A stretch of DNA of 64,000 bases from Bacteroidales bacterium (lineage in GTDB: Bacteria > Bacteroidota > Bacteroidia > Bacteroidales > UBA3663). Shown piece by piece: positions 1 to 64,000 of this stretch (positions within the stretch are counted from its first letter, which is position 1; each line of letters opens with the position of its first letter). The notes under the pieces were generated by a model that was not told where the DNA came from, did not search any database, and saw nothing but the letters and a program-made list of their open reading frames with translations. The position numbers and the translations under genes were made by a program. The stretch covers positions 5,042 to 69,041 of the forward strand of contig JAZLJN010000059.1 of assembly GCA_045617885.1 (NCBI GenBank), given 5' to 3'.

Positions 1-733
1 CGAATACCTTGACATCCTGCTCAGCAGTCAGTACCGCATTGTCAAGGCGATGGACGGATATGACGCTTTGCATAAGGCAGAGGTACAACTGCCAGACTTG
101 ATCCTCACAGACCTGATGATGCCGGGCATGGATGGTTACGAACTTTGCCGTGCCATCCGTCAGTCTGAAATCCTTGGTGACGTGCCTATCATCGTAGTAT
201 CTGCCCGCAGTAATGATGAAGACCGCATCCGCGGACTTGAAGCTGGCGCTGATGCCTACCTTGTCAAACCATTTAATGCTGATGAACTGAAAGTCATGGT
301 CAGCAAGCTCCTGTCACAGCGCAAACTCCTTCATGAGCGACTGCAGCAAGCCATCTCTTCTGCCACACAGGGCATTGCCAACCAGCAGATCAAGCCAGAA
401 GACATTACCTTCATGGAACGACTGAATCATGTGGTGGAGGAACAGATGATCAAGGGCGACCTCAGCATTGACACCATCTCCAGCCTGATGGCGAACAGCA
501 AATCCACCTTTAACCGCCACATCAAGGCACTTACCGGCATCAGCAGTGCTGCATACATCCTGCAGCTCCGCCTGAAGAAGGCCTGCCAGATGCTTACGGA
601 TCAGGACAACAAATCCATCGGTGAAATATCCATTTCATGCGGCTTTGATGACATGAGTTACTTCAGCCGCGTCTTTAAGCAGAACTTCGGACAGACACCG
701 TCGGAATTCAGACAAACGAACAAAGAGAAATGA
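1..733 (+). CDS. C-terminal part of a response regulator or hybrid two-component protein (REC receiver domain plus AraC-type HTH); the 5' end lies outside the window
   Basis: The frame is open from nt 2 (EYLDILLSSQYRIVKAMDGYDAL...), so the ORF-track ATG at 50 is internal. REC motifs: DLILTDLMMPGMDG and AYLVKPF. AraC HTH tail: MSYFSRVFKQNFGQTPSEFR. Confidence 0.85.
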   Translation, partial: EYLDILLSSQYRIVKAMDGYDALHKAEVQLPDLILTDLMMPGMDGYELCRAIRQSEILGDVPIIVVSARSNDEDRIRGLEAGADAYLVKPFNADELKVMVSKLLSQRKLLHERLQQAISSATQGIANQQIKPEDITFMERLNHVVEEQMIKGDLSIDTISSLMANSKSTFNRHIKALTGISSAAYILQLRLKKACQMLTDQDNKSIGEISISCGFDDMSYFSRVFKQNFGQTPSEFRQTNKEK

Positions 734-2520
734 AAAAAAGAATAACGCTCATCATCCTCGCTGCCATAGCTGCCATCCTGCTCATTCTGCAGCTATGCCT
801 GCCTTTTGCCATTAAGAGCTACATTAACAGCAATGGCTCCGAACTACTTGGCCGTGAGGTTTATCTGGATGATGTCTCGGTCAATGTACTTGGAGGAACC
901 GTTACGCTCGACTCGCTCACCATCTTTGGACAGCAGCCTGACGACGAGCCTTTTGTCCGGCTGCATCAGCTGAAGGCCGATTTCGTGACCAGCCACCTGA
1001 TTGTAGGCGTTCTTGACCTGAAATACCTCAATCTGGATGGATTAAGGCTCAACATCGAACAGCGAGACACCGTATTCAACTTCTCTGACATCCTGCTTCG
1101 CTTTTCAGAAGAGGAGGAATCATCAGTGGGAGATGACAGTGCCGGTATTCCTGTAGTTCTCCGTGACATTGCTATCACTAACAGCTACCTGCATTACAAG
1201 GACCTCCTTGTGCATAGTGATTTCCGCATCAATGACATTGACCTGCGTATCCCGGGCATTGACTTACGTGAACTCAATACCAGCGTTGGCATGGACCTCA
1301 CCTTCTTTGATGGCGGCAACCTCTCCACCAAGTTCACGTATGAGGAGCGCAGGAAGAGCTATACGGTCAACATGCAGCTCACCGATTTCAACATGCAGGG
1401 TCTTCTGCCCTACGTCCAGCAGTATATTCAGGCAGAGGGATTCAGTGGTACGCTGAATGGAGAATTGCAGATGCGCGGCAACATACAGCATGTACTGGAT
1501 TTCCAGATGACGGGCAAAGCCAAGGCACGTAACCTTTCGCTCATGGATGATAACGATGAGGAGGTATTCACCTGCGACAGCCTCAACATCGGCGTGAGTG
1601 AGATGAACCTGCTCAAGAACCGGATTGGACTCTCGCACCTCGTCATGTTCAGCCCGATGCTCGAAATCACCTATGGCAAAGACAGCATTGACAACTTTAC
1701 CCGAATGATGGATCAAGCCCGAACCAGATTGGCTAAAGAGGGATTACCCAGTCCGTTGGATGAGGAGACAACGACGGATGACCAACCAGAATTCCAGCTG
1801 AACATTGCACAGTTCCAGCTGCACGGAGGGCATCTCTTCTATCATGACCTCGCCACCAATATTGAGCCGTTCCACTATCAGATAGGCGACATTGGTCTGA
1901 ACGCCCCACAATTCAGGCTCACCGGGTACAACAACGTCAGGGGTAAGGCACTCTTAGGACAAGGCGGATCAATCACACTTGAATATCATGGCAAACTCGA
2001 TGATCCACGTAATATGCGATTCACTCTGAACGCCTCGGGTATAGAGCTCAATGACTTCTCGCCATACACGCTCCAGATGTTCGGCAACGAAATACTTGAC
2101 GGCAGGCTGGATGGCACCATCTCGGCAGATGTACACAATGGCAACCTGCAGGGTAATATTCACTTCACAGCCAGCAATCCACAAGTAAGCAAAAGGCGGA
2201 AGGGCGTCAATGCCGAAATGCAGGTTCCGTTCAGGACCGGCGTCTATGCCTTGACGGACAAGGATGGCATCTGTGACATCGAGCTGCCCATGTCAGGTAA
2301 CATTGATGAGCCGCGGTTCTCGTACAAGCGACTTATCTTCCGCACACTCGGCAAGCTCTTCGTCAAGGTCAGCACTTCACCGTTCAGGCGTCAGAATACT
2401 ACCGGCAGCAACACAGCAGACTATTCCCAGTTTGATGCCTTTAATATCGAAGACATAGATATTGAGACATTCGGAAATGACTCTATAGGCAAAGCCCTAA
2501 TTGAGGAGGAATACAAGTAA
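730..2520 (+). CDS. DUF748/AsmA-like membrane-anchored protein
   Basis: N-terminal TM helix (ITLIILAAIAAILLILQL) followed by a long beta-rich repetitive body typical of DUF748. Its start overlaps the upstream stop as ATGA (730-733), which suggests translational coupling. Confidence 0.6.
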   Translation: MKKRITLIILAAIAAILLILQLCLPFAIKSYINSNGSELLGREVYLDDVSVNVLGGTVTLDSLTIFGQQPDDEPFVRLHQLKADFVTSHLIVGVLDLKYLNLDGLRLNIEQRDTVFNFSDILLRFSEEEESSVGDDSAGIPVVLRDIAITNSYLHYKDLLVHSDFRINDIDLRIPGIDLRELNTSVGMDLTFFDGGNLSTKFTYEERRKSYTVNMQLTDFNMQGLLPYVQQYIQAEGFSGTLNGELQMRGNIQHVLDFQMTGKAKARNLSLMDDNDEEVFTCDSLNIGVSEMNLLKNRIGLSHLVMFSPMLEITYGKDSIDNFTRMMDQARTRLAKEGLPSPLDEETTTDDQPEFQLNIAQFQLHGGHLFYHDLATNIEPFHYQIGDIGLNAPQFRLTGYNNVRGKALLGQGGSITLEYHGKLDDPRNMRFTLNASGIELNDFSPYTLQMFGNEILDGRLDGTISADVHNGNLQGNIHFTASNPQVSKRRKGVNAEMQVPFRTGVYALTDKDGICDIELPMSGNIDEPRFSYKRLIFRTLGKLFVKVSTSPFRRQNTTGSNTADYSQFDAFNIEDIDIETFGNDSIGKALIEEEYK

Positions 2521-2524
2521 ATAT

Positions 2525-2556
2525 AAAAGGTCAGGGATTCACATCTCTGACCTTTT
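2525..2556 (+). terminator. Intrinsic terminator-like hairpin after the DUF748 gene
   Basis: aaaaggtcag (2525-2534) pairs with ctgacctttt (2547-2556). It lies 5 nt after the stop codon and has a T-rich tail. Confidence 0.6.
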
Positions 2557-2834
2557 CAATAAACACACATTACCAAATTAAACACCTAAAAAACACCATG
2601 AAAATTTCTTTTGACATCTTATTATGTCTTATTAACGATGCAAAGATAGCGAGTTCGGCATAGAACAGATACAACAAATCGTTCAGGAAACGGAATTTGC
2701 AACATATCTTACAACATCTGAAAAGAATTTGCTATTTATTTATGATTTTGGCAGTTTTTTGACACATTTTGCCTCTTTTGGAGTAAAACAGACAAAAAAA
2801 CAGGAGAAAAATACACATAATAAAAAAATATTAC

Positions 2835-2842
2835 TATATTTG
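2835..2842 (+). promoter_or_regulatory. Bacteroidota -7 promoter box (TAnnTTTG) for the HTCS gene
   Basis: TATATTTG lies 29 nt upstream of the ATG at 2871. Confidence 0.45.
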
Positions 2843-2870
2843 CGCACGATAATTATCCTTATAGCAACAC

Positions 2871-5786
2871 ATGAACTACCAGAAAACCAAACTTCAGCAT
2901 TATAAAGGATTCACCAATTGTCTCTTTATTATTTGCACAGCTTTATTAATCCTGTCATGCCGAGGATATCAGGATACGGAACCACAGTTCCGTATCGGTG
3001 TATCACAGTGCAGTGACGATGCCTGGCGAACCAAGCTGAATGAGGAGATGCAGCGAGAGTTGCTTTTCCATCCTGAAATTACCCTGGAAGTACGCTCTGC
3101 CGATGATGACAATGACCGTCAGGCGAGTGATATTGATTATTTTATCAAAGAGAAAGTTGATCTGCTGGTAGTATCGCCCAACGAGGCTACGGTTATTACT
3201 CCAGCCGTCTCACGTGCTTATGATGCAGGCATCCCCGTAATCGTTGCTGACCGCAAGGTGACTGGTGACAAATACACTGCCTTTATCGGTGGTGATAATC
3301 TTGCCGTAGGTCATCTGATGGGACAATCCCTGCTCATGATGCTGCCTGAAGGTGGCAAGGTCTTCGAAATCCTGGGACTTCCTGGCTCTACGCCTGCAGA
3401 ACTCCGCCATGAGGGTTTCATTCAGGCATTAGGCGATAAGGTCAGTCATTATGAGATTGTACAGAGCATCGGCAACTGGTTCCAGGATCAGGCCAAGGCT
3501 GAAGCTATCCGGGTATTTAAGGAAAATCCTGACATCCGCATGGTTGTGGCTCAAAATGACCTGATGGCTATTGGTGCCCGTAGTGCAGCAGACAGCCTGA
3601 TGCCTAATCATGACATTATCTTCATGGGCGTTGATGGATTGACGGGACATGGGAATGGCGTCGAAGCCATTACTCGTGGCAAACTGGAATCATCAGCTGT
3701 CTATGCCACCGGTGGAGACCTGATTATCCAGACAGCCGTGAAGATCCTGCGCGGTGAACCCTTTGAACGCAACACCGAACTCAGCACCTATCTGATTGAT
3801 CCTCTGACCGCCCCTTTGATGAATAACATCTACGAAGAGGTGGATCATGAGGTAGAGACCATACACATGCTCAAAGGCCGGGTAGATTACTACTGGGAGC
3901 AGCATAATCTGGAGCAGACGCTTCTGTACACGATGCTGGCATTCCTGATCTTTGTGGTCATCTTCATCATCCTTCTCTACCGCCAATATTATGCCAAAAA
4001 GAAAGTCAACGAGAGCCTTGCCCGTCAGCAGAAGACCCTGAAGGAACAGCGTGACCAGCTGAAGGAGCAGCGTGACCAGCTTGAGGCGCAGAACGAACAG
4101 CTCAAAAAGCTCTCTGCCCAACTTGAGGAGGCTACTAAAGCAAAGCTGATGTTCTTCACCAACGTATCGCATGACTTCCGCACACCTCTCACCCTCATCA
4201 ACGGGCCTATTGAGCAGCTGATGAAGGAGGAGAGTTCGAAGGAGAAGTCGCAGTTACTCCGCCTTGCCAATAAGAACATACAGGTACTGCTCCGTCTGGT
4301 TAACCAGATTCTGGACTTCCGCAAGTATGAGAGTGGCAAGCTGGAACTCAACCTTCAGGCTGTAGATATGAAGGAGGCGGTGCAGAACTGGTTCGACTCC
4401 TTCCGAGGCCTGGCTTTCAAGAAGCATATTCACCTGGAACTGACTACGGATGACGAAGCTCCAGAGGATGCTTTCCACACCATGGGAGATCTGGCAAAGC
4501 TGGAACGTATCTTCTTTAACCTGATGGGCAATGCCTTCAAGTTCACTCCTGAAAACGGACATATCTCTGTGGGACTGTGCCGAGAGGATAAGACAAATCA
4601 CCTCTTGCTTCGCATTGCAGATACCGGTCCGGGCATCAACGTGGAGCATATCCAGAAAATCTTCGAGAACTTCTACCAGATTGATTCTGCCCATCATGAA
4701 GGTTCAGGCCTTGGTCTGGCACTTGTCAAGAGCTTTGTAGAGCTGCATGGCGGAACAATCAGCGTAGAGAATCAGCCTGTAGGCACGGGCACCATCTTCA
4801 CCGTCTCATTACCAATGCGTGAGATGACCGAGTCGCTGGCACAAATAGAACAGCGCCGAGCCAGCATCAACGCCCAACAGGTGGAAGCAGAGCTGGCAGA
4901 AGTGATTGAGCCACAGGAAATCGCTGAAGATGACCCGAAACCAGCCGTACTGGTCATTGATGACAATGCTGACATCCGCCAGTATCTGCGCACACTGCTG
5001 GATTCTTCCTATCATGTATTTACTGCATCAAACGGACAGGAGGGTATCCGTAAGGCAATGCGTCTGGTGCCTAATGTAATCTTGTGTGATGTCATGATGC
5101 CTGGCATTGATGGCATGGAGACCTGCCGCCGACTCAAGTCGGAGGTCAATACCTGCCATATCCCTGTGATGATGCTCACAGCATGCAGCCTTGATGAGCA
5201 ACGCGTACAAGGCCACCAGGAGGGTGCTGATGCCTACCTCTCCAAGCCTTTCAGCACCGATGTGCTGCTAGCCCAGATCAGCGTGCTGGTCAAGAACCAT
5301 GACCGCATCCGCGACTTCTTCAATCCTGCTCTCTCCCTTTCGAGTCAGTCCTTAGGGAATGCAGAACCAGAACGCACACAGACCGAAACCATTGATGCAG
5401 CCAAGCCTGTCACTTCCGGAGCTGGAACCCAGATCCGTGATAACCGAGGTGCTGTCACGCTTGATGATAAGTTCCTGCGCCGTATGCGCGAACTTATTGA
5501 GAAAAATATGTCTGACTCCGACTTTGGCGTGGAGCAACTGGGCGATGATATCGGCATGAGCCGTGCCCAGCTCTATCGTAAGTGCAAGGCGCTGACTAAC
5601 TATTCGCCCGTAGAACTTATTCGCAACACCCGCCTCAAGCGAGCCCAGCAAATGCTGGCGCAAGGTGACGAGACCATTGCTCAAGTAGCCTATGCTGTAG
5701 GTTTCACCGCACCAAGCTATTTCACCAAATGTTACAAAGAGTACTTTGGTGAGAATCCGACAGAGCTGGTTAAGCGCAAGGGATAA
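2871..5786 (+). CDS. Hybrid two-component system sensor kinase/response regulator with a periplasmic sugar-binding (PBP type I) sensor domain; resembles BT1754, the fructose-sensing regulator of the B. thetaiotaomicron fructan PUL
   Basis: N-terminal lipoprotein-like signal, then a PBP1 domain (RIGVSQCSDDAWR..., VVAQNDLMAIGA). This is followed by a TM helix, a coiled coil, HisKA (FFTNVSHDFRTPLT), HATPase (DTGPGI..., GSGLGLALV), REC (VLVIDDN..., CDVMMPGIDG, LSKPF) and an AraC HTH (APSYFTKCYKEYFGENP). It is adjacent to GH32-containing PULs. Confidence 0.9.
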   Translation: MNYQKTKLQHYKGFTNCLFIICTALLILSCRGYQDTEPQFRIGVSQCSDDAWRTKLNEEMQRELLFHPEITLEVRSADDDNDRQASDIDYFIKEKVDLLVVSPNEATVITPAVSRAYDAGIPVIVADRKVTGDKYTAFIGGDNLAVGHLMGQSLLMMLPEGGKVFEILGLPGSTPAELRHEGFIQALGDKVSHYEIVQSIGNWFQDQAKAEAIRVFKENPDIRMVVAQNDLMAIGARSAADSLMPNHDIIFMGVDGLTGHGNGVEAITRGKLESSAVYATGGDLIIQTAVKILRGEPFERNTELSTYLIDPLTAPLMNNIYEEVDHEVETIHMLKGRVDYYWEQHNLEQTLLYTMLAFLIFVVIFIILLYRQYYAKKKVNESLARQQKTLKEQRDQLKEQRDQLEAQNEQLKKLSAQLEEATKAKLMFFTNVSHDFRTPLTLINGPIEQLMKEESSKEKSQLLRLANKNIQVLLRLVNQILDFRKYESGKLELNLQAVDMKEAVQNWFDSFRGLAFKKHIHLELTTDDEAPEDAFHTMGDLAKLERIFFNLMGNAFKFTPENGHISVGLCREDKTNHLLLRIADTGPGINVEHIQKIFENFYQIDSAHHEGSGLGLALVKSFVELHGGTISVENQPVGTGTIFTVSLPMREMTESLAQIEQRRASINAQQVEAELAEVIEPQEIAEDDPKPAVLVIDDNADIRQYLRTLLDSSYHVFTASNGQEGIRKAMRLVPNVILCDVMMPGIDGMETCRRLKSEVNTCHIPVMMLTACSLDEQRVQGHQEGADAYLSKPFSTDVLLAQISVLVKNHDRIRDFFNPALSLSSQSLGNAEPERTQTETIDAAKPVTSGAGTQIRDNRGAVTLDDKFLRRMRELIEKNMSDSDFGVEQLGDDIGMSRAQLYRKCKALTNYSPVELIRNTRLKRAQQMLAQGDETIAQVAYAVGFTAPSYFTKCYKEYFGENPTELVKRKG

Positions 5787-5827
5787 GAAAGATTGGCTTC
5801 AATATAGATAAACCGCCCGAGACCTTA

Positions 5828-6010
5828 AAATGGGCGCCAAGTGCAAAGGACAGCGGTTGCGAGACCTCGGAACTGACGTTTATGTTATCAAACATCAATT
5901 TCACAACTAAGAAATGGACGCCAAGGGTCATAGACAAGGATTTAAAGATCTTTAAATTGACGTTTGTGTAATCAAACATCAATTTCATAACCAAGAAATG
6001 GACGCCAAGG
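5828..6010. repeat. Intergenic direct repeat with an 84-bp period (about 2.2 copies) carrying the motif ATTTCAyAACnAAGAAATGGACGCCAAGG
   Basis: The AAATGGrCGCCA cores start at 5828, 5912 and 5996, an exact 84-bp spacing. Units 5874-5926 and 5958-6010 are nearly identical. An 18-bp perfect palindrome, ATTTAAAGATCTTTAAAT, lies at 5940-5957. Confidence 0.8.
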
Positions 6011-6054
6011 AAAAAGGGCAGGGATTTGACGACTCTCAAATCCCTGCCCTTTTT
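6011..6054. terminator. Bidirectional intrinsic terminator between the convergent HTCS and GH32 genes
   Basis: aaaaagggcagggattt (6011-6027) pairs perfectly with aaatccctgcccttttt (6038-6054). A and T runs flank it on both sides. Confidence 0.8.
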
Positions 6055-6060
6055 CTGGCC

Positions 6061-8436
6061 TTAAAACCAACGGATAGAATCACCGTTTGCCAAAAGCTGA
6101 TGGAGTGTCAGCTGCTGGGTAACCGGGTCAATGAAGAACCGGACCTCGGAATGAAGCGTCGGTGTATCGCTATGAACAGTCTCAATAGCTGACTCTGAAT
6201 GTTTAGAATCAAGCATCCATGCCTGGACGCTACGTACATGCGTTGCCCCCGAGCTGAAGATGCTGGTACCCACGGCCTCAGCATCCGTAGGGAAGATACG
6301 AATGCTGGCTGCCTGTTCTTCATTGACAAAGAGGTCGAGCACGGAGCCATCAAAGAAGACATGGAGCGTAAAGTCCGAGCCTGTGGCAGGCCGCTGATTA
6401 AGTGTGTGCCGATAGATTCCCTTGAAACTTCCGCCATCATTGACTACGCGCTGCAGGTTTGTTGCATCGACGGTGATGGTACCCGTAGCAGGTGCATAAT
6501 TGATCAGAAGCGCCTTATCATCCTTCTGCAGCAGCCGGAAACCGAAGTCAGAAGTCCCGACCTCAAAGGTAGCAAGTACTTCAAGTTGTCTGCCTGTTAT
6601 GCTGCCAAGGATCTCGGAGCCATTAAGCACAAAATCCTGATGCTGGTAACCGCTATCAGTCAGACGCATAGACTGCAATCCTGCAAACGGGCGCTGCAGG
6701 AGGCGGTCATCTTCAGTCAATGACCATTCGCGAGGCAGACTGTAGCAGTGAGCCCAGCCCCACTTATAGTTATTAGAAGTAGATACTTTATCTGGGACGA
6801 TACCGAGGGCAAGGATGGACTCCTGCTCTGGATTCAGACTGGCATTAGGAGCAAAGATACTGGGCGAAAGCATGCCGTAGCCATCACTGCTCATGCCACT
6901 CATCTCCACAGTCAGTGGCCATGCCTGCTTACTGCTGGGCGTGAATTTGCCATCACTTCCGATAGTGCCAACCCAATAGAGAGTACGTACACCTACATTT
7001 CCGATATTCTGCGGAGTGACGGTGAAGAGCCAGCGCTCCTGATCAATGCGAGTGACGTTAGGCATCTCCCAGAAGGTACCGCAACTCTGTGCCGAGGTGC
7101 CCTGAAAGAAGATGTCGCCATCGTTGCTCCAAGTGCCATTGGCGGCATTGTATTTGTGCAGTGTGCAGCAGCCTACGCCTCCCTTGCTCGAACCTACAAT
7201 AAGGTATGCCCCCTGATCCGTACGGAAGAAATAAGGATCACGGAAGTCATCACTCAATCCGGATGGACGGCTGGCAATACGTGGATTATTGCCCGCCTTT
7301 TGCCATTCAAGCAATGAGGCATCAGTAGGTACGGCAAAGTCGATGCTTGCCTTGACATAATCCACACCCGTATAGATAATGGCAGGATCAGTCGTACCAA
7401 ACACCTCCTCATCCTGCGCTACGCATCCGCTCCAGCAGCCTTTGATATCATAAGAGTCAGCAGGATCGATTGCGATAGGCTGCTCACTCCAGTCATAAAG
7501 GTTTGAACTTGAAAGATGTCCCCAGTGCAGACGGCTCATGTAAGGACCATTGCCATTCTTCTGGAAGAAGAGGTGCCACTGTCCATCGCTATAGGTCAGA
7601 CCGTGGGTCTCATTGGTCCAACCTGCAGATGGCATACCATGGAAACGGGGACGAAGCAGATCTTCTTTGAAGGCATCGGCAGGACAGGTCACGTCCGCCG
7701 CCGAACCACATTTCACGTCGGCGTCATTAGCCAGAGTCTGAATCTCTGAAACTGTCAGGACGTGGTCATAGAGGGCAATATCATCTATGATTCCGTTGAA
7801 GGTATTAAGCAGGAAGCCATCACGAGTCACATCCTCATGGCTCTTGCCTATAAGCAGTGGACCAGTGCCCAGATTCAGTCCGCGACGCATATTGGTCTGC
7901 GCCACCAGCTCTCCATTCAGATATAAGGTAAGCTGGCGTGCCGTAGCATCTACGGTAGCCGCCAGATGGCACCATTGGCGCTTGGGGAGCAACTGTGGTG
8001 CTTCGAGTGAGAATTCACTGCCAGCAGCAGCATAACACTCGAAGCGCCAGTTGCCTCGATTGGTGAGTTGTAGGGCAAATCCTGTGTGTGTGTTGTGGTC
8101 TAATGTACCTGCTATGGTGGTATAGTCATTACGATCCTCATCAATGTTCATCATTGGGTAAGTCTCTGCTGCCAGCCACATCGAAAAGGTGAAAGCGTCG
8201 CCATTGAGCAGAGAGGCATCAATCGGAGCCTCTACATAGGTACTATAACCATCCGTGCGAAGTGCTTTCCCCAAGGCTCCCACTGTACTGACAGCGGAAC
8301 GCTGGCCTTGAACGGCATATTGCTGACCTGTGATACGCTCTGATACCAGATTGTCTGTCACCTCCATGGGGAAGTGGAAAACCTGTGCTTGTGACGTAGT
8401 AGCCAAAAGGGCTAAGAGAGGAACAAAACGATTCAT
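6061..8436 (-). CDS. Secreted GH32 family glycoside hydrolase (beta-fructosidase/fructanase type) with an N-terminal LamG/concanavalin-like domain
   Basis: Signal peptide MNRFVPLLALLATTSQAQ. LamG-like region: FSMWLAAE..., LYLNGELVAQ..., GIIDDIALYDHVLT. GH32 blocks: WHLFFQKNGNG, HWGHLSS, CWSGC, FRDPYFF (RDP), FWEMPN (EC-block equivalent), followed by a C-terminal beta-sandwich. The nucleophile block reads WTNETHG rather than WMNDPNG. Confidence 0.8.
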   Translation of the reverse strand: MNRFVPLLALLATTSQAQVFHFPMEVTDNLVSERITGQQYAVQGQRSAVSTVGALGKALRTDGYSTYVEAPIDASLLNGDAFTFSMWLAAETYPMMNIDEDRNDYTTIAGTLDHNTHTGFALQLTNRGNWRFECYAAAGSEFSLEAPQLLPKRQWCHLAATVDATARQLTLYLNGELVAQTNMRRGLNLGTGPLLIGKSHEDVTRDGFLLNTFNGIIDDIALYDHVLTVSEIQTLANDADVKCGSAADVTCPADAFKEDLLRPRFHGMPSAGWTNETHGLTYSDGQWHLFFQKNGNGPYMSRLHWGHLSSSNLYDWSEQPIAIDPADSYDIKGCWSGCVAQDEEVFGTTDPAIIYTGVDYVKASIDFAVPTDASLLEWQKAGNNPRIASRPSGLSDDFRDPYFFRTDQGAYLIVGSSKGGVGCCTLHKYNAANGTWSNDGDIFFQGTSAQSCGTFWEMPNVTRIDQERWLFTVTPQNIGNVGVRTLYWVGTIGSDGKFTPSSKQAWPLTVEMSGMSSDGYGMLSPSIFAPNASLNPEQESILALGIVPDKVSTSNNYKWGWAHCYSLPREWSLTEDDRLLQRPFAGLQSMRLTDSGYQHQDFVLNGSEILGSITGRQLEVLATFEVGTSDFGFRLLQKDDKALLINYAPATGTITVDATNLQRVVNDGGSFKGIYRHTLNQRPATGSDFTLHVFFDGSVLDLFVNEEQAASIRIFPTDAEAVGTSIFSSGATHVRSVQAWMLDSKHSESAIETVHSDTPTLHSEVRFFIDPVTQQLTLHQLLANGDSIRWF

Positions 8437-8520
8437 GTAATAGACTTTTTATTGCGAATGGAAATGAGTCAACTGTCCAGCAGGATTACTCCCACTGAAC
8501 AGTTGTAATGATGGTGTTTC

Positions 8521-10524
8521 TTATTTCAGATACTCTATGCTATTGGCGGTCAGAGTCTCGATATTCTGCTGGAATTCGTTGCCGGTGTTCTGGCGGAACT
8601 CATAAGCAGAGAGGCCAATGGCAATTACCTTGCCGTCAAACTCGGCGTTGGCATTGAACTCTACGATACCTGCACAGCAGTAATCCTGCACGTGACCCCA
8701 GGTTGCAAGGACGGAAGCAGGGGTTGCATCCTCAAAGTTCACGACTACGTTGGGTGAGCCTGGGAAGCCATAAGAGTTGAGGTCCCACATACAGTTGTGA
8801 TCCTCACGCCAGCCCGGACCCTCCAGGTAGTAACCCTCAAAGCCGTAGCCATTTGGATCACCTGCCTGCATACCGGCAAAGATTGGATGGGTGCGGTGGT
8901 CATACTGGAAGCCGATATTGCACTGCATCATCCAGTAATCGCCGCCCTCGCCGCCAGGACCGGCACCATAGATACCAGGTGCGTACTCGGTTCTGCCAAT
9001 AGCAGCCACAAGCTGGGTGGCATGCTTGGTGAGCAGCAGGTTACCGCCATCCTGGGTGTAGGTCTTGAGTGCAGAGATAGTAGCTTCGTCTGCCAAACCG
9101 AAAGGCAAGTGCTGCCAGCCTGGCTCGGTGCCATCCTCCAGGTCACACTGAATCCAGAGACGGGTCACAACAGAACCATCCAGTTCGGCAAGTTCGGCTG
9201 GTGTAACCATAACACCCTGGCCCTTCATGACATAGTTTTCAGCAAACCACTGTGCTGCTGCCAGATCATCATCGTCCGTTGAAGCGGTGAGCAGGAAACC
9301 AGCCTTGGTGGAAAGCTCGCCCTGTGGACCATGTTCAACCAGATAGTCGATACTATTGGCTGTGAGCAATTCAATGTTCTGCTGGAATTCGTTGCCTGTG
9401 TTCTGGCGGAACTCATAAGCAGAGAGGCCGATGGCAATTACCTTGCCGTCAAACTCTGCGTTGGCGTTGAACTCTACAATGCCTGCACAGCAGTAATCCT
9501 GCACGTGACCCCAGGTTGCAAGGACGGAAGCAGAGGTTGCATCCTCAAAGTTTACCACTACGTTGGGCGAGCCTGGGAAGCCATAAGAGTTGTGGTCCCA
9601 CATACAGTTGTGATCCTCACGCCAGCCCGGACCCTCCAGGTAATAACCCTCAAAGCCGTAGCCATTTGGATCACCTGCCTGCATACCGGCAAAGATTGGA
9701 TGGGTGCGGTGGTCATACTGGAAGCCGATATTGCACTGCATCATCCAGTAATCGCCGCCCTCGCCGCCAGGACCAGCACCATAGATGCCAGGAGCGTACT
9801 CTGTTCTGCCAATAGCAGCCACAAGCTGGGTGGCATGCTTGGTGAGCAGCAGGTTACCGCCATCCTGTGCGAAGCTCTTAAGAGCCTCGATAGTGGCATC
9901 ATCTGCCAAACCGAAAGGCAAGTGCTGCCAGCCTGGCTCGGTGCCATCCTCCAGATCACACTGAACCCAAAGGCAAGAAATGAGGCTTGGAGAGATTTGG
10001 TCGAGCTCGTTCATCTTGATGAATCGACCCTTACCCTTTGCAGCATAATTGTCAAAGAACCACTGTGCAGCTGCCTTATCATCATCATCTGCAATCTCAT
10101 CTATGCTGTTAGCCGTAAGCAGGAATGCAGCAGGAAGTGCACCACCAGAGATTGTTGGATCCACTACTGGAGCAGTATATTCGATACGTACAGCCACACT
10201 CTGACCCAAAGATACAAGACCATCTGCCATCATCACCTTGACGGTATAGATATTATCCTGATTAGTCTGTGCACGCTCAATGTAATAATTAGTTTGAGAA
10301 CCATCAAGCACTGCAATCTGGGTATCATCACGATAAATCAGCACCTTGCTGACGTTGCCTGCAGGCAAAGACCAGGTAAGGGTAAGAGAACGCCCCTCGA
10401 CACTGTATGACAGATTACTGATGGTCTGCAGACCCTCGTTGGCAGCGCCCGGAATCTCCACGTCGTCACATGAGGTGGCGAGCAGAGCGAGGGCTGCGGC
10501 GAGGAATGGATATGTTTTTTTCAT
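8521..10524 (-). CDS. Surface lipoprotein, putative fructan-binding SGBP (BT1761-like position; the DUF4960-like domain label is from memory), with two tandem copies of the C-terminal domain
   Basis: Lipoprotein signal MKKTYPFLAAALALLATSC, then an FN3/Ig-like domain (SLTLTWSLPAGNVSKVLIYRDD). Two domains of about 265 aa follow, each ending ...FRQNTGNEFQQNIE(L/T)LTANSI(D/E)YL. The gene follows susC-susD and precedes GH32, as in the B. thetaiotaomicron fructan PUL. Confidence 0.7.
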   Translation of the reverse strand: MKKTYPFLAAALALLATSCDDVEIPGAANEGLQTISNLSYSVEGRSLTLTWSLPAGNVSKVLIYRDDTQIAVLDGSQTNYYIERAQTNQDNIYTVKVMMADGLVSLGQSVAVRIEYTAPVVDPTISGGALPAAFLLTANSIDEIADDDDKAAAQWFFDNYAAKGKGRFIKMNELDQISPSLISCLWVQCDLEDGTEPGWQHLPFGLADDATIEALKSFAQDGGNLLLTKHATQLVAAIGRTEYAPGIYGAGPGGEGGDYWMMQCNIGFQYDHRTHPIFAGMQAGDPNGYGFEGYYLEGPGWREDHNCMWDHNSYGFPGSPNVVVNFEDATSASVLATWGHVQDYCCAGIVEFNANAEFDGKVIAIGLSAYEFRQNTGNEFQQNIELLTANSIDYLVEHGPQGELSTKAGFLLTASTDDDDLAAAQWFAENYVMKGQGVMVTPAELAELDGSVVTRLWIQCDLEDGTEPGWQHLPFGLADEATISALKTYTQDGGNLLLTKHATQLVAAIGRTEYAPGIYGAGPGGEGGDYWMMQCNIGFQYDHRTHPIFAGMQAGDPNGYGFEGYYLEGPGWREDHNCMWDLNSYGFPGSPNVVVNFEDATPASVLATWGHVQDYCCAGIVEFNANAEFDGKVIAIGLSAYEFRQNTGNEFQQNIETLTANSIEYLK
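8524..10131. repeat. Intragenic tandem duplication with an 813-bp (271-codon) period inside the SGBP gene
   Basis: tgatcctcacgccagcccgg occurs at both 8798 and 9611. The cores 8524-9147 and 9337-9960 are roughly 95% identical by eye at nucleotide level. The N-terminal ~55 codons of each copy have diverged. Confidence 0.95.
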
Positions 10525-10554
10525 AATTTTCTTTTTGTGGGTTATTTCGTTGTT

Positions 10555-10694
10555 TCGATTTTTCGAAGACTCGAATTTTCGAGCATTCGAAGTATCGATT
10601 TATCGAGTCATCGAGATTTCGAGCCATCGAGATTTCGAACCATCGAGTCTTCGACTTTTCGAGATTTCGATTTTTCGAGTAATCGTTCTATCGG
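10555..10694. repeat. 8-bp phased TCGA array (16 perfect units plus degenerate flanking units) in the susD-to-SGBP junction of PUL-1
   Basis: TCGA occurs at 10555, 10563, 10571 and so on to 10675 with no phase slip. TCGT lies at 10547 and 10683, and TCGG at 10691. Confidence 0.95.
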
Positions 10695-10727
10695 TTTTTG
10701 ATGCCCCGATCACTCGATCTCTCCGAT

Positions 10728-12368
10728 TTATTCATACAGTCCGTTGGCGTTATTGACCTCCTCGTAAGGAACTGGCCAGAAGATCTCGTCCTGGCTCATC
10801 TGTGCATCGCCATAGTAGCTTTCGAACTGCTGCTCACTCTTGAAGTAGGCATTCATTGTCTCTACGACACTGCCCCAGCGTACGAGGTCAAACCAACGCT
10901 GGCCCTCCATAGCCAATTCCAGACGGCGTTCCATGCGGACTGCCTTACGGGCATAATCCTGATTTGGGAAGCTTTGATAAAGACCTACCTTATAGTCAGC
11001 ATACATCTCATTAATATCCACAGGGCTGTAAGTATTAGCTTGTGCCAAGGTGCGCTGAGCCTTCTGTCGGACCTCATTAATCTCACGCATAGCAGTATTG
11101 AGGTTGCTATTCTGCTCAATGAGCGCCTCTGCATGAAGCAGGAGTATGTCTGCGTAACGGATGAAGATAAAGTTGAGCGGAGCATGATATGGATAGGTGT
11201 GGAGGCAGCGAGGATCTGCTGGATCAACACACCACTTCTTGCCAGAATAGCCGCTATAGACATCTGCTGCACGTACCCAGCTCTCAGTGTAAGTAAGACC
11301 GCGCCAAGGCATACCGATACGGCCCACAGTGCAGTCCAGACGAGGATCCACATTGCCAAAGTAATCACCTATGACGTGATCTGCTGGTGCGTTGTCAAGG
11401 TAAGGCAAGCCATTAGCGTCAGTGCGGAAGGCATCGACCAGATTCTGTGAAGCATGGAAGAAATCATCGCCTGATCCATACTGGTTACCCTCGCTATAGG
11501 TTACGTTGAGCAGATTGCTCCAACAGATATGCATATTATCGTTGGCAGAAGAGGTCTGCAGAGCAAGGATTGACTCATGGGTATTGTTGAAGTCGATCTT
11601 TGACATATCAAGATAATTGTCATAGAGCGAGTACTGACCGCACTTGATTACCAGATCAGCCCATTTCTCAACCTCGTTCCAACGGCTCTGGAAAGCATTG
11701 ACGCGAGCCAGCATAGCTGCAGCCACATACTTATTGACACGTCCTGGCTGGCTTTGAGTCTCTGGAAGCACGCTATATGCCTGCTCTAAATCTGCCACAA
11801 TGCTGGTGAAAATCTCTTCGCGGCTCATATTGTCATAACGGATGCTGCTAGGATTCTCTGCTGTCTCATCATAATATGGGAAACGCTCAAAGAGATGATA
11901 GAGATCGAAATAGAACCATGCACGCAGGAACTTCAACTCACCGATCAGCGCAGGACGCTGATTCTCTGGGAGGAAAGAATTAATGGCATTGATGGCCTGG
12001 TGTACGCGGGTGATGGCCCAATAGTTGTTCTTCCACTTAAAGAGCAGCGACGCATTATCGCTGGTTATGTTTGAGATTTCCAGCTGGTGAAGATTACCCT
12101 CCATTGAGATGCCACCGCCACCTTTAAGTGCATCGTCAGAACGCACATCAATGATCCAGTTGGTCATTGGGCCGGCAAAGGCCTCATTATTGCCGATGAA
12201 GTGACTCTCCAGTCCAGCGTAGGCAGAAGCAATGAAGGCATCCACATCGTTCTCTGTAAGCTGTCCGGCAGAGAACTGACCATAAGGCTCCTGATCGAGC
12301 AAGTCGTCGCAGCTGGTCATGCTCATTGTGGCTGCAAGAGCGAGAGCACTGAATATATATTTTTTCAT
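10728..12368 (-). CDS. SusD/RagB family nutrient-binding outer-membrane lipoprotein (fructan PUL-1)
   Basis: Lipoprotein signal MKKYIFSALALAATMSMTSCDD. SusD-like TPR body and C-terminal WPVPYEEVNNANGLYE. It lies directly downstream of a SusC-like gene. Confidence 0.9.
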   Translation of the reverse strand: MKKYIFSALALAATMSMTSCDDLLDQEPYGQFSAGQLTENDVDAFIASAYAGLESHFIGNNEAFAGPMTNWIIDVRSDDALKGGGGISMEGNLHQLEISNITSDNASLLFKWKNNYWAITRVHQAINAINSFLPENQRPALIGELKFLRAWFYFDLYHLFERFPYYDETAENPSSIRYDNMSREEIFTSIVADLEQAYSVLPETQSQPGRVNKYVAAAMLARVNAFQSRWNEVEKWADLVIKCGQYSLYDNYLDMSKIDFNNTHESILALQTSSANDNMHICWSNLLNVTYSEGNQYGSGDDFFHASQNLVDAFRTDANGLPYLDNAPADHVIGDYFGNVDPRLDCTVGRIGMPWRGLTYTESWVRAADVYSGYSGKKWCVDPADPRCLHTYPYHAPLNFIFIRYADILLLHAEALIEQNSNLNTAMREINEVRQKAQRTLAQANTYSPVDINEMYADYKVGLYQSFPNQDYARKAVRMERRLELAMEGQRWFDLVRWGSVVETMNAYFKSEQQFESYYGDAQMSQDEIFWPVPYEEVNNANGLYE

Positions 12369-12380
12369 GTTTGGAAAGTT

Positions 12381-12480
12381 TCGAATTAAAAAATACGATT
12401 GATCGAAAAATCGATTGATCGAGAAATCGAATAATCGAATGAATTGAAGGATCGAATGAATTGAAAAATCGGTTTTTCGA
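12381..12480. repeat. TCGA-core array with an 8-bp (occasionally 9-bp) period in the susC-to-susD junction of PUL-1
   Basis: TCGA or one-off variants occur at 12381, 12395 (ACGA), 12403, 12411, 12419, 12427, 12435, 12444 (TTGA), 12452, 12461 (TTGA), 12469 (TCGG) and 12477. Confidence 0.85.
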
Positions 12481-12487
12481 TTTCTTT

Positions 12488-15400
12488 TTAGAATGCTACA
12501 TTTACACCCAGTGTGAAGGTACGTGAACGTGGGTATGCACCATTCTCAACTCGAGCACCATAAGCGCCAAGGTTAAGTTCAGGATCGAGACCTGAATAGC
12601 CTGTAAGAGTGAAGATGTTCTCCACCTGACCAAAGATGTTGACCGAGCTGGCACCGAGATTCTCACACCACTTCTTCGGACAATCATAGCCGAGCTTGAT
12701 GTACTTCATCTTCAGGTATGAACCATCCTCAATGAAGTATGTTGACATACGCTTCTCGTTGTTATTGTCACTGAATGAGACGGCAGGAATCTTTGCATTA
12801 GTATTCTCTGGAGTCCAGGCATTAAGGATGTCATGGCCACGATTGGTGAAGGTATTACCAGAGCTCATGAAATCGAGCTGACGCTTGTTCTCATTGAAGA
12901 TATCAAAACCGAACTCACCGGTGAAGAACATTGAGAGAGTGAATCCCTTGTAGGCGAAGTCAAGATTCAGACCTGCGCTCCAGTCTGGATTAGGATCACC
13001 GATGATGCACTGGTCAGCCTCGTCAATGACACCATTGCCATCCAGATCACGATACTTCATGCGGCCAAGACCCTTGCCTTGCTGTACGGCATAGTTGTTG
13101 ACCTCATCCTGTGTCTGGAACAGGCCATCCACTACATAACCGTAGTAAACACCCATTGGCTGACCCTCCATGAGACGAATGTCACTGCCCTGACTGGTAA
13201 TGGCATCATTCAGCTTTACAACCTCATTCTTATATTTTGAGATATTGAAAGAAGCATTCCAGGTGAAGCCATTGTAATCAGGAGAATGATAGTCAGCGGT
13301 GAGTTCTATACCAGTATTCTTCATATCACCGGTATTGCGCCAGCAGGCTGCATTCTCACCTGCGGTAGAAAGTACCGGAGGAATGGTGAGCATATCCTTG
13401 GTAGTCTTAATATACCAGTCACCGCTGAGGTTAAAGGCGCCGCCCCAGAACTGGAGGTCAAGACCGACGTTAGTCTGCGTAGTGGTCTCCCACTTAAGAC
13501 CGTTGCTGCCAGTAGTGGCGACCTTAATACCAGAGATGGCACCTGTGTTCGTGCCATTGAGGTCATAAGCACCATTGCCTGCATCATAAGCATAAGTGCT
13601 ATAGGTAGCATACTCGCTTACTACGGCAGCGTTACCATTCTGACCCCAGCCAAAACGGATCTTAAGATCTGTAAGCAGATCATTCTCTTTCCAGAATGCC
13701 TCACGTGTAGGACGCCATGCCAAAGTGAAAGCTGGGAAAATGCCTGAATTATCCTTCTTGCCGAGACGCGAAGTAGCATCACGACGAATAGTGAATGATG
13801 CCAGGTAACGGTCTGCATAATTGTAGTCTGCCTTGGCAAAGTAGCTGAACAGACCCCATGCCGACTTGCCACCGCCATTAGTCTGCACGCCAGAGCCAGC
13901 ACCGAGCACCATATAGTTGGTCTCGTCAAAAGCATAGCCCTTACGCATAGCATTGAAACCATCAAAGTTATAGCCGATAGCCTCAACACCAAGCAGGCCT
14001 ACCAGATTGTGCTTGCCCCAATTGCCTACGTAGGTTGCAGTGTTGGTCCAAGTCCAGGTGTCACCCTGACCATACGAACGATTGACGCTAAGCTCATCTG
14101 TCTCTTCGAGCTTACGGCCCAGAGAATTGGTATTGTACTGAATATGTTCGATACCGATGTTTGACTTAAGAGTCAGTCCGCTGATTGGCTTCCACTCTGC
14201 AAAAGCATTACCGAAGATACGCCAGTTCTCGCTGGTATTGTCACGATTGTTGTAGAGTGATTGCATTGGATTGGCATAGTCCGAACCAGCGATCTGGAAT
14301 GGACTGCTGAACTTTCCATCTGGCTGATAGGTTGGGATGCCTGGATGCTGCAACATAGCGAGCGAAGCGATACCACGGTCGCCACCATTTCCGCTTGCGT
14401 TGCTGATCCACTTGGCAACCATGAGATTTTCTCCTACATTAAAATATTTAGATATATTATATGTAGTGTTTACACGAGCACTGAAACGCTGATAGTATGA
14501 TTCCTTCTGTACACCATCCTGATTGATATAGTTCAGAGAGAGCATCATGGTTCCCTTCTCGGTGCTATTTGACACATTGGCGCTGAGGTTGTGAGTCCAA
14601 GCCTCATGATAGATTGCATCCTGCCAATCATTGTCAGCAAGGGTATAACCGTTGTCAGTAGTAGGACGAAGCTTGTTACCGCTGTCATAAAGCTGGGCTG
14701 CATGTGTGCCGGTTGCCATGTAATATACCTGACCCCATTCGTTGGCATTAAGCAATGAATAAGTGTTGGCAATGGTCTGAAGGCTGGAAGTATAGCCTAC
14801 ATTAACGCTGAGTTTGTCTCCCTTACCACGCTTGGTAGTAATAATGATAACACCATTGGCTGCACGGCTACCATAAATTGAAGCAGAGGCAGCATCCTTC
14901 AAAACCTGAATAGATTCAATGTCCGAAGGATTAAGCGAAGAGAGATTCTCTGTGGTAGGCACGCCATCAATAATGTAGAGAGGATCCGAACCGTTGATGG
15001 AACTCATACCACGTACGCGAATCTGCGAACCACCAGAACCTGGAGTTGCATCAGTGGTAATCTGGACGCCAGCCAGACGGCCCTGCATGGAAGAAATCAT
15101 CGAAGGATTTCCTTCAGAAGTCGGTTTCTTCATATCCATCACAGCTACGGCACCGGTAAGATCAGCCTTACGCTGAACGGTATAACCAACTACGACCATT
15201 TCCTCGAGCATTTGAGAGTCTTCGCTCATGAAGACCTCCATCTTCTCGGCAGCAGGCAACTGCTGTGTCGTATAGCCTACAAAACTAAACTGAAGGTTTG
15301 CTCCCTTCTGTACGGTGAGCTCGAAGTTACCGTCCAGGTCGGTCACTGTACCATTGGTCGTACCAACTTCCAGCACCGTAGCACCCATGACTGGCTCATC

Positions 15401-15502
15401 GAAGCCTTTGTCAATCACGGTACCCTGCACCTTCATTGTCTGGGCGATGGCCAGAACTGTTGAAGCCAGTACCATGGTTGCGATTAATAGGAATCGTTTC
15501 AT
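12488..15502 (-). CDS. SusC/RagA family TonB-dependent outer-membrane transporter (fructan PUL-1)
   Basis: Signal peptide, CarboxypepD_reg-like domain (VQGTVIDKGFDEPVMGATVLEVGTTNGTVTDLDGNF), plug (IESIQVLKDAASASIYGSRAANGVIIITTKRG) and a C-terminal barrel ending in F. Confidence 0.95.
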   Translation of the reverse strand: MKRFLLIATMVLASTVLAIAQTMKVQGTVIDKGFDEPVMGATVLEVGTTNGTVTDLDGNFELTVQKGANLQFSFVGYTTQQLPAAEKMEVFMSEDSQMLEEMVVVGYTVQRKADLTGAVAVMDMKKPTSEGNPSMISSMQGRLAGVQITTDATPGSGGSQIRVRGMSSINGSDPLYIIDGVPTTENLSSLNPSDIESIQVLKDAASASIYGSRAANGVIIITTKRGKGDKLSVNVGYTSSLQTIANTYSLLNANEWGQVYYMATGTHAAQLYDSGNKLRPTTDNGYTLADNDWQDAIYHEAWTHNLSANVSNSTEKGTMMLSLNYINQDGVQKESYYQRFSARVNTTYNISKYFNVGENLMVAKWISNASGNGGDRGIASLAMLQHPGIPTYQPDGKFSSPFQIAGSDYANPMQSLYNNRDNTSENWRIFGNAFAEWKPISGLTLKSNIGIEHIQYNTNSLGRKLEETDELSVNRSYGQGDTWTWTNTATYVGNWGKHNLVGLLGVEAIGYNFDGFNAMRKGYAFDETNYMVLGAGSGVQTNGGGKSAWGLFSYFAKADYNYADRYLASFTIRRDATSRLGKKDNSGIFPAFTLAWRPTREAFWKENDLLTDLKIRFGWGQNGNAAVVSEYATYSTYAYDAGNGAYDLNGTNTGAISGIKVATTGSNGLKWETTTQTNVGLDLQFWGGAFNLSGDWYIKTTKDMLTIPPVLSTAGENAACWRNTGDMKNTGIELTADYHSPDYNGFTWNASFNISKYKNEVVKLNDAITSQGSDIRLMEGQPMGVYYGYVVDGLFQTQDEVNNYAVQQGKGLGRMKYRDLDGNGVIDEADQCIIGDPNPDWSAGLNLDFAYKGFTLSMFFTGEFGFDIFNENKRQLDFMSSGNTFTNRGHDILNAWTPENTNAKIPAVSFSDNNNEKRMSTYFIEDGSYLKMKYIKLGYDCPKKWCENLGASSVNIFGQVENIFTLTGYSGLDPELNLGAYGARVENGAYPRSRTFTLGVNVAF

Positions 15503-15616
15503 GTTAATTGTGTTTAAATATAATTGTTGTTATCTCTGTCACCTGTTTGGTTTTTTTAAGGCTGCAAACATCCAGAACTCGCAACGAAATGCCAAGGATG
15601 AAATAATTTTACGGTG

Positions 15617-15624
15617 CAAAGATA
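15617..15624 (-). promoter_or_regulatory. -7 promoter box (TATCTTTG on the minus strand) for the PUL-1 susC operon
   Basis: The plus strand reads caaagata. The box is about 115 nt upstream of the susC ATG. Confidence 0.45.
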
Positions 15625-15669
15625 GACAACATATAAAAATGGAGAAAAAAGGAATGTTTCGGGAAAATA

Positions 15670-15706
15670 AAGAAATGTTGCAACAGGAGAAGTTGCAACA
15701 TTTCTT
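15670..15706 (-). terminator. Perfect 15-bp-stem hairpin; likely terminator of the DUF1573 gene (an operator role upstream of the susC promoter cannot be excluded)
   Basis: AAGAAATGTTGCAAC-aggagaa-GTTGCAACATTTCTT, followed by tttattttc on the minus strand. It lies 22 nt after the DUF1573 stop codon. Confidence 0.6.
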
Positions 15707-15727
15707 GTATTGAATGAGCGAAAAGTC

Positions 15728-16795
15728 TTATTTTTTATACAATCTGACCGTCTGACGCGGCTTTTTAGCATCATTAGTTATCAGCGTGATGGGAAAATCA
15801 GGAGCGCCGTCTGGGATTATTTGAACTTCAATGGAAGCGGTTCCATTAGGTTTGACAACAAGAGGGAAGGCGCTTTTGACCTCTATACCAGCACGCTCAC
15901 TGTATGCTCGAAGGATATGGAGATCACTTTTGCCGGTATTCTGGACGGCAATTCGCTGTACGCTCTTTTGTCCTGCGGGTAACGGACCGATATTGACACG
16001 TTTTTCCGTTTGAAGCACGGGTGCAGAAGCGCGTTCCTCTGCCGTAAGGCTACTCACATCCGGCAACAGGACAGCAGACAAATCAATGGTCTGTGTTTTG
16101 TTTCGGGCATCGGTTATAGAGAGTGTTTCATGAGCAATACCCCACCGTTGCTCACGTTTTCCATCCCAGTTCAGGACAATATCATAGGTTTCTCCTGGAC
16201 CTAATTCGACGGATTGGTCTGCACCACTTTTGACAAGTCGGCTTGAGGTGGACCATCGGATTTGCTGACGAACTACACCAGAGTTGCAGACAACAATGTG
16301 CCGTTCAGCCACGTTGCTATGATTTATCTCACCGAAATCAATCTTTCCGGCACTTAAGCGAAGGTCTCCCTCTCCTACCGGGAACTGCCGCTTCAGGCTT
16401 TCGGCTGACCGCCGGACCTCACCCGTAAAAGTAAGAGTCTCATTGGTCACATTTTCACCATCAGTCAGCTGTACGGTCACTACTTCACGGAAAGGTCCTG
16501 CCTTGCCAGCAGGATCAAACCGAACGACGACCTGTGCAGAATCGCCAGGGCGCACTACCAGATCCTGTTGCAGTTCCACCTGTGTACAGCCACAAGAAGT
16601 ATAACCACGGACAATCTGCCAGCTGTAGGAACCTTTGTTTCGCACCTGAAACCGACGCTCTTGCACGCCCTGATCTTCAGCCACGATTCCAAGGACCTGC
16701 TGTGGCAAAGGACTCCACGCTGCCTCGACCTGGGCGAAAGAGGTTTCGGTTAACGCCCAAATACTTATTATATATAATAATGTAAAGAGTTTCAT
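15728..16795 (-). CDS. DUF1573 domain-containing secreted protein (Ig-like beta-sandwich repeats)
   Basis: I place the start at MKLFTLLYIISIWALTETSFAQ (ATG 16795). The longer ORF-track start would run over the predicted promoter. It carries the DUF1573 signature GYTSCGCTQVEL and repeated FGEI...N.G modules. Confidence 0.6.
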   Translation of the reverse strand: MKLFTLLYIISIWALTETSFAQVEAAWSPLPQQVLGIVAEDQGVQERRFQVRNKGSYSWQIVRGYTSCGCTQVELQQDLVVRPGDSAQVVVRFDPAGKAGPFREVVTVQLTDGENVTNETLTFTGEVRRSAESLKRQFPVGEGDLRLSAGKIDFGEINHSNVAERHIVVCNSGVVRQQIRWSTSSRLVKSGADQSVELGPGETYDIVLNWDGKREQRWGIAHETLSITDARNKTQTIDLSAVLLPDVSSLTAEERASAPVLQTEKRVNIGPLPAGQKSVQRIAVQNTGKSDLHILRAYSERAGIEVKSAFPLVVKPNGTASIEVQIIPDGAPDFPITLITNDAKKPRQTVRLYKK

Positions 16796-16836
16796 TTCGC
16801 CGTGCGTATATAATAAAAGATGATTAAAGATTGGTA

Positions 16837-16844
16837 CAAAGGTA
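16837..16844 (-). promoter_or_regulatory. -7 box (TACCTTTG on the minus strand) for the DUF1573 gene
   Basis: The plus strand reads caaaggta, 42 nt upstream of the ATG at 16795. Confidence 0.4.
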
Positions 16845-16906
16845 TGGTTTACACAGAATATCTCCAAATTTTGGTCATAAAACTTGCAAAATTCGAACAA
16901 TTCGGT

Positions 16907-16914
16907 TAAATTTG
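16907..16914 (+). promoter_or_regulatory. -7 box (TAAATTTG) for the TPR/TM/HTH regulator gene
   Basis: TAAATTTGCAGCC lies 30 nt upstream of the ATG at 16944. Confidence 0.45.
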
Positions 16915-16943
16915 CAGCCATTATTTCTTATCTTTATACCAAA

Positions 16944-18611
16944 ATGAATAGAATTCTGCTTGCAATTTTCACAATACTTCTGACAATCTCTTTGGGACAG
17001 GCACAAGAGACAAGCAACCATAACCGAATGCGCAATCAGGAAGAACTGCTGGATTTGCTCGATCAGACCATCGAACATCGACAGTTCTTTATCGACGCGC
17101 GTCAGCAGGAGATTGAGGTGCTCAAGAGCCATCTCAAAGGTGCAACTGCCACCATCGAGCGACTGGCGCTCTATTCTGGTCTTTATAATCGGTATGGCAG
17201 CCTGAACAATGACTCGGCATTCGTCTATGCCGAACGTGCCTTTGCTTTGGCGAAAGAGGTAGGACTTGAAATCGATCAGCAACGCACCAGCATTGACTTG
17301 GCTTACTGTTACTGCCTCAGCGGACTATATGATGAGGGTTACCGATTGATGCCCAGCAGGCAGGAGGTACTTCCGGAGGTTCTGCTGAACTATTATATTG
17401 CCCACTGTTCGTTCCTGCAGTGGCAGAGCGAGTTTACTACCATTCCAAAACTCAAGGCAGAGAGACTAAAGCAGTCAAAATGCTATCATGACTCCATCCT
17501 GCTGACTGACAGTAATCCATTGCATCAACTACAGGAACGCGTGCAGATTGAGGGCATGATGTCTCGCCAGGAGGCTCTTAACCGATTGGAACAAACCATA
17601 GATTCCCTCCCCTCAAGCGAAGATTATATCCGCTACATGGCACTAATGGTAGGCACGATCTTCGAAGAGTTGCAACAGCCAGATTCTGCCATCGTCTATT
17701 ATACGATATCTGCCATTTCGGATATGCAGCATGGCATACTTGAGCACGCATCACTGCAACGCGTAGCAGCTCTCCTTTTCGAGAAAGGCAGTGTAGAGCG
17801 CGCCTATCGCTATATGGACTGCTGTCTGAAAGATGCCCACCAGAGTGGAGCACGTCTGCGAGCACTTGAACTCCAGGAAAACCTGGATGTAATCATGGCA
17901 GCCTACAACGGACAGCTGCTGCAGAAGCAACAATCACTGCGTCTGGTACTGATTGTGATTGTGGCATTGCTGGTATTCGTTGTCATCATCAGTTTCTGGC
18001 TCAATAAACTACGCAAGAACCTGAAGAAGAGCAGCCGGCAGTTATTGGCCACGCATGAAGATCTGAAACAAAGCCACCAGCAGCTTGAAGTGGCAATGAA
18101 TGAGGTAAAAAACATGAATGGCCAGCTGGAGCAGACCAACCTCTCCCTTCAGGAAAGTAACCGTATCAAAGATTCCTTTGTGACACAATACATGAAGCAA
18201 TGTCGTGAGGGCATCAGCCAGCTGCAGGGTTATCAGCAGAAACTGCAGCGTCTGGTTATGACACATAGTACTGATCTGCTTGAAGAGACCATCCGCAACA
18301 CTGAAGGACTCGAATCGGAGATGGAAACCTTCTATAACAACTTTGATGAAACCTTCTTAAGCCTTTATCCTGACTTTGTGCAGCAGCTCAATCAGCACCT
18401 TCGCCCAGAAGAACGCTATGCACAGACACCTCACCTGCCTACCGAACTACGAGTGTTCGCCCTAATGCGTCTGGGGGTAACGGATCTTGATGAGATTGCC
18501 GAATTTTTGAGATGCGCTCCAAAGACCGTACTCAACTACCGAAGCCGCCTCCGACAGAAGGCTCAAATCGACAAAGACGAATTAGACCGCTGGATTGTGC
18601 ACAACTCATAG
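16944..18611 (+). CDS. Transmembrane one-component-type regulator: signal peptide, extracytoplasmic TPR-like domain, one TM helix, cytoplasmic coiled coil and C-terminal HTH (DUF6377-like; label from memory)
   Basis: Start MNRILLAIFTILLTISLGQAQ. TM helix LRLVLIVIVALLVFVVIISFWL. Coiled coil QLLATHEDLKQSHQQLEVAMNEVKNMNGQLEQTNLSLQE. LuxR/sigma-70 region-4-like tail ELRVFALMRLGVTDLDEIAEFLRCAPKTVLNYRSRLRQK. It lies immediately upstream of the PUL-2 susC. Confidence 0.65.
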   Translation: MNRILLAIFTILLTISLGQAQETSNHNRMRNQEELLDLLDQTIEHRQFFIDARQQEIEVLKSHLKGATATIERLALYSGLYNRYGSLNNDSAFVYAERAFALAKEVGLEIDQQRTSIDLAYCYCLSGLYDEGYRLMPSRQEVLPEVLLNYYIAHCSFLQWQSEFTTIPKLKAERLKQSKCYHDSILLTDSNPLHQLQERVQIEGMMSRQEALNRLEQTIDSLPSSEDYIRYMALMVGTIFEELQQPDSAIVYYTISAISDMQHGILEHASLQRVAALLFEKGSVERAYRYMDCCLKDAHQSGARLRALELQENLDVIMAAYNGQLLQKQQSLRLVLIVIVALLVFVVIISFWLNKLRKNLKKSSRQLLATHEDLKQSHQQLEVAMNEVKNMNGQLEQTNLSLQESNRIKDSFVTQYMKQCREGISQLQGYQQKLQRLVMTHSTDLLEETIRNTEGLESEMETFYNNFDETFLSLYPDFVQQLNQHLRPEERYAQTPHLPTELRVFALMRLGVTDLDEIAEFLRCAPKTVLNYRSRLRQKAQIDKDELDRWIVHNS

Positions 18612-18752
18612 ACTGCTTATTTTGATTCCTGAAAAATAATATTTGTTGCACCGGATAGAAAAAATGTTGTAAATTCTGTTTCCTCTTCATCCTAATATAT
18701 AGAGTTGCTCATTTGATAAAACTTTATTTTTCAATAGTTTGCAAAAAAGTTC

Positions 18753-18792
18753 GTTCCCACCGCCCATTTGTTATAGGTGGGAACGTTTTTTT
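18753..18792 (+). terminator. Intrinsic terminator after the regulator gene
   Basis: GTTCCCACC (18753-18761) pairs with GGTGGGAAC (18776-18784), followed by GTTTTTTT. Confidence 0.7.
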
Positions 18793-18796
18793 GTTG

Positions 18797-18804
18797 TACC
18801 TTTG
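18797..18804 (+). promoter_or_regulatory. -7 box (TACCTTTG) for the PUL-2 susC operon
   Basis: TACCTTTGCAGCGC lies 79 nt upstream of the ATG at 18883 and directly after the terminator. Confidence 0.5.
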
Positions 18805-18882
18805 CAGCGCTTATTTGGAGACTATATTGACAAAAACAAAGAAAGCAACAAATATTATTTACACAATTTAAAAACACAAGAC

Positions 18883-21800
18883 ATGAAACGATTCCTATTG
18901 ATTGCTGCCATGATGATCTGCACTACGGTGCTGGCACTGGCACAAGTGAAGGTTCATGGCACCGTGATGGACAAGGGGCTCGGTGAGCCAGTCCTTGGTG
19001 CTACGGTCCTCGAGGTAGGCACCACGAACGGTACTGTTACCGACTTCGATGGTAACTTCGAACTGACCGTCAAGGAGGGCGCAACCCTCCAGTTCAGTTA
19101 CATCGGTTACACCACCGTACAGCTTCCTGCTGCAGCTGAGATGAACATCGAACTCAGTGAGGATGCTGAGATGATGGAAGAAGTAGTCGTTACCGGTTAT
19201 ACCACTCAGCGTAAGGCTGACTTGACAGGTTCGGTAGCAGTTATTTCTACCAAAGACATGAAGACCAACTCGAACCCAGACCCAATGAAGTCTCTGCAGG
19301 GTAAGGTTGCTGGTATGACCGTGACCACTAATGGTTCGCCTGCTGGTACTGCTACAATCCGTATTCGTGGTATTGGTTCTATTAACTCTAACCAGGATCC
19401 TCTCTACGTTATTGACGGTGTACCTACTACCTCTGGTTTGAATACACTTAATGCTGCTGACATTGAGTCAATGCAGGTATTGAAGGATGCCGCTTCGGCT
19501 TCTATCTATGGTAGCCGTGCTGCCAACGGTGTCATCATCATCACCACAAAGAGTGGTAAGAAGGGTGACGGCAAGGTAAAGGTTGACTTCAACGCTTCAA
19601 TGACTGCCAACTTCTACAACAGCCAGTCGAAGATGAAGCTGATGGATTCACACGAATATGCTACCGCTATGGCTCAGGCTGCTCTGAATGATGGCATGGA
19701 CCCAGTGACTTATGCTCTCAACTACGGACTCAACCTCAATGCCAGCAATGGTTTCGGCATTCAGGCTTACGACATTGCAAGCGGTGAGTACAAGAACTAT
19801 ACCGTGGCTGGTGCTTATGGCAATGGCGAATTCATCAACAACAGCCAGAAGATGCGTCTCAGCAATACCGACTGGCTCGATGAGATCAGCCGCGTAGGTG
19901 TGACCCAGAACTATGACCTCTCACTCAGCAATGGTTCGGAGAAGGGCTCGCAGATGCTCAGCCTCGGTTACAAGAAGGCTGAAGGTGTCCTGAAGTACAC
20001 CGACTTTGAGAACATCTCTATCCGTCTGAACTCTACATATAATATTAATAAGGTAGTGAACGTGGGTGAGAACTTCACCCTTACCTATAGCGACCAGGTT
20101 GATTGCGCTCCTCTTGAGAATGCACTCAAGATGCCTGCTATCATCCCTGTCTATGAGATTGATGGTACTACCTTTGGTGGTCCTGTAGGTTCTATGCGCG
20201 ACCGTCAGAACCCAATGCGCGAACTTGCCTACAACAAGGACAACCGATTGAAGATGTGGCGTATCTTCGGTAACGGCTACATCAACATCAAGCCTTTCAA
20301 GGGCCTTGACCTCCGTTCGAACTTCGGTATTGACTACAATGCCAACTTCATCCACCACATGACCTACACCTTCATCTCTGATAACGTTTCAGAGAAGACT
20401 CCAAAGACCAGTGTAGATCAGACCAACGACCTGAAATGGACCTGGTCAAATACCGCTAACTACCTCGTACCACTTCCAGAAAACCATACACTCACCGCAC
20501 TGGCTGGTTTCGAGCTTTTCAAGCAGGACTTCGTCAACATCAACGGTTCGGCAGAAGGCTTCGCCATTGAGAACGAACTCTACATGTGGCCAAATGCTGC
20601 TACAGGTTCTATGCGCCTCAATGGTGCTAACGTAGGTTACTCGCTCGTGTCATTCTTCGGCAAACTTGACTACAACTGGCAGGATCTGCTCCTCGCATCG
20701 TTCACCATCCGTCGTGACGGTTCAAGCCGCTTCGGTAAAAACAACCGCTATGGTACCTTCCCAGCTGCTTCACTTGGTTACCGTGTATCAAAGCACATGG
20801 ACTATGATTGGCTCACCGACTTGAAGCTCCGCGCATCTTGGGGTCAGACCGGTAACCAGGCTATTGATAACTCTGCCCGCTATACCATCTTCATCGCTGA
20901 CTATGGTACAAGTCGTCAGGATGGTACTGCATACGACTTCAAGGGTGAGGGCGGCGGCCAGTTCAACAGCGGTTATCGCGTACAGAGCACCGGTAATGAC
21001 AACCTCAAGTGGGAGACTGCCGAGCAGTGGAATGCCGGTCTTGACTTCGCATTCTTCAATAATACACTCTTCGGCACCTTCGATGCCTATATCAAGGACG
21101 TAAAGGATATGCTTATCAATCCAGCTTACCTTGGTTCAGTAGGTGAGGGTGGTGCTTCATGGCTCAACGGTCCATCTCTCCGTAACTGGGGTATGGAGCT
21201 CACCGTAGGTTATCGTGGAAAGACTTCGTTCGGCATGGGCTATAGCGTAAACGGCAATGTTGACTTCTTCCGTAACCGTGTAACCTGGTTACCAGAGACT
21301 ACTACCGGTTCTTACGCTCACACTACCAAGCAGAACCTCGTAGAGGCTAAGGTTCCTTACGGTTCAAGCGTAGGTTATGTTGCTGACGGTCTCTTCACCA
21401 GCCGAGAGGAGGTACTTGCTTCTGGTCAGGAGAACGCTCGTCTGGGCGGTATCAAGTATGCTGACCTTGACGGCAACGGCATCATCAACAGCGAGGACCA
21501 GACCTGGATCTTCAACCCAGTACCAGATTTCTCTTACGGTCTCACCGTCAACCTTGATTACAAGGGCTTCGACTTCCAGATGTTCTGGCAGGGTGTAGCT
21601 GGCGTAGATGTATATAATGGTCAGAAGTTCCAGACCGACTTCTATGGTCTGGTGGACGTGAACTCAAGCAAGGGTAGCCGTTTGCTCAATGGCTGGCTCC
21701 CAGGCGTAAACGAGAAGAGCTCTATCCCAATGCTCTCTACCATGAACAACTCTGACGAAGGCCGTGCTTCAACCTATTTCGTAGAGAATGGTTCATACCT

Positions 21801-22005
21801 CAAACTCCGTACGCTCCAGGTGGGCTACACCGTTCCTGAGTCTCTGCTTCAGAAGGCACACATCGCCAATGCCCGCTTCTACCTGAGCGGCAATAACCTC
21901 GCTACCATCAAGAGCAGCAGCCTGACCTGCACTGATCCTGAAAACCCAGGCTTTGCTTATCCTATCTCTACTTCAGTAAGCTTCGGCCTCCAGATCGGCT
22001 TCTAA
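18883..22005 (+). CDS. SusC/RagA family TonB-dependent transporter (fructan PUL-2), a paralogue of 12488-15502
   Basis: Start MKRFLLIAAMMICTTVLALAQ. The ORF-track 5' extension spans the promoter and terminator. The N-terminal ~120 aa are close to the PUL-1 SusC (GATVLEVGTTNGTVTDFDGNFELTV). Plug and barrel motifs are present. Confidence 0.95.
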   Translation: MKRFLLIAAMMICTTVLALAQVKVHGTVMDKGLGEPVLGATVLEVGTTNGTVTDFDGNFELTVKEGATLQFSYIGYTTVQLPAAAEMNIELSEDAEMMEEVVVTGYTTQRKADLTGSVAVISTKDMKTNSNPDPMKSLQGKVAGMTVTTNGSPAGTATIRIRGIGSINSNQDPLYVIDGVPTTSGLNTLNAADIESMQVLKDAASASIYGSRAANGVIIITTKSGKKGDGKVKVDFNASMTANFYNSQSKMKLMDSHEYATAMAQAALNDGMDPVTYALNYGLNLNASNGFGIQAYDIASGEYKNYTVAGAYGNGEFINNSQKMRLSNTDWLDEISRVGVTQNYDLSLSNGSEKGSQMLSLGYKKAEGVLKYTDFENISIRLNSTYNINKVVNVGENFTLTYSDQVDCAPLENALKMPAIIPVYEIDGTTFGGPVGSMRDRQNPMRELAYNKDNRLKMWRIFGNGYINIKPFKGLDLRSNFGIDYNANFIHHMTYTFISDNVSEKTPKTSVDQTNDLKWTWSNTANYLVPLPENHTLTALAGFELFKQDFVNINGSAEGFAIENELYMWPNAATGSMRLNGANVGYSLVSFFGKLDYNWQDLLLASFTIRRDGSSRFGKNNRYGTFPAASLGYRVSKHMDYDWLTDLKLRASWGQTGNQAIDNSARYTIFIADYGTSRQDGTAYDFKGEGGGQFNSGYRVQSTGNDNLKWETAEQWNAGLDFAFFNNTLFGTFDAYIKDVKDMLINPAYLGSVGEGGASWLNGPSLRNWGMELTVGYRGKTSFGMGYSVNGNVDFFRNRVTWLPETTTGSYAHTTKQNLVEAKVPYGSSVGYVADGLFTSREEVLASGQENARLGGIKYADLDGNGIINSEDQTWIFNPVPDFSYGLTVNLDYKGFDFQMFWQGVAGVDVYNGQKFQTDFYGLVDVNSSKGSRLLNGWLPGVNEKSSIPMLSTMNNSDEGRASTYFVENGSYLKLRTLQVGYTVPESLLQKAHIANARFYLSGNNLATIKSSSLTCTDPENPGFAYPISTSVSFGLQIGF

Positions 22006-22008
22006 TTC

Positions 22009-22096
22009 TCGAAGTAAATATATTAACTCGAAAAACTCGAAATATCGAAAATTCGAAATCTTGTTGATTCGAAATATCGACAATTCGATAACTCGT
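22009..22096. repeat. 8-bp phased TCGA array in the susC-to-susD junction of PUL-2
   Basis: TCGA occurs at 22009, 22028, 22037, 22045, 22053, 22069, 22077 and 22085, with TCGT at 22093. From 22037 onwards the 8-bp phase is exact, with 22061 a degenerate TTGT unit. The array starts 4 nt after the susC stop codon. Confidence 0.9.
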
Positions 22097-22113
22097 AAAT
22101 AGAAATTATCATT

Positions 22114-23895
22114 ATGAAACAATATATTTTTGGAGCCCTCGCACTTGCTGCCTCAATGAGCATGACCAGCTGCGACGATTTCCTTGAGGTAAAGCCTTCA
22201 GGTATCGTTGATGAGGAGCTCGCATTCAGTGAGCCAGATGCTATGGTGACTGCCGCTTATGCAGCCCTCGGCGCTGACTGGTACACCTATCCATTCAATC
22301 TCTGGCCTTACGGCTCACTTGCTAGTGACGATGCCCTCAAGGGCGGTGGTGATACTGGCGATACTGAGTATCACGCCGTAGAGATCTGGAGTTCTCTCTC
22401 TTCTACCAATCCTGGTGGCCACATGGATGAGCTCTGGTATCATCTCTATGTATCTATCTCTCGTTGCAACCGTGCCATCATGGCTGTCCGTGATCAGGGC
22501 GAAGAGAAGCTTGGTGCAGAGACTGCTGCTATCCGTATGGGCGAAGCTCGTTTCCTCCGCGGTCACTTCTACTACAAGCTGATTCAGCTCTTCAACCAGG
22601 TTCCTTACATTGATGAGATTTGCCTGCAGAACGCTGCCCAGGAGCAGACCCGCAACGATGAGTTCACACATGATCAGCTTATGGAGAAGGTTATCGCTGA
22701 CTTCGAGGCTGCATACAATGCTCTGCCAGCCCGTCAGAACGATAAGGCTCGTGTCAACAAGGCTGCAGCAGCCGCTATGCTTGCCAAGTGCTACCTCAAC
22801 AAGGCTTACGGCAATGGCTATGAGGCAAGCACCGGTTATGCTCATGTAAATTCTGCTGACATGCAGAAGGTAGTGGAATATACAGACTATGTAATCTCTA
22901 CCGGCAACTACCGCTACGAGCAGGACTTCGGAGATCTCTTCATGCTCGACAACAAGAATGGCTGCGAGTCAATCTTCGCTGTTCAGCACTCAAACTATGA
23001 GGATGACAACACCAAGTTAGGCCGTTCAAACTGGAGCAACATGCTCAACGGCTGTCACGGCATGTGGTCAAAGGGCTGGGACTTCCACAAGCCATCACAG
23101 AACCTTGTCAACGCATTCAAGGTTGACGAGAATGGTCTGCCAATGTTTGATGACTATGAGAAGGTTCACAATATCTATCCTATCAATGGCGTAGAGCAGG
23201 ATCAGAAGTGGGATCCACGTCTGTTCCATACCGTAGGTATTCCTACTTTCCCTTACAAGTATGAGACCGGTGCTTCTGAAGATGGTATCGTCAAGAGCCT
23301 CATCATGACTGCCACTGCCGACAATGCTCGCTGCCCATCTTCATACGGCTACTATGCTTCTCTGAAGGAGGTTCCTCAGCGTTCAAAGGGCGAGAGCTAC
23401 ACCGAGGGTACCTGGCAGGGCTTTGCCATGAACGACTACGTAGTTCGCTACACAGAGATGATGCTCTGGCGTGCTGAGGCACTCATTGAGCTTGGCAAGG
23501 TAGGCGATGGCATCGAGATCATCAACGCCATCCGTCAGCGTGCCAACAACTCTGTAGCCAAGTACATCGGCTATGCTTCTAACCAGATCCGTACCCTGGG
23601 TATGTACTCAACAGGTGCAAGCAAGGATGAGGCTCGTAAGTATCTCCGCTGGGAGAAGCGCCTCGAGATGGCTATGGAGTCAGAGCGTTTCTTCGACCTC
23701 CGTCGCTGGGGTCTCGCTTCTGAGACCATGAATGCTTACTTCCAGGCAGAGCAGAACTCTAACTATGAGGGCATGGATTACGCTGGTTACCTCGCTTCGG
23801 CTCACTTCCAGGCAGGCAAGAACGAGTTCTGGCCAATCCCTTACCAGCAGCTCTTCTACGTGCCAGGATTGTACGTGCAGAATGCAGGATATTAA
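22114..23895 (+). CDS. SusD/RagB family lipoprotein (fructan PUL-2)
   Basis: MKQYIFGALALAASMSMTSCDD is nearly identical to the PUL-1 SusD signal. SusD-like body. C-terminal FWPIPYQQLFYVPGLYVQNAGY. Confidence 0.9.
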   Translation: MKQYIFGALALAASMSMTSCDDFLEVKPSGIVDEELAFSEPDAMVTAAYAALGADWYTYPFNLWPYGSLASDDALKGGGDTGDTEYHAVEIWSSLSSTNPGGHMDELWYHLYVSISRCNRAIMAVRDQGEEKLGAETAAIRMGEARFLRGHFYYKLIQLFNQVPYIDEICLQNAAQEQTRNDEFTHDQLMEKVIADFEAAYNALPARQNDKARVNKAAAAAMLAKCYLNKAYGNGYEASTGYAHVNSADMQKVVEYTDYVISTGNYRYEQDFGDLFMLDNKNGCESIFAVQHSNYEDDNTKLGRSNWSNMLNGCHGMWSKGWDFHKPSQNLVNAFKVDENGLPMFDDYEKVHNIYPINGVEQDQKWDPRLFHTVGIPTFPYKYETGASEDGIVKSLIMTATADNARCPSSYGYYASLKEVPQRSKGESYTEGTWQGFAMNDYVVRYTEMMLWRAEALIELGKVGDGIEIINAIRQRANNSVAKYIGYASNQIRTLGMYSTGASKDEARKYLRWEKRLEMAMESERFFDLRRWGLASETMNAYFQAEQNSNYEGMDYAGYLASAHFQAGKNEFWPIPYQQLFYVPGLYVQNAGY

Positions 23896-23934
23896 AAAAG
23901 TTAAAAAGTTAAAGAGTTAAAAAGTTAAAGAGTT
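23895..23934. repeat. 8-bp tandem repeat AAARAGTT x5 starting at the susD stop codon
   Basis: The units are aaaaagtt, aaaaagtt, aaagagtt, aaaaagtt and aaagagtt in exact phase. Confidence 0.9.
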
Positions 23935-23959
23935 CCCTGCTGCGAAATAAGGAACTCTT
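23928..23959 (+). other. Stem-loop overlapping the last repeat unit (intra-operon hairpin)
   Basis: aagagttcc (23928-23936) pairs with ggaactctt (23951-23959), with a 14-nt loop. Confidence 0.5.
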
Positions 23960-23993
23960 AACTTACACTTAACTCATTATAAAATTAAGAAAA

Positions 23994-25502
23994 ATGAAAA
24001 TCCAATATATTTTTGCAGCATTGGCAGCAGCTTCAATCATGAGTGCCTGCAATGCTGACATGGACATCGACATTGCTGCTCCTGTTCTTACCGCTCCTGA
24101 TGAGAGCACTATCCAGGGCAGTCTCCAGGGTGATGACTATGTTCTCACTTGGAGTGGTAATGGCTCAAAGATGCAGGTGACCCGTTATGCCAATGGTAAT
24201 AAGGCCGGTTCAGAGATCGTTGAGGGTAATAGCTATACTCATCGCGATGTAGAGACTAACGTTCCTTATATGTATATCCTCAAGCTCACTGATGGATTAA
24301 ACTTCTCAAAGGGTGTCATCAAGGAGTTCCTTCGCCAAGGTGCAAGCAAGTGCTCAGGCCTCTCTATGTCTCAGCTTGAGAAGGCTGGTGGCTATGATGC
24401 ACAAGTCACTTGGAATGCCAATCCTTCTGCAGCAGCAGTAAAGCTGATTGCAAACAATGGCGGCGCTCGTGAGATCAAGGAGACTCTGTCTGCAAGTGTG
24501 ACCTCTTACATCATTCCTGATGTTAAGGAGGGCGAGACCTGGAATGTAACCCTCATTGCCGAGAACGAAAAGGGCACCTCTCTGCCAGCAGCTACCTCTC
24601 TCCGTATCGGCAAACTCGCTGTAGCTTACCTCAGCCTCTATGATACTCCTGAGGAGCTCCTCGCTAATGGCGATGATGATGAGGCATACGGCTGGGTTTG
24701 GTTCCATGCCAACTATCCTACCGGCACCTTCGTTCCATTCAGCAGCATTACCTCTGCTGATGTGCTTGAGCCATATCGTGTTGCCTTCTTCATGCGCGAC
24801 ATTGATGATCCTGGCACCGTAGGCTATGATGCCTGGAACTATCCTGAGGTTGTCAATAATGCTACTCCATTCGTAGCAGAGTGGTACAAGAATGGCGGTA
24901 GCCTTCTCCTCTGGAGCCACGCTACCACTTACGTTGGTCATCTGGGCCGTCTTGACCTTGATATGATGAAGAAGAATGACCATGCTATCGGCTACGGCTG
25001 CGGCAATAACCCAGATACCTGGAAGATGGCTGTTCAGCTTGCACCTGCAGGCGGTCGCTTCATCAAGGATCATTCTACCCACCCAATCTTCCGTGGCCTT
25101 GACGTTGAGCCAGCAGGCAACACCAAACTCATCGCTGTGAAGAGCGGTTCGGCATTCACTGAGGATCACAACTGTCTCTTCTTCAACCTGCCTTCTGTCC
25201 TCACCGGCATTGGCAATCAGGAGGAGACCTGCTATCAGGCTGCTACCAAGACCTACGGCCTCTATCCTCTCGGCACCTGGGACAGCCAGATCGATTGGGT
25301 AAGCCAGCTCAACGTATGGGAGGCTCAGCAGGGCAATACTGAGTTCCAGGGAACCATCATCTGCGTAGGCAACGGTGGATGTAACTTCTACCTGCGTACC
25401 CAGGAGGACTTCGACGTACAGACCCAGCCTTCAGGCAATGCATTCCAGGCCAATATTGAAACTATGGCAAAGAATGCCATTGAGTACCTTAAGACTCGCT
25501 AA
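23994..25502 (+). CDS. Surface lipoprotein, putative SGBP of PUL-2, with a single copy of the domain that is duplicated in 8521-10524
   Basis: Lipoprotein signal MKIQYIFAALAAASIMSAC and FN3/Ig-like N-terminal modules (YVLTWSGNGSKMQVTRY). The C-terminal domain is homologous by eye to the PUL-1 SGBP: GGSLLLWSHATTYVGHLGR, THPIFRGL, EDHNCLFFN, NAFQANIETMAKNAIEYLK. Confidence 0.7.
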   Translation: MKIQYIFAALAAASIMSACNADMDIDIAAPVLTAPDESTIQGSLQGDDYVLTWSGNGSKMQVTRYANGNKAGSEIVEGNSYTHRDVETNVPYMYILKLTDGLNFSKGVIKEFLRQGASKCSGLSMSQLEKAGGYDAQVTWNANPSAAAVKLIANNGGAREIKETLSASVTSYIIPDVKEGETWNVTLIAENEKGTSLPAATSLRIGKLAVAYLSLYDTPEELLANGDDDEAYGWVWFHANYPTGTFVPFSSITSADVLEPYRVAFFMRDIDDPGTVGYDAWNYPEVVNNATPFVAEWYKNGGSLLLWSHATTYVGHLGRLDLDMMKKNDHAIGYGCGNNPDTWKMAVQLAPAGGRFIKDHSTHPIFRGLDVEPAGNTKLIAVKSGSAFTEDHNCLFFNLPSVLTGIGNQEETCYQAATKTYGLYPLGTWDSQIDWVSQLNVWEAQQGNTEFQGTIICVGNGGCNFYLRTQEDFDVQTQPSGNAFQANIETMAKNAIEYLKTR

Positions 25503-25520
25503 AGCATAGGTTTCGTTCTC

Positions 25521-25596
25521 CATCAAAGGGAATCAAACGTAAATCAATCTATTATACAACTGAATACTTTGATTTATTTTGATTTCCTTTGGTGGA
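25521..25596. repeat. Long two-tier imperfect hairpin built from AAATCAA/GAATCAAA words
   Basis: ccatcaaagggaatcaaa (25521-25538) pairs with tttgatttcctttggtgg (25579-25596). An inner pair is taaatcaa with tttgattta. It is related to the element at 44598-44668. Confidence 0.6.
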
Positions 25597-25615
25597 GTTT
25601 ATTTTTATTTTTGTC

Positions 25616-27175
25616 ATGAAAAAGTCTCTTCTCCTTCTCTCTTTGGCGCTTCTGGTGCTTGCTTCGTGTGGTGGAGGCAGTGATGATCCGATCATCAATC
25701 CGAATCCCAATCCCGTCAATCCGAATCCAGACAACGGCGGCAATGATAATCCCGGTGGCAACACAGGAAACACTACGCAGTCGGCATATAATGAGCTTTA
25801 CCGTCCACAGATTCACTATACACCTGCCAGGAACTGGGTCAATGATCCGAACGGCATGGTCTATGTGGACGGCACCTGGCATCTCTTCTACCAGTACAAT
25901 CCTTATGGCAATGACTGGGGAAATATGAGCTGGGGACATGCTACGAGTACTGACCTCATCCACTGGAAAGAACAGAATGTGGCACTGATGCGTGATGATC
26001 TGGGAGACATCTTCTCCGGTTCATGCGTCGTGGATCACAACAATACAGCAGGATTTGGCGCCGGCGCCGTCGTGGCTTTCTATACCAGTGCTGGTGAACG
26101 TCAGCAGCAGAGTATGGCATATAGTACTGACGGCTGCAAGTCATTCACCAAATACAGCGGCAACCCCATCATCCCGAACACCTCACTTCCTGACTTCCGT
26201 GACCCGAAAGTCTTCTGGCATGAAGCTACGCAGCAATGGGTAATGACGCTGGCTTTAGGCTGGGACTGCGGCATAGATATCTGGACAAGCCGCGACCTGC
26301 ACAGCTGGAAGAAGGAATCCACCTTCCGCACCGAGGTGAACCGCTGTCATAACTGTCAGTGGGAGTGTCCCGACCTCATCGAACTGCCTTATGAAGGCGG
26401 CACGAAATGGGTGCTTATCGTCAATGTCAATCCTGGCGGTCCTACCAACGGTTCGGGCATCATGTGCTTTGTAGGTGACTTTGATGGCAAGGAGTTCAAG
26501 GCTGATGATCTCAACTATCCGATGTGGATGGATACTGGTATGGACAATTATGCCGGTGTTACCTGGAGCAATGCCCCTGCTGACCGCAAGATTCTCATCG
26601 GCTGGATGAACAACTGGGCTTACTGCGGTGGTGTGCCCTGTTCGCCTTGGCGTTCGGCTTTCACCCTGCCTCGTGAACTGTCTCTGGTCAATGTAGATGG
26701 CAAGCCATTCATTGCCAGCAAGGTTGTAAGTGAGATTGACAAGATTGCAGGCAGCTGGCAGGAGAGCAGCAATTCCACACTCCTTATTCCAAATTCCTCT
26801 CTCTCTGCCTATCATGCTCAGGTTACCATCCCTACTACCGAAATGGTAACATTTACGCTTAGCAATGAGAAGGGCGAAAAGCTTGAGCTCACCACCAACA
26901 CCATCTACCACACCCTTTCGGCAAAACGCACCTCTGCCACAGGTGAGTCGCCTGCCTCTTTCTCTTACCCTTCGGTTAGCGGCAAGCTCATGGGCAATGA
27001 CGCGACCATCACGCTCGATATCTACGTAGATCAGTCATCCGTAGAGATCCTCTCTGCTGACGGCACCTTCGTGATGACCAACCTGGTGTTCCCTTCCTCT
27101 ATCTACAACCAGATCACCGTTCCTGCTTCAGCCACAGGACTTAAGTACAGGACACTTAACAGTATTTGGAACTAA
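25616..27175 (+). CDS. GH32 beta-fructosidase/fructanase lipoprotein with a Pro/Asn/Gly-rich tether
   Basis: Start MKKSLLLLSLALLVLASCGG. Linker PIINPNPNPVNPNPDNGGNDNPGGNTGN. Canonical GH32 blocks are WVNDPNG, WHLFYQYNPYG, WGHATS, FSGS, FRDPKVFW and WECPDL. Confidence 0.95.
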   Translation: MKKSLLLLSLALLVLASCGGGSDDPIINPNPNPVNPNPDNGGNDNPGGNTGNTTQSAYNELYRPQIHYTPARNWVNDPNGMVYVDGTWHLFYQYNPYGNDWGNMSWGHATSTDLIHWKEQNVALMRDDLGDIFSGSCVVDHNNTAGFGAGAVVAFYTSAGERQQQSMAYSTDGCKSFTKYSGNPIIPNTSLPDFRDPKVFWHEATQQWVMTLALGWDCGIDIWTSRDLHSWKKESTFRTEVNRCHNCQWECPDLIELPYEGGTKWVLIVNVNPGGPTNGSGIMCFVGDFDGKEFKADDLNYPMWMDTGMDNYAGVTWSNAPADRKILIGWMNNWAYCGGVPCSPWRSAFTLPRELSLVNVDGKPFIASKVVSEIDKIAGSWQESSNSTLLIPNSSLSAYHAQVTIPTTEMVTFTLSNEKGEKLELTTNTIYHTLSAKRTSATGESPASFSYPSVSGKLMGNDATITLDIYVDQSSVEILSADGTFVMTNLVFPSSIYNQITVPASATGLKYRTLNSIWN

Positions 27176-27251
27176 AAAGAATACGTCCTGGCAGGACTTA
27201 TCTCACTACATACGGAGTAGTGCCAAAAGTTGACATCAACTCCGAAACATC

Positions 27252-27314
27252 AAATATCAAGCATCACCACCCCTCTACAATGGTCTGTAGCGCAGGTGGT
27301 GATACTTGATATTT
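27252..27314. terminator. Long inverted repeat between the convergent GH32 and trkH genes (bidirectional terminator candidate)
   Basis: aaatatcaagcatcaccac (27252-27270) pairs with ggtggtgatacttgatattt (27295-27314), with a 24-nt loop. Confidence 0.6.
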
Positions 27315-27346
27315 GTTATTTGATATTTAGCTATGGCTTTTTATCA

Positions 27347-28867
27347 TCACTTCTGCCGCCAAAACACGCGAGTGAAAAGCACAATGACTGTGAATATCTC
27401 CAGACGGCCAATGAGCATTGTGGCGCTGAGCACCCATTTGCTCAATGCCGGGAGCTCTGCCCAGGTAAAGGCAGGACCCGTGGAACCCAGACCAGGGCCA
27501 CAGTTGCCGATGGCGGAGATGGTGGTGCCTAAAGCGGTATCCATATCGATGCCCTGCAGCATCATGATGACAATACACGCAAAGGCTACGAGGAAGAACA
27601 GCAGCACGAAGGCAAGGGTGCGCTGAAGGTACTCCAGTCGCAAGGGACGGTTGTCAAACATTACGGATTTATACACCCCCGGGATTACGGACTGCCGCAG
27701 GATTATCTTCATGTTCTTGATCATAATGACCAAGCGCAATATCTTGAATCCGCCTGCCGTTGAACCAGCACATCCACCACATGCCATGATGAAGAGCGTC
27801 GGGATCCAGAAGATCCTGCCCCACAGCTGATAGTCATAATACTCTGCCTGAAATCCGCAGGTGGAGATGATCGTGACGACATGAAACAGCGAGGTTCGCA
27901 GCGTGTCGGCAAACCCATGTGGCATAGCCTCCAGCTTGTCGGGTGTCAAGCCGCCACGCCACAACCGGAAATAATGCAGCAGGATGAAGGTGACCGTAAA
28001 TCCGATGACGATATAGACAAACCAGCGGAATTCTTCGCTCTCCCAGAACTGTCGCACCCGTCCCCGCTTCAGCAGATAGAACAATGTGAAGTTGATGCTG
28101 GCAATAAACAGGAAGAACGTACATACATACTCAATATAAGCCGAATGGAACCAGCCGATGCTTGCCTGATGCGTTGAGAAACCGCCTGTGGCAAGGGTTG
28201 TCATAGCATGACATACGCCATCAAACAATGACATGCCACCTGCCAGATAGCATAGGCAGCATACGGCGGTCAATCCGATATAAATGAACCACAGGTAACG
28301 GGAGGTGTCCTGTATTCTGGGGCGGAGCTTGTCTATCGTCATGCCGGTCACTTCGGCGCTGAACATCTGCACTTGTGCGGACTGTATCTTGGGCAAAAGA
28401 GCCAGTGAGAACACCACAATGCCCAGACCGCCTATCCACTGCGTCAGGCTTCGCCACAACAGGATTCCATGCGGCTGGGAATCAATATCCGTCAGTACGG
28501 TGCATCCTGTGGTGGTAAATCCGGACATCGTCTCAAGGAAGGCATCGCATAGCTGCGTGCATGTACCATTAAGCAGATAAGGGATCATGCCTATGAGAGA
28601 AAATACAATCCACATCACCGAGACAATCAGATAGCCCTCACGCTGAGTGACGCGCTCCATTCCCATCTGCTTACCGCGGGTCAGACTCCAGCCCAGCAGG
28701 GCACAACCCACCATCGGGATGGCGAGTGCTACAGCATCTTGCTCTCCCTCGCGCCACCAGTAGTAGCAAGCTACCAGGGTGGCAACAGCCATGAAGAACG
28801 ATTCCAGTAGCAGCAGCTTGCCACATGTATGCCGTATCAGCTGCCAGTTCAGTGAGTTTTTTTTCAT
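27347..28867 (-). CDS. trkH: TrkH family potassium uptake membrane protein
   Basis: A 506-aa polytopic membrane protein with TrkH/KtrB-type repeated M1-P-M2 segments (TTTGCTV, TLATGGFSTH, ISTCGFQ, AIGNCGPGLG). Confidence 0.85.
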   Translation of the reverse strand: MKKNSLNWQLIRHTCGKLLLLESFFMAVATLVACYYWWREGEQDAVALAIPMVGCALLGWSLTRGKQMGMERVTQREGYLIVSVMWIVFSLIGMIPYLLNGTCTQLCDAFLETMSGFTTTGCTVLTDIDSQPHGILLWRSLTQWIGGLGIVVFSLALLPKIQSAQVQMFSAEVTGMTIDKLRPRIQDTSRYLWFIYIGLTAVCCLCYLAGGMSLFDGVCHAMTTLATGGFSTHQASIGWFHSAYIEYVCTFFLFIASINFTLFYLLKRGRVRQFWESEEFRWFVYIVIGFTVTFILLHYFRLWRGGLTPDKLEAMPHGFADTLRTSLFHVVTIISTCGFQAEYYDYQLWGRIFWIPTLFIMACGGCAGSTAGGFKILRLVIMIKNMKIILRQSVIPGVYKSVMFDNRPLRLEYLQRTLAFVLLFFLVAFACIVIMMLQGIDMDTALGTTISAIGNCGPGLGSTGPAFTWAELPALSKWVLSATMLIGRLEIFTVIVLFTRVFWRQK

Positions 28868-29055
28868 CCAGTCTTTTTTACTATTGTCTTAAGTAACACG
28901 GAGCGAAGATAGACCTTTTCCCGTAATTCTGCAATTTTATTGTCGAAAAAAACATTAATCCACGCCTTTGCCCCCCTTTCCCATACCATTCTGGCAAATC
29001 CAGACACTACTTATCCCATTTATTCATTTGAGAAGTATCAAAACGACGCCAACGC

Positions 29056-29260
29056 TTCATGGCATGGATTTCACAACTTTTAAATGGGCGCCACACACCC
29101 TTGGCAGCCATTTATGAACTGTGAAATGGGCGCCAGCACCCTTGGCCGCCATTTATGAACCGTGAAATGGACGCCAGCACTCTTGGCTGCCATTTATGAA
29201 CTGTGAAATGAGCCCCAGCACTTCTTGGCACGGATTTGCAGATGTGGAAATAGATGCCTT
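29056..29260. repeat. Tandem array (about 5 units, 41-42 bp period) of hairpin units AAATGGGCGCCAgcacccTTGGCCGCCATTTatgaactgtg
   Basis: Unit starts (AAATG) are at 29082, 29124, 29165, 29206 and 29248. Each unit has an imperfect inverted repeat. It shares the word ATTTCACAACTnnnAAATGGrCGCCA with the repeat at 5828-6010. Confidence 0.85.
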
Positions 29261-29418
29261 CACTGTTAGTATGTATTTAAAGAAGCTCTGTGAAGGTTGT
29301 CTTCCTTGATGGCGGTGATGGAGAGCTGGATTAACCCCTTTCAGACCAATAAAATGAATAATCACCCCGAAAATAGCAGATTTATGGATTTGGATTTGGA
29401 TAAATCAGAAAAATGGAT

Positions 29419-29426
29419 TATTTTTG
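29419..29426 (+). promoter_or_regulatory. -7 box (TATTTTTG) for the HprK-like/S24/PqqD cassette
   Basis: TATTTTTGCGCG lies 52 nt upstream of the ATG at 29478. Confidence 0.45.
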
Positions 29427-29477
29427 CGCGTTTAAGATTCAGTTTGAACCATCAAGACATAATTCGGTACCGAACTC

Positions 29478-30383
29478 ATGACAGAATATCTTTACCTCAT
29501 AGCCGACTGGCAGGTACGGCTGAGATTTGCAAGTGACGATGATGTCACGGGCATGCATCTGCTGCCTTCTTTTGCCCCATTCAGCCTCCCGGCTGCAGAG
29601 GCGGATGAGGGAAACCAGCTCTTCATGATGACTATTGACCAACAGCTGCAGACAGACGCCGCTGAAGAACTTGAGCCAGTGAAGGTTTGTGATACGGGCA
29701 ATGGTGAGATTGCTGTGGCTCGACGCAAGAGGGGTGGATACCAGTTTGAGATACATGACCTGAAGGGCAATCTCTGCGCCCTGATGCTGGCAGATGCCGG
29801 CTTTACCAACTGCTACTGCCGCGTGATGGGAAGTTCGGCTACCAGTAACAGCTTCGGCCTCAACAACGCACTGATGATGGCATTCGCCTTTGCTGGAGCC
29901 ACACGTGAGACGCTCATGATACACGCCTCCCTGGTGCGACATAACGGGATAGGCTATGCTTTTGTGGCAAAAAGCGGCACCGGAAAAAGTACGCAGACCG
30001 CCAATTGGCTGAAGATGATTCCGGACTGCGACCTCATGAATGATGACAATCCGGTGGTACGCGTCACGGAGGATGACTGCCAGATATACGGAAGTCCGTG
30101 GAGCGGCAAGACGCCCTGCTACCGTCAGGTAAAAGCCCGACTGGGTGCCGTGACCCGTATAGTTCGGGATTCGGATAATCACGTGGTACGCACCGCTCCA
30201 CTGGCAGGATTCAGCGACCTGCTCTCCTCCTGCTCAGTGATGCCTTGGGACAAAGAGACCTACAGCGGCATTTGTGACTCTGTAACTGCCGTAATAGAAA
30301 AAACACCAACCTATCATCTGCATTGCACGGCAGAACCTGCCAGCGCCCTTGTTTGTTATGAAGCAATTGGATCTGTTAGCTGA
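29478..30383 (+). CDS. HPr kinase/phosphorylase C-terminal-domain-like P-loop protein (HprK-related kinase), function unknown
   Basis: HASLVRHNGIGYAFVAKSGTGKSTQTANWL matches the H-x-S/G...G-x-G-x-(L/F)-x-G-x-SG-x-GKS pattern of the HprK catalytic domain. GSPWSGK lies downstream. There is no signal peptide. Confidence 0.6.
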   Translation: MTEYLYLIADWQVRLRFASDDDVTGMHLLPSFAPFSLPAAEADEGNQLFMMTIDQQLQTDAAEELEPVKVCDTGNGEIAVARRKRGGYQFEIHDLKGNLCALMLADAGFTNCYCRVMGSSATSNSFGLNNALMMAFAFAGATRETLMIHASLVRHNGIGYAFVAKSGTGKSTQTANWLKMIPDCDLMNDDNPVVRVTEDDCQIYGSPWSGKTPCYRQVKARLGAVTRIVRDSDNHVVRTAPLAGFSDLLSSCSVMPWDKETYSGICDSVTAVIEKTPTYHLHCTAEPASALVCYEAIGSVS

Positions 30384-30822
30384 CTATCTGCGTCAGAATC
30401 ATGAGCAAACCGTGAGCCTGCAGGTGATCGGCAACAGCATGCGTCCCTATCTGGTGCATGAGCGCGACTCTGTACTGCTGCGCTACGCCGAAAAGGTGCA
30501 GGTGGGCGATGTGGTGCTGGCAGAGGTCAATCCGTCGCACTACGTACTGCACCGTGTAGTCAAACTGACCGAATCGGGTGAGATGACTATGCGTGGCGAC
30601 GGCAACCGCAGCACGGAGCAATGCCGAAGAGAGGATGTGCGAGGTGTGGTAGTAGGATTCATCCGTGGGAAAAACAAGAAGACTTCAACCACAGCGGACC
30701 TCGGCTATAGGATCTACGCCTGGTTCTGGATGCATACGCTGCCTCTGCGTGGTGTGATGCTCCGGCTGCATAATATTTGTTTCGGGTCATGCAAGGACCT
30801 CAGCAAGTACAGGAAAAATTGA
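30349..30822 (+). CDS. S24/S26 family serine peptidase (LexA/signal-peptidase fold, Ser-Lys dyad)
   Basis: VIGNSMRPYL (nucleophile Ser), VGDVVLAEV, LHRVVKL (general-base Lys) and MRGDGN. It overlaps the upstream gene by 35 nt (26 nt if the start is 30358). Confidence 0.7.
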   Translation: MFVMKQLDLLADYLRQNHEQTVSLQVIGNSMRPYLVHERDSVLLRYAEKVQVGDVVLAEVNPSHYVLHRVVKLTESGEMTMRGDGNRSTEQCRREDVRGVVVGFIRGKNKKTSTTADLGYRIYAWFWMHTLPLRGVMLRLHNICFGSCKDLSKYRKN

Positions 30823-30846
30823 TAATTGATAATTGATAATTGGATC
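30819..30846. repeat. 7-bp tandem repeat TTGATAA x3-4 beginning in the S24 peptidase stop codon
   Basis: The units are ttgataa, ttgataa, ttgataa and ttggatc. The same 7-mer occurs at 55675-55716. Confidence 0.85.
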
Positions 30847-30926
30847 TAAGTGTCGAACAGACAGCTATGGGTACGATATCAAATTTTGAACAGTCACTTA
30901 ACTTGTTATAAATATCATACAATACA

Positions 30927-31193
30927 ATGAAAAGAAACAGTAATATCGTGATGCGCACCGTGTGCGACGTACCCTTCCTGATAGCAGAGGGTGAGAGCAG
31001 TGTAGAGATGAACCGCCTGATAAGCCTGAATGAGACAGCAGCTTTCCTCTGGGAAGCAATGGGCGAAGGTGAATTCACAACGGAAGAACTTGTGACCCGG
31101 CTCACTGCCGAGTACGATGTATCTGCCGAGGAGGCGCAGCAGGCTGTGTCAGCGCTCATTGAAGACCTCAAGAAAGAGGGTGCCGTGGAATAA
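30927..31193 (+). CDS. PqqD family protein (RiPP recognition element-like peptide chaperone)
   Basis: An 88-aa protein with the pattern of small PqqD-like proteins: LNETAAFLWEAMGEGEFTTEELVTRLTAEYDVSAEEAQQAVSALIEDLKKEG. Confidence 0.7.
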   Translation: MKRNSNIVMRTVCDVPFLIAEGESSVEMNRLISLNETAAFLWEAMGEGEFTTEELVTRLTAEYDVSAEEAQQAVSALIEDLKKEGAVE

Positions 31194-31218
31194 TGAATAT
31201 AATTAGGAGATACCAACA

Positions 31219-32730
31219 ATGAAACAAATGAACAGAAACAACCTTAAGCTCATGAGTACCAGAAAGTGGACTCTCACGCTCTTATTTATGCTTTGTGCCC
31301 TGATGGTCAAGGCACAGTACAAGCAGGTGAATGACATCTCTTACGCAACGTCGGACAATCCTTATGCACAGGAGCGATGCAAGCTCGATGTGTACTACCC
31401 TACCGAGATAGAGGATGCTCCAGTAGTAGTATGGTTCCATGGCGGAGGCATCGAAGGCGGCAACAAGCACATTGACAATGAACTGAAGAACAGCGGTCTT
31501 GTAGTAGTGGCAGCCAACTACCGTCTGCTACCAAAGGCTACGATTGACGAGTGTCTGGACGATGCCGCAGCTGCCGTAGCATGGACCTTCAAGAACATTG
31601 AGAAATACAATGGCAGCAAGCGCAAGATCTTTGTGGCAGGCCATTCGGCTGGCGGCTATCTGCTGGACATGATCGGTCTGGAGAAAAAGTGGCTGGCAAA
31701 GTATGACATCGATGCCGACTCGATTGCAGCCCTGATTCCATTCAGCGGACAGTGCATCACACACTATAACGTACGTAAGCCTCAAGGCATCGGCCCACTG
31801 CAGGCAACCATCGACCAGTATGCTCCGCTCACCTTCATCCGCCCGGACGCTCCTCCGATGATTATCATTTCAGGTGACCGCGAACTGGAACTGTATGGTC
31901 GCTATGAGGAGCAGGCTTACTTCTGGCGTATGCTTAAGCTGGTGGGGCACAAAGATGTGACCCTCTACGAGATGCAGGGCTATGATCACGGACAGATGCC
32001 TCATCCTGCCTATCATATCCTGAAAGATCACATCCGCCGCCTGACCGCCAAGGCTGTCTCGGCGCTCCCTGCTCCGGTGATTAAGGTTGAACAGCAGGCG
32101 CAGTACAATTTCAGCTGGCAGAAGGCTTTTGCCAGACGTGGCGCTAAGGTGGAGAATCAGCAGGGAACAATGCCTGTGCTTAATCTGGGAGCCAACAACG
32201 GCTACTATGACCTCACTGCGGAGACCGGCGCTTTGATTAAGGGTCTGCGTGACTTTACCATCTCGGTCTATTTCAAGGTAGGATCAGAGAATAAGCTGGA
32301 TGGATACGGACACTTCCTCTTCGCCTTCTCAAAACTGGCAGAGAACAAAGCCGACGAAGGACCATACATGGCAATGCGACTCAACGAGCAGCGCTTTGAG
32401 ACTTCGACTGGCGGATGGGAACATGAAGAGATCGTAATGCAGGGCGGACAGCCAAAGCGTGACGTCTGGGTTCATGCCCTCTACCGTCAGCAGGGCAAGA
32501 CTGGAGAACTCTATCTGGACGGCAAGCTGATAGGCCGCAACAACAATATGCCTATCCTGTCAGAAATCTTTGACGAAGCTCCTGCCAACTGCTGGATCGG
32601 CCGCGCCCCATTCAATGGAGACAAATATCTCACTGACACCCAGGTGGCAGACTTCCGCATCTATAACTATGCTGTAAGCAACAAGGAACTGCAGCAGCTG
32701 AAGGCAGGCAAGGCTAACCTGCCAAAGTAA
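31219..32730 (+). CDS. Secreted alpha/beta-hydrolase (esterase/lipase type) fused to a C-terminal LamG/concanavalin-like domain
   Basis: Signal peptide ...LCALMVKAQ. Oxyanion VWFHGGG. Nucleophile elbow GHSAGG. Catalytic His candidate GYDHG. C-terminal LamG-like region: FTISVYFKV, GHFLFAFS, LYLDGKLIG, DFRIYNYAVS. Confidence 0.75.
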   Translation: MKQMNRNNLKLMSTRKWTLTLLFMLCALMVKAQYKQVNDISYATSDNPYAQERCKLDVYYPTEIEDAPVVVWFHGGGIEGGNKHIDNELKNSGLVVVAANYRLLPKATIDECLDDAAAAVAWTFKNIEKYNGSKRKIFVAGHSAGGYLLDMIGLEKKWLAKYDIDADSIAALIPFSGQCITHYNVRKPQGIGPLQATIDQYAPLTFIRPDAPPMIIISGDRELELYGRYEEQAYFWRMLKLVGHKDVTLYEMQGYDHGQMPHPAYHILKDHIRRLTAKAVSALPAPVIKVEQQAQYNFSWQKAFARRGAKVENQQGTMPVLNLGANNGYYDLTAETGALIKGLRDFTISVYFKVGSENKLDGYGHFLFAFSKLAENKADEGPYMAMRLNEQRFETSTGGWEHEEIVMQGGQPKRDVWVHALYRQQGKTGELYLDGKLIGRNNNMPILSEIFDEAPANCWIGRAPFNGDKYLTDTQVADFRIYNYAVSNKELQQLKAGKANLPK

Positions 32731-32757
32731 TTTGACCAGATGACAGAAAAAAGAAAC

Positions 32758-32786
32758 AGGTTCGGGGATATCACATCTCCGAACCT
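32758..32786. terminator. Bidirectional terminator hairpin between the esterase and fructokinase genes
   Basis: aggttcgg (32758-32765) pairs with ccgaacct (32779-32786), with A/T runs on both sides. Confidence 0.65.
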
Positions 32787-32843
32787 GCGCCTAAAAATAA
32801 ATACACGCTTGAGTCAAAACTCAATATTATTAACACAATGAAC

Positions 32844-33719
32844 CTAAGCCTTTAGAATCTCCTCAGGGAATACTGGCATTGCGCCATTCTGAGTGCAGAC
32901 GAAGGCCGATGCCTGAACTGCAATCTTATGTGACTCCTGAATGCTCTTGCCCTTCAAAATCTGTGCTACGAAAGTAGCGGTAAATGAGTCACCAGCACCT
33001 ACGGTATCAGCAACCTTTACCTTTGGAGTCTCAACGTATGAGGTCTCATCAGCAGTGAATACATAGCTACCTACAGCACCATAGGTCAAGATAACCATAC
33101 GGAGCGAGTCATAGCGCTTGATCAGCTCGCGGCAAACGTCAGCTGGCTCACCAGTAATCTGAAGCAATGCCTTAACTACTTCAATCTCCTCCTCGTTGAG
33201 CTTGAGGATAGTAGCACGACGAAGGCTCTCCTCAATAACCTCTACGCTGTAGAAGTGCTGACGGAGGTTGATGTCATAGATACGCTCAGTATCGGCATCC
33301 ATCGTACCAAGGAAACGCAAGATAGTGTTGCGCGACTCAGCTGAACGCTGTGCCAGTGAACCGAAGCAGACAGCCTTGGTGCGCTTAGCAAGTGCCTCAA
33401 GCTCTTCACTCCAAGGGATATTGTCCCAAGCCACGTTCTCACAGATCTCATAAGAAGGAATACCGTCACCTGACAGAGTAACCTGAACGGTACCTGTTGG
33501 GAATGGAACACGTACGATGCGGTGGTCAAGATTTACACCCTCGATACGCTCCAGAATCTCATCACCCAAAGCATCCTGTCCGATAGCACTTACCACTATG
33601 GTGTGCCAGCCAAACTGACCTACATGATATGCAAAGTTTGCTGGTGCACCACCTAACTTACGTCCCTCTGGGAGGCAATCCCAAAGTGCCTCGCCCATAC
33701 CTACGATAATATCTTTCAT
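32844..33719 (-). CDS. PfkB family carbohydrate kinase, probable fructokinase (BT1757-like position)
   Basis: GEALWDCLPEGRKLGGAPANFAYH and the C-terminal DTVGAGDSFTA motif. It is the last gene of a GH32, MFS, kinase operon. Confidence 0.85.
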   Translation of the reverse strand: MKDIIVGMGEALWDCLPEGRKLGGAPANFAYHVGQFGWHTIVVSAIGQDALGDEILERIEGVNLDHRIVRVPFPTGTVQVTLSGDGIPSYEICENVAWDNIPWSEELEALAKRTKAVCFGSLAQRSAESRNTILRFLGTMDADTERIYDINLRQHFYSVEVIEESLRRATILKLNEEEIEVVKALLQITGEPADVCRELIKRYDSLRMVILTYGAVGSYVFTADETSYVETPKVKVADTVGAGDSFTATFVAQILKGKSIQESHKIAVQASAFVCTQNGAMPVFPEEILKA

Positions 33720-33871
33720 AGTTGTTGTTTTTCTTATGTTTTTTACAGATAAAAATTCTTGTTTCGGGGATTAATGCTAACCCGTCTTTTGGGGAGCTGT
33801 CCGGAGTGCTATTATTAAAGCACCTCAACCGGACAGCCTATATAAAAAAGTTTGTGTGCGTTCTGATGAAC

Positions 33872-35032
33872 TTATTTCTTCACCTTTGCAGTCAGGAAGC
33901 AGAGGTAGAGAGCACCGATAGCCATTACGAGCACGGCGCCGAGCGTACCCATCGTATCGCTCATGAAGCCCATAGCAAGTGGGAAGAGAGTTCCGCCGAA
34001 GAGACCCATGATCATCAAGCCTGAAATCTCGTTCTGATGGTCAGGATCATGAAGCAATGCCTGGCTGAAGCAGATAGAGAAGACATTTGAGTTACCGTAA
34101 CCTACGAGTGCGATACCTACATAAAGCAGAGCCTGTGAAGCACCTACTGAAAGGCAGATCATAGAAGCAACGATCATAGCTGCAGAAATGCCGAGGAAAG
34201 CCTTGCTCGAAATCTTGGCAAGAATACCAGAACCGGTGAAGCAGCCAATGGTACGGAAGATGAAATAGAGAGAGGTGGCAAATGCAGCCTCGTCAAGAGA
34301 CCAGCCAAGACGCTCAATCAGGATCTTTGGAGCATAGGTGTTAGTACCTACGTCAATACCTACGTGGCACATAATGCCGAGGAAGCAGAGCAGGATGTAT
34401 GGCTTGCCAAGCAGCGCAAAGCACTGTCCAATGGTAGAAGCCTTCTTGTTGGTATCAATTTCCTCCTTGATAGAGGTCACGCCAAGGGCAACAATGGCCA
34501 GAATGCCGATGATGGCATAGATTGGGAAGAGGACACGCCAGTCAAGACCAAAGGATGGAATGGCTGCGGTAGCACCCCACATGGCAATGTATGGAGCCAG
34601 GAACGAAGCGATAGCCTTAACGAACTGACCGAAAGTAAGGGTAGATGCCAAGCTGTCACCACCTACGATGGTTGCTACCAAAGGATTGAGCGAAGTCTGC
34701 ATCAGCGCATTACCAATACCCAACAGAGAGAATGCAGTAAGCATCAGGGCATAGCTATTGCCAAAAAGCGGGAGCAGCAGAGAAACTACGGTAACGAGGA
34801 TAGAGAGAAGCACGGTCTTCTTACGTCCGATTTTGTTCATCAGCATTCCTGTAGGAACAGAGAAGATCAGGAACCAGAAGAATACCAGCGAAGGCATGAT
34901 ACCTGCCTGACCATCTGTCAGACCGAGATCCTTCTGCACATAGTTGGAGGCGATGCCTACCAAATCTACGAAGCCCATTGAGAAGAAGCAGAGCATGACG
35001 GGCAGCAGCACTGCTATACTTGTCTTTTTCAT
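33872..35032 (-). CDS. MFS sugar transporter (FucP/glucose-galactose type; probable fructose importer, BT1758-like position)
   Basis: A 386-aa protein with 12 predicted TM segments. N-terminal FFSMGFVDLVGIASNYV is typical of the FucP subfamily. Confidence 0.85.
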   Translation of the reverse strand: MKKTSIAVLLPVMLCFFSMGFVDLVGIASNYVQKDLGLTDGQAGIMPSLVFFWFLIFSVPTGMLMNKIGRKKTVLLSILVTVVSLLLPLFGNSYALMLTAFSLLGIGNALMQTSLNPLVATIVGGDSLASTLTFGQFVKAIASFLAPYIAMWGATAAIPSFGLDWRVLFPIYAIIGILAIVALGVTSIKEEIDTNKKASTIGQCFALLGKPYILLCFLGIMCHVGIDVGTNTYAPKILIERLGWSLDEAAFATSLYFIFRTIGCFTGSGILAKISSKAFLGISAAMIVASMICLSVGASQALLYVGIALVGYGNSNVFSICFSQALLHDPDHQNEISGLMIMGLFGGTLFPLAMGFMSDTMGTLGAVLVMAIGALYLCFLTAKVKK

Positions 35033-35065
35033 ATTATTAAAAAAAGTGGTTAAAGGAAGAACTGC

Positions 35066-55674: not shown

Positions 55675-55716
55675 TGATAATTGACAATTAATAATTGATA
55701 ATTGACAATTAATCCA
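55675..55716. repeat. 7-bp phased repeat (TGATAAT, TGACAAT, TAATAAT; a 21-mer x2) in the susC-to-susD junction
   Basis: The units are tgataat, tgacaat, taataat, tgataat, tgacaat and taatcca. Confidence 0.85.
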
Positions 55717-55726
55717 GAATAAAAAT

Positions 55727-57706
55727 ATGAAACATTATATATATACAATGGCTTTAGCTGCAGGAGTTAGCTTGACAAGCTGCGTTGACGACTTTAAGGT
55801 CGGTGACAGCTTCCTCGAAAAGGCTCCTGGTGTGGATGTCAACGCAGAGGTTGTATTCAGCAAGGCCGAATATGCAAGAAATTTCCTTTGGGGTGCTTAC
55901 GGCCAGCTCTACTGTGAATATACCAGCAGTAACTGTATGAACGGTGCTCCTATTGATGTGCTCGGAGACTCATGGCACTGCTATGTATCATGGGGCGGAC
56001 CAAAGCAGAGCTACTATACAGGTGGCCTTACCGAGGATTGTCAGGATACAGCCGACTCTAACTTCCAGGGTAAGTTCTCTTACTCAACCAAGAACCCAAG
56101 TTCTGATGCCGACGGTCGTGTATCAGTATATGAGACCATCCGCAAGTGCTGGCAGCTGATTGAGAATCTGCCTAATGTTCCTGATATGTCTGACACTGAG
56201 AAGAGCCAGCTTTCAGGTGAGGCTTATACCATTATGGCAAGCCGTTACTTTGACGCATTCCGCAACTTTGGCGGCCTTTGTCTGGTGGATCATGCTTTTG
56301 GTGTAGGTGAAGACTTTACCACAGGTCGTTCTACCGCCATGGAGACCGCAGAGTTCATTGACGCTCTCATCCAGAAGGCAATTGATGAGCCTGGTTTCCC
56401 AATGGTTATTGAGGATGTGGACAACTGGGGCGGACGTCTCACTAAGGCCTCTGCACTGGCACTCCGTTGCAAGCTTTGGATGTTTGCAGCCTCTCCTCTC
56501 TTCAATGATGATGCTCCTTATATGGAATATGCACCTGAGAAGATCACTGAATTCACCAACATCGAGCATGTATGGTTCGGCAAGAAGGATGCTTCACTAT
56601 GGAACCGCTGTCTGCAGGCTTGTCAGGCATTCTTTGCTGCCAATGGCTCTGATGACGGCAAGTCTGGTGCTTACTATCTCGTATGGCCAGAGACCAACGA
56701 TGAAGCCGGCTACCGCAAGGCTTATCGTGCAGCCTATCATGATCGTGCCAGCTCGAAGAATCATGAGAAGCTCTTCGATGCTCAGCCTCAGTACAAGGTA
56801 AGCGAGTGGGGTTGGTCTGGCTTCGAGATGGACTGTACTCGTCAGGGCGGCATGGTTCCTACCAACGAGCTGATGGAGATGTTCGGCATGGCTGATGGTA
56901 CCAACTATCCTTATGCTAACGCTGATATCTATGGTCCAGGCAAGAACCCTACAGGCATTGATATCTTTGAGAATCGTGACCCTCGCCTCTATGAGACAGT
57001 TGTGGTGCCACGTGAGAAGTGCAACGCGATTGAGGATTACAAAGGCAATACCAAGATCCAGACCTGGGTTGGTGGCGACTTCGAGTATGACTCAAACATG
57101 AATTCAAGTGCTGACAACTGTGCCTCTGGCTATACGATGTTCAAGTGGATGAATGACTACTGGAAGATTGGCAACGAACCAATCGGCGTTTCGTACATCC
57201 GTCTGGCTGAGGTCTTCCTGATCCGTGCCGAGGCTCGTGCAGAGACCGGTGACCTGACAGGAGCTTTGGCTGACCTTAACCTCATCCGCAGCCGTGTAGG
57301 TCTGGGTAAGATTGAAGAAATGAACCCTTCACTCAACCTCAAGAGCAATAAGGAGAACCTCATCAACGAGATTCTTCGTGAGCGTAACTGCGAAATCGGT
57401 GCCGAGTGTGGTGACCGTATCTATGATATGATCCGCCGCAAGCTTCAAGCAGACTTCACCAAGCCACTTCACGAGATGAAGGTTTACCGACTGGATGCTG
57501 CTGGTAATCGCATGACTGAGGGTAATGATAACCGACTGAATGAAGGTGAGCCTTGGCCAAAGTTCGAATACGAGCGTCCTACAATCGTCAATGGTGCCCG
57601 TCGCTGGTGGGAGCCTGGCTATTGGACAAACAAGTGGTATCTTGACCCAGTATCTCGTATCGAGATCCAGAAGGGGTATGGTCTTACCCAGAACCCAGGT
57701 TGGTAA
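55727..57706 (+). CDS. SusD/RagB family lipoprotein (pair 1)
   Basis: Lipobox AAGVSLTSC. SusD-like body with IRLAEVFLIRAEARAE. C-terminal GYGLTQNPGW. Confidence 0.9.
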   Translation: MKHYIYTMALAAGVSLTSCVDDFKVGDSFLEKAPGVDVNAEVVFSKAEYARNFLWGAYGQLYCEYTSSNCMNGAPIDVLGDSWHCYVSWGGPKQSYYTGGLTEDCQDTADSNFQGKFSYSTKNPSSDADGRVSVYETIRKCWQLIENLPNVPDMSDTEKSQLSGEAYTIMASRYFDAFRNFGGLCLVDHAFGVGEDFTTGRSTAMETAEFIDALIQKAIDEPGFPMVIEDVDNWGGRLTKASALALRCKLWMFAASPLFNDDAPYMEYAPEKITEFTNIEHVWFGKKDASLWNRCLQACQAFFAANGSDDGKSGAYYLVWPETNDEAGYRKAYRAAYHDRASSKNHEKLFDAQPQYKVSEWGWSGFEMDCTRQGGMVPTNELMEMFGMADGTNYPYANADIYGPGKNPTGIDIFENRDPRLYETVVVPREKCNAIEDYKGNTKIQTWVGGDFEYDSNMNSSADNCASGYTMFKWMNDYWKIGNEPIGVSYIRLAEVFLIRAEARAETGDLTGALADLNLIRSRVGLGKIEEMNPSLNLKSNKENLINEILRERNCEIGAECGDRIYDMIRRKLQADFTKPLHEMKVYRLDAAGNRMTEGNDNRLNEGEPWPKFEYERPTIVNGARRWWEPGYWTNKWYLDPVSRIEIQKGYGLTQNPGW

Positions 57707-57726
57707 TTTAATTAACTCTGACAATT

Positions 57727-60498
57727 ATGAATAACATATTTAAATATAGCCTGTTGGGAGTCTGTGCTGTTCCTATGGTAGCACCTGCGCAGACAACACT
57801 TGCAGACAAGCTGACCCAGATGGTGGACCTCGGCTATGGCGTAGAGAGCTCTGAGTTCCTGACTACAGCAGCTACTACTACCATTACAGCAGAGGAACTG
57901 CAGCGCACTTCAGCCATCAGTCTTGCAGATGCTCTTTATGGCAAAATCCTTGGCCTTACCGCTACCCAGAACACTGGCTTCAAGGGAGAAGAGGGAACCG
58001 GAGCTTCATTTAATATCCGTGGCACACAGACCACTGGTGAGAAGAGCATCCTCATCCTCGTAGATGGTTTTGAACGTCCAATAGACCGCCTCAGCGTAGA
58101 GGAGGTAGAGAGTGTTACCGTACTGAAGGATGCTGCAGCTGTCGCTCTCTACGGTCATGAAGCAATCAACGGTGTCTTGCTCGTCAAGACAAAGCATGGC
58201 TCTAGTGAAGGCAACCACGTCAAGGTGGGCTATTCTCATAAGTTCCAGTTTGACGCTCCAATGGCAGATATGGTAGATGCATATAACTATGCAAATGCCC
58301 TGAACCGCGCACGTCAGAATGATGGCCTGGCTCCTGCTTATACGGCAGAAGAACTGGCAAAGTTCCATGACGGTACAGATCCTCTCGTGTATCCAAACGT
58401 AAACTGGCGTGATCAGGCATTCGGTGATGCTGCAAGCGAGAACCACGCATTCATCTCCATGTATGGTGGTAATCAGAACGTGCAGTATTATACCCAGCTT
58501 GATTATACCGACGCTACAGGTATGCTGAAGAATTCTGATCAGGGCGACTGGGACTCACAGCACAAGTACTCAAAGGCTAATATCCGTGCCAATGTGGACT
58601 TCAAGCTGTCTGAGACCACCAAGGTGACAGCCAACATGCTCGCAATCTTCATGGAGACCAACGGCATCCCTAACGTAAGCTCAAATGACGCCTGGTGGCA
58701 TCTCTACAAAGTGCCAGCCCTGGCATTCCCAATCCAGACAGCTGACGGTGTTTGGGGCGGTAGCAATACGTATGGTGACTACAACCTCCTTGCCAAGATT
58801 CAGGGTACCGGCTTCCAGAAGACACACCAGCGTCAGATCTGGGCCAACATGACACTCGAGCAGGATCTTAGCATACTGCTCAAGGGTCTTACCTTCTATG
58901 CTGGCGGTTCGTATGACAACTCTTCAAACACCATTGAGCGTCAGTCAAAGGGCTATCAGTATGGCTGGCACTATTATGACGGAGGTGAAATGAAGACTGT
59001 AACCCAGGGCACCATTGAGGATAAGCTTTCATTCAGCAACTGGGTAGATGCCCAGTGGCGTATCGCTACCTTCAATGCTGGACTGAAGTATGGTACTCAG
59101 TTTGCTAATGGCGACAATCTCTCAAGCAATTTGAACTACAACGTCAAGGGCGAGATTCGCGACGAACGCAGCAATACCTATTATCGCATGAATACCCAGC
59201 TGGCTACCCACTATGATCATGCCAATAAGTTCTCTGCCGATCTGGTACTTGCCATGAACGGTTCAAGCCGCAGCTATCCTGCCAAGTGGGCATTCTCGCC
59301 AACACTCGGTCTGGCTTATGTCTTTGCCAATAATCCTGAGGGTGCTCTCACTTATGGTAAGGTGCGTGTAGCAGGTGGCATCCAGCACACGGATTATGTC
59401 CCAGCTACGGGTCTCTGGCTCTCTGCTTGGGACAACTCAAACGGTCAGTACTTCTATGGTCAGGGTTTCTCTAACTCATGGGGTGCTTTCCAGACAGCAT
59501 TCCCTACCGATAACTTCCAGCAGGAGACTGCTTATAAGGCAAACATCGGTACGGACCTTCGTCTCTTCAACGCACTGGACATTACCGTAGATGCCTTCTA
59601 CCAGAAGCGCACCAACATCCTTGTTAGTGCTTCCGCTCTCAACTCATCAGTAGTAGGTATTCAGTCTTCTTATGATGACAAGGGTGAGGTATCAAGCTAT
59701 GGCTTTGAGGCAGGCATCCGCTACGCCAAGACACTTGCCAACGGACTCAACATCTTTGCCGGTGCTACTCTCACCGCAACAGAAAGCAAGATTGATGCAT
59801 GGATTGAGTCTCCTGCCTATCCTAACCTCTCAATTATTGATGGTGCTGCTGATGCTGCACGTGGACTTGTTTCTCTCGGTCTCTTCAAGGATCAGTCAGA
59901 TATTGATGCCAGCCCTCGTCAGGAGTTTGGTCAGGTGAAGCCAGGTGACATCAAGTATAAAGATGTCAATGGTGATGGCGTAGTCAATGAATTTGACCGT
60001 GTGAACTTTGATTATGGCACCTCTGTACCTGCACTTAATTATGCATTCAACCTCGGCCTCGAATATAAGGGCTTTGGCTTCAATGCCTATTTCCAGGGTG
60101 CAGCTAACCAAATGAAGAACATCCGCTATATAGATGGCGTTTGGGGTGCACTGTCAGGTAACCGCAATCTCTCACAGGAGTATTATGACAATTGTTTCGA
60201 CGTAAAGGGTGCCGATGCCAAGTATCCACGCCTCTCAACCGAAGACGTAGTCAACAATACTCAGGAATCTGACCTCTGGTATCAGAATGTCAGCTGGCTC
60301 AAGCTCCGCGACTGCGAGGCTTACTACAAACTGCCAGCAGCCTGGACTGAGCCAATCAAGATTTCGAATGCAAAGATCTATGTACAGGGTCAGAACCTCT
60401 TCACTTCAAGCAGCATCAGTGCAATGGATGCAGAGTGCCTCAGCACAGGTTATCCTGCAATGAAGAGCGTGAATGTAGGTTTGTCAGTAATGTTCTAA
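57727..60498 (+). CDS. SusC-like TonB-dependent transporter lacking the CarboxypepD_reg N-terminal domain (pair 2)
   Basis: The signal peptide leads directly into the plug (VESVTVLKDAAAVALYGHEAINGVLLVKTKHG). The protein has a 923-aa barrel and a C-terminal F. Confidence 0.9.
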   Translation: MNNIFKYSLLGVCAVPMVAPAQTTLADKLTQMVDLGYGVESSEFLTTAATTTITAEELQRTSAISLADALYGKILGLTATQNTGFKGEEGTGASFNIRGTQTTGEKSILILVDGFERPIDRLSVEEVESVTVLKDAAAVALYGHEAINGVLLVKTKHGSSEGNHVKVGYSHKFQFDAPMADMVDAYNYANALNRARQNDGLAPAYTAEELAKFHDGTDPLVYPNVNWRDQAFGDAASENHAFISMYGGNQNVQYYTQLDYTDATGMLKNSDQGDWDSQHKYSKANIRANVDFKLSETTKVTANMLAIFMETNGIPNVSSNDAWWHLYKVPALAFPIQTADGVWGGSNTYGDYNLLAKIQGTGFQKTHQRQIWANMTLEQDLSILLKGLTFYAGGSYDNSSNTIERQSKGYQYGWHYYDGGEMKTVTQGTIEDKLSFSNWVDAQWRIATFNAGLKYGTQFANGDNLSSNLNYNVKGEIRDERSNTYYRMNTQLATHYDHANKFSADLVLAMNGSSRSYPAKWAFSPTLGLAYVFANNPEGALTYGKVRVAGGIQHTDYVPATGLWLSAWDNSNGQYFYGQGFSNSWGAFQTAFPTDNFQQETAYKANIGTDLRLFNALDITVDAFYQKRTNILVSASALNSSVVGIQSSYDDKGEVSSYGFEAGIRYAKTLANGLNIFAGATLTATESKIDAWIESPAYPNLSIIDGAADAARGLVSLGLFKDQSDIDASPRQEFGQVKPGDIKYKDVNGDGVVNEFDRVNFDYGTSVPALNYAFNLGLEYKGFGFNAYFQGAANQMKNIRYIDGVWGALSGNRNLSQEYYDNCFDVKGADAKYPRLSTEDVVNNTQESDLWYQNVSWLKLRDCEAYYKLPAAWTEPIKISNAKIYVQGQNLFTSSSISAMDAECLSTGYPAMKSVNVGLSVMF

Positions 60499-60513
60499 TT
60501 CCGATTTGCAACT

Positions 60514-62193
60514 ATGAAAATGAATAAATTCCTTATCTTGGCAGTACCTGCAGTCCTCGCGCTCAATTCGTGTGTTGACCTCAACTACACCGAGGAGAAC
60601 GTGCGCGACGAAGAATGGAACTACTCAAACCCAAATGATGGTATCAAGAACATGGTTTGGGATGTGTACGCCCAGATATATAATAATGAGTTTTCGGCCA
60701 ATAGCGACAACTACCATGCCAGCGTGACTGACGAGGCAGAGTTTGCGCTCGCTACAGCCAACATCAACAAGTTCATCAATGGTGGCTGGAGCCCAGCCAA
60801 CCCATTCTCCAACACCTGGACCAAGTCATACCGTGCACTGGCAGAGATTCACTACTACCTGGAGAATCTCCACAAGGTAGATCTCTCAGAGTATCAGTAC
60901 GAGAGCTCTTACGCAGATATGCTTCTGCAGTACGAGCTGTTCCCTTACGAGCTCCGTTTCCTTCGTGCCTACTATTATTTCGAGTTGGTAAAGACCTATG
61001 GTGATGTGCCACTGGTAACTACAACACTCACTAATAATCAGGCAAACAGTGTGACACGCACTCCTGCCAATGAGATCTTTGATTTCATTGTACGTGAGAT
61101 TGATGAAGTAGCTCCTTACCTCCCTGTTTCATACGAGCAGGAACCAGGAATGGAGATTGGTCGTGCTACACGTGTTGCAGCTTTTGCACTCAAGGCACGC
61201 ACCTTGCTTTATGCTGCATCCCCACTCTTCAACCCATCAAACGACAAGGCTAAGTGGGCAGAGGCTGCTGAGGCTGCCAAGTATGTGATAGATAATGCCA
61301 AGGACTGGGGCGTAAAACTCAGCACCTATGAAAGTCTTTGGGGACATGATGCATTCTTCAACAAAGAGATTATTTTCGGCATCGGTCGTGGTGAGAACAA
61401 TGACTTCGAGAAAGCCAACTATCCTATCGGTGTAGAGAATGGTGCTTCGGGTAACTGTCCTTCACAGTCGCTCGTTGACCAGTATGAGTATCAGAATAAC
61501 GGAGAGACCTTTGGTCATCGCAATCCTGGCACCATTGATCTCAACGATGATCCTTATGCAGGACTTGACCCACGTTTCGAACTCACTATTGTAAAGAATG
61601 GTGACACCTGGCCAACCAATGGTGCACAGAAGAAGATCATCGAGACTTTCGTAGGTGGTTTCAATGCTGCTCCTAAGTATGGTGCTACCCCTACGGGCTA
61701 TTACCTCAAGAAGTATGTAGATGGCTCATGTGTAACTACTGCTGACAACCAGACCAGCAAGCGCCACACCTGGATCGTGATGCGCTTGGCAGAGATGTAC
61801 CTCGACTTTGCTGAGGCTGCATTCAATGCTACTGGCAGTGCAGATGATGCCACATTCGGCATGACCGCCAACGAGGCTGTCAATGTACTCCGCACACGCG
61901 CAGACATCAATATGCCTAAGTTCAAGGAGGATGGTCAGGCATGGGTAGAGCGTTACGAGCGTGAACGTCTTGTAGAGTTCGCTTTTGAGGATCAGCGTTT
62001 CTGGGATGTACGCCGTTGGAAGAAGGGTGCGCAGTATTTCCAGAATGTTGCTGCTGCTTCTATCAGCGCAGACTTGAAGCTCACTCGTCAGAACCATGCC
62101 CGCACCTGGGACGAGAAATACAATCTCTTCCCAATCCCACAGTCTGAGATTCAGCGTAATCCAAACCTGAAACAGAATCCAGGTTGGCAATAA
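60514..62193 (+). CDS. SusD/RagB family lipoprotein (pair 2)
   Basis: Lipobox VLALNSC. IVMRLAEMYLDFAEA, RFWDVRRW and a C-terminal NPNLKQNPGWQ. Confidence 0.9.
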   Translation: MKMNKFLILAVPAVLALNSCVDLNYTEENVRDEEWNYSNPNDGIKNMVWDVYAQIYNNEFSANSDNYHASVTDEAEFALATANINKFINGGWSPANPFSNTWTKSYRALAEIHYYLENLHKVDLSEYQYESSYADMLLQYELFPYELRFLRAYYYFELVKTYGDVPLVTTTLTNNQANSVTRTPANEIFDFIVREIDEVAPYLPVSYEQEPGMEIGRATRVAAFALKARTLLYAASPLFNPSNDKAKWAEAAEAAKYVIDNAKDWGVKLSTYESLWGHDAFFNKEIIFGIGRGENNDFEKANYPIGVENGASGNCPSQSLVDQYEYQNNGETFGHRNPGTIDLNDDPYAGLDPRFELTIVKNGDTWPTNGAQKKIIETFVGGFNAAPKYGATPTGYYLKKYVDGSCVTTADNQTSKRHTWIVMRLAEMYLDFAEAAFNATGSADDATFGMTANEAVNVLRTRADINMPKFKEDGQAWVERYERERLVEFAFEDQRFWDVRRWKKGAQYFQNVAAASISADLKLTRQNHARTWDEKYNLFPIPQSEIQRNPNLKQNPGWQ

Positions 62194-62212
62194 TTTTAAT
62201 CAATAGAGAATT

Positions 62213-64000
62213 ATGAAAAATATTAAGAAATATTTTGGGCTGACCTTAATTGCACTTCTCTTCTCAGTTGTATTATCAGCTTGTGAAGATAAGGACGAAA
62301 TCGGTTCTGATAACCTCGGCATGGCTATTAAGGTCTTTTCACCAACTAAAGTTGTCCCTGGCCAGCCTGTTACCATCAACGGTTCTGGATTCGGAGAGGT
62401 TACTGAGGTTGTATTCCCTGGCGGCATCGCTGTCAGCAACTTCGAGTTGGTAAGCAATGAGATGATTCGTGTAGTCACACCTGCAGGCATCAATATCTCT
62501 GATGAGGGAGAGAAACTCTTGGTTCGTTCAGCAAGTGACCAGGCAGAGTCTCCTCGCGTGATGACACAGGGACATACACAGGTTCGTGCCTACTCGGCCG
62601 AGCCAGGTGAGGATGTTAAGACCAAGTCTATCCTTAAGATCTTCGGTCAGGACATGGAGTTTGTCAGCAAGGCTACCTTCGTCGGCTCTGACGATAACGA
62701 GATTGTGCTCGAGGCAAAGGACTTCTACCGCATCGCTACTGGTAGTGTAGCCATCAAGGTTCCTGCTGATGTGAAGGAGGGTGTGAACCCTGCTTCTATC
62801 GAGACCCTCGATGGTCTGAAGTTCGATCTGCCAGACTTCAATTATGTAGCTGCTGCAGCTGGCGGTCACTGGGAGACAGTTAAGAAATATCTCTGGAAGA
62901 ACGAGACAGGCGATCCTATCCCAGGCTGGGGTAGTACATTCCGTTTCTCGAATGTTGAGACTGCTACAGGTGAGGAAATCTATGCATTCCCAATGGAAGA
63001 CTGGGCTGTAATTAAGGATGGCACCTTCCGTGTTGCTCTTGATGTCAACGATGCCTCAAACATCCGTATCACCACTGGTTGGTGGACTGGCGCATACGGC
63101 GGTAACGAGCACAACTCAATCGACTTTGTACAGGAGGATGAGGATGGCACCAAGTTCATTGAGCTCAACTTCAAGGAGGAGGGTAGTCTCTATGATAACC
63201 TCGATCAGCAGCACATGCTCTTCACCGGTTCTGACTATACCTTGCTGGCTATCTACACACAAGAGGATGTCTGGGTTGAGGAGGCCGAAGGTCACTGGGA
63301 GCGCAAGTCTCTCTGGAAGAACGATGCTGGCGAAGCCGTTCCTGCTTGGGGTGGTAAGTTCCGTTTCTCAAATGTTGAGACTTCATCAGGTGAGGAGATC
63401 TATGCTTTCCCAATGGAAGACTGGGCTATCATCAAGGATGGCGTTGTTAAGGTAGCCGTTGATGTCAATGATGCTTCAAACATCCGCATTACCACTGGCT
63501 GGTGGACGGGCGCATACGGTGGCGATGAGCACAACTGTATCGACTTCGTGCAGGAGGGTGCTGATGGCACCAAGTTCATCGAGCTCAACATTAAGGAAGA
63601 GGGCACCCTCTATGATAATCTTGATGCCCAGCACTTGCTCTTCACCGGTTCTGACTACACCGTGCTCGAGATCTACCTCGACGTGTGGGTAGAAGAGGCC
63701 GGCGGTGCCAAGCCTGTTGTATTGTGGGAAAATGTCGAAGGCGAAGCTGTCCCAAGCTGGGGTGGCAAGTTCCGTTTCTCGAATGTTGAGACTTCATCAG
63801 GTGAAGAGATCTATGCCTTCCCAATGGAAGACTGGGCTATCATCAAGGATGGCAAGTTCCGCGTTGCCCTCGATGTGAATGAATCTTCGAACATCCGCAT
63901 CACCACTGGCTGGTGGACCGGTGCATACGGTGGCGATGAGCATAACTGTATCGACATGGTAGAGGAGGATGCCGATGGCACCAAGTTCATCGAGGTTAAC
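62213..64000 (+). CDS. Surface lipoprotein (putative SGBP) with two IPT/TIG-like domains followed by at least three tandem domains of about 140 aa from an unrecognised family; the 3' end lies outside the window
   Basis: This gene is absent from the ORF track because there is no stop codon before the window end. Start MKNIKKYFGLTLIALLFSVVLSACEDKD. IPT-like KVFSPTKVVPGQPVTINGSGFGEVTEVVF. Each repeated module contains WGGKFRFSNVETSSGEEIYAFPMEDWAIIKDG...NIRITTGWWTGAYGG..., then DGTKFIEL and LLFTGSDYT. Confidence 0.85.
   Translation, partial: MKNIKKYFGLTLIALLFSVVLSACEDKDEIGSDNLGMAIKVFSPTKVVPGQPVTINGSGFGEVTEVVFPGGIAVSNFELVSNEMIRVVTPAGINISDEGEKLLVRSASDQAESPRVMTQGHTQVRAYSAEPGEDVKTKSILKIFGQDMEFVSKATFVGSDDNEIVLEAKDFYRIATGSVAIKVPADVKEGVNPASIETLDGLKFDLPDFNYVAAAAGGHWETVKKYLWKNETGDPIPGWGSTFRFSNVETATGEEIYAFPMEDWAVIKDGTFRVALDVNDASNIRITTGWWTGAYGGNEHNSIDFVQEDEDGTKFIELNFKEEGSLYDNLDQQHMLFTGSDYTLLAIYTQEDVWVEEAEGHWERKSLWKNDAGEAVPAWGGKFRFSNVETSSGEEIYAFPMEDWAIIKDGVVKVAVDVNDASNIRITTGWWTGAYGGDEHNCIDFVQEGADGTKFIELNIKEEGTLYDNLDAQHLLFTGSDYTVLEIYLDVWVEEAGGAKPVVLWENVEGEAVPSWGGKFRFSNVETSSGEEIYAFPMEDWAIIKDGKFRVALDVNESSNIRITTGWWTGAYGGDEHNCIDMVEEDADGTKFIEVN
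62864..64000. repeat. Intragenic tandem repeat with a period of 414-426 bp (at least 2.7 copies, truncated by the window end)
   Basis: ggtcactggga occurs at 62864 and 63290, and gaggcc anchors occur at 63281 and 63695. Copies 2 and 3 are more similar to each other than to copy 1. Confidence 0.9.

Follow-up and report, generated by a model that had tools for sequence, protein, structure and literature searches.

The DNA analysed here is a window of 64,000 nucleotides from Bacteroidales bacterium (GCA_045617885.1 JAZLJN010000059.1:5042-69041), which carries a fructan PUL operon on its minus strand. The first gene of the operon encodes a susC-like TonB-dependent transporter (12488..15502) and is followed by a susD-like gene (10728..12368, Pfam SusD_RagB and SusD-like_3), a gene for a DUF4960 protein, i.e. 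a levan-type SGBP (8521..10524), with an internal 813-bp tandem duplication, and finally the gene for a GH32 fructanase (6061..8436). A hybrid two-component sensor is encoded at 2871-5786 on the strand opposite to the fructan PUL. The gap between susD and the SGBP gene, both on the minus strand, measures 203 bp (10525-10727) and holds the repeat studied here, which we call array 1. The search of the whole window against Rfam 15 at gathering thresholds gave no match, and a lax scan of 10450-10800 returned sub-threshold miRNA and snoRNA noise only. In the susD-SGBP junction no sigma-70-like promoter and no terminator-like site were found, and its sense strand lacks a TTTG motif.

Array 1 consists of octamers with a TCGA core. 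Sixteen perfect cores (10555-10678), starting at 10555, 10563 and so on to 10675, all fall at one position modulo 8, so the phase without slip that a first, sequence-only reading of this DNA had described is exact. The degenerate units noticed in the same reading at 10547 (TCGT), 10683 (TCGT) and 10691 (TCGG) are also present and retain the central CG, which gives 19 CG-phased octamers in total (10547..10698, minus strand). The 203-bp gap has 22 CG dinucleotides, none of which falls outside this pattern; the last three (10706, 10714 and 10723) come after a slip of 1 nt and form a degenerate tail of three NCGA units (10699..10727, minus strand) that extends to the susD stop codon. Since the genes are on the minus strand, the array reads (NNNNUCGA)n in the mRNA, with A-rich spacers. 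In the mRNA it stops about 25 nt 5' of the SGBP AUG, and the stretch immediately 5' of this start codon is A-rich and free of repeats (10525..10546, minus strand, sense AAUAACCCACAAAAAGAAAAUU). An open reading frame across the array (10346-10756, plus strand) was rejected as a gene, as it has no Pfam match, is antisense to the SGBP start and contains a repeat whose period of 8 nt no reading frame can accommodate; the earlier view of this frame as an artefact thus holds.

The spacers of array 1 are as variable as its cores are constant. The 16 units have 13 distinct spacer 4-mers with a mean pairwise identity of 0.35, and at least 17 substitutions are found in spacer columns against none in core columns (p <= 6e-5). 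The units have ca. 4-5 of 8 bases in common, the TRF match rate is 65%, and a higher-order periodicity of 16 bp is visible. Within the window no other combination of 4-mer and period approaches it: the pattern TCGAN4TCGAN4TCGA, with at most one mismatch, has 23 matches versus 0.08 expected from shuffles, and among all 256 4-mers at periods 6-12 the runner-up phased run comprises 5 units.

Smaller arrays of the same type occur in two other junctions of the window. Array 2 (12395..12438, minus strand) is located between susC and susD of the PUL that holds array 1, in a gap of 119 bp, and is composed of one ACGA and five TCGA units in 8-bp phase, surrounded by out-of-phase TCGA or CG at 12381, 12452, 12469 and 12477. 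Array 3 (22009..22096, plus strand) occupies the 108-bp susC2-susD2 gap of a second, paralogous fructan PUL; from 22037 on it holds, in a single 8-bp phase, three TCGA, a decayed TTGT, three TCGA and a TCGT, with out-of-phase TCGA at 22009 and 22028. Other junctions carry self-complementary elements of different design. The SGBP-GH32 junction (8437..8520, minus strand) has a conventional stem-loop with a perfect 16-bp hairpin (z -4.4), the susD2-SGBP2 junction (23896..23993, plus strand) a hairpin with tandem 8-mer arms, (AAAGAGTT)n opposite (AACTCTTA)n (z -3.6), and the sequence between the GH94 and GH9 genes (48612-48863) an array of six 42-bp repeats of 24-nt palindromes (z -11.8). Further junctions of the window contain short arrays or hairpins of other kinds. 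No RAYT (REP-associated tyrosine transposase) was noticed among the window proteins that were scanned.

The nearest relatives are Bacteroidales from metagenome assemblies, and in all those compared at the array 1 locus the order susC-susD-SGBP-GH32 is kept. The susD-SGBP junction is only 27 bp in L119 (SusD1 identity 93%), 40 bp in L121 (85%) and 19 bp in L123 (75%), which bears out the remark that 203 bp is unusually long. The short gaps of L119 and L121 contain a few AT-rich heptamers, and all three junctions are essentially without structure; since these relatives do with 19-40 nt, any function of the junction must be dispensable. In L134 (SusD1 identity 92%) the junction is 93 bp and harbors a TCGA array of period 8 in the same orientation as in the window, with eight CG-phased units (TCGC, ACGA, TCGA, TCGA, TCGT, TCGA, ACGA and TCGA). 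Judged from these sequences, it is well supported that array 1 grew out of an older, shorter array; L134 has eight units orthologous to it, and the most recent expansion in the window lineage resembles 16-bp duplications of two units, compatible with the 16-bp periodicity. Exact look-ups of SusD1 and of the neighboring 227-aa and 301-aa proteins gave no same-species contigs on record, and a metagenome scan with SusD1 yielded a single locus of 56% identity.

Alignment of the window and L134 arrays, set in register from a common imperfect ACGA unit whose position is identical in both, showed 25 of 28 core bases but only 13 of 28 spacer bases to be identical. Four-fold sites of the flanking susD gene, which serve as the neutral rate for this single sequence pair, are 0.44 identical, and at that rate the core conservation has a P of 8e-7. 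A second pair of arrays points in the same direction. At the susC2-susD2 junction, L127 and L135 carry arrays of six CTAGA units with a spacing of about 9 nt (z -4.2 and -4.8), of which all 24 compared core bases are identical, including a third unit that is CTAGC in both, whereas between the two loci the spacers have changed, not only in sequence but also in length (3-5 nt); with a four-fold identity of 0.576, again from one flanking gene and one sequence pair, P is 2e-6. The proposal in the sequence-only reading that selection acts on the palindromic core and its spacing rather than on the whole unit is thereby strengthened: orthologous cores are kept, while spacers evolve like four-fold sites. 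We infer that the cores are subject to purifying selection or to a core-specific homogenisation and that the spacers are neutral.

The susC2-susD2 junction further shows how freely one element may take the place of another. Besides the TCGA array of period 8 in the window and the CTAGA arrays of L127 and L135, whose spacing varies between 8 and 10, this junction holds hairpins of ca. 120-137 nt with tandem 8-mer arms in L133 and L171 (z -3.9 and -3.1), and in L128-L132 it measures 30 bp and has no array. As the window is nearer to L135 than L127 is, and yet has a TCGA array, one palindromic-core array must have replaced another at this site. The junctions of five samples with the same SusD2 homologue are identical, so no hypervariability is seen, and the unit numbers of other arrays are identical across 3-5 samples.

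These observations bear on the explanation that the arrays are non-functional products of repeat dynamics, being born, expanding and dying in tolerant intercistronic spacers where 7-11-bp repeats are abundant. Fold-back hairpins of single-stranded DNA would favour expansion, so that palindromic cores persist, and template-switch (quasi-palindrome) correction would restore the paired cores and not the looped spacers. Turnover is indeed rapid, as the length of the same junction goes from 19-40 bp in L119, L121 and L123 over 93 bp in L134 to 203 bp in the window; close relatives differ in array type, and the 16-bp periodicity of array 1 points to duplication events. Heptamer-rich genomes with 'long simple sequence repeats' are known as well (as cited in PMC4679880). 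In addition, nearly all junctions of a gene row in L056, a horse-gut MAG, carry different short arrays (TAATTCA, TCGAATAA, TCTAGAAAA and AATTATG), and many arrays lack both a palindromic core and an inverted partner. However, cores are conserved against a nearly saturated neutral divergence in two independent array pairs (P ca. 1e-6 each). Slippage or concerted evolution in its plain form is expected to homogenise whole units, and the absence of such homogenisation, with spacers near-random within array 1, argues against these processes. Units with so few bases in common should also slip poorly at present, and unit-number polymorphism is not seen among samples; the suggestion of a slippage-prone spacer tuning SusD and SGBP expression accordingly finds no support in the comparisons of multiple samples. 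A correction acting on cores only is hypothetical for 4-bp helices. On balance, we regard repeat dynamics without function as an unlikely explanation.

When one genome per species was searched for six phased TCGA, at least 118 loci were obtained. The counts that follow are among the matches listed, and the frequencies per taxon are not quantitative. Spacers are diverse in 28 of the 42 Bacteroidales arrays listed, as compared to 3 of the 62 listed from other phyla, where the other 59 are homogeneous octamer microsatellites (Fisher p 7e-12 among the matches listed). The listed hosts of diverse-spacer arrays comprise Prevotella, Prevotellaceae, Muribaculaceae, rumen and hindgut MAGs, P. vespertina and Hoylesella timonensis. 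When the arrays by which the loci had been ascertained were masked, TCGA with period 8 was again the top phased 4-mer in the listed loci, followed by AATT(C) with period 7 and CTAG(A) with period 9; the recurrent cores among these loci are palindromes. L056 has TCGA, CTAGA and AATTC arrays together in a single genome. The unit number ranges from 5 to 19 across arrays. That all arrays should either be palindromic or possess an inverted partner was rejected as a general rule, as 44 of 126 short-period arrays in these genomes have neither. Sub-arrays without palindromy occur as well, e.g. (TCGT)5-7 and alternating CCGA.

The listed arrays are intergenic, mostly between co-directional genes, and often reach from a stop codon to ca. 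30 nt before the next start. Their neighbors in Bacteroidales include, among the matches listed, rho-rsmG, ftsA-ftsZ, tadA, argH, nagB, cdaA-pta and FKBP genes. Of the loci tested for orthology, only those in the tadA neighborhood are related, and there the arrays are at different junctions. One array is located in a non-coding, regulatory-looking part of an integrative mobile element, between integrase and Xis-like genes, and is kept in three contigs. The first reading had linked the array to PUL operons and their susC-susD junctions, for which enrichment could be looked for by a genome scan. Comparison of the window SusC and SusD with open reading frames near the 118 listed loci matched L098 and L089 only, and among the 42 listed Bacteroidales loci, with gene calls made by a crude longest-ORF rule, only L098 adjoins a susC homologue. 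With arrays between housekeeping genes and one next to susC among the matches listed, the PUL association fails, and a PUL-specific element was rejected. It is instead well supported that array 1 is a member of a group of intergenic arrays occurring across the Bacteroidales, with TCGA every 8 nt and spacers that drift freely.

Such a group might mark a multivalent platform, a role also named in the first reading, for a Bacteroidales-specific oligomeric nucleic-acid-binding protein, each subunit of which would bind one 4-nt core every 8 nt. The target would be (UCGAAAAU)n RNA, as for TRAP and HutP, or (TCGAN4)n duplex DNA, as for MetJ met boxes and omega heptads, and the resulting filament or ring would act at the junction on transcription read-through, on translation or on decay. 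Short cores under apparent purifying selection with neutral spacers correspond to the anatomy of TRAP/HutP targets, and the strict 8-bp phase of the TCGA arrays is what such a platform predicts. The near-confinement of degenerate-spacer arrays to Bacteroidales among the matches listed suggests a lineage-specific factor, and the array kept in the regulatory-looking part of the integrative element also favours this explanation. Nevertheless, with at least three core types (TCGA, CTAGA and AATTC) in one genome there would have to be several readers, or none; TCGA and CTAGA arrays swap at one junction, and a rigid lattice on duplex DNA is hard to reconcile with the variable spacing of the CTAGA arrays. 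That recurrent cores are palindromic would be a coincidence for a single-strand reader, the unrelated housekeeping neighbors reveal no regulon logic, and the number of units is far from fixed. We consider a protein platform possible but less likely than not.

The arrays are oriented with respect to transcription. In 24 of 29 arrays it is the sense strand that is rich in A (p 5e-4), a bias that under the platform explanation would favour an RNA-level reader, and the spacer flanks are asymmetric between strands, with A at.49 and T at.19 at position -1 and A at.52 and T at.26 at position +1. G is depleted in sense-strand spacers (0.04-0.17 per position), so nearly all G is located in cores. The latter would suit mRNA cleavage or loading sites, in which repeated UCG|A serves an after-G endoribonuclease or spaced YC serves Rho, so that downstream cistrons are uncoupled or attenuated. 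RNase Y prefers G, and the properties of rut sites can be invoked in the same way. The stretch of ca. 200 nt is untranslated, and the junction is devoid of an intrinsic terminator or promoter, which fits. On the other hand, the C/G ratio is just ca. 1.2, the conserved A and T of the core and its palindromy are left unexplained, the sense strand of array 2 is T-rich, and the structure predicted for the junction would impede both of these single-strand-specific activities; we find this explanation decidedly improbable. A rut site as such was rejected because it does not fit the anatomy of the array, as were an H-NS-like motif, a resemblance to T-loops, a DGR and transposon footprints.

A further suggestion was that array 1 is a dense patch of TCGA methylation, read by or titrating a TaqI-type methyltransferase or a methylation-sensitive protein. 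Like CTAG and AATT, TCGA is a classical type II recognition sequence of 4 bp, and it is under-represented in the window (193 observed, arrays counted, versus 249 expected). The replacement of TCGA by arrays with other cores at the same junction argues against this suggestion, as does the strand-oriented composition of the spacers, which symmetric DNA methylation leaves unexplained. Moreover, the P. intermedia methylome paper lists no TCGA motif. The likelihood of a methylation patch is very small.

All structures discussed here are thermodynamic predictions. For the array 1 junction RNA the predicted minimum free energy is -61.6 kcal/mol, as compared to -44.3 +/- 4.3 for shuffles (z -4.06, a kind of value that phased palindromes produce almost automatically), and the final 22 nt 5' of the SGBP AUG, i.e. 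the A-rich stretch, are unpaired. The 128-nt array alone has a predicted energy of -44.8, which rises to -13.4 when TCGA is replaced by CTGA, a non-palindromic core of equal composition, and does not change when the spacers are permuted (-46.7 +/- 2.8). The predicted fold energy thus comes entirely from the cores, and core-dependent folding was likewise found in five other arrays. CTAG(A) arrays have z-scores of -4.2 to -6.1, and other, non-array junctions of these operons form conventional hairpins (z -2.7 to -6.5).

Because the core is self-complementary and the period constant, there are many registers in which the transcript can fold back on itself and pair every core. Our preferred explanation, held tentatively and at somewhat less than even confidence, is that array 1 acts as a self-complementary ladder in the operon mRNA, with cores paired and spacers looped out. 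In the folded form, 4-bp UCGA/UCGA helices would alternate, like the rungs of a ladder, with symmetric internal loops formed by the spacers; selection would keep cores and phase and ignore spacers, and the A-rich, G-poor composition of the latter may keep the array from pairing with the adjacent translation start. In this view most junctions of these PUL operons have a self-complementary element, and the array would be one of several exchangeable types, next to CTAG(A) ladders of period 9, hairpins with tandem 7-8-mer arms and plain stem-loops. By analogy with REP elements and cellulosome stem-loops, such elements could plausibly serve as barriers or as sites of processing between cistrons and so determine how stable and how strongly expressed these are relative to each other. 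The trait shared by these junctions is self-complementarity and not one sequence, which favours reading of structure over a sequence-specific reader.

Several observations weigh against the ladder. Covariation offers no support, as 4 pairs of complementary imperfect cores were observed versus 7.7 expected; without an excess of such pairs the ACGA/UCGU pair of L134 is anecdotal, and the missing covariation agrees better with a protein platform than with pure RNA structure. Complementarity between spacers is no greater than random. The predicted folds of arrays 2 and 3 are not more stable than those of shuffled sequences (z -0.7 and -0.2), 4-bp helices with 4x4 loops are marginal, and the ensemble of the array 1 junction is heterogeneous, with the minimum free energy structure accounting for only 0.5% of it. 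The existence of non-palindromic sub-arrays, the lack of self-complementarity in about a third of the short arrays and the essentially unstructured susD-SGBP junctions of L119, L121 and L123 are also not in line with a ladder as a general principle.

Full-text searches of the literature gave no earlier account of phased arrays with TCGA octamers or palindromic cores in Bacteroidales, in agreement with the statement in the first reading that none was known, and the literature on RbpB and FopS contains no relevant motif. Nonetheless, several known systems are similar in part. Long simple sequence repeats with units of 5-11 nt were reported by Mrazek et al. (2007), as summarised in PMC4679880. 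To the extent of that summary, they and the cyanobacterial STRR heptamer arrays share with the TCGA arrays the head-to-tail arrangement of 7-9-nt units, the exclusively non-coding location, a sporadic phylogeny, and abundance in particular genomes combined with absence at the same site in close relatives; array 1, with a period of 8 and 16-19 units, has the head-to-tail organisation with units of 1-11 nt of this class. Its units are, however, far from near-identical, given the 13 distinct spacers: as summarised there, LSSR and STRR are near-perfect copies of a whole unit, whereas array 1 keeps 4 of 8 positions and is near-random in the rest, and the orthologue comparison indicates purifying selection on the core alone. 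TAACTGA direct repeats are found in intergenic regions of Beggiatoaceae, cyanobacteria and a few Bacteroidetes (MacGregor 2015, PMC4679880), and for these a post-transcriptional role has been suggested only (PMC4679880). The TCGA arrays resemble them and the STRR in location, orientation and patchiness, being intergenic, mostly forward upstream of start codons and next to unrelated genes, with gaps in relatives that are shorter and repeat-free. The TAACTGA heptamer is fixed and not a palindrome, is mostly present 2-6 times and lacks the architecture of a core with variable spacers; array 1 contains no such specific heptamer (TAACTGA, CCCCAGT and the like), and its unit is an octamer with a TCGA core.

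Similar to array 1, REP/BIME palindromes are self-complementary elements between cistrons, and at malE-malF they set differential mRNA stability. In the cip-cel operon of C. cellulolyticum, intercistronic stem-loops set differential mRNA stability and the stoichiometry of the cellulosome (PMC4423207). These elements lie between cistrons for multi-protein machines, as array 1 does, and tuning of subunit stoichiometry by processing and stabilisation would be shared as a proposal, by analogy. Unlike the palindromes of REP and of SRPS, short for selective RNA processing and stabilisation, which have 20-40 nt and each make a stable hairpin by themselves, the TCGA palindrome has 4 nt and needs a second unit for pairing; in the window a palindrome of the REP/BIME kind is present in the 42-bp repeat at 48612-48863 and not in array 1. 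The fold-back of CNG triplet-repeat hairpins in any register, a property that promotes their expansion, is comparable in that each unit has self-complementary bases parted by mismatches, while array 1 differs in its 8-nt period, 4-bp paired block, 4x4 loop, heterogeneous units and bacterial intercistronic setting.

Two groups of protein targets are also related in anatomy. MetJ recognises met boxes, which are 2-10 (also given as 2-5) tandem 8-bp palindromic boxes at promoters with the consensus AGACGTCT, and the omega repressor recognises heptad arrays (WATCACW); both are read by rows of ribbon-helix-helix dimers. Array 1 shares with met boxes the contiguous short repeats with an 8-bp period and a palindromic centre, its NNTCGANN units being at strict 8-bp spacing, but there is no match to AGACGTCT, the flanks are not symmetric, and instead of a few boxes at a promoter there are 19 units inside an operon, lacking a promoter and with neutral flanks and strand-biased spacers. 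The RNA targets of TRAP and HutP comprise 11 (G/U)AG or 3-6 UAG with non-conserved spacers. The combination of a short conserved core with non-conserved spacers of near-constant length in untranslated leader or intercistronic RNA is found in array 1 as well, whereas its core UCGA is palindromic, its period is different and several core types coexist.

The anatomy of array 1 and the selection signal on its cores are solid and were unexpected, and any function is dispensable in close relatives. Bacterial intergenic short tandem repeats are usually dismissed as slippage noise; in the orthologous arrays compared here, selection is seen on the cores and the spacers are neutral, and arrays of this pattern are present in many Bacteroidales of rumen and gut, even on their mobile elements. 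Arrays without a function would still reveal a core-specific homogenising mutational process, which would be new in bacteria. There is a small chance that Bacteroidales may have a system, acting post-transcriptionally or at the DNA level, that reads 4-nt palindromic cores spaced 8-9 nt and tunes the neighboring cistrons, the reader being a dedicated oligomeric protein or the multivalent pairing of arrays within one mRNA or between mRNAs. If so, dozens of arrays per genome, selected at their cores only, would also tune the stoichiometry of SusC, SusD and SGBP. This lineage is without tuning based on Shine-Dalgarno sequences, and polysaccharide-utilisation operons need defined subunit ratios. 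Cores that are read, by way of RNA structure or by a protein, would provide the Bacteroidales with a simple, evolvable device for setting relative expression within operons.

Two paralogous fructan PULs stand back to back at 2871-27175, PUL1 on the minus strand and PUL2 on the plus strand. PUL1 includes a BT1754-like hybrid two-component sensor, and PUL2 is preceded by a gene for a DUF6377 protein (16944-18611). The PUL2 homologue in the relative L127 has a DNA methylase gene and a DUF3987 protein gene as neighbours, both of which resemble genes of mobile elements. The DUF4960 SGBP gene (8521-10524) contains an internal tandem duplication with an offset of 813 bp, of which the copies at 8527-8826 and 9340-9639 are 93% identical; the encoded protein therefore has two near-identical DUF4960 modules.

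Arrays with degenerate spacers and a TCGA core every 8 bp, like the main one in the susD-SGBP gap of PUL1, are also found in non-coding stretches of an integrative mobile element (L139, 6176-6232, with counterparts in L138 and L142; L027, 4657-4700, with a counterpart in L143), flanked by genes for a tyrosine integrase and Xis-like HTH proteins. Among three independent contigs the mobile-element array has equal unit number and one substitution in a spacer. An anatomy of core plus variable spacer is shared by the arrays in a six-gene row of a horse-gut Bacteroidales MAG (L056, 225-7230), where nearly all junctions carry a short tandem array, each of them different (TAATTCA, TCGAATAA, TCTAGAAAA, AATTATG and TCCTTATAACT). 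Larger tandem repeats occur in the window as well: 84 bp x 1.8 in the gap where the hybrid sensor and GH32 genes converge (5874-6027), 41 bp x 3.8 within a 610-bp intergenic region (29075-29230), and 420 bp x 2.7 inside an ORF running past the window end (62888-63994).

Between the GH94 gene (46042-48579) and the GH9 gene (48882-50645) lies a tandem array of six 42-bp units (48612-48863), each composed of a palindrome of about 24 nt (CCCACACC..GTAC..GGTGTGGG) with an A-rich spacer after it. The predicted RNA fold has a z of -11.8 relative to shuffled sequences. The array seems to be an intercistronic row of REP/BIME-like hairpins. Hairpins are likewise predicted at further PUL junctions of the window: SGBP-GH32 (8437-8520, perfect 16-bp stem, z -4.4), susD2-SGBP2 of PUL2 (23896-23993, arms of (AAAGAGTT)n, z -3.6) and susC3-susD3 (55665-55726, AATTGAY heptamers, z -3.8). 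In junction hairpins of three relatives (L127, 13401-13520; L133, 3864-4000; L171, 3883-4000) each arm is built of tandem 7-8-mers, and the two arrays are inverted relative to each other, as in (GTGAATA)4 opposite (TATTCAC)4, with a predicted z of -6.5. As judged from predicted folding, these inverted arrays represent a second route to stem-loops from short repeats.

Follow-up and report, generated by a model that had tools for sequence, protein, structure and literature searches.

The window considered here, a 64-kb stretch of Bacteroidales DNA, contains two neighbouring fructan (GH32) loci, PUL-1 and PUL-2. In PUL-2, the spacer between susC and susD carries a run of TCGA tetranucleotides spaced at 8 nt. 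The question is whether this array belongs to the fructan loci, as the preliminary description proposed, or to something that has nothing to do with fructan.

The TCGA array in the PUL-2 susC–susD spacer

Domain matches confirmed that the genes flanking the array are susC and susD. The features of the window that are needed below are as follows.

10525–10727, minus strand: sister TCGA array in the PUL-1 susD–DUF4960 spacer, with 16 exact in-phase TCGA
12369–12487, minus strand: sister TCGA array in the PUL-1 susC/susD spacer, with WTCGATY units in mRNA sense
18739–22005, plus strand: gene of the SusC-type TonB-dependent receptor of PUL-2, upstream cistron (Plug, TonB_dep_Rec_b-barrel, CarbopepD_reg_2)
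22006–22113, plus strand: untranslated PUL-2 susC–susD spacer of 108 nt, between the susC stop and the susD start
22009–22012, plus strand: isolated out-of-phase TCGA, 4 nt past the susC stop and outside the phased chain
22026–22043, plus strand: perfect tandem duplication of AACTCGAAA (22026–22034 and 22035–22043), read from the sequence
22037–22100, plus strand: higher-order structure of two 32-nt copies, each with four units, read from the sequence
22114–23895, plus strand: SusD gene of PUL-2, downstream cistron (SusD_RagB, SusD-like_3)
23895–23959, plus strand: another 8-nt family in the next PUL-2 spacer, (AAARAGTT)x5, folded back on AACTCTTAACTT

The coding part of PUL-2 susC occupies 18739–22002 and is closed by the TAA stop codon at 22003–22005. 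The susD gene begins with the ATG at 22114 and is coding up to 23892, with DUF4960 and then GH32 downstream. PUL-1 has the identical gene order on the minus strand, opposite to PUL-2, and the SusD paralogues of the two loci are 34% identical, in agreement with the substantial divergence of coding sequences described earlier. The presence of (AAARAGTT)x5 beside the TCGA array shows that several array families coexist within one operon.

Reading base by base, we found TCGA at 22009, 22028, 22037, 22045, 22053, 22069, 22077 and 22085, and TCGT at 22093. The positions given in the preliminary description are exact to the base, and so is the 8-nt phase it reported from 22037 on. The in-phase slot at 22061 is occupied by a degenerate unit, TTGT, and the TCGA at 22009 and 22028 are off the phase. 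TCGA-core units make up 22026 to 22100, and the final ~14 nt upstream of the susD ATG are a plain A/T-rich leader. The step from 22028 to 22037 is 9 nt, which puts 22028 out of the later phase, because AACTCGAAA is perfectly duplicated; at 22025–22051 TRF finds period 9 with 3.1 copies. To judge by its sequence, this duplication would mark a recent slippage event. The first 32-nt copy (22037–22068) consists of TCGAAATA TCGAAAAT TCGAAATC TTGTTGAT and the second (22069–22100) of TCGAAATA TCGACAAT TCGATAAC TCGTAAAT. By hand count they match at ~22 of 32 positions, and their fourth units have TTGT and TCGT, respectively. TRF also finds period 16 with 3.6 copies at 22032–22088; over 22025–22107 its periods are 8, 9 and 16, with 64–84% matches.

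The pattern TCGAN4TCGAN4TCGA with at most one mismatch has 23 hits in the window versus 0.08 expected, and none of the 100 dinucleotide shuffles of the window that served as the null reached 23. All 23 hits fall within the three arrays named in the preliminary description. The PUL-2 array is a real repeat run and not a product of chance. The consensus YTCGAAA, read earlier by eye in two of the three arrays, fits the PUL-2 array and the long PUL-1 array, while the units of the PUL-1 susC/susD array follow the other consensus listed above. At its 5' end, the PUL-1 susD–DUF4960 array also contains decayed in-phase units. A search of the entire window against Rfam 15 at the gathering score gave no matches.

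TCGA arrays across the genome and at orthologous junctions

In the whole genome, the histogram of distances between TCGA tetranucleotides has peaks at 8, 16, 24, 32 and 40 nt; there are 188 pairs at 8 nt versus ~20 at neighbouring distances. The census yielded 21 TCGA arrays at 20 places, every one of them intergenic. Seventeen places lie outside the three arrays of the window, in spacers of functionally unrelated co-directional genes. Array-bearing places include nusB–yajC, trpG–trpD, thiE–thiG, ppk–ppx–PHO4, GH31, esterases, MFS transporters and others. ORFs on both sides are on the same strand at 19 of the 20 places, when 60–66% would be expected. The arrays also cluster, with 7 pairs within 15 kb versus 1.24 expected (p ~0.001). 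It is because of this local clustering, and not because of fructan biology, that the three arrays of the window lie within ~12 kb of each other.

In mRNA sense, the unit consensus in this genome is HHTCGAWW. The core is TCGA in 97% of 222 units, a figure partly built into the definition of an array (chains of TCGA with up to two missing units), and positions 1, 2, 7 and 8 are near the maximal entropy for A/C/T or A/T. The identity of spacer letters between neighbouring units is 0.46 at lag 1 and 0.50 at lag 2 versus a baseline of 0.44. Identical neighbouring units are enriched 4–5 times (15 at lag 1 and 16 at lag 2 versus 3.5 and 3.0 expected), and the margins of the arrays reach background within 2–3 units. 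The arrays thus appear to grow and shrink through local tandem duplication of 8, 16 or 32 nt (one, two or four units). The in-phase TCGA core alone is kept, the four letters between the cores being near random. We rejected copy-and-paste and transposition as links between places, since runs of three or more consecutive units are never common to two places in this genome, and no gene remnants were found near its orphan arrays, i.e., those without a gene. Neither exact-protein look-ups (SusD, YajC) nor a metagenome scan with the 3' end of susC detected a second strain of the species. Between two samples (L195/L196), the arrays differ although the neighbouring protein is identical.

The preliminary description regarded the array as an element linked to fructan loci and susC/susD boundaries. 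In its favour, among the 16 resolvable SusC/SusD junctions of this genome only two have a TCGA array, and these are the same junction in both GH32 loci; the other 14 have none, 10 of them being simply short. However, PUL-1 and PUL-2 are neighbours, TCGA arrays cluster at other loci too, and 17 of the 20 places are in unrelated operons. The preliminary description had itself held that the same arrays at comparable density in non-PUL intergenic regions would speak against a specific link, and in substance these 17 places are such a case. Comparative genomics of the fructan junctions, which it had suggested as a check, did not support the link either: TCGA is absent from the orthologous PUL-2 junction in 80 of 80 Prevotellaceae orthologues. 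In G005 and G007, two congeners rich in TCGA arrays, this junction carries CTAGAA 9-mers of the CTAG family, and in other congeners it carries GTTAAT/AACAAAAC arrays, a GC hairpin or a short plain spacer. In the closest relative, the PUL-1-like junction is array-free. At the nusB–yajC junction, congeners have TCGTAA or TYGTAATT 8-mers, or nothing. Across the genus, hits of the pattern are patchy (92, 74 and 43 in three species, 3–9 in four and 0 in 17). We have shown that other array families replace the TCGA arrays at the same junction in sister species.

It turned out that TRF finds short tandem arrays at at least 22 of 79 orthologous PUL-2 junctions and at 0 of 79 coding controls. This supports a weaker form of the earlier idea, namely that the susC/susD junction acts as a hotspot where short tandem arrays appear, whatever their family in the given genome. 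Overall, the earlier interpretation is partly supported. It had suggested that the element is either maintained or repeatedly generated at susC/susD boundaries. Maintenance is not supported, orthologous junctions carrying other arrays or nothing, whereas repeated generation agrees with the hotspot. A cis element specific to fructan PULs is largely refuted and we give it almost no credence; the role of the PUL-2 array as a fructan-specific control element is not supported.

A mobile gene that accompanies the repeat

The TCGA arrays have a protein-coding gene for a partner. Its 247-aa product matches TIGR02436 (23S_rRNA_IVP), 4helix_suffix and Zn_ribbon_Top1 in Pfam and NCBIfam. The AlphaFold model of the protein (mean pLDDT 85.7) is closest in fold to 2GSC and 2RLD from the IVS ("S23") family, and its C-terminus is similar to the GRF zinc finger of NEIL3. 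The protein is thus predicted to be an IVS/Avd-type four-helix bundle with a C-terminal zinc ribbon. Pfam, NCBIfam and the fold search recognised no catalytic domain in it, and PADLOC assigned none of the partner proteins to a defence family. The IVS/Avd-type family occurs widely and has solved structures (2GSC, 2RLD), but to our knowledge no role is known for it except in diversity-generating retroelements. In a full-text search of the available literature, no publication linked the IVS-type four-helix-bundle family, by title or abstract, to tandem repeats.

We examined the pairing of gene and repeat within this genus and among orthologues of the 247-aa protein. In this genome (G000), where the gene occupies C8:40269–41009, TCGA arrays lie 75–270 nt upstream of it, and there are ~19 other array places. 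In G005, the gene likewise adjoins TCGA arrays that are also dispersed in the genome. A TCGA-core array flanks the gene in 8 of 8 orthologues with at least 54% identity, and the neighbours differ each time. Close orthologues are present in just 4 of the 25 genus members; all four genomes are array-positive, and each of these genes is at most 160 nt from a TCGA chain. TCGA-core arrays also adjoin the gene in orthologues from other metagenomes and MAGs (82, 78, 68, 66 and 54% identity), whose neighbours are ACPS/GH35, dapF, hsdM/hsdS and hsdR/hsdM. The repeat core co-varies with the gene clade of the family: we found an HCGARAT core at the 47% orthologue, TGWCAA 8-mers beside the gene of a 50% relative (G041, with no TCGA array in its genome), a unit of ~20 nt at a 51% relative and CTAG 9-mers at a 34% paralogue. 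These comparisons show that the TCGA array family has the mobile gene of the 247-aa protein as its cognate gene, whatever the neighbours. Inverted-complement flanks are present in 77% of the 26 small four-helix-bundle genes of the genus versus 1% of random genes. No orthologue was found in G007 (43 pattern hits; the MAG is 86% complete), and in G041 the array is present next to the 50% relative only, orphan arrays of that type being absent. Therefore, the gene is neither clearly necessary nor clearly sufficient for dispersal.

At ~20 unrelated spacers the core keeps its exact 8-nt phase while the rest of the unit drifts, which would imply a reader of the core. We consider it rather probable, from the sequence comparisons, that the PUL-2 array is an orphan member of a phased 8-nt TCGA family that has a cognate gene and a putative reader of its core. 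The family occupies spacers between co-directional genes irrespective of their function, and something in the lineage would read TCGA at 8-nt spacing and thereby keep the cores intact. The best candidate for the reader is the four-helix-bundle/zinc-ribbon protein. It may bind single-stranded DNA or RNA with one protomer per unit, or it may promote local slippage. At the fructan locus, the array would be a tolerated transcribed spacer that at most modulates the susC:susD expression ratio.

Several known systems resemble this family. Long simple sequence repeats have units of 5–11 nt (Mrazek et al. 2007, as summarised in PMC4679880), and TAACTGA heptamer direct repeats are intergenic in Beggiatoaceae, cyanobacteria and some Bacteroidetes (PMC4679880). 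The TCGA arrays share with both the head-to-tail short units, the strictly intergenic location, often just upstream of start codons, the sporadic lineage-specific distribution and, probably, evolution by slippage. The PUL-2 array in particular is a head-to-tail run of a short unit longer than chance; yet it lacks near-identity of whole units, its core being kept and its spacer letters being close to baseline. The known repeats reproduce the whole unit almost perfectly, whereas the TCGA arrays keep only the in-phase 4-nt palindromic core, and the period is 7 in TAACTGA heptamers and 8 here. The cyanobacterial STRR heptamers are a further comparison among short repeats. The TCGA arrays also differ in that a cognate protein-coding gene travels along with them; no such gene is mentioned in PMC4679880 or PMC4692102.

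Closer to this last property are the REP/BIME repeats of E. coli and Pseudomonas, species-specific repeats dispersed in transcribed operon spacers, and their RAYT genes. RAYT is a single-copy gene flanked by its own repeat type, and gene clade and repeat sequence co-vary. Here too the gene is flanked by a repeat type dispersed in the genome (in G000 and G005), and the repeat sequence co-varies with the gene clade. However, RAYT is a Y1 (IS200/IS605-like) transposase and the TCGA partner is a four-helix-bundle/zinc-ribbon protein; REP are palindromes of 20–40 nt and the TCGA family consists of tandem 8-mers with no sign of copy-and-paste.

The third comparison concerns the intervening sequences of 23S rRNA, where the ORF sits in the loop of a stem. 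The 247-aa partner belongs to the same fold family (PF05635/TIGR02436, matching 2GSC and 2RLD), and the small members in this genus sit in a loop between inverted flanks. These intervening sequences encode a PF05635 protein to which Avd, the accessory protein of DGR, is related (PMC10053308). Unlike them, the cassettes found here are in spacers of protein-coding operons instead of rRNA, short tandem repeats form their stems, and the PUL-2 array carries no gene at all. There is no reverse transcriptase within ±1.5 kb of the cassettes at the loci examined.

A broader reading, which we put forward tentatively and regard as possible at best, is that the short tandem arrays in spacers of Bacteroidales operons are more than plain simple-sequence DNA and represent dispersed gene-less members of families whose master copies bracket mobile IVS/Avd-family genes, each protein clade recognising and maintaining or spreading its own 7–10-nt unit. 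The TCGA 8-mers would then belong to the 247-aa zinc-ribbon clade, the CTAG 9-mers to a paralogue, and AGTGAAAG, GGTTAAGAG and others to the small members. Such a partnership would be REP/RAYT-like, though its repeats would be tandem and its protein no transposase.

Alternative explanations and biological meaning

The arrays could instead be neutral simple-sequence DNA with no reader, i.e., slippage products tolerated in operon spacers through mutational drive rather than selection. TCGA-N4-TCGA mini-hairpins would stabilise slipped intermediates, so that units with an intact core get recopied. The enrichment of local duplications, the rapid decay at the array margins and the complete turnover at orthologous junctions are what such a process would leave. 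The many other 7–10-nt families in the spacers of this genome (146 intergenic arrays with at least 3.5 copies) agree with it as well, and phased palindromic cores do self-fold (z ~-4 for long arrays versus dinucleotide shuffles). Nevertheless, we consider this explanation unlikely. The cores are intact though the spacer letters are almost fully randomised, whereas recopying of whole units by such a drive would be expected to make the spacers uniform as well. Moreover, two junctions that have CTAG or TCGT/TTGT cores in sister species both have TCGA here; this is genome-wide convergence, which slippage acting locus by locus does not predict. Finally, one gene clade is accompanied by the same core in different families.

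A doubtful explanation is that the arrays act as a sense-RNA platform in the polycistronic mRNA, a rut-like loading site for Rho or a place where some other binder of single-stranded RNA, such as S1, could land, which would set downstream polarity or translation. Sites of the rut type have C>G, are unstructured, span 60–90 nt and contain YC dinucleotides that six clefts recognise (PMC5314796, PMC9499579). The TCGA arrays are likewise in the untranslated part of operons, are 50–190 nt long and G-poor, and have one UC dinucleotide per unit at regular spacing, often with a C-run after them. On the mRNA strand, C at positions 1–2 exceeds G at positions 7–8 in 19 of 19 arrays of this genome, and G makes up 3% of positions 1–2 versus 16% in other spacers. 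But successive UC dinucleotides are separated by 6 nt, under the at least 7 nt between YC dinucleotides of E. coli Rho (PMC5314796), and the sister families (CTAG 9-mers and C-free AAAGTTAA arrays) have no YC sites. The self-complementary cores pair with each other, so the array RNA is not unstructured. The polarity is not conserved in congeners, being opposite in at least four Pfam-verified operons of G005 and G007. The sense-strand rule (5' of the core, C is allowed and G avoided) is obeyed by 19 of 19 arrays here but by only 6 of 10 clear cases in G005/G007, where the gene strands were checked by Pfam. A universal sense-strand motif was rejected on this ground, the rule being strict in this genome but not in G005 and G007, and no single strand-specific reading is general. 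Judged from sequence, the fit to a Rho site appears weak.

It is very unlikely that the array is a REP-like RNA fold-back, a UCGA:UCGA ladder that would serve as a barrier to 3'-exonucleases or as an RNase III site and uncouple the stability of the susC and susD segments. Long arrays do fold better than dinucleotide shuffles (z = -4.05, -4.28 and -3.94), and most small four-helix-bundle genes of the genus lie between inverted arrays, the geometry of stem-excised rRNA intervening sequences. The PUL-2 array, however, folds no better than its shuffles (z -0.29). Selected hairpins were rejected, as the z-scores obtained with dinucleotide shuffles vanish under unit permutation and column shuffles: these phase-preserving nulls give a mean z of ~-0.2, and no array beats any phased TCGA array, which means no extra selection for pairing. 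The ladders predicted for long arrays are 4-bp helices broken by internal loops, and such helices are poor substrates for RNase III.

Lastly, a DNA-level cluster of sites for a TCGA-specific restriction-modification system or orphan methylase is scarcely credible: the TCGA core, like CTAG in the sister family, is a palindrome of 4 bp, array polarity relative to transcription is not fixed in relatives and type I R-M operons repeatedly contain the cognate gene, but TCGA is not avoided (observed/expected 0.93 in the genome versus 0.14 for CTAG and 0.38 for GGCC), and with a B-DNA helical repeat of ~10.5 bp the 8-bp spacing puts successive sites on different helix faces. A TaqI-type system was rejected, RE_TaqI being absent from this genome and 40 relatives (41 genomes), and the TaqI_C methylase domain does not track the arrays, being absent in G000 and G005 and present in three array-free congeners.

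For the fructan loci, the result is deflationary: annotators should not read regulation into the PUL-2 array. The TCGA arrays also probably break short-read assemblies and shift the calls of gene starts. Beyond these loci, the TCGA repeat family goes together with a mobile four-helix-bundle/zinc-ribbon gene in several Bacteroidales lineages, and most small 23S-IVS/Avd-type genes in the genus are likewise each paired with a repeat unit of their own. If each clade indeed recognises its own unit, the long-unexplained IVS proteins would gain a function. If the pairing is functional, binding assays in tractable Prevotella/Segatella could test what role the IVS-type proteins play and why Bacteroidales spacers consist of phased short repeats.

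The array at the PUL-2 susC-susD junction

The susC-susD spacer of PUL-2, one of two neighbouring GH32 fructan loci, carries one of the three TCGA arrays of the window. Reading this spacer base by base, we confirmed TCGA at 22009, 22028, 22037, 22045, 22053, 22069, 22077 and 22085, TCGT at 22093, and the exact 8-nt phase from 22037 claimed in the preliminary description. The following features were located.

22003-22005, plus strand: stop codon of PUL-2 susC
22026-22043, plus strand: perfect duplication of AACTCGAAA
22037-22068 and 22069-22100, plus strand: two 32-nt copies, each made of four units
22114, plus strand: ATG of PUL-2 susD
23895-23959: array of a different family in the next PUL-2 spacer

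The step from 22028 to 22037 measures 9 nt because AACTCGAAA is perfectly duplicated. The vacant in-phase slot at 22061 is TTGT; the fourth unit of the 32-nt copies has TTGT in the first and TCGT in the second. These variant cores (22061 and 22093) fall in the same position of both copies, and they also alternate in arrays of relatives (the nusB-yajC junction of the congener G022, locus L103). C-to-T transitions at the core CpG would be expected to give this change. TRF reported periods of 8, 9 and 16 in the array, and Rfam gave no match. The pattern TCGAN4TCGAN4TCGA with at most one mismatch has 23 matches in the window versus 0.08 expected, all within the three arrays already described.

Pfam places the DUF6377 regulator, SusC, SusD, DUF4960 and GH32 of PUL-2 on the plus strand, and SusC, SusD, DUF4960 and LamG-GH32 of PUL-1 on the minus strand. 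The loci are thus opposed and, as had been claimed, diverged: their SusD paralogues are 34% identical.

The window also holds other repeats. Arrays of 41-42-nt units (48608-48845 and 29075-29230; about 70 places across the genome) are a second repeat class in the same spacers, unrelated to the TCGA arrays; that at 48608-48845 contains palindromes rich in GC, of the type CCCACACC..GTAC..GGTGTGGG, and is REP/BIME-like. A 420-nt unit repeated 2.7 times at 80% identity (62888-63994) lies within the ORF starting at 62213 and is probably a repeated protein domain.

A dispersed family of TCGA arrays

We scanned the whole source assembly (G000; 3.23 Mb, 152 contigs), in which TCGA-TCGA distances peak at 8, 16, 24, 32 and 40 nt. 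With an array chain defined as three or more in-phase TCGA, there are 21 true arrays at 20 places, every one intergenic. Same-strand ORFs flank 19 of the 20 places, against 60-66% expected. The flanking genes are nusB-yajC, trpG-trpD, thiE-thiG, ppk-ppx-PHO4, GH31-DUF3237, GDSL-GH31, esterase-esterase (three junctions), hybrid two-component regulator/esterase, MFS-POT, GH115/mannitol-dehydrogenase-like and aminotransferase/HAD hydrolase, among others. Seven pairs of arrays lie within 15 kb of each other versus 1.24 expected (p ~0.001), and this local clustering explains why the two neighbouring PULs have three. On the sense strand, four to six consecutive C often stand between the array end and the downstream start codon (contigs C1, C4, C8, C22, C31, C82, C98, C131 and C142); the window arrays have no such run.

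It turned out that the proposed link to fructan loci and susC-susD boundaries does not hold, since 17 of the 20 places adjoin unrelated genes and TCGA arrays occur at only 2 of 16 resolvable SusC/SusD junctions, namely the two GH32 loci. Ten of the 16 junctions measure less than 30 nt, and one holds an A/T fold-back. The remaining three have heptamers of another family, AATTGAY/TGATAAT: the susC/susD junction of a third PUL (window 55675-55722) and one each on contigs C45 and C151. Many further 7-10-nt array families, including that at 23895-23959, occupy spacers of this genome.

Oriented by their flanking genes, 222 units give the logo HHTCGAWW. The core is TCGA in 97% of them, a figure that partly follows from the array definition used. 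Positions 1-2 contain 3% G and 28% C, and positions 7-8 contain 2% C and 7% G; G in other co-directional spacers is 16%. In 19 of 19 arrays with at least six units, C is more frequent at positions 1-2 than G is at positions 7-8. Spacer letters of neighbouring units are identical at 0.46 and 0.50 versus 0.44 for random pairs, and at lags 1 and 2 whole units are identical 4-5 times as often as expected. Apparently, arrays grow by local duplication, after which only the core survives. No pair of places has three consecutive units in common, so none of the arrays is a recent copy of another. Past the array ends, in-phase similarity to TCGA reaches background within 2-3 units. We looked for a second strain of the species and found none.

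The G-poor, UC-bearing sense strand of the source genome would suit a Rho-loading site in the RNA, or a landing pad for another single-strand RNA binder. Together we consider these improbable. A gap of 6 nt separates successive UC dinucleotides, whereas at least 7 nt is quoted for Rho sites (PMC5314796). Moreover, sister array families wholly lack YC, and at least four arrays in operons of the congeners G005 and G007 have the opposite polarity, with strand confirmed by Pfam (AAA_28-prfC; upstream of purE; downstream of greA; AraC followed by the four-helix-bundle/zinc-ribbon gene described below). Selected hairpins were rejected: long arrays fold better than dinucleotide shuffles (z ~-4), but the PUL-2 array shows no excess (z -0.29), no array stands out against phase-keeping nulls (mean z ~-0.2), and phased palindromes form the UCGA:UCGA helix ladder by their very nature. 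We also consider a TaqI-type system unlikely, as TCGA is not avoided (genome-wide observed/expected 0.93 versus 0.14 for CTAG), RE_TaqI was found in none of 41 genomes and the two genomes richest in arrays lack the TaqI_C domain. In the same count CTAG is strongly under-represented, GGCC moderately (0.38) and TTAA not (0.95).

Related genomes were compared as wholes and at orthologous junctions. Across the genus, the five-core pattern was matched 92 times in the source genome, 74 times in G005 and 43 times in G007; it has 3-9 matches in four other species and none in 17. The orthologous PUL-2 junction carries CTAGAA 9-mers in G005 and G007, GTTAAT/AACAAAAC arrays in G022 and locus L001, a short plain spacer in L004 and a GC hairpin in L005; in 75 more distant Prevotellaceae it holds assorted purine-rich 7-9-mers or nothing. 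TRF detected an array at 22 of 79 orthologous junctions versus 0 of 79 coding controls. Of the suggestion that the element is maintained, or repeatedly generated, at this junction, repeated acquisition of arrays stands; maintenance does not, because relatives have other arrays or none. At nusB-yajC, 13 TCGA units in the source genome correspond to three TCGTAA in G007, six TYGTAATT in G022, TTWGTAAT units in G004 and none in G005. Thus, two junctions with other cores in relatives have converged on TCGA in one genome, which points to a trans-acting cause.

These data show that the PUL-2 array is real, that it is a member of a dispersed, apparently slippage-driven family of short tandem repeats with a conserved core, and that it has no fructan-locus specificity.

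A mobile four-helix-bundle/zinc-ribbon gene

One array place (contig C8) lies upstream of a 247-aa gene. Its product has a weak PF05635/TIGR02436 match (four-helix bundle, 23S-IVS/Avd family), 4helix_suffix and a Topo-I-type zinc ribbon. 2GSC and 2RLD are the best matches to the AlphaFold model (mean pLDDT 85.7), whose C-terminus is similar to the NEIL3 GRF zinc finger, a single-stranded-DNA binder. At E <=1e-5 the family of this protein comprises more than 1000 members; among the best 120, identity reaches 78-86% in MAGs with the labels Bacteroidales, Bacteroidaceae and Paludibacteraceae, and 68% in a 'Fibrobacter' MAG.

Of 25 genomes in the genus, four have a close orthologue; these four are array-positive, and each orthologue lies within 160 nt of a TCGA chain. 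The neighbours are always different (ACPS/GH35, dapF, hsdM/hsdS twice, hsdR/hsdM, SNF/S26 peptidase), so the gene behaves as an inserted cassette. It was repeatedly seen within type I restriction-modification operons (L159, L152 of the congener G014, L195/L196), with two insertions separating hsdM from hsdS and one separating hsdR from hsdM. A TCGA-core array adjoins the gene in 8 of 8 orthologues of at least 54% identity, on both sides in L193 and L195. More distant relatives have other units: HCGARAT 8-mers on both sides (47% identity), TGWCAA 8-mers in a genome with no TCGA array (50%), a unit of ~20 nt (51%) and ten CTAG 9-mers (a 34% paralogue). The TCGA array family is thereby shown to be linked to this mobile gene. 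L195 and L196 encode an identical protein in two samples, and their arrays differ. In G014 (C38:104738-105072) only residues 1-81 and 211-247 are matched; this suggests an internal deletion in a decaying cassette, with a TCGA array still 31 nt upstream. G007 has arrays with the gene not detected, and G041 has a related gene and no orphan arrays, that is, arrays without an adjoining gene. No gene remnants were found beside the orphan arrays of the source genome.

We also sampled 26 small genes of the PF05635 family (117-159 aa), drawn from 14 genomes of the genus, with 400 random genes as control. Inverted-complement flanks accompany 77% of them versus 1% of the random genes, and an inverted or direct flank match 88% versus 3%. 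The unit, 6-10 nt, is specific to each gene, and related proteins have related units (a AGTGAAAG group and a GGTTAAGAG group). Thus, repeat-gene pairing is general in the genus. These genes (loci L163-L192 and the source-genome pair) sit in operon spacers, the downstream array usually being the reverse complement of the upstream one. The source-genome pair lies outside the window:

C87:10800-11156: gene between fabZ/lpxC and lpxA, flanked by (AAGGTAAA)n and (TTTACCTC)n; stretch with arrays 10763-11216
C125:23575-23928: gene between (AATGAAA)n and (TTTCATT)n; stretch with arrays 23539-23996

In the literature searched, no paper tying PF05635 to tandem repeats was found by title or abstract, and neither PMC4679880 nor PMC4692102 names such a gene. 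We tentatively suggest that arrays and genes may form an undescribed repeat-gene partnership. A lineage-specific reader would keep the TCGA cores, and the four-helix-bundle/zinc-ribbon protein is the best candidate for it. At PUL-2 itself, the array would be a tolerated transcribed spacer that may have a modulatory effect at most.

Follow-up and report, generated by a model that had tools for sequence, protein, structure and literature searches.

Gene content and predicted proteins

The locus consists of four co-oriented open reading frames, ORF1–ORF4, in the stretch of 64,000 nucleotides that was analyzed here as a whole (the window), in agreement with the preliminary description (Table 1). 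The fructan context reported earlier is also found, with SusC/SusD/DUF4960/GH32 genes upstream and PfkB/MFS/GH32 genes downstream; a TrkH gene is likewise located between these flanking fructan genes. ORF1 and ORF2 overlap, as was proposed, by 26 nt if ORF2 starts at the ATG or by 35 nt if it starts at the TTG, and the ATG is favored, because a 25-nt overlap is repeated in many orthologous loci. The box noted previously near 29419 is present as TATTTTTG, which lies 52 nt 5' of the ORF1 start, matches the Bacteroidota -7 promoter consensus TAnnTTTG, and is the sole such match on the + strand within 25613-33018. The motif is not enriched in the whole window (36 observed vs 27 +/- 5 expected), a count not significantly above chance, and TATTTTTG is thus to be read as no more than a match to the consensus. 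From ORF1 to the end of ORF4, no terminator-like site was detected.

Table 1. Coordinates of the features of the locus.
Feature	Position	Strand	Length or remark
TATTTTTG, TAnnTTTG match	29419-29426	+	candidate promoter for ORF1-ORF4
ORF1	29478-30383	+	301 aa
ORF2	30358-30822 (ATG) or 30349-30822 (TTG)	+	154 aa or 157 aa
ORF3	30927-31193	+	88 aa
ORF4	31219-32730	+	503 aa

ORF1 and ORF2 contain the motifs quoted for them, HASLV...SGTGKST and GNSM...HRVVK, respectively. ORF1 has no match in the local Pfam library, Hpr_kinase_C included, and its NCBIfam matches are weak, reaching about 20 bits where the cut-offs are 125-200, with ScmC (TIGR04249, 20.2 bits) as the best curated match and HprK_rel_A at 19.5 bits. 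Its homologues carry a precomputed PF27840 ScmC annotation, and the family comprises 8,341 clusters (50% identity, E<=1e-3). The AlphaFold2 model (pLDDT 89, pTM 0.88) is matched by Foldseek to ATP-dependent PEP carboxykinase (PEPCK) with E 3e-7 and a TM score of about 0.5, and to the catalytic domains of HPr kinase/phosphorylase (HPrK/P) with E values of 4e-6 to 1e-4, the N-terminal domain aligning better with PEPCK than with HPrK. The P-loop fold, the Walker-A GxGKS/T motif, and the Asp-Asp metal site are common to ORF1 and these enzymes; the invariant residues of the ORF1 family include H149-A-S, S166-G-T-G-K-S-T-Q, and N188-D189-D190-N191, which cover the P-loop and the Asp-Asp site. The sequence identity is, however, only about 10-13%, and there is no HPr/PTS context. 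The proposed relation to HprK is therefore retained by fold, within the PEPCK/HPrK P-loop superfamily, but not by profile, where the scores are far under the cut-offs. ORF1 is a cytoplasmic P-loop protein of this superfamily and a distant relative of the ScmC family (PF27840), and we predict it to be an ATP-dependent phosphotransferase.

ORF2 scores 27.1 bits with Pfam Peptidase_S24 (cut-off 23.3), and its best curated match is the archaeal/ER-type signal peptidase I model TIGR02228, at 35 bits and under the cut-off. Foldseek matches its model (pLDDT 89.5) to the LexA C-domain, with E 2e-4 and an rmsd of 2.2 A over 92 columns, and also to UmuD', lambda cI, human SEC11, SpsB, and SipA. The invariant residues are Ser27, His65-Arg66, and Gly-Asp81-Gly-Asn, which identify ORF2 as a peptidase of the Ser/His type; the earlier assignment as a Ser-Lys peptidase has to be abandoned, since conservation does not extend to the Lys of HRVVK. 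Both the clan-SF beta-core and the Ser...His-Arg...Gly-Asp-x-Asn pattern are those of S26B signal peptidases (Sec11/SPC18, SipW, TIGR02228). The removal of N-terminal extensions by these and by S26-like maturation proteases resembles the role that we predict for ORF2, and the soluble Ni-SOD protease model TIGR02754 gives 20 bits. In contrast to these proteases, ORF2 remains under the curated cut-offs, lacks an N-terminal transmembrane anchor, has cytoplasmic operon partners, and has LexA-type S24 domains as its top structural matches. ORF2 is a soluble clan-SF serine peptidase of the S24/S26 (LexA/signal-peptidase) fold with two C-terminal helices, predicted to be a leader-type endopeptidase.

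A clear PqqD domain (64.3 bits vs a Pfam cut-off of 23.4) supports the previous view of the 88-aa ORF3 as PqqD-like. The nearest NCBIfam models are lasso B1-type PqqD chaperones (34 and 32 bits, both under cut-off). By its sequence, ORF3 is a PqqD-family peptide-binding domain of the RiPP recognition element type, and such domains are so far known as binders of the leaders of dedicated precursor peptides. ORF4 is a secreted alpha/beta-hydrolase esterase (BD-FAE/Abhydrolase_3; BD-FAE 79.5 bits) with a GHSAG nucleophile elbow, fused to Laminin_G_3 (49.7 bits).

Conservation of the trio and its five-gene relatives

Among 87 ORF1-bearing sources, ORF2 follows ORF1 in 86, and an ORF3 orthologue is found in 82, nearly always right behind ORF2; in most relatives these two genes overlap or are 3-90 nt apart. 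Synteny in related genomes had been set beforehand as the check on the cassette; it is strong for ORF1–ORF3 and does not extend to ORF4. The previously noted set of kinase-like protein, S24/S26 peptidase, and PqqD protein is present at the locus and constitutes a module of hundreds of Prevotella/Bacteroidales genomes, near-ubiquitous among the Prevotellaceae genomes recovered, where it adjoins an RpoD-like sigma factor gene. Relatives of ORF2 are found fused to ORF1 (P0114, 491 aa, 779 member sequences), to PqqD (P0152), and to an NTP_transf_5 nucleotidyltransferase, and we count these fusions as Rosetta-stone support for one module.

In deeper relatives the module has five genes. Those for the kinase, the peptidase, and the PqqD protein are joined by one for an NTP_transf_5 nucleotidyltransferase, which in some cases is fused to the peptidase, and by one for an ABC exporter. 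Such operons were seen in three contexts that are unrelated to one another, Bacteroides sp. 224 being one of them, and are tightly packed (<=13 nt between genes). In the tree, their ORF1 proteins fall outside the group formed by type A and type B, and the five-gene state therefore looks ancestral on the basis of the sequences. The window falls in an exclusive clade with the exporter-linked loci, whether the tree is built from ORF1 or from ORF3. The window trio is a reduced copy of the five-gene module from which the nucleotidyltransferase and the exporter have been lost.

Relation to known systems

The module is not described in the literature searched. The trio is built like peptide-tailoring machinery, with a kinase-like enzyme, a leader-type peptidase, and a peptide-binding chaperone, and the five-gene set corresponds, apart from the missing cyclase, to the accessory genes of lasso-peptide clusters whose products are phosphorylated or phosphoglycosylated. 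The latter clusters (paeninodin pade and pseudomycoidin psm) contain K kinase, B1 PqqD, B2 protease, N nucleotidyltransferase, and D ABC exporter genes, the kinase being an HPrK homologue and the nucleotidyltransferase in many cases forming one protein with the leader protease (PMC8498205, PMC6993621). Like the module, they combine an HPrK-superfamily kinase having an essential Asp-Asp with a stand-alone PqqD-type leader-binding protein and a leader protease; the activity of PsmK needs the D158/D159 pair, equivalent to the Asp-Asp of ORF1 (PMC6993621). Their B1 chaperones are also the best curated matches of ORF3. The five-gene relatives share with them, in addition, an ABC half-transporter without peptidase and, likened by role, a nucleotidyltransferase beside the exporter, between or fused to the protease. 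On the other hand, lasso clusters occur in Firmicutes or Proteobacteria and the module in Bacteroidales, no Asn-synthase-like C cyclase is found in about 95 loci or in the window, B2 is a transglutaminase-type cysteine protease and not a Ser/His clan-SF peptidase, the module has no adjacent precursor gene, and the window copy lacks N and D. As had been stated, the neighborhood encodes neither a lasso cyclase nor a B2 protease, a SPASM radical-SAM enzyme, or a YcaO protein, and it has no obvious precursor.

Two further systems combine related proteins. The SynChlorMet cassette consists of ScmC (TIGR04249/PF27840), the PqqD-like ScmD (TIGR04248, which also matches ORF3), and the radical SAM/SPASM proteins ScmE/F. 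It shares with the module a ScmC-like P-loop protein and a PqqD-like protein, but ORF1 and ORF3 score 20 and 27 bits where the cut-offs are 125 and 100, and instead of a SPASM radical-SAM partner there are a peptidase, a nucleotidyltransferase, and an exporter. The computationally defined HPr-rel-A system comprises HprK-related kinase A (TIGR04352), PqqD_rel_X (TIGR04353), and HprK-related kinase B (TIGR04355). Its pairing of a kinase-like protein with a PqqD chaperone is similar, and ORF1 and ORF3 match weakly, but the scores are 19.5, 22.6, and 13.7 bits vs cut-offs of 200, 35, and 200, and a second kinase is missing. Membership of the module in either system was rejected, the protein scores being far under the cut-offs of both model sets.

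Proposed function and alternatives

The best explanation of the trio is that it is a reduced copy of a conserved, uncharacterized Bacteroidales peptide- or protein-maturation module. More specifically, we give about an even chance to ORF1–ORF3 being a leader-guided peptide phosphorylation and cleavage module whose substrate is encoded elsewhere. The substrate, chemistry, and order of steps that we infer are as follows. The PqqD-type domain of ORF3 would bind the leader of a ribosomally made substrate from elsewhere in the genome and present it to ORF1, and this HPrK/PEPCK-fold enzyme would phosphorylate a Ser or Thr, maybe a C-terminal Ser, as the lasso kinases PadeK and PsmK do. ORF2, as a cytoplasmic Ser/His peptidase, would then cleave the leader off. 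In the complete ancestral form, the NTP_transf_5 nucleotidyltransferase would decorate the phosphate and the McjD-like ABC half-transporter would export the product.

Several observations count against a peptide module, among them the neighbors of the Prevotellaceae form and the missing exporter of the window copy, both taken up below. ORF1 lies far under the cut-offs of all curated kinase-like models. Further, no precursor gene was found near the loci examined: across 88 loci, no conserved independent small ORF is present within +/-1.5 kb, no small ORF is common to the exporter-type loci, and the five-gene operons are closely packed. The 14-codon micro-ORF at 30867-30911, put forward as a candidate precursor, does exist but is not conserved.

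An alternative that we consider possible, if unlikely, is that the module processes a full-length secreted protein, not a small dedicated peptide, and modifies it before export. The PqqD domain would in this case bind an N-terminal signal-peptide-like region, and ORF2 and ORF1 would modify the protein, which would be protein U in Prevotellaceae and one encoded elsewhere for the window. U is a protein of about 150 aa in which a near-invariant FGxxxSFNDS motif comes after a Sec-type signal peptide. It is encoded directly 5' of ORF1 in 82/87 sources and is kept where the sigma-factor gene is absent; the gaps to ORF1 are often -1 to -4 nt and thus suggest translational coupling. With the sigma factor and the probably coupled U, the Prevotellaceae form resembles a core cellular function more than it does a natural-product cluster. 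The signal-peptidase match of ORF2, the SEC11 fold among its structural matches, and the failure to find a small precursor anywhere also speak for such a substrate. However, HMM searches detect U neither in the window nor in any exporter-type locus, and yet the trio is retained in all of them and its invariant residues are unchanged. Moreover, no signal peptide or N-terminal membrane anchor can be read from the sequences of ORF1–ORF3, so that signal-peptide removal would take place in the cytoplasm and would block Sec export, and the established ligands of PqqD-type domains are leaders of dedicated precursors.

It is rather improbable that the window trio is a functionless remnant of the five-gene system. 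The window is the sole member of its clade without the ABC exporter, no nucleotidyltransferase or ABC relics are left in its 64 kb, and the slot of the exporter is taken by an unrelated esterase gene; the copy without exporter could be on its way to decay. Against this, all three ORFs are full length with every family-invariant residue kept, the ORF1/ORF2 overlap is intact, and other samples contain about ten full-length copies that are nearly identical (cluster representative 92% identical), which we count as evidence of selection. In Prevotellaceae, moreover, the bare trio without nucleotidyltransferase and exporter is the rule and is widely conserved, and the nucleotidyltransferase domain is missing in sister loci L004 and L005 too.

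We give very little credence to an anti-phage defense or stress-regulatory system built on a LexA-like self-cleaving peptidase and a kinase: the closest structures to ORF2 are the autoproteolytic domains of LexA, UmuD, and lambda cI and the module adjoins a sigma factor in Prevotellaceae, but none of 5,027 defense-system models matches, ORF2 has in its model one short N-terminal helix before the catalytic core and no DNA-binding domain, it has His as the general base, like S26B peptidases, and not the Lys of S24 autoproteases, and the link of its relatives to an ABC exporter and a nucleotidyltransferase does not fit a repressor.

It is equally hard to sustain that all four genes form a functional cassette in which the secreted esterase-LamG acts with the other three proteins, as was first suggested. 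The ORF3–ORF4 gap is 25 nt and contains no promoter box or terminator-like site, and ORF4 is therefore probably co-transcribed with ORF1–ORF3. Nevertheless, the esterase-LamG follows the trio at this locus only: a search to about 6 kb from each of the 86 other ORF1 loci tested gave no ORF4 homologue, nor is there one in L087/L088, the esterase 5' of ORF1 in L087 is unrelated, and ORF4 is secreted while ORF1–ORF3 are cytoplasmic. ORF4 is adjacent to the trio and outside the conserved module, at the position of the ABC exporter in sister loci L004, L005, L008, L087, and L088. It is an unrelated secreted carbohydrate esterase that occupies the exporter slot by chance, and its domains suit the surrounding polysaccharide-utilization genes; its LamG domain is distantly related (22% identity, E 7e-5) to that of the GH32 enzyme at 6061-8436.

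Gene order and the conserved three-gene unit

ORF1 to ORF4 are found, co-oriented, where the preliminary description had placed four genes (see the table), and no terminator-like site was detected between any of them. ORF2 overlaps ORF1 by 26-35 nt, depending on the ORF2 start chosen. The TAnnTTTG box reported upstream of ORF1 is likewise present and is the only forward-strand match in 25613-33018; since the motif is not enriched across the window, it is counted here as a consensus match only. The genes are preceded by a fructan utilisation locus and a TrkH gene on the opposite strand, and are followed by PfkB kinase, MFS transporter and GH32 genes, also on the opposite strand, so that the gene calls on both flanks agree with the fructan surroundings described earlier. 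The remaining window content consists only of polysaccharide-utilisation loci and housekeeping genes, and an Rfam search of the window returned no RNA families. The GC content shows no anomaly, and the possibility of a foreign island was therefore rejected.

Features of the window and of related loci (L numbers)
Feature	Position	Strand	Description
ORF1	29478-30383	+	kinase-like P-loop protein, 301 aa
ORF2	30358-30822	+	S24/S26-fold peptidase, 154 aa; alternative TTG start 30349 gives 157 aa
ORF3	30927-31193	+	PqqD, 88 aa
ORF4	31219-32730	+	esterase-LamG, 503 aa
TATTTTTG box	29419-29426	+	TAnnTTTG consensus match upstream of ORF1
Micro-ORF	30867-30911		unique to the window
Fructan utilisation locus	18739-27175		SusC/SusD/DUF4960/GH32; precedes ORF1-ORF4
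GH32 fructanase	6061-8436	-	carries Laminin_G_3
Radical-SAM gene	37894-38781		Radical_SAM_C type
Tandem arrays	29054-29230, 48612-48802, 5874-6027		intergenic, 41-42-nt (or 84-nt) units
Tandem array, L087	5097-5317		as above
AT-rich tandem repeats	30817-30842, 55675-55722, 10553-10680, 12389-12471, 22032-22088, 23895-23934		short units
Tandem repeat	62888-63994		420-nt unit, 2.7 copies, 80% matches; reaches window end
U, L001	7487-7975		directly upstream of ORF1 homologue
U, L006	7575-8000		directly upstream of ORF1 homologue; about 80 further loci alike
LRR-type surface protein, L004	2744-6307	-
LRR-type surface protein, L091	7799-9511	-
Unannotated ORF, L091	9517-9735	-	72 aa, after the LRR protein; MQQKKTYIPPLVEVIEMEYENS...
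NTP_transf_5 gene, L090	7001-8131		PF14907

A scan with one genome per species gave at least 595 confirmed matching stretches. The best 80 of these are nearly all from Prevotellaceae, plus a few other Bacteroidales, and include the genera Prevotella, Segatella, Hoylesella, Hallella, and Palleniella. The order of the first three genes recurs across 87 sources, with ORF2 downstream of ORF1 in 86 and ORF3 in 82; a 25-nt overlap between ORF1 and ORF2 is recurrent in the related loci. Natural fusions join ORF1 to ORF2 (P0114, 491 aa, representing 779 sequences) and ORF2 to ORF3 (P0152, 240 aa, which carries the PqqD domain). Among the same 87 sources, a homologue of ORF4 near ORF1 is found in the window only. 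On the basis of the synteny, the fusions and the confinement of ORF4 to the window, we consider the ORF1-ORF3 trio to be the functional unit and exclude ORF4 from it.

According to Pfam, ORF4 combines a BD-FAE/Abhydrolase_3 esterase domain with a C-terminal Laminin_G_3 domain, and its sequence can be read to show a hydrophobic, signal-like stretch at the N-terminus and the nucleophile elbow GHSAG. It lies outside the conserved unit and belongs with the carbohydrate-utilisation neighbourhood; the practical outcome for the window is an annotation corrected to a three-gene unit, with the esterase-LamG protein assigned to that neighbourhood. An esterase upstream of ORF1 in L087 is unrelated to ORF4, and a linkage of esterases to the module was discarded. 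The Laminin_G_3 domain occurs in two secreted enzymes of the window, the tabulated GH32 fructanase and ORF4, the two domains being 22% identical (E 7e-5).

The related loci show several architectures. In most Prevotellaceae (type A) the trio is preceded by U, a family of small secreted proteins of about 150 aa in which a near-invariant (Y/F)xFGxxxSFNDS(T/I)VYFT motif comes after a Sec-type signal peptide. U is present in 82 of the 87 sources and is often translationally coupled to the ORF1 homologue, an RpoD-like sigma-70 gene preceding it further upstream in Prevotellaceae (61/87 sources), while the genes downstream of ORF3 are variable and mainly on the other strand. No match to U was obtained in Pfam, NCBIfam or PADLOC. 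The nearest relatives of the window (type B: L004, L005, L008, L087, and L088) lack U and carry an ABC_membrane+ABC_tran exporter directly after ORF3; three of these have an ORF2 with an additional NTP_transf_5 (PF14907) nucleotidyltransferase (NTase) domain. Neighbour-joining trees built from ORF1 and from ORF3 each unite the window with the four distinct type B sequences (L005 being a duplicate of L004) in a clade that contains nothing else; within it, the window alone is without an exporter, ORF4 occupying the exporter slot.

A five-gene form, with the order ScmC-like, S24-like, PqqD, stand-alone NTP_transf_5, ABC exporter, is tightly packed (intergenic gaps of at most 13 nt) and recurs in three contexts that are unrelated to each other, among them Bacteroides sp. 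224 (L091). Its ORF1 is 33-44% identical and branches outside types A and B. This form is most simply read as the ancestral one, from which type A, type B and the window copy were reduced step by step. A close relative of the module NTase is also encoded in L090, inside a glycosyltransferase/aminotransferase polysaccharide-synthesis locus, which hints at a more general role of the NTP_transf_5 family in transferring sugars or sugar phosphates.

Predicted folds and active sites

The profile of the ORF1 family, which comprises 8,341 clusters (50% identity) at E<=1e-3, retrieved no PDB chain at E<=10, and a sequence-profile search with ORF2 gave marginal LexA matches only; fold comparison was thus necessary for both proteins. 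The local Pfam search returned no family for ORF1 at E<=1, leaving the Hpr_kinase_C profile unmatched. The NCBIfam scores reach only about 20 bits, for ScmC (TIGR04249, 20.2 bits vs a 125-bit cut-off), HprK_rel_A, and HprK_rel_B. Membership of HPr-rel-A, the type named previously for kinase-plus-PqqD cassettes, is not sustained by these values, TIGR04352 scoring 19.5 bits vs 200 and TIGR04353 22.6 bits vs 35. Precomputed annotation of ORF1 homologues with PF27840 'ScmC', a newer Pfam family, is marked 'weak' on close relatives and unmarked on the five-gene relatives.

The AlphaFold2 model of ORF1 (pLDDT 89) matches ATP-dependent PEPCK over the full length in Foldseek (E 3e-7 to 1e-5, TMq 0.45-0.55) and, in its C-terminal half, the catalytic domains of HPrK/P (E 4e-6 to 5e-4). 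The H149-A-S, S166-G-T-G-K-S-T (Walker-A), and N188-D189-D190-N191 residues are invariant in 12 diverse relatives, and the P-loop is also kept in the five-gene outgroups. The modelled fold, the Walker-A motif and the Asp-Asp pair place ORF1 in the PEPCK/HPr-kinase P-loop superfamily; judged by the Pfam family profile, it is not an HPr kinase/phosphorylase proper. Since the fold matches come without a family-profile match, the earlier term 'HprK-like' is correct only at superfamily level.

With 27.1 bits vs 23.3, ORF2 clears the threshold of Pfam Peptidase_S24, while its top curated match, the archaeal/ER-type signal peptidase I family TIGR02228, stays under the cut-off (35.1 bits vs 51.85). 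Its AlphaFold2 model (pLDDT 89.5) matches the C-domains of LexA, UmuD', and lambda cI as well as the signal peptidases SEC11, SpsB, and SipA. The G25-x-S27-M28 motif is invariant in sets of 24 and 41 sequences and at least 95% conserved in 79 orthologues, and H65-R66 and G80-D81-G82-N83 are invariant in alignments of relatives. Lys69, the lysine of the HRVVK motif, falls outside the invariant and near-invariant columns, and the slot of the LexA general-base Lys, by spacing from the Ser, is taken by the invariant His65-Arg66. The arrangement Ser...His-Arg...Gly-Asp-x-Asn is the S26B pattern (Sec11/SipW), and we take S27, H65-R66, and G80-D81-G82-N83 to be the S26B catalytic residues, by the known Sec11/SipW motifs. 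The S26B motif set is thus present; the curated score is too low and the N-terminal membrane anchor is missing, the N-terminus MKQLDLLADYLRQNHEQ being modelled as a polar helix that lacks any hydrophobic stretch.

Profile, core fold and nucleophilic Ser all assign ORF2 to clan SF (S24/S26), in line with the preliminary description, which had further read GNSM...HRVVK as a Ser-Lys dyad. The alignments argue against a Lys general base of the S24/S26A kind; given the non-conserved Lys69 and the S26B-pattern residues, ORF2 is best described as a putative soluble Ser/His clan-SF peptidase. ORF3 matches PF05402 (PqqD) at 64.3 bits vs a 23.4 cut-off with 60/67 profile positions covered, which clearly identifies it by profile as a PqqD domain of the RiPP recognition element (RRE) type, as had been supposed.

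Relation to lasso-peptide clusters and proposed function

In lasso clusters, the HPrK-family kinases PadeK and PsmK phosphorylate the C-terminal Ser of the precursor, a stand-alone PqqD (B1) binds the leader, the uncharacterised NTP-transferase PsmN, 'in several cases fused to the B2 protein', is required for hexose addition to the phosphate, and a D-type ABC exporter follows (PMC8498205; PMC6993621). The five module components mirror these accessory and maturation genes of phosphorylated and phosphoglycosylated clusters, the Asp-Asp pair of ORF1 (D189-D190) being equivalent to the essential PsmK metal site D158/D159 (PMC6993621). In contrast to those clusters, the module has no cyclase and no B2 cysteine protease, places a serine peptidase in the protease position, and has no precursor gene nearby. 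These differences are decisive, and the module is not a lasso cluster. An Asn-synthase-like lasso cyclase (C) and a transglutaminase-type B2 are absent from the window and all related loci with called genes, and no radical SAM/SPASM ScmE/ScmF was found in the window or related loci, as had been noted before for the window. The sole radical-SAM gene of the window, of the Radical_SAM_C type, adjoins metK and lies 5 kb off. For SynChlorMet and HPr-rel-A alike, the model scores stay far under the cut-off and the partner genes are missing. The module is not described in the searched literature, which included RRE-mining work and a survey of Bacteroidales RiPPs.

The micro-ORF in the ORF2-ORF3 spacer, previously put forward as the candidate peptide gene, does exist; as a precursor it was rejected, having no counterpart elsewhere; in most relatives the spacer measures 3-90 nt or ORF2 and ORF3 overlap. 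Within 1.5 kb on either side of 88 loci, no independent small ORF (>=12 aa) is conserved, the small-ORF families that do recur there all being shadows, in another reading frame, of the sigma, U, ORF1, ORF2 or ORF3 genes. The eight exporter-type loci have nothing in common beyond the five core genes, except for an LRR surface protein in two of them (L004 and L091); these proteins are related to each other, and their proximity is probably coincidental. The adjacent precursor gene used as a RiPP-cluster criterion is thus lacking. Since no local substrate gene was found, the substrate would come from a gene in trans; in type A it may be U.

The module appears to be a variant, uncharacterised and very widespread, of RRE-dependent maturation systems; the window holds a minimal copy of the module beside an unrelated esterase. 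As the best-supported reading, which we hold to be about as likely as not, we propose that the trio is a leader-guided phosphorylation and cleavage system for a trans-encoded ribosomal substrate. ORF3 would first bind the leader segment of the substrate, ORF1 would then phosphorylate the substrate, and ORF2 would finally remove the leader; in fuller versions the NTase would further decorate the product and the ABC transporter would export it. Folds, invariant motifs, synteny and fusions are observed; what chemistry takes place, on which substrate and in what order we infer by analogy.

A more specific combination is tentative and rather less probable. Here, the module would make a ribosomal product of a new kind, a phosphorylated peptide or small protein that is linear and, in five-gene modules, phospho-glycosylated or nucleotidylated; its leader would be cut off in the cytoplasm by a signal-peptidase-like Ser/His enzyme under RRE guidance, a type of RiPP leader peptidase not described in the searched literature, and the reduced trio would be near-core in Prevotellaceae beside the RpoD-like sigma gene, with its substrate in trans and possibly U.

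Processing of U or other secreted proteins by the module is unlikely in our view; U adjoins the trio in type A, and an HMM search found no U homologue in the window or the exporter-type loci. It is still less likely that the window trio, in its exporter-less setting with no NTase or ABC relics remaining, is a decaying remnant in its genome. The functional four-gene cassette of the preliminary description, which agrees with the synteny of ORF1-ORF3 and fails for ORF4, is very improbable, and so is a defence or regulatory role, defence-system models giving no match to the module. The original observation is real once two points are corrected, the type of the peptidase and the extent of the cassette; its interpretation holds in part.

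Prevotella and its relatives are dominant in gut, oral and rumen microbiota, and a trio that is found in hundreds of species-level genomes and made of recognisable peptide-maturation parts, but for which neither substrate nor product nor phenotype is known, leaves a sizeable blind spot. As a peptide-tailoring system, the module would be a cyclase-less relative of the phosphorylated lasso pathways, and a Ser/His leader peptidase would join the known RiPP enzymes; should its target be a secreted protein such as U, the module would represent a new protein-processing route in Bacteroidota. The five-gene version in a cultivable Bacteroides offers an experimental entry point.

Tandem repeats

Each unit of the intergenic tandem arrays holds a short palindrome (TGGCAGCCA in the window, TGGTttcgtACCA in L087). 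The array lies about 250 nt upstream of ORF1 in the window and about 120 nt upstream in L087, and TRF on about 90 loci found one in this place nowhere else. With similar arrays elsewhere in the window, a module-specific element was rejected; the units may be repeated binding sites or belong to a repeat family. Short AT-rich tandem repeats with units of 7-8 or 16-17 nt (AATTGAT, TGATAAT, AAAAATCGATTGATCG) occur in many spacers between polysaccharide-utilisation genes, and one lies directly after the ORF2 stop codon. The repeat with the 420-nt unit at the window end probably encodes a repetitive protein domain.
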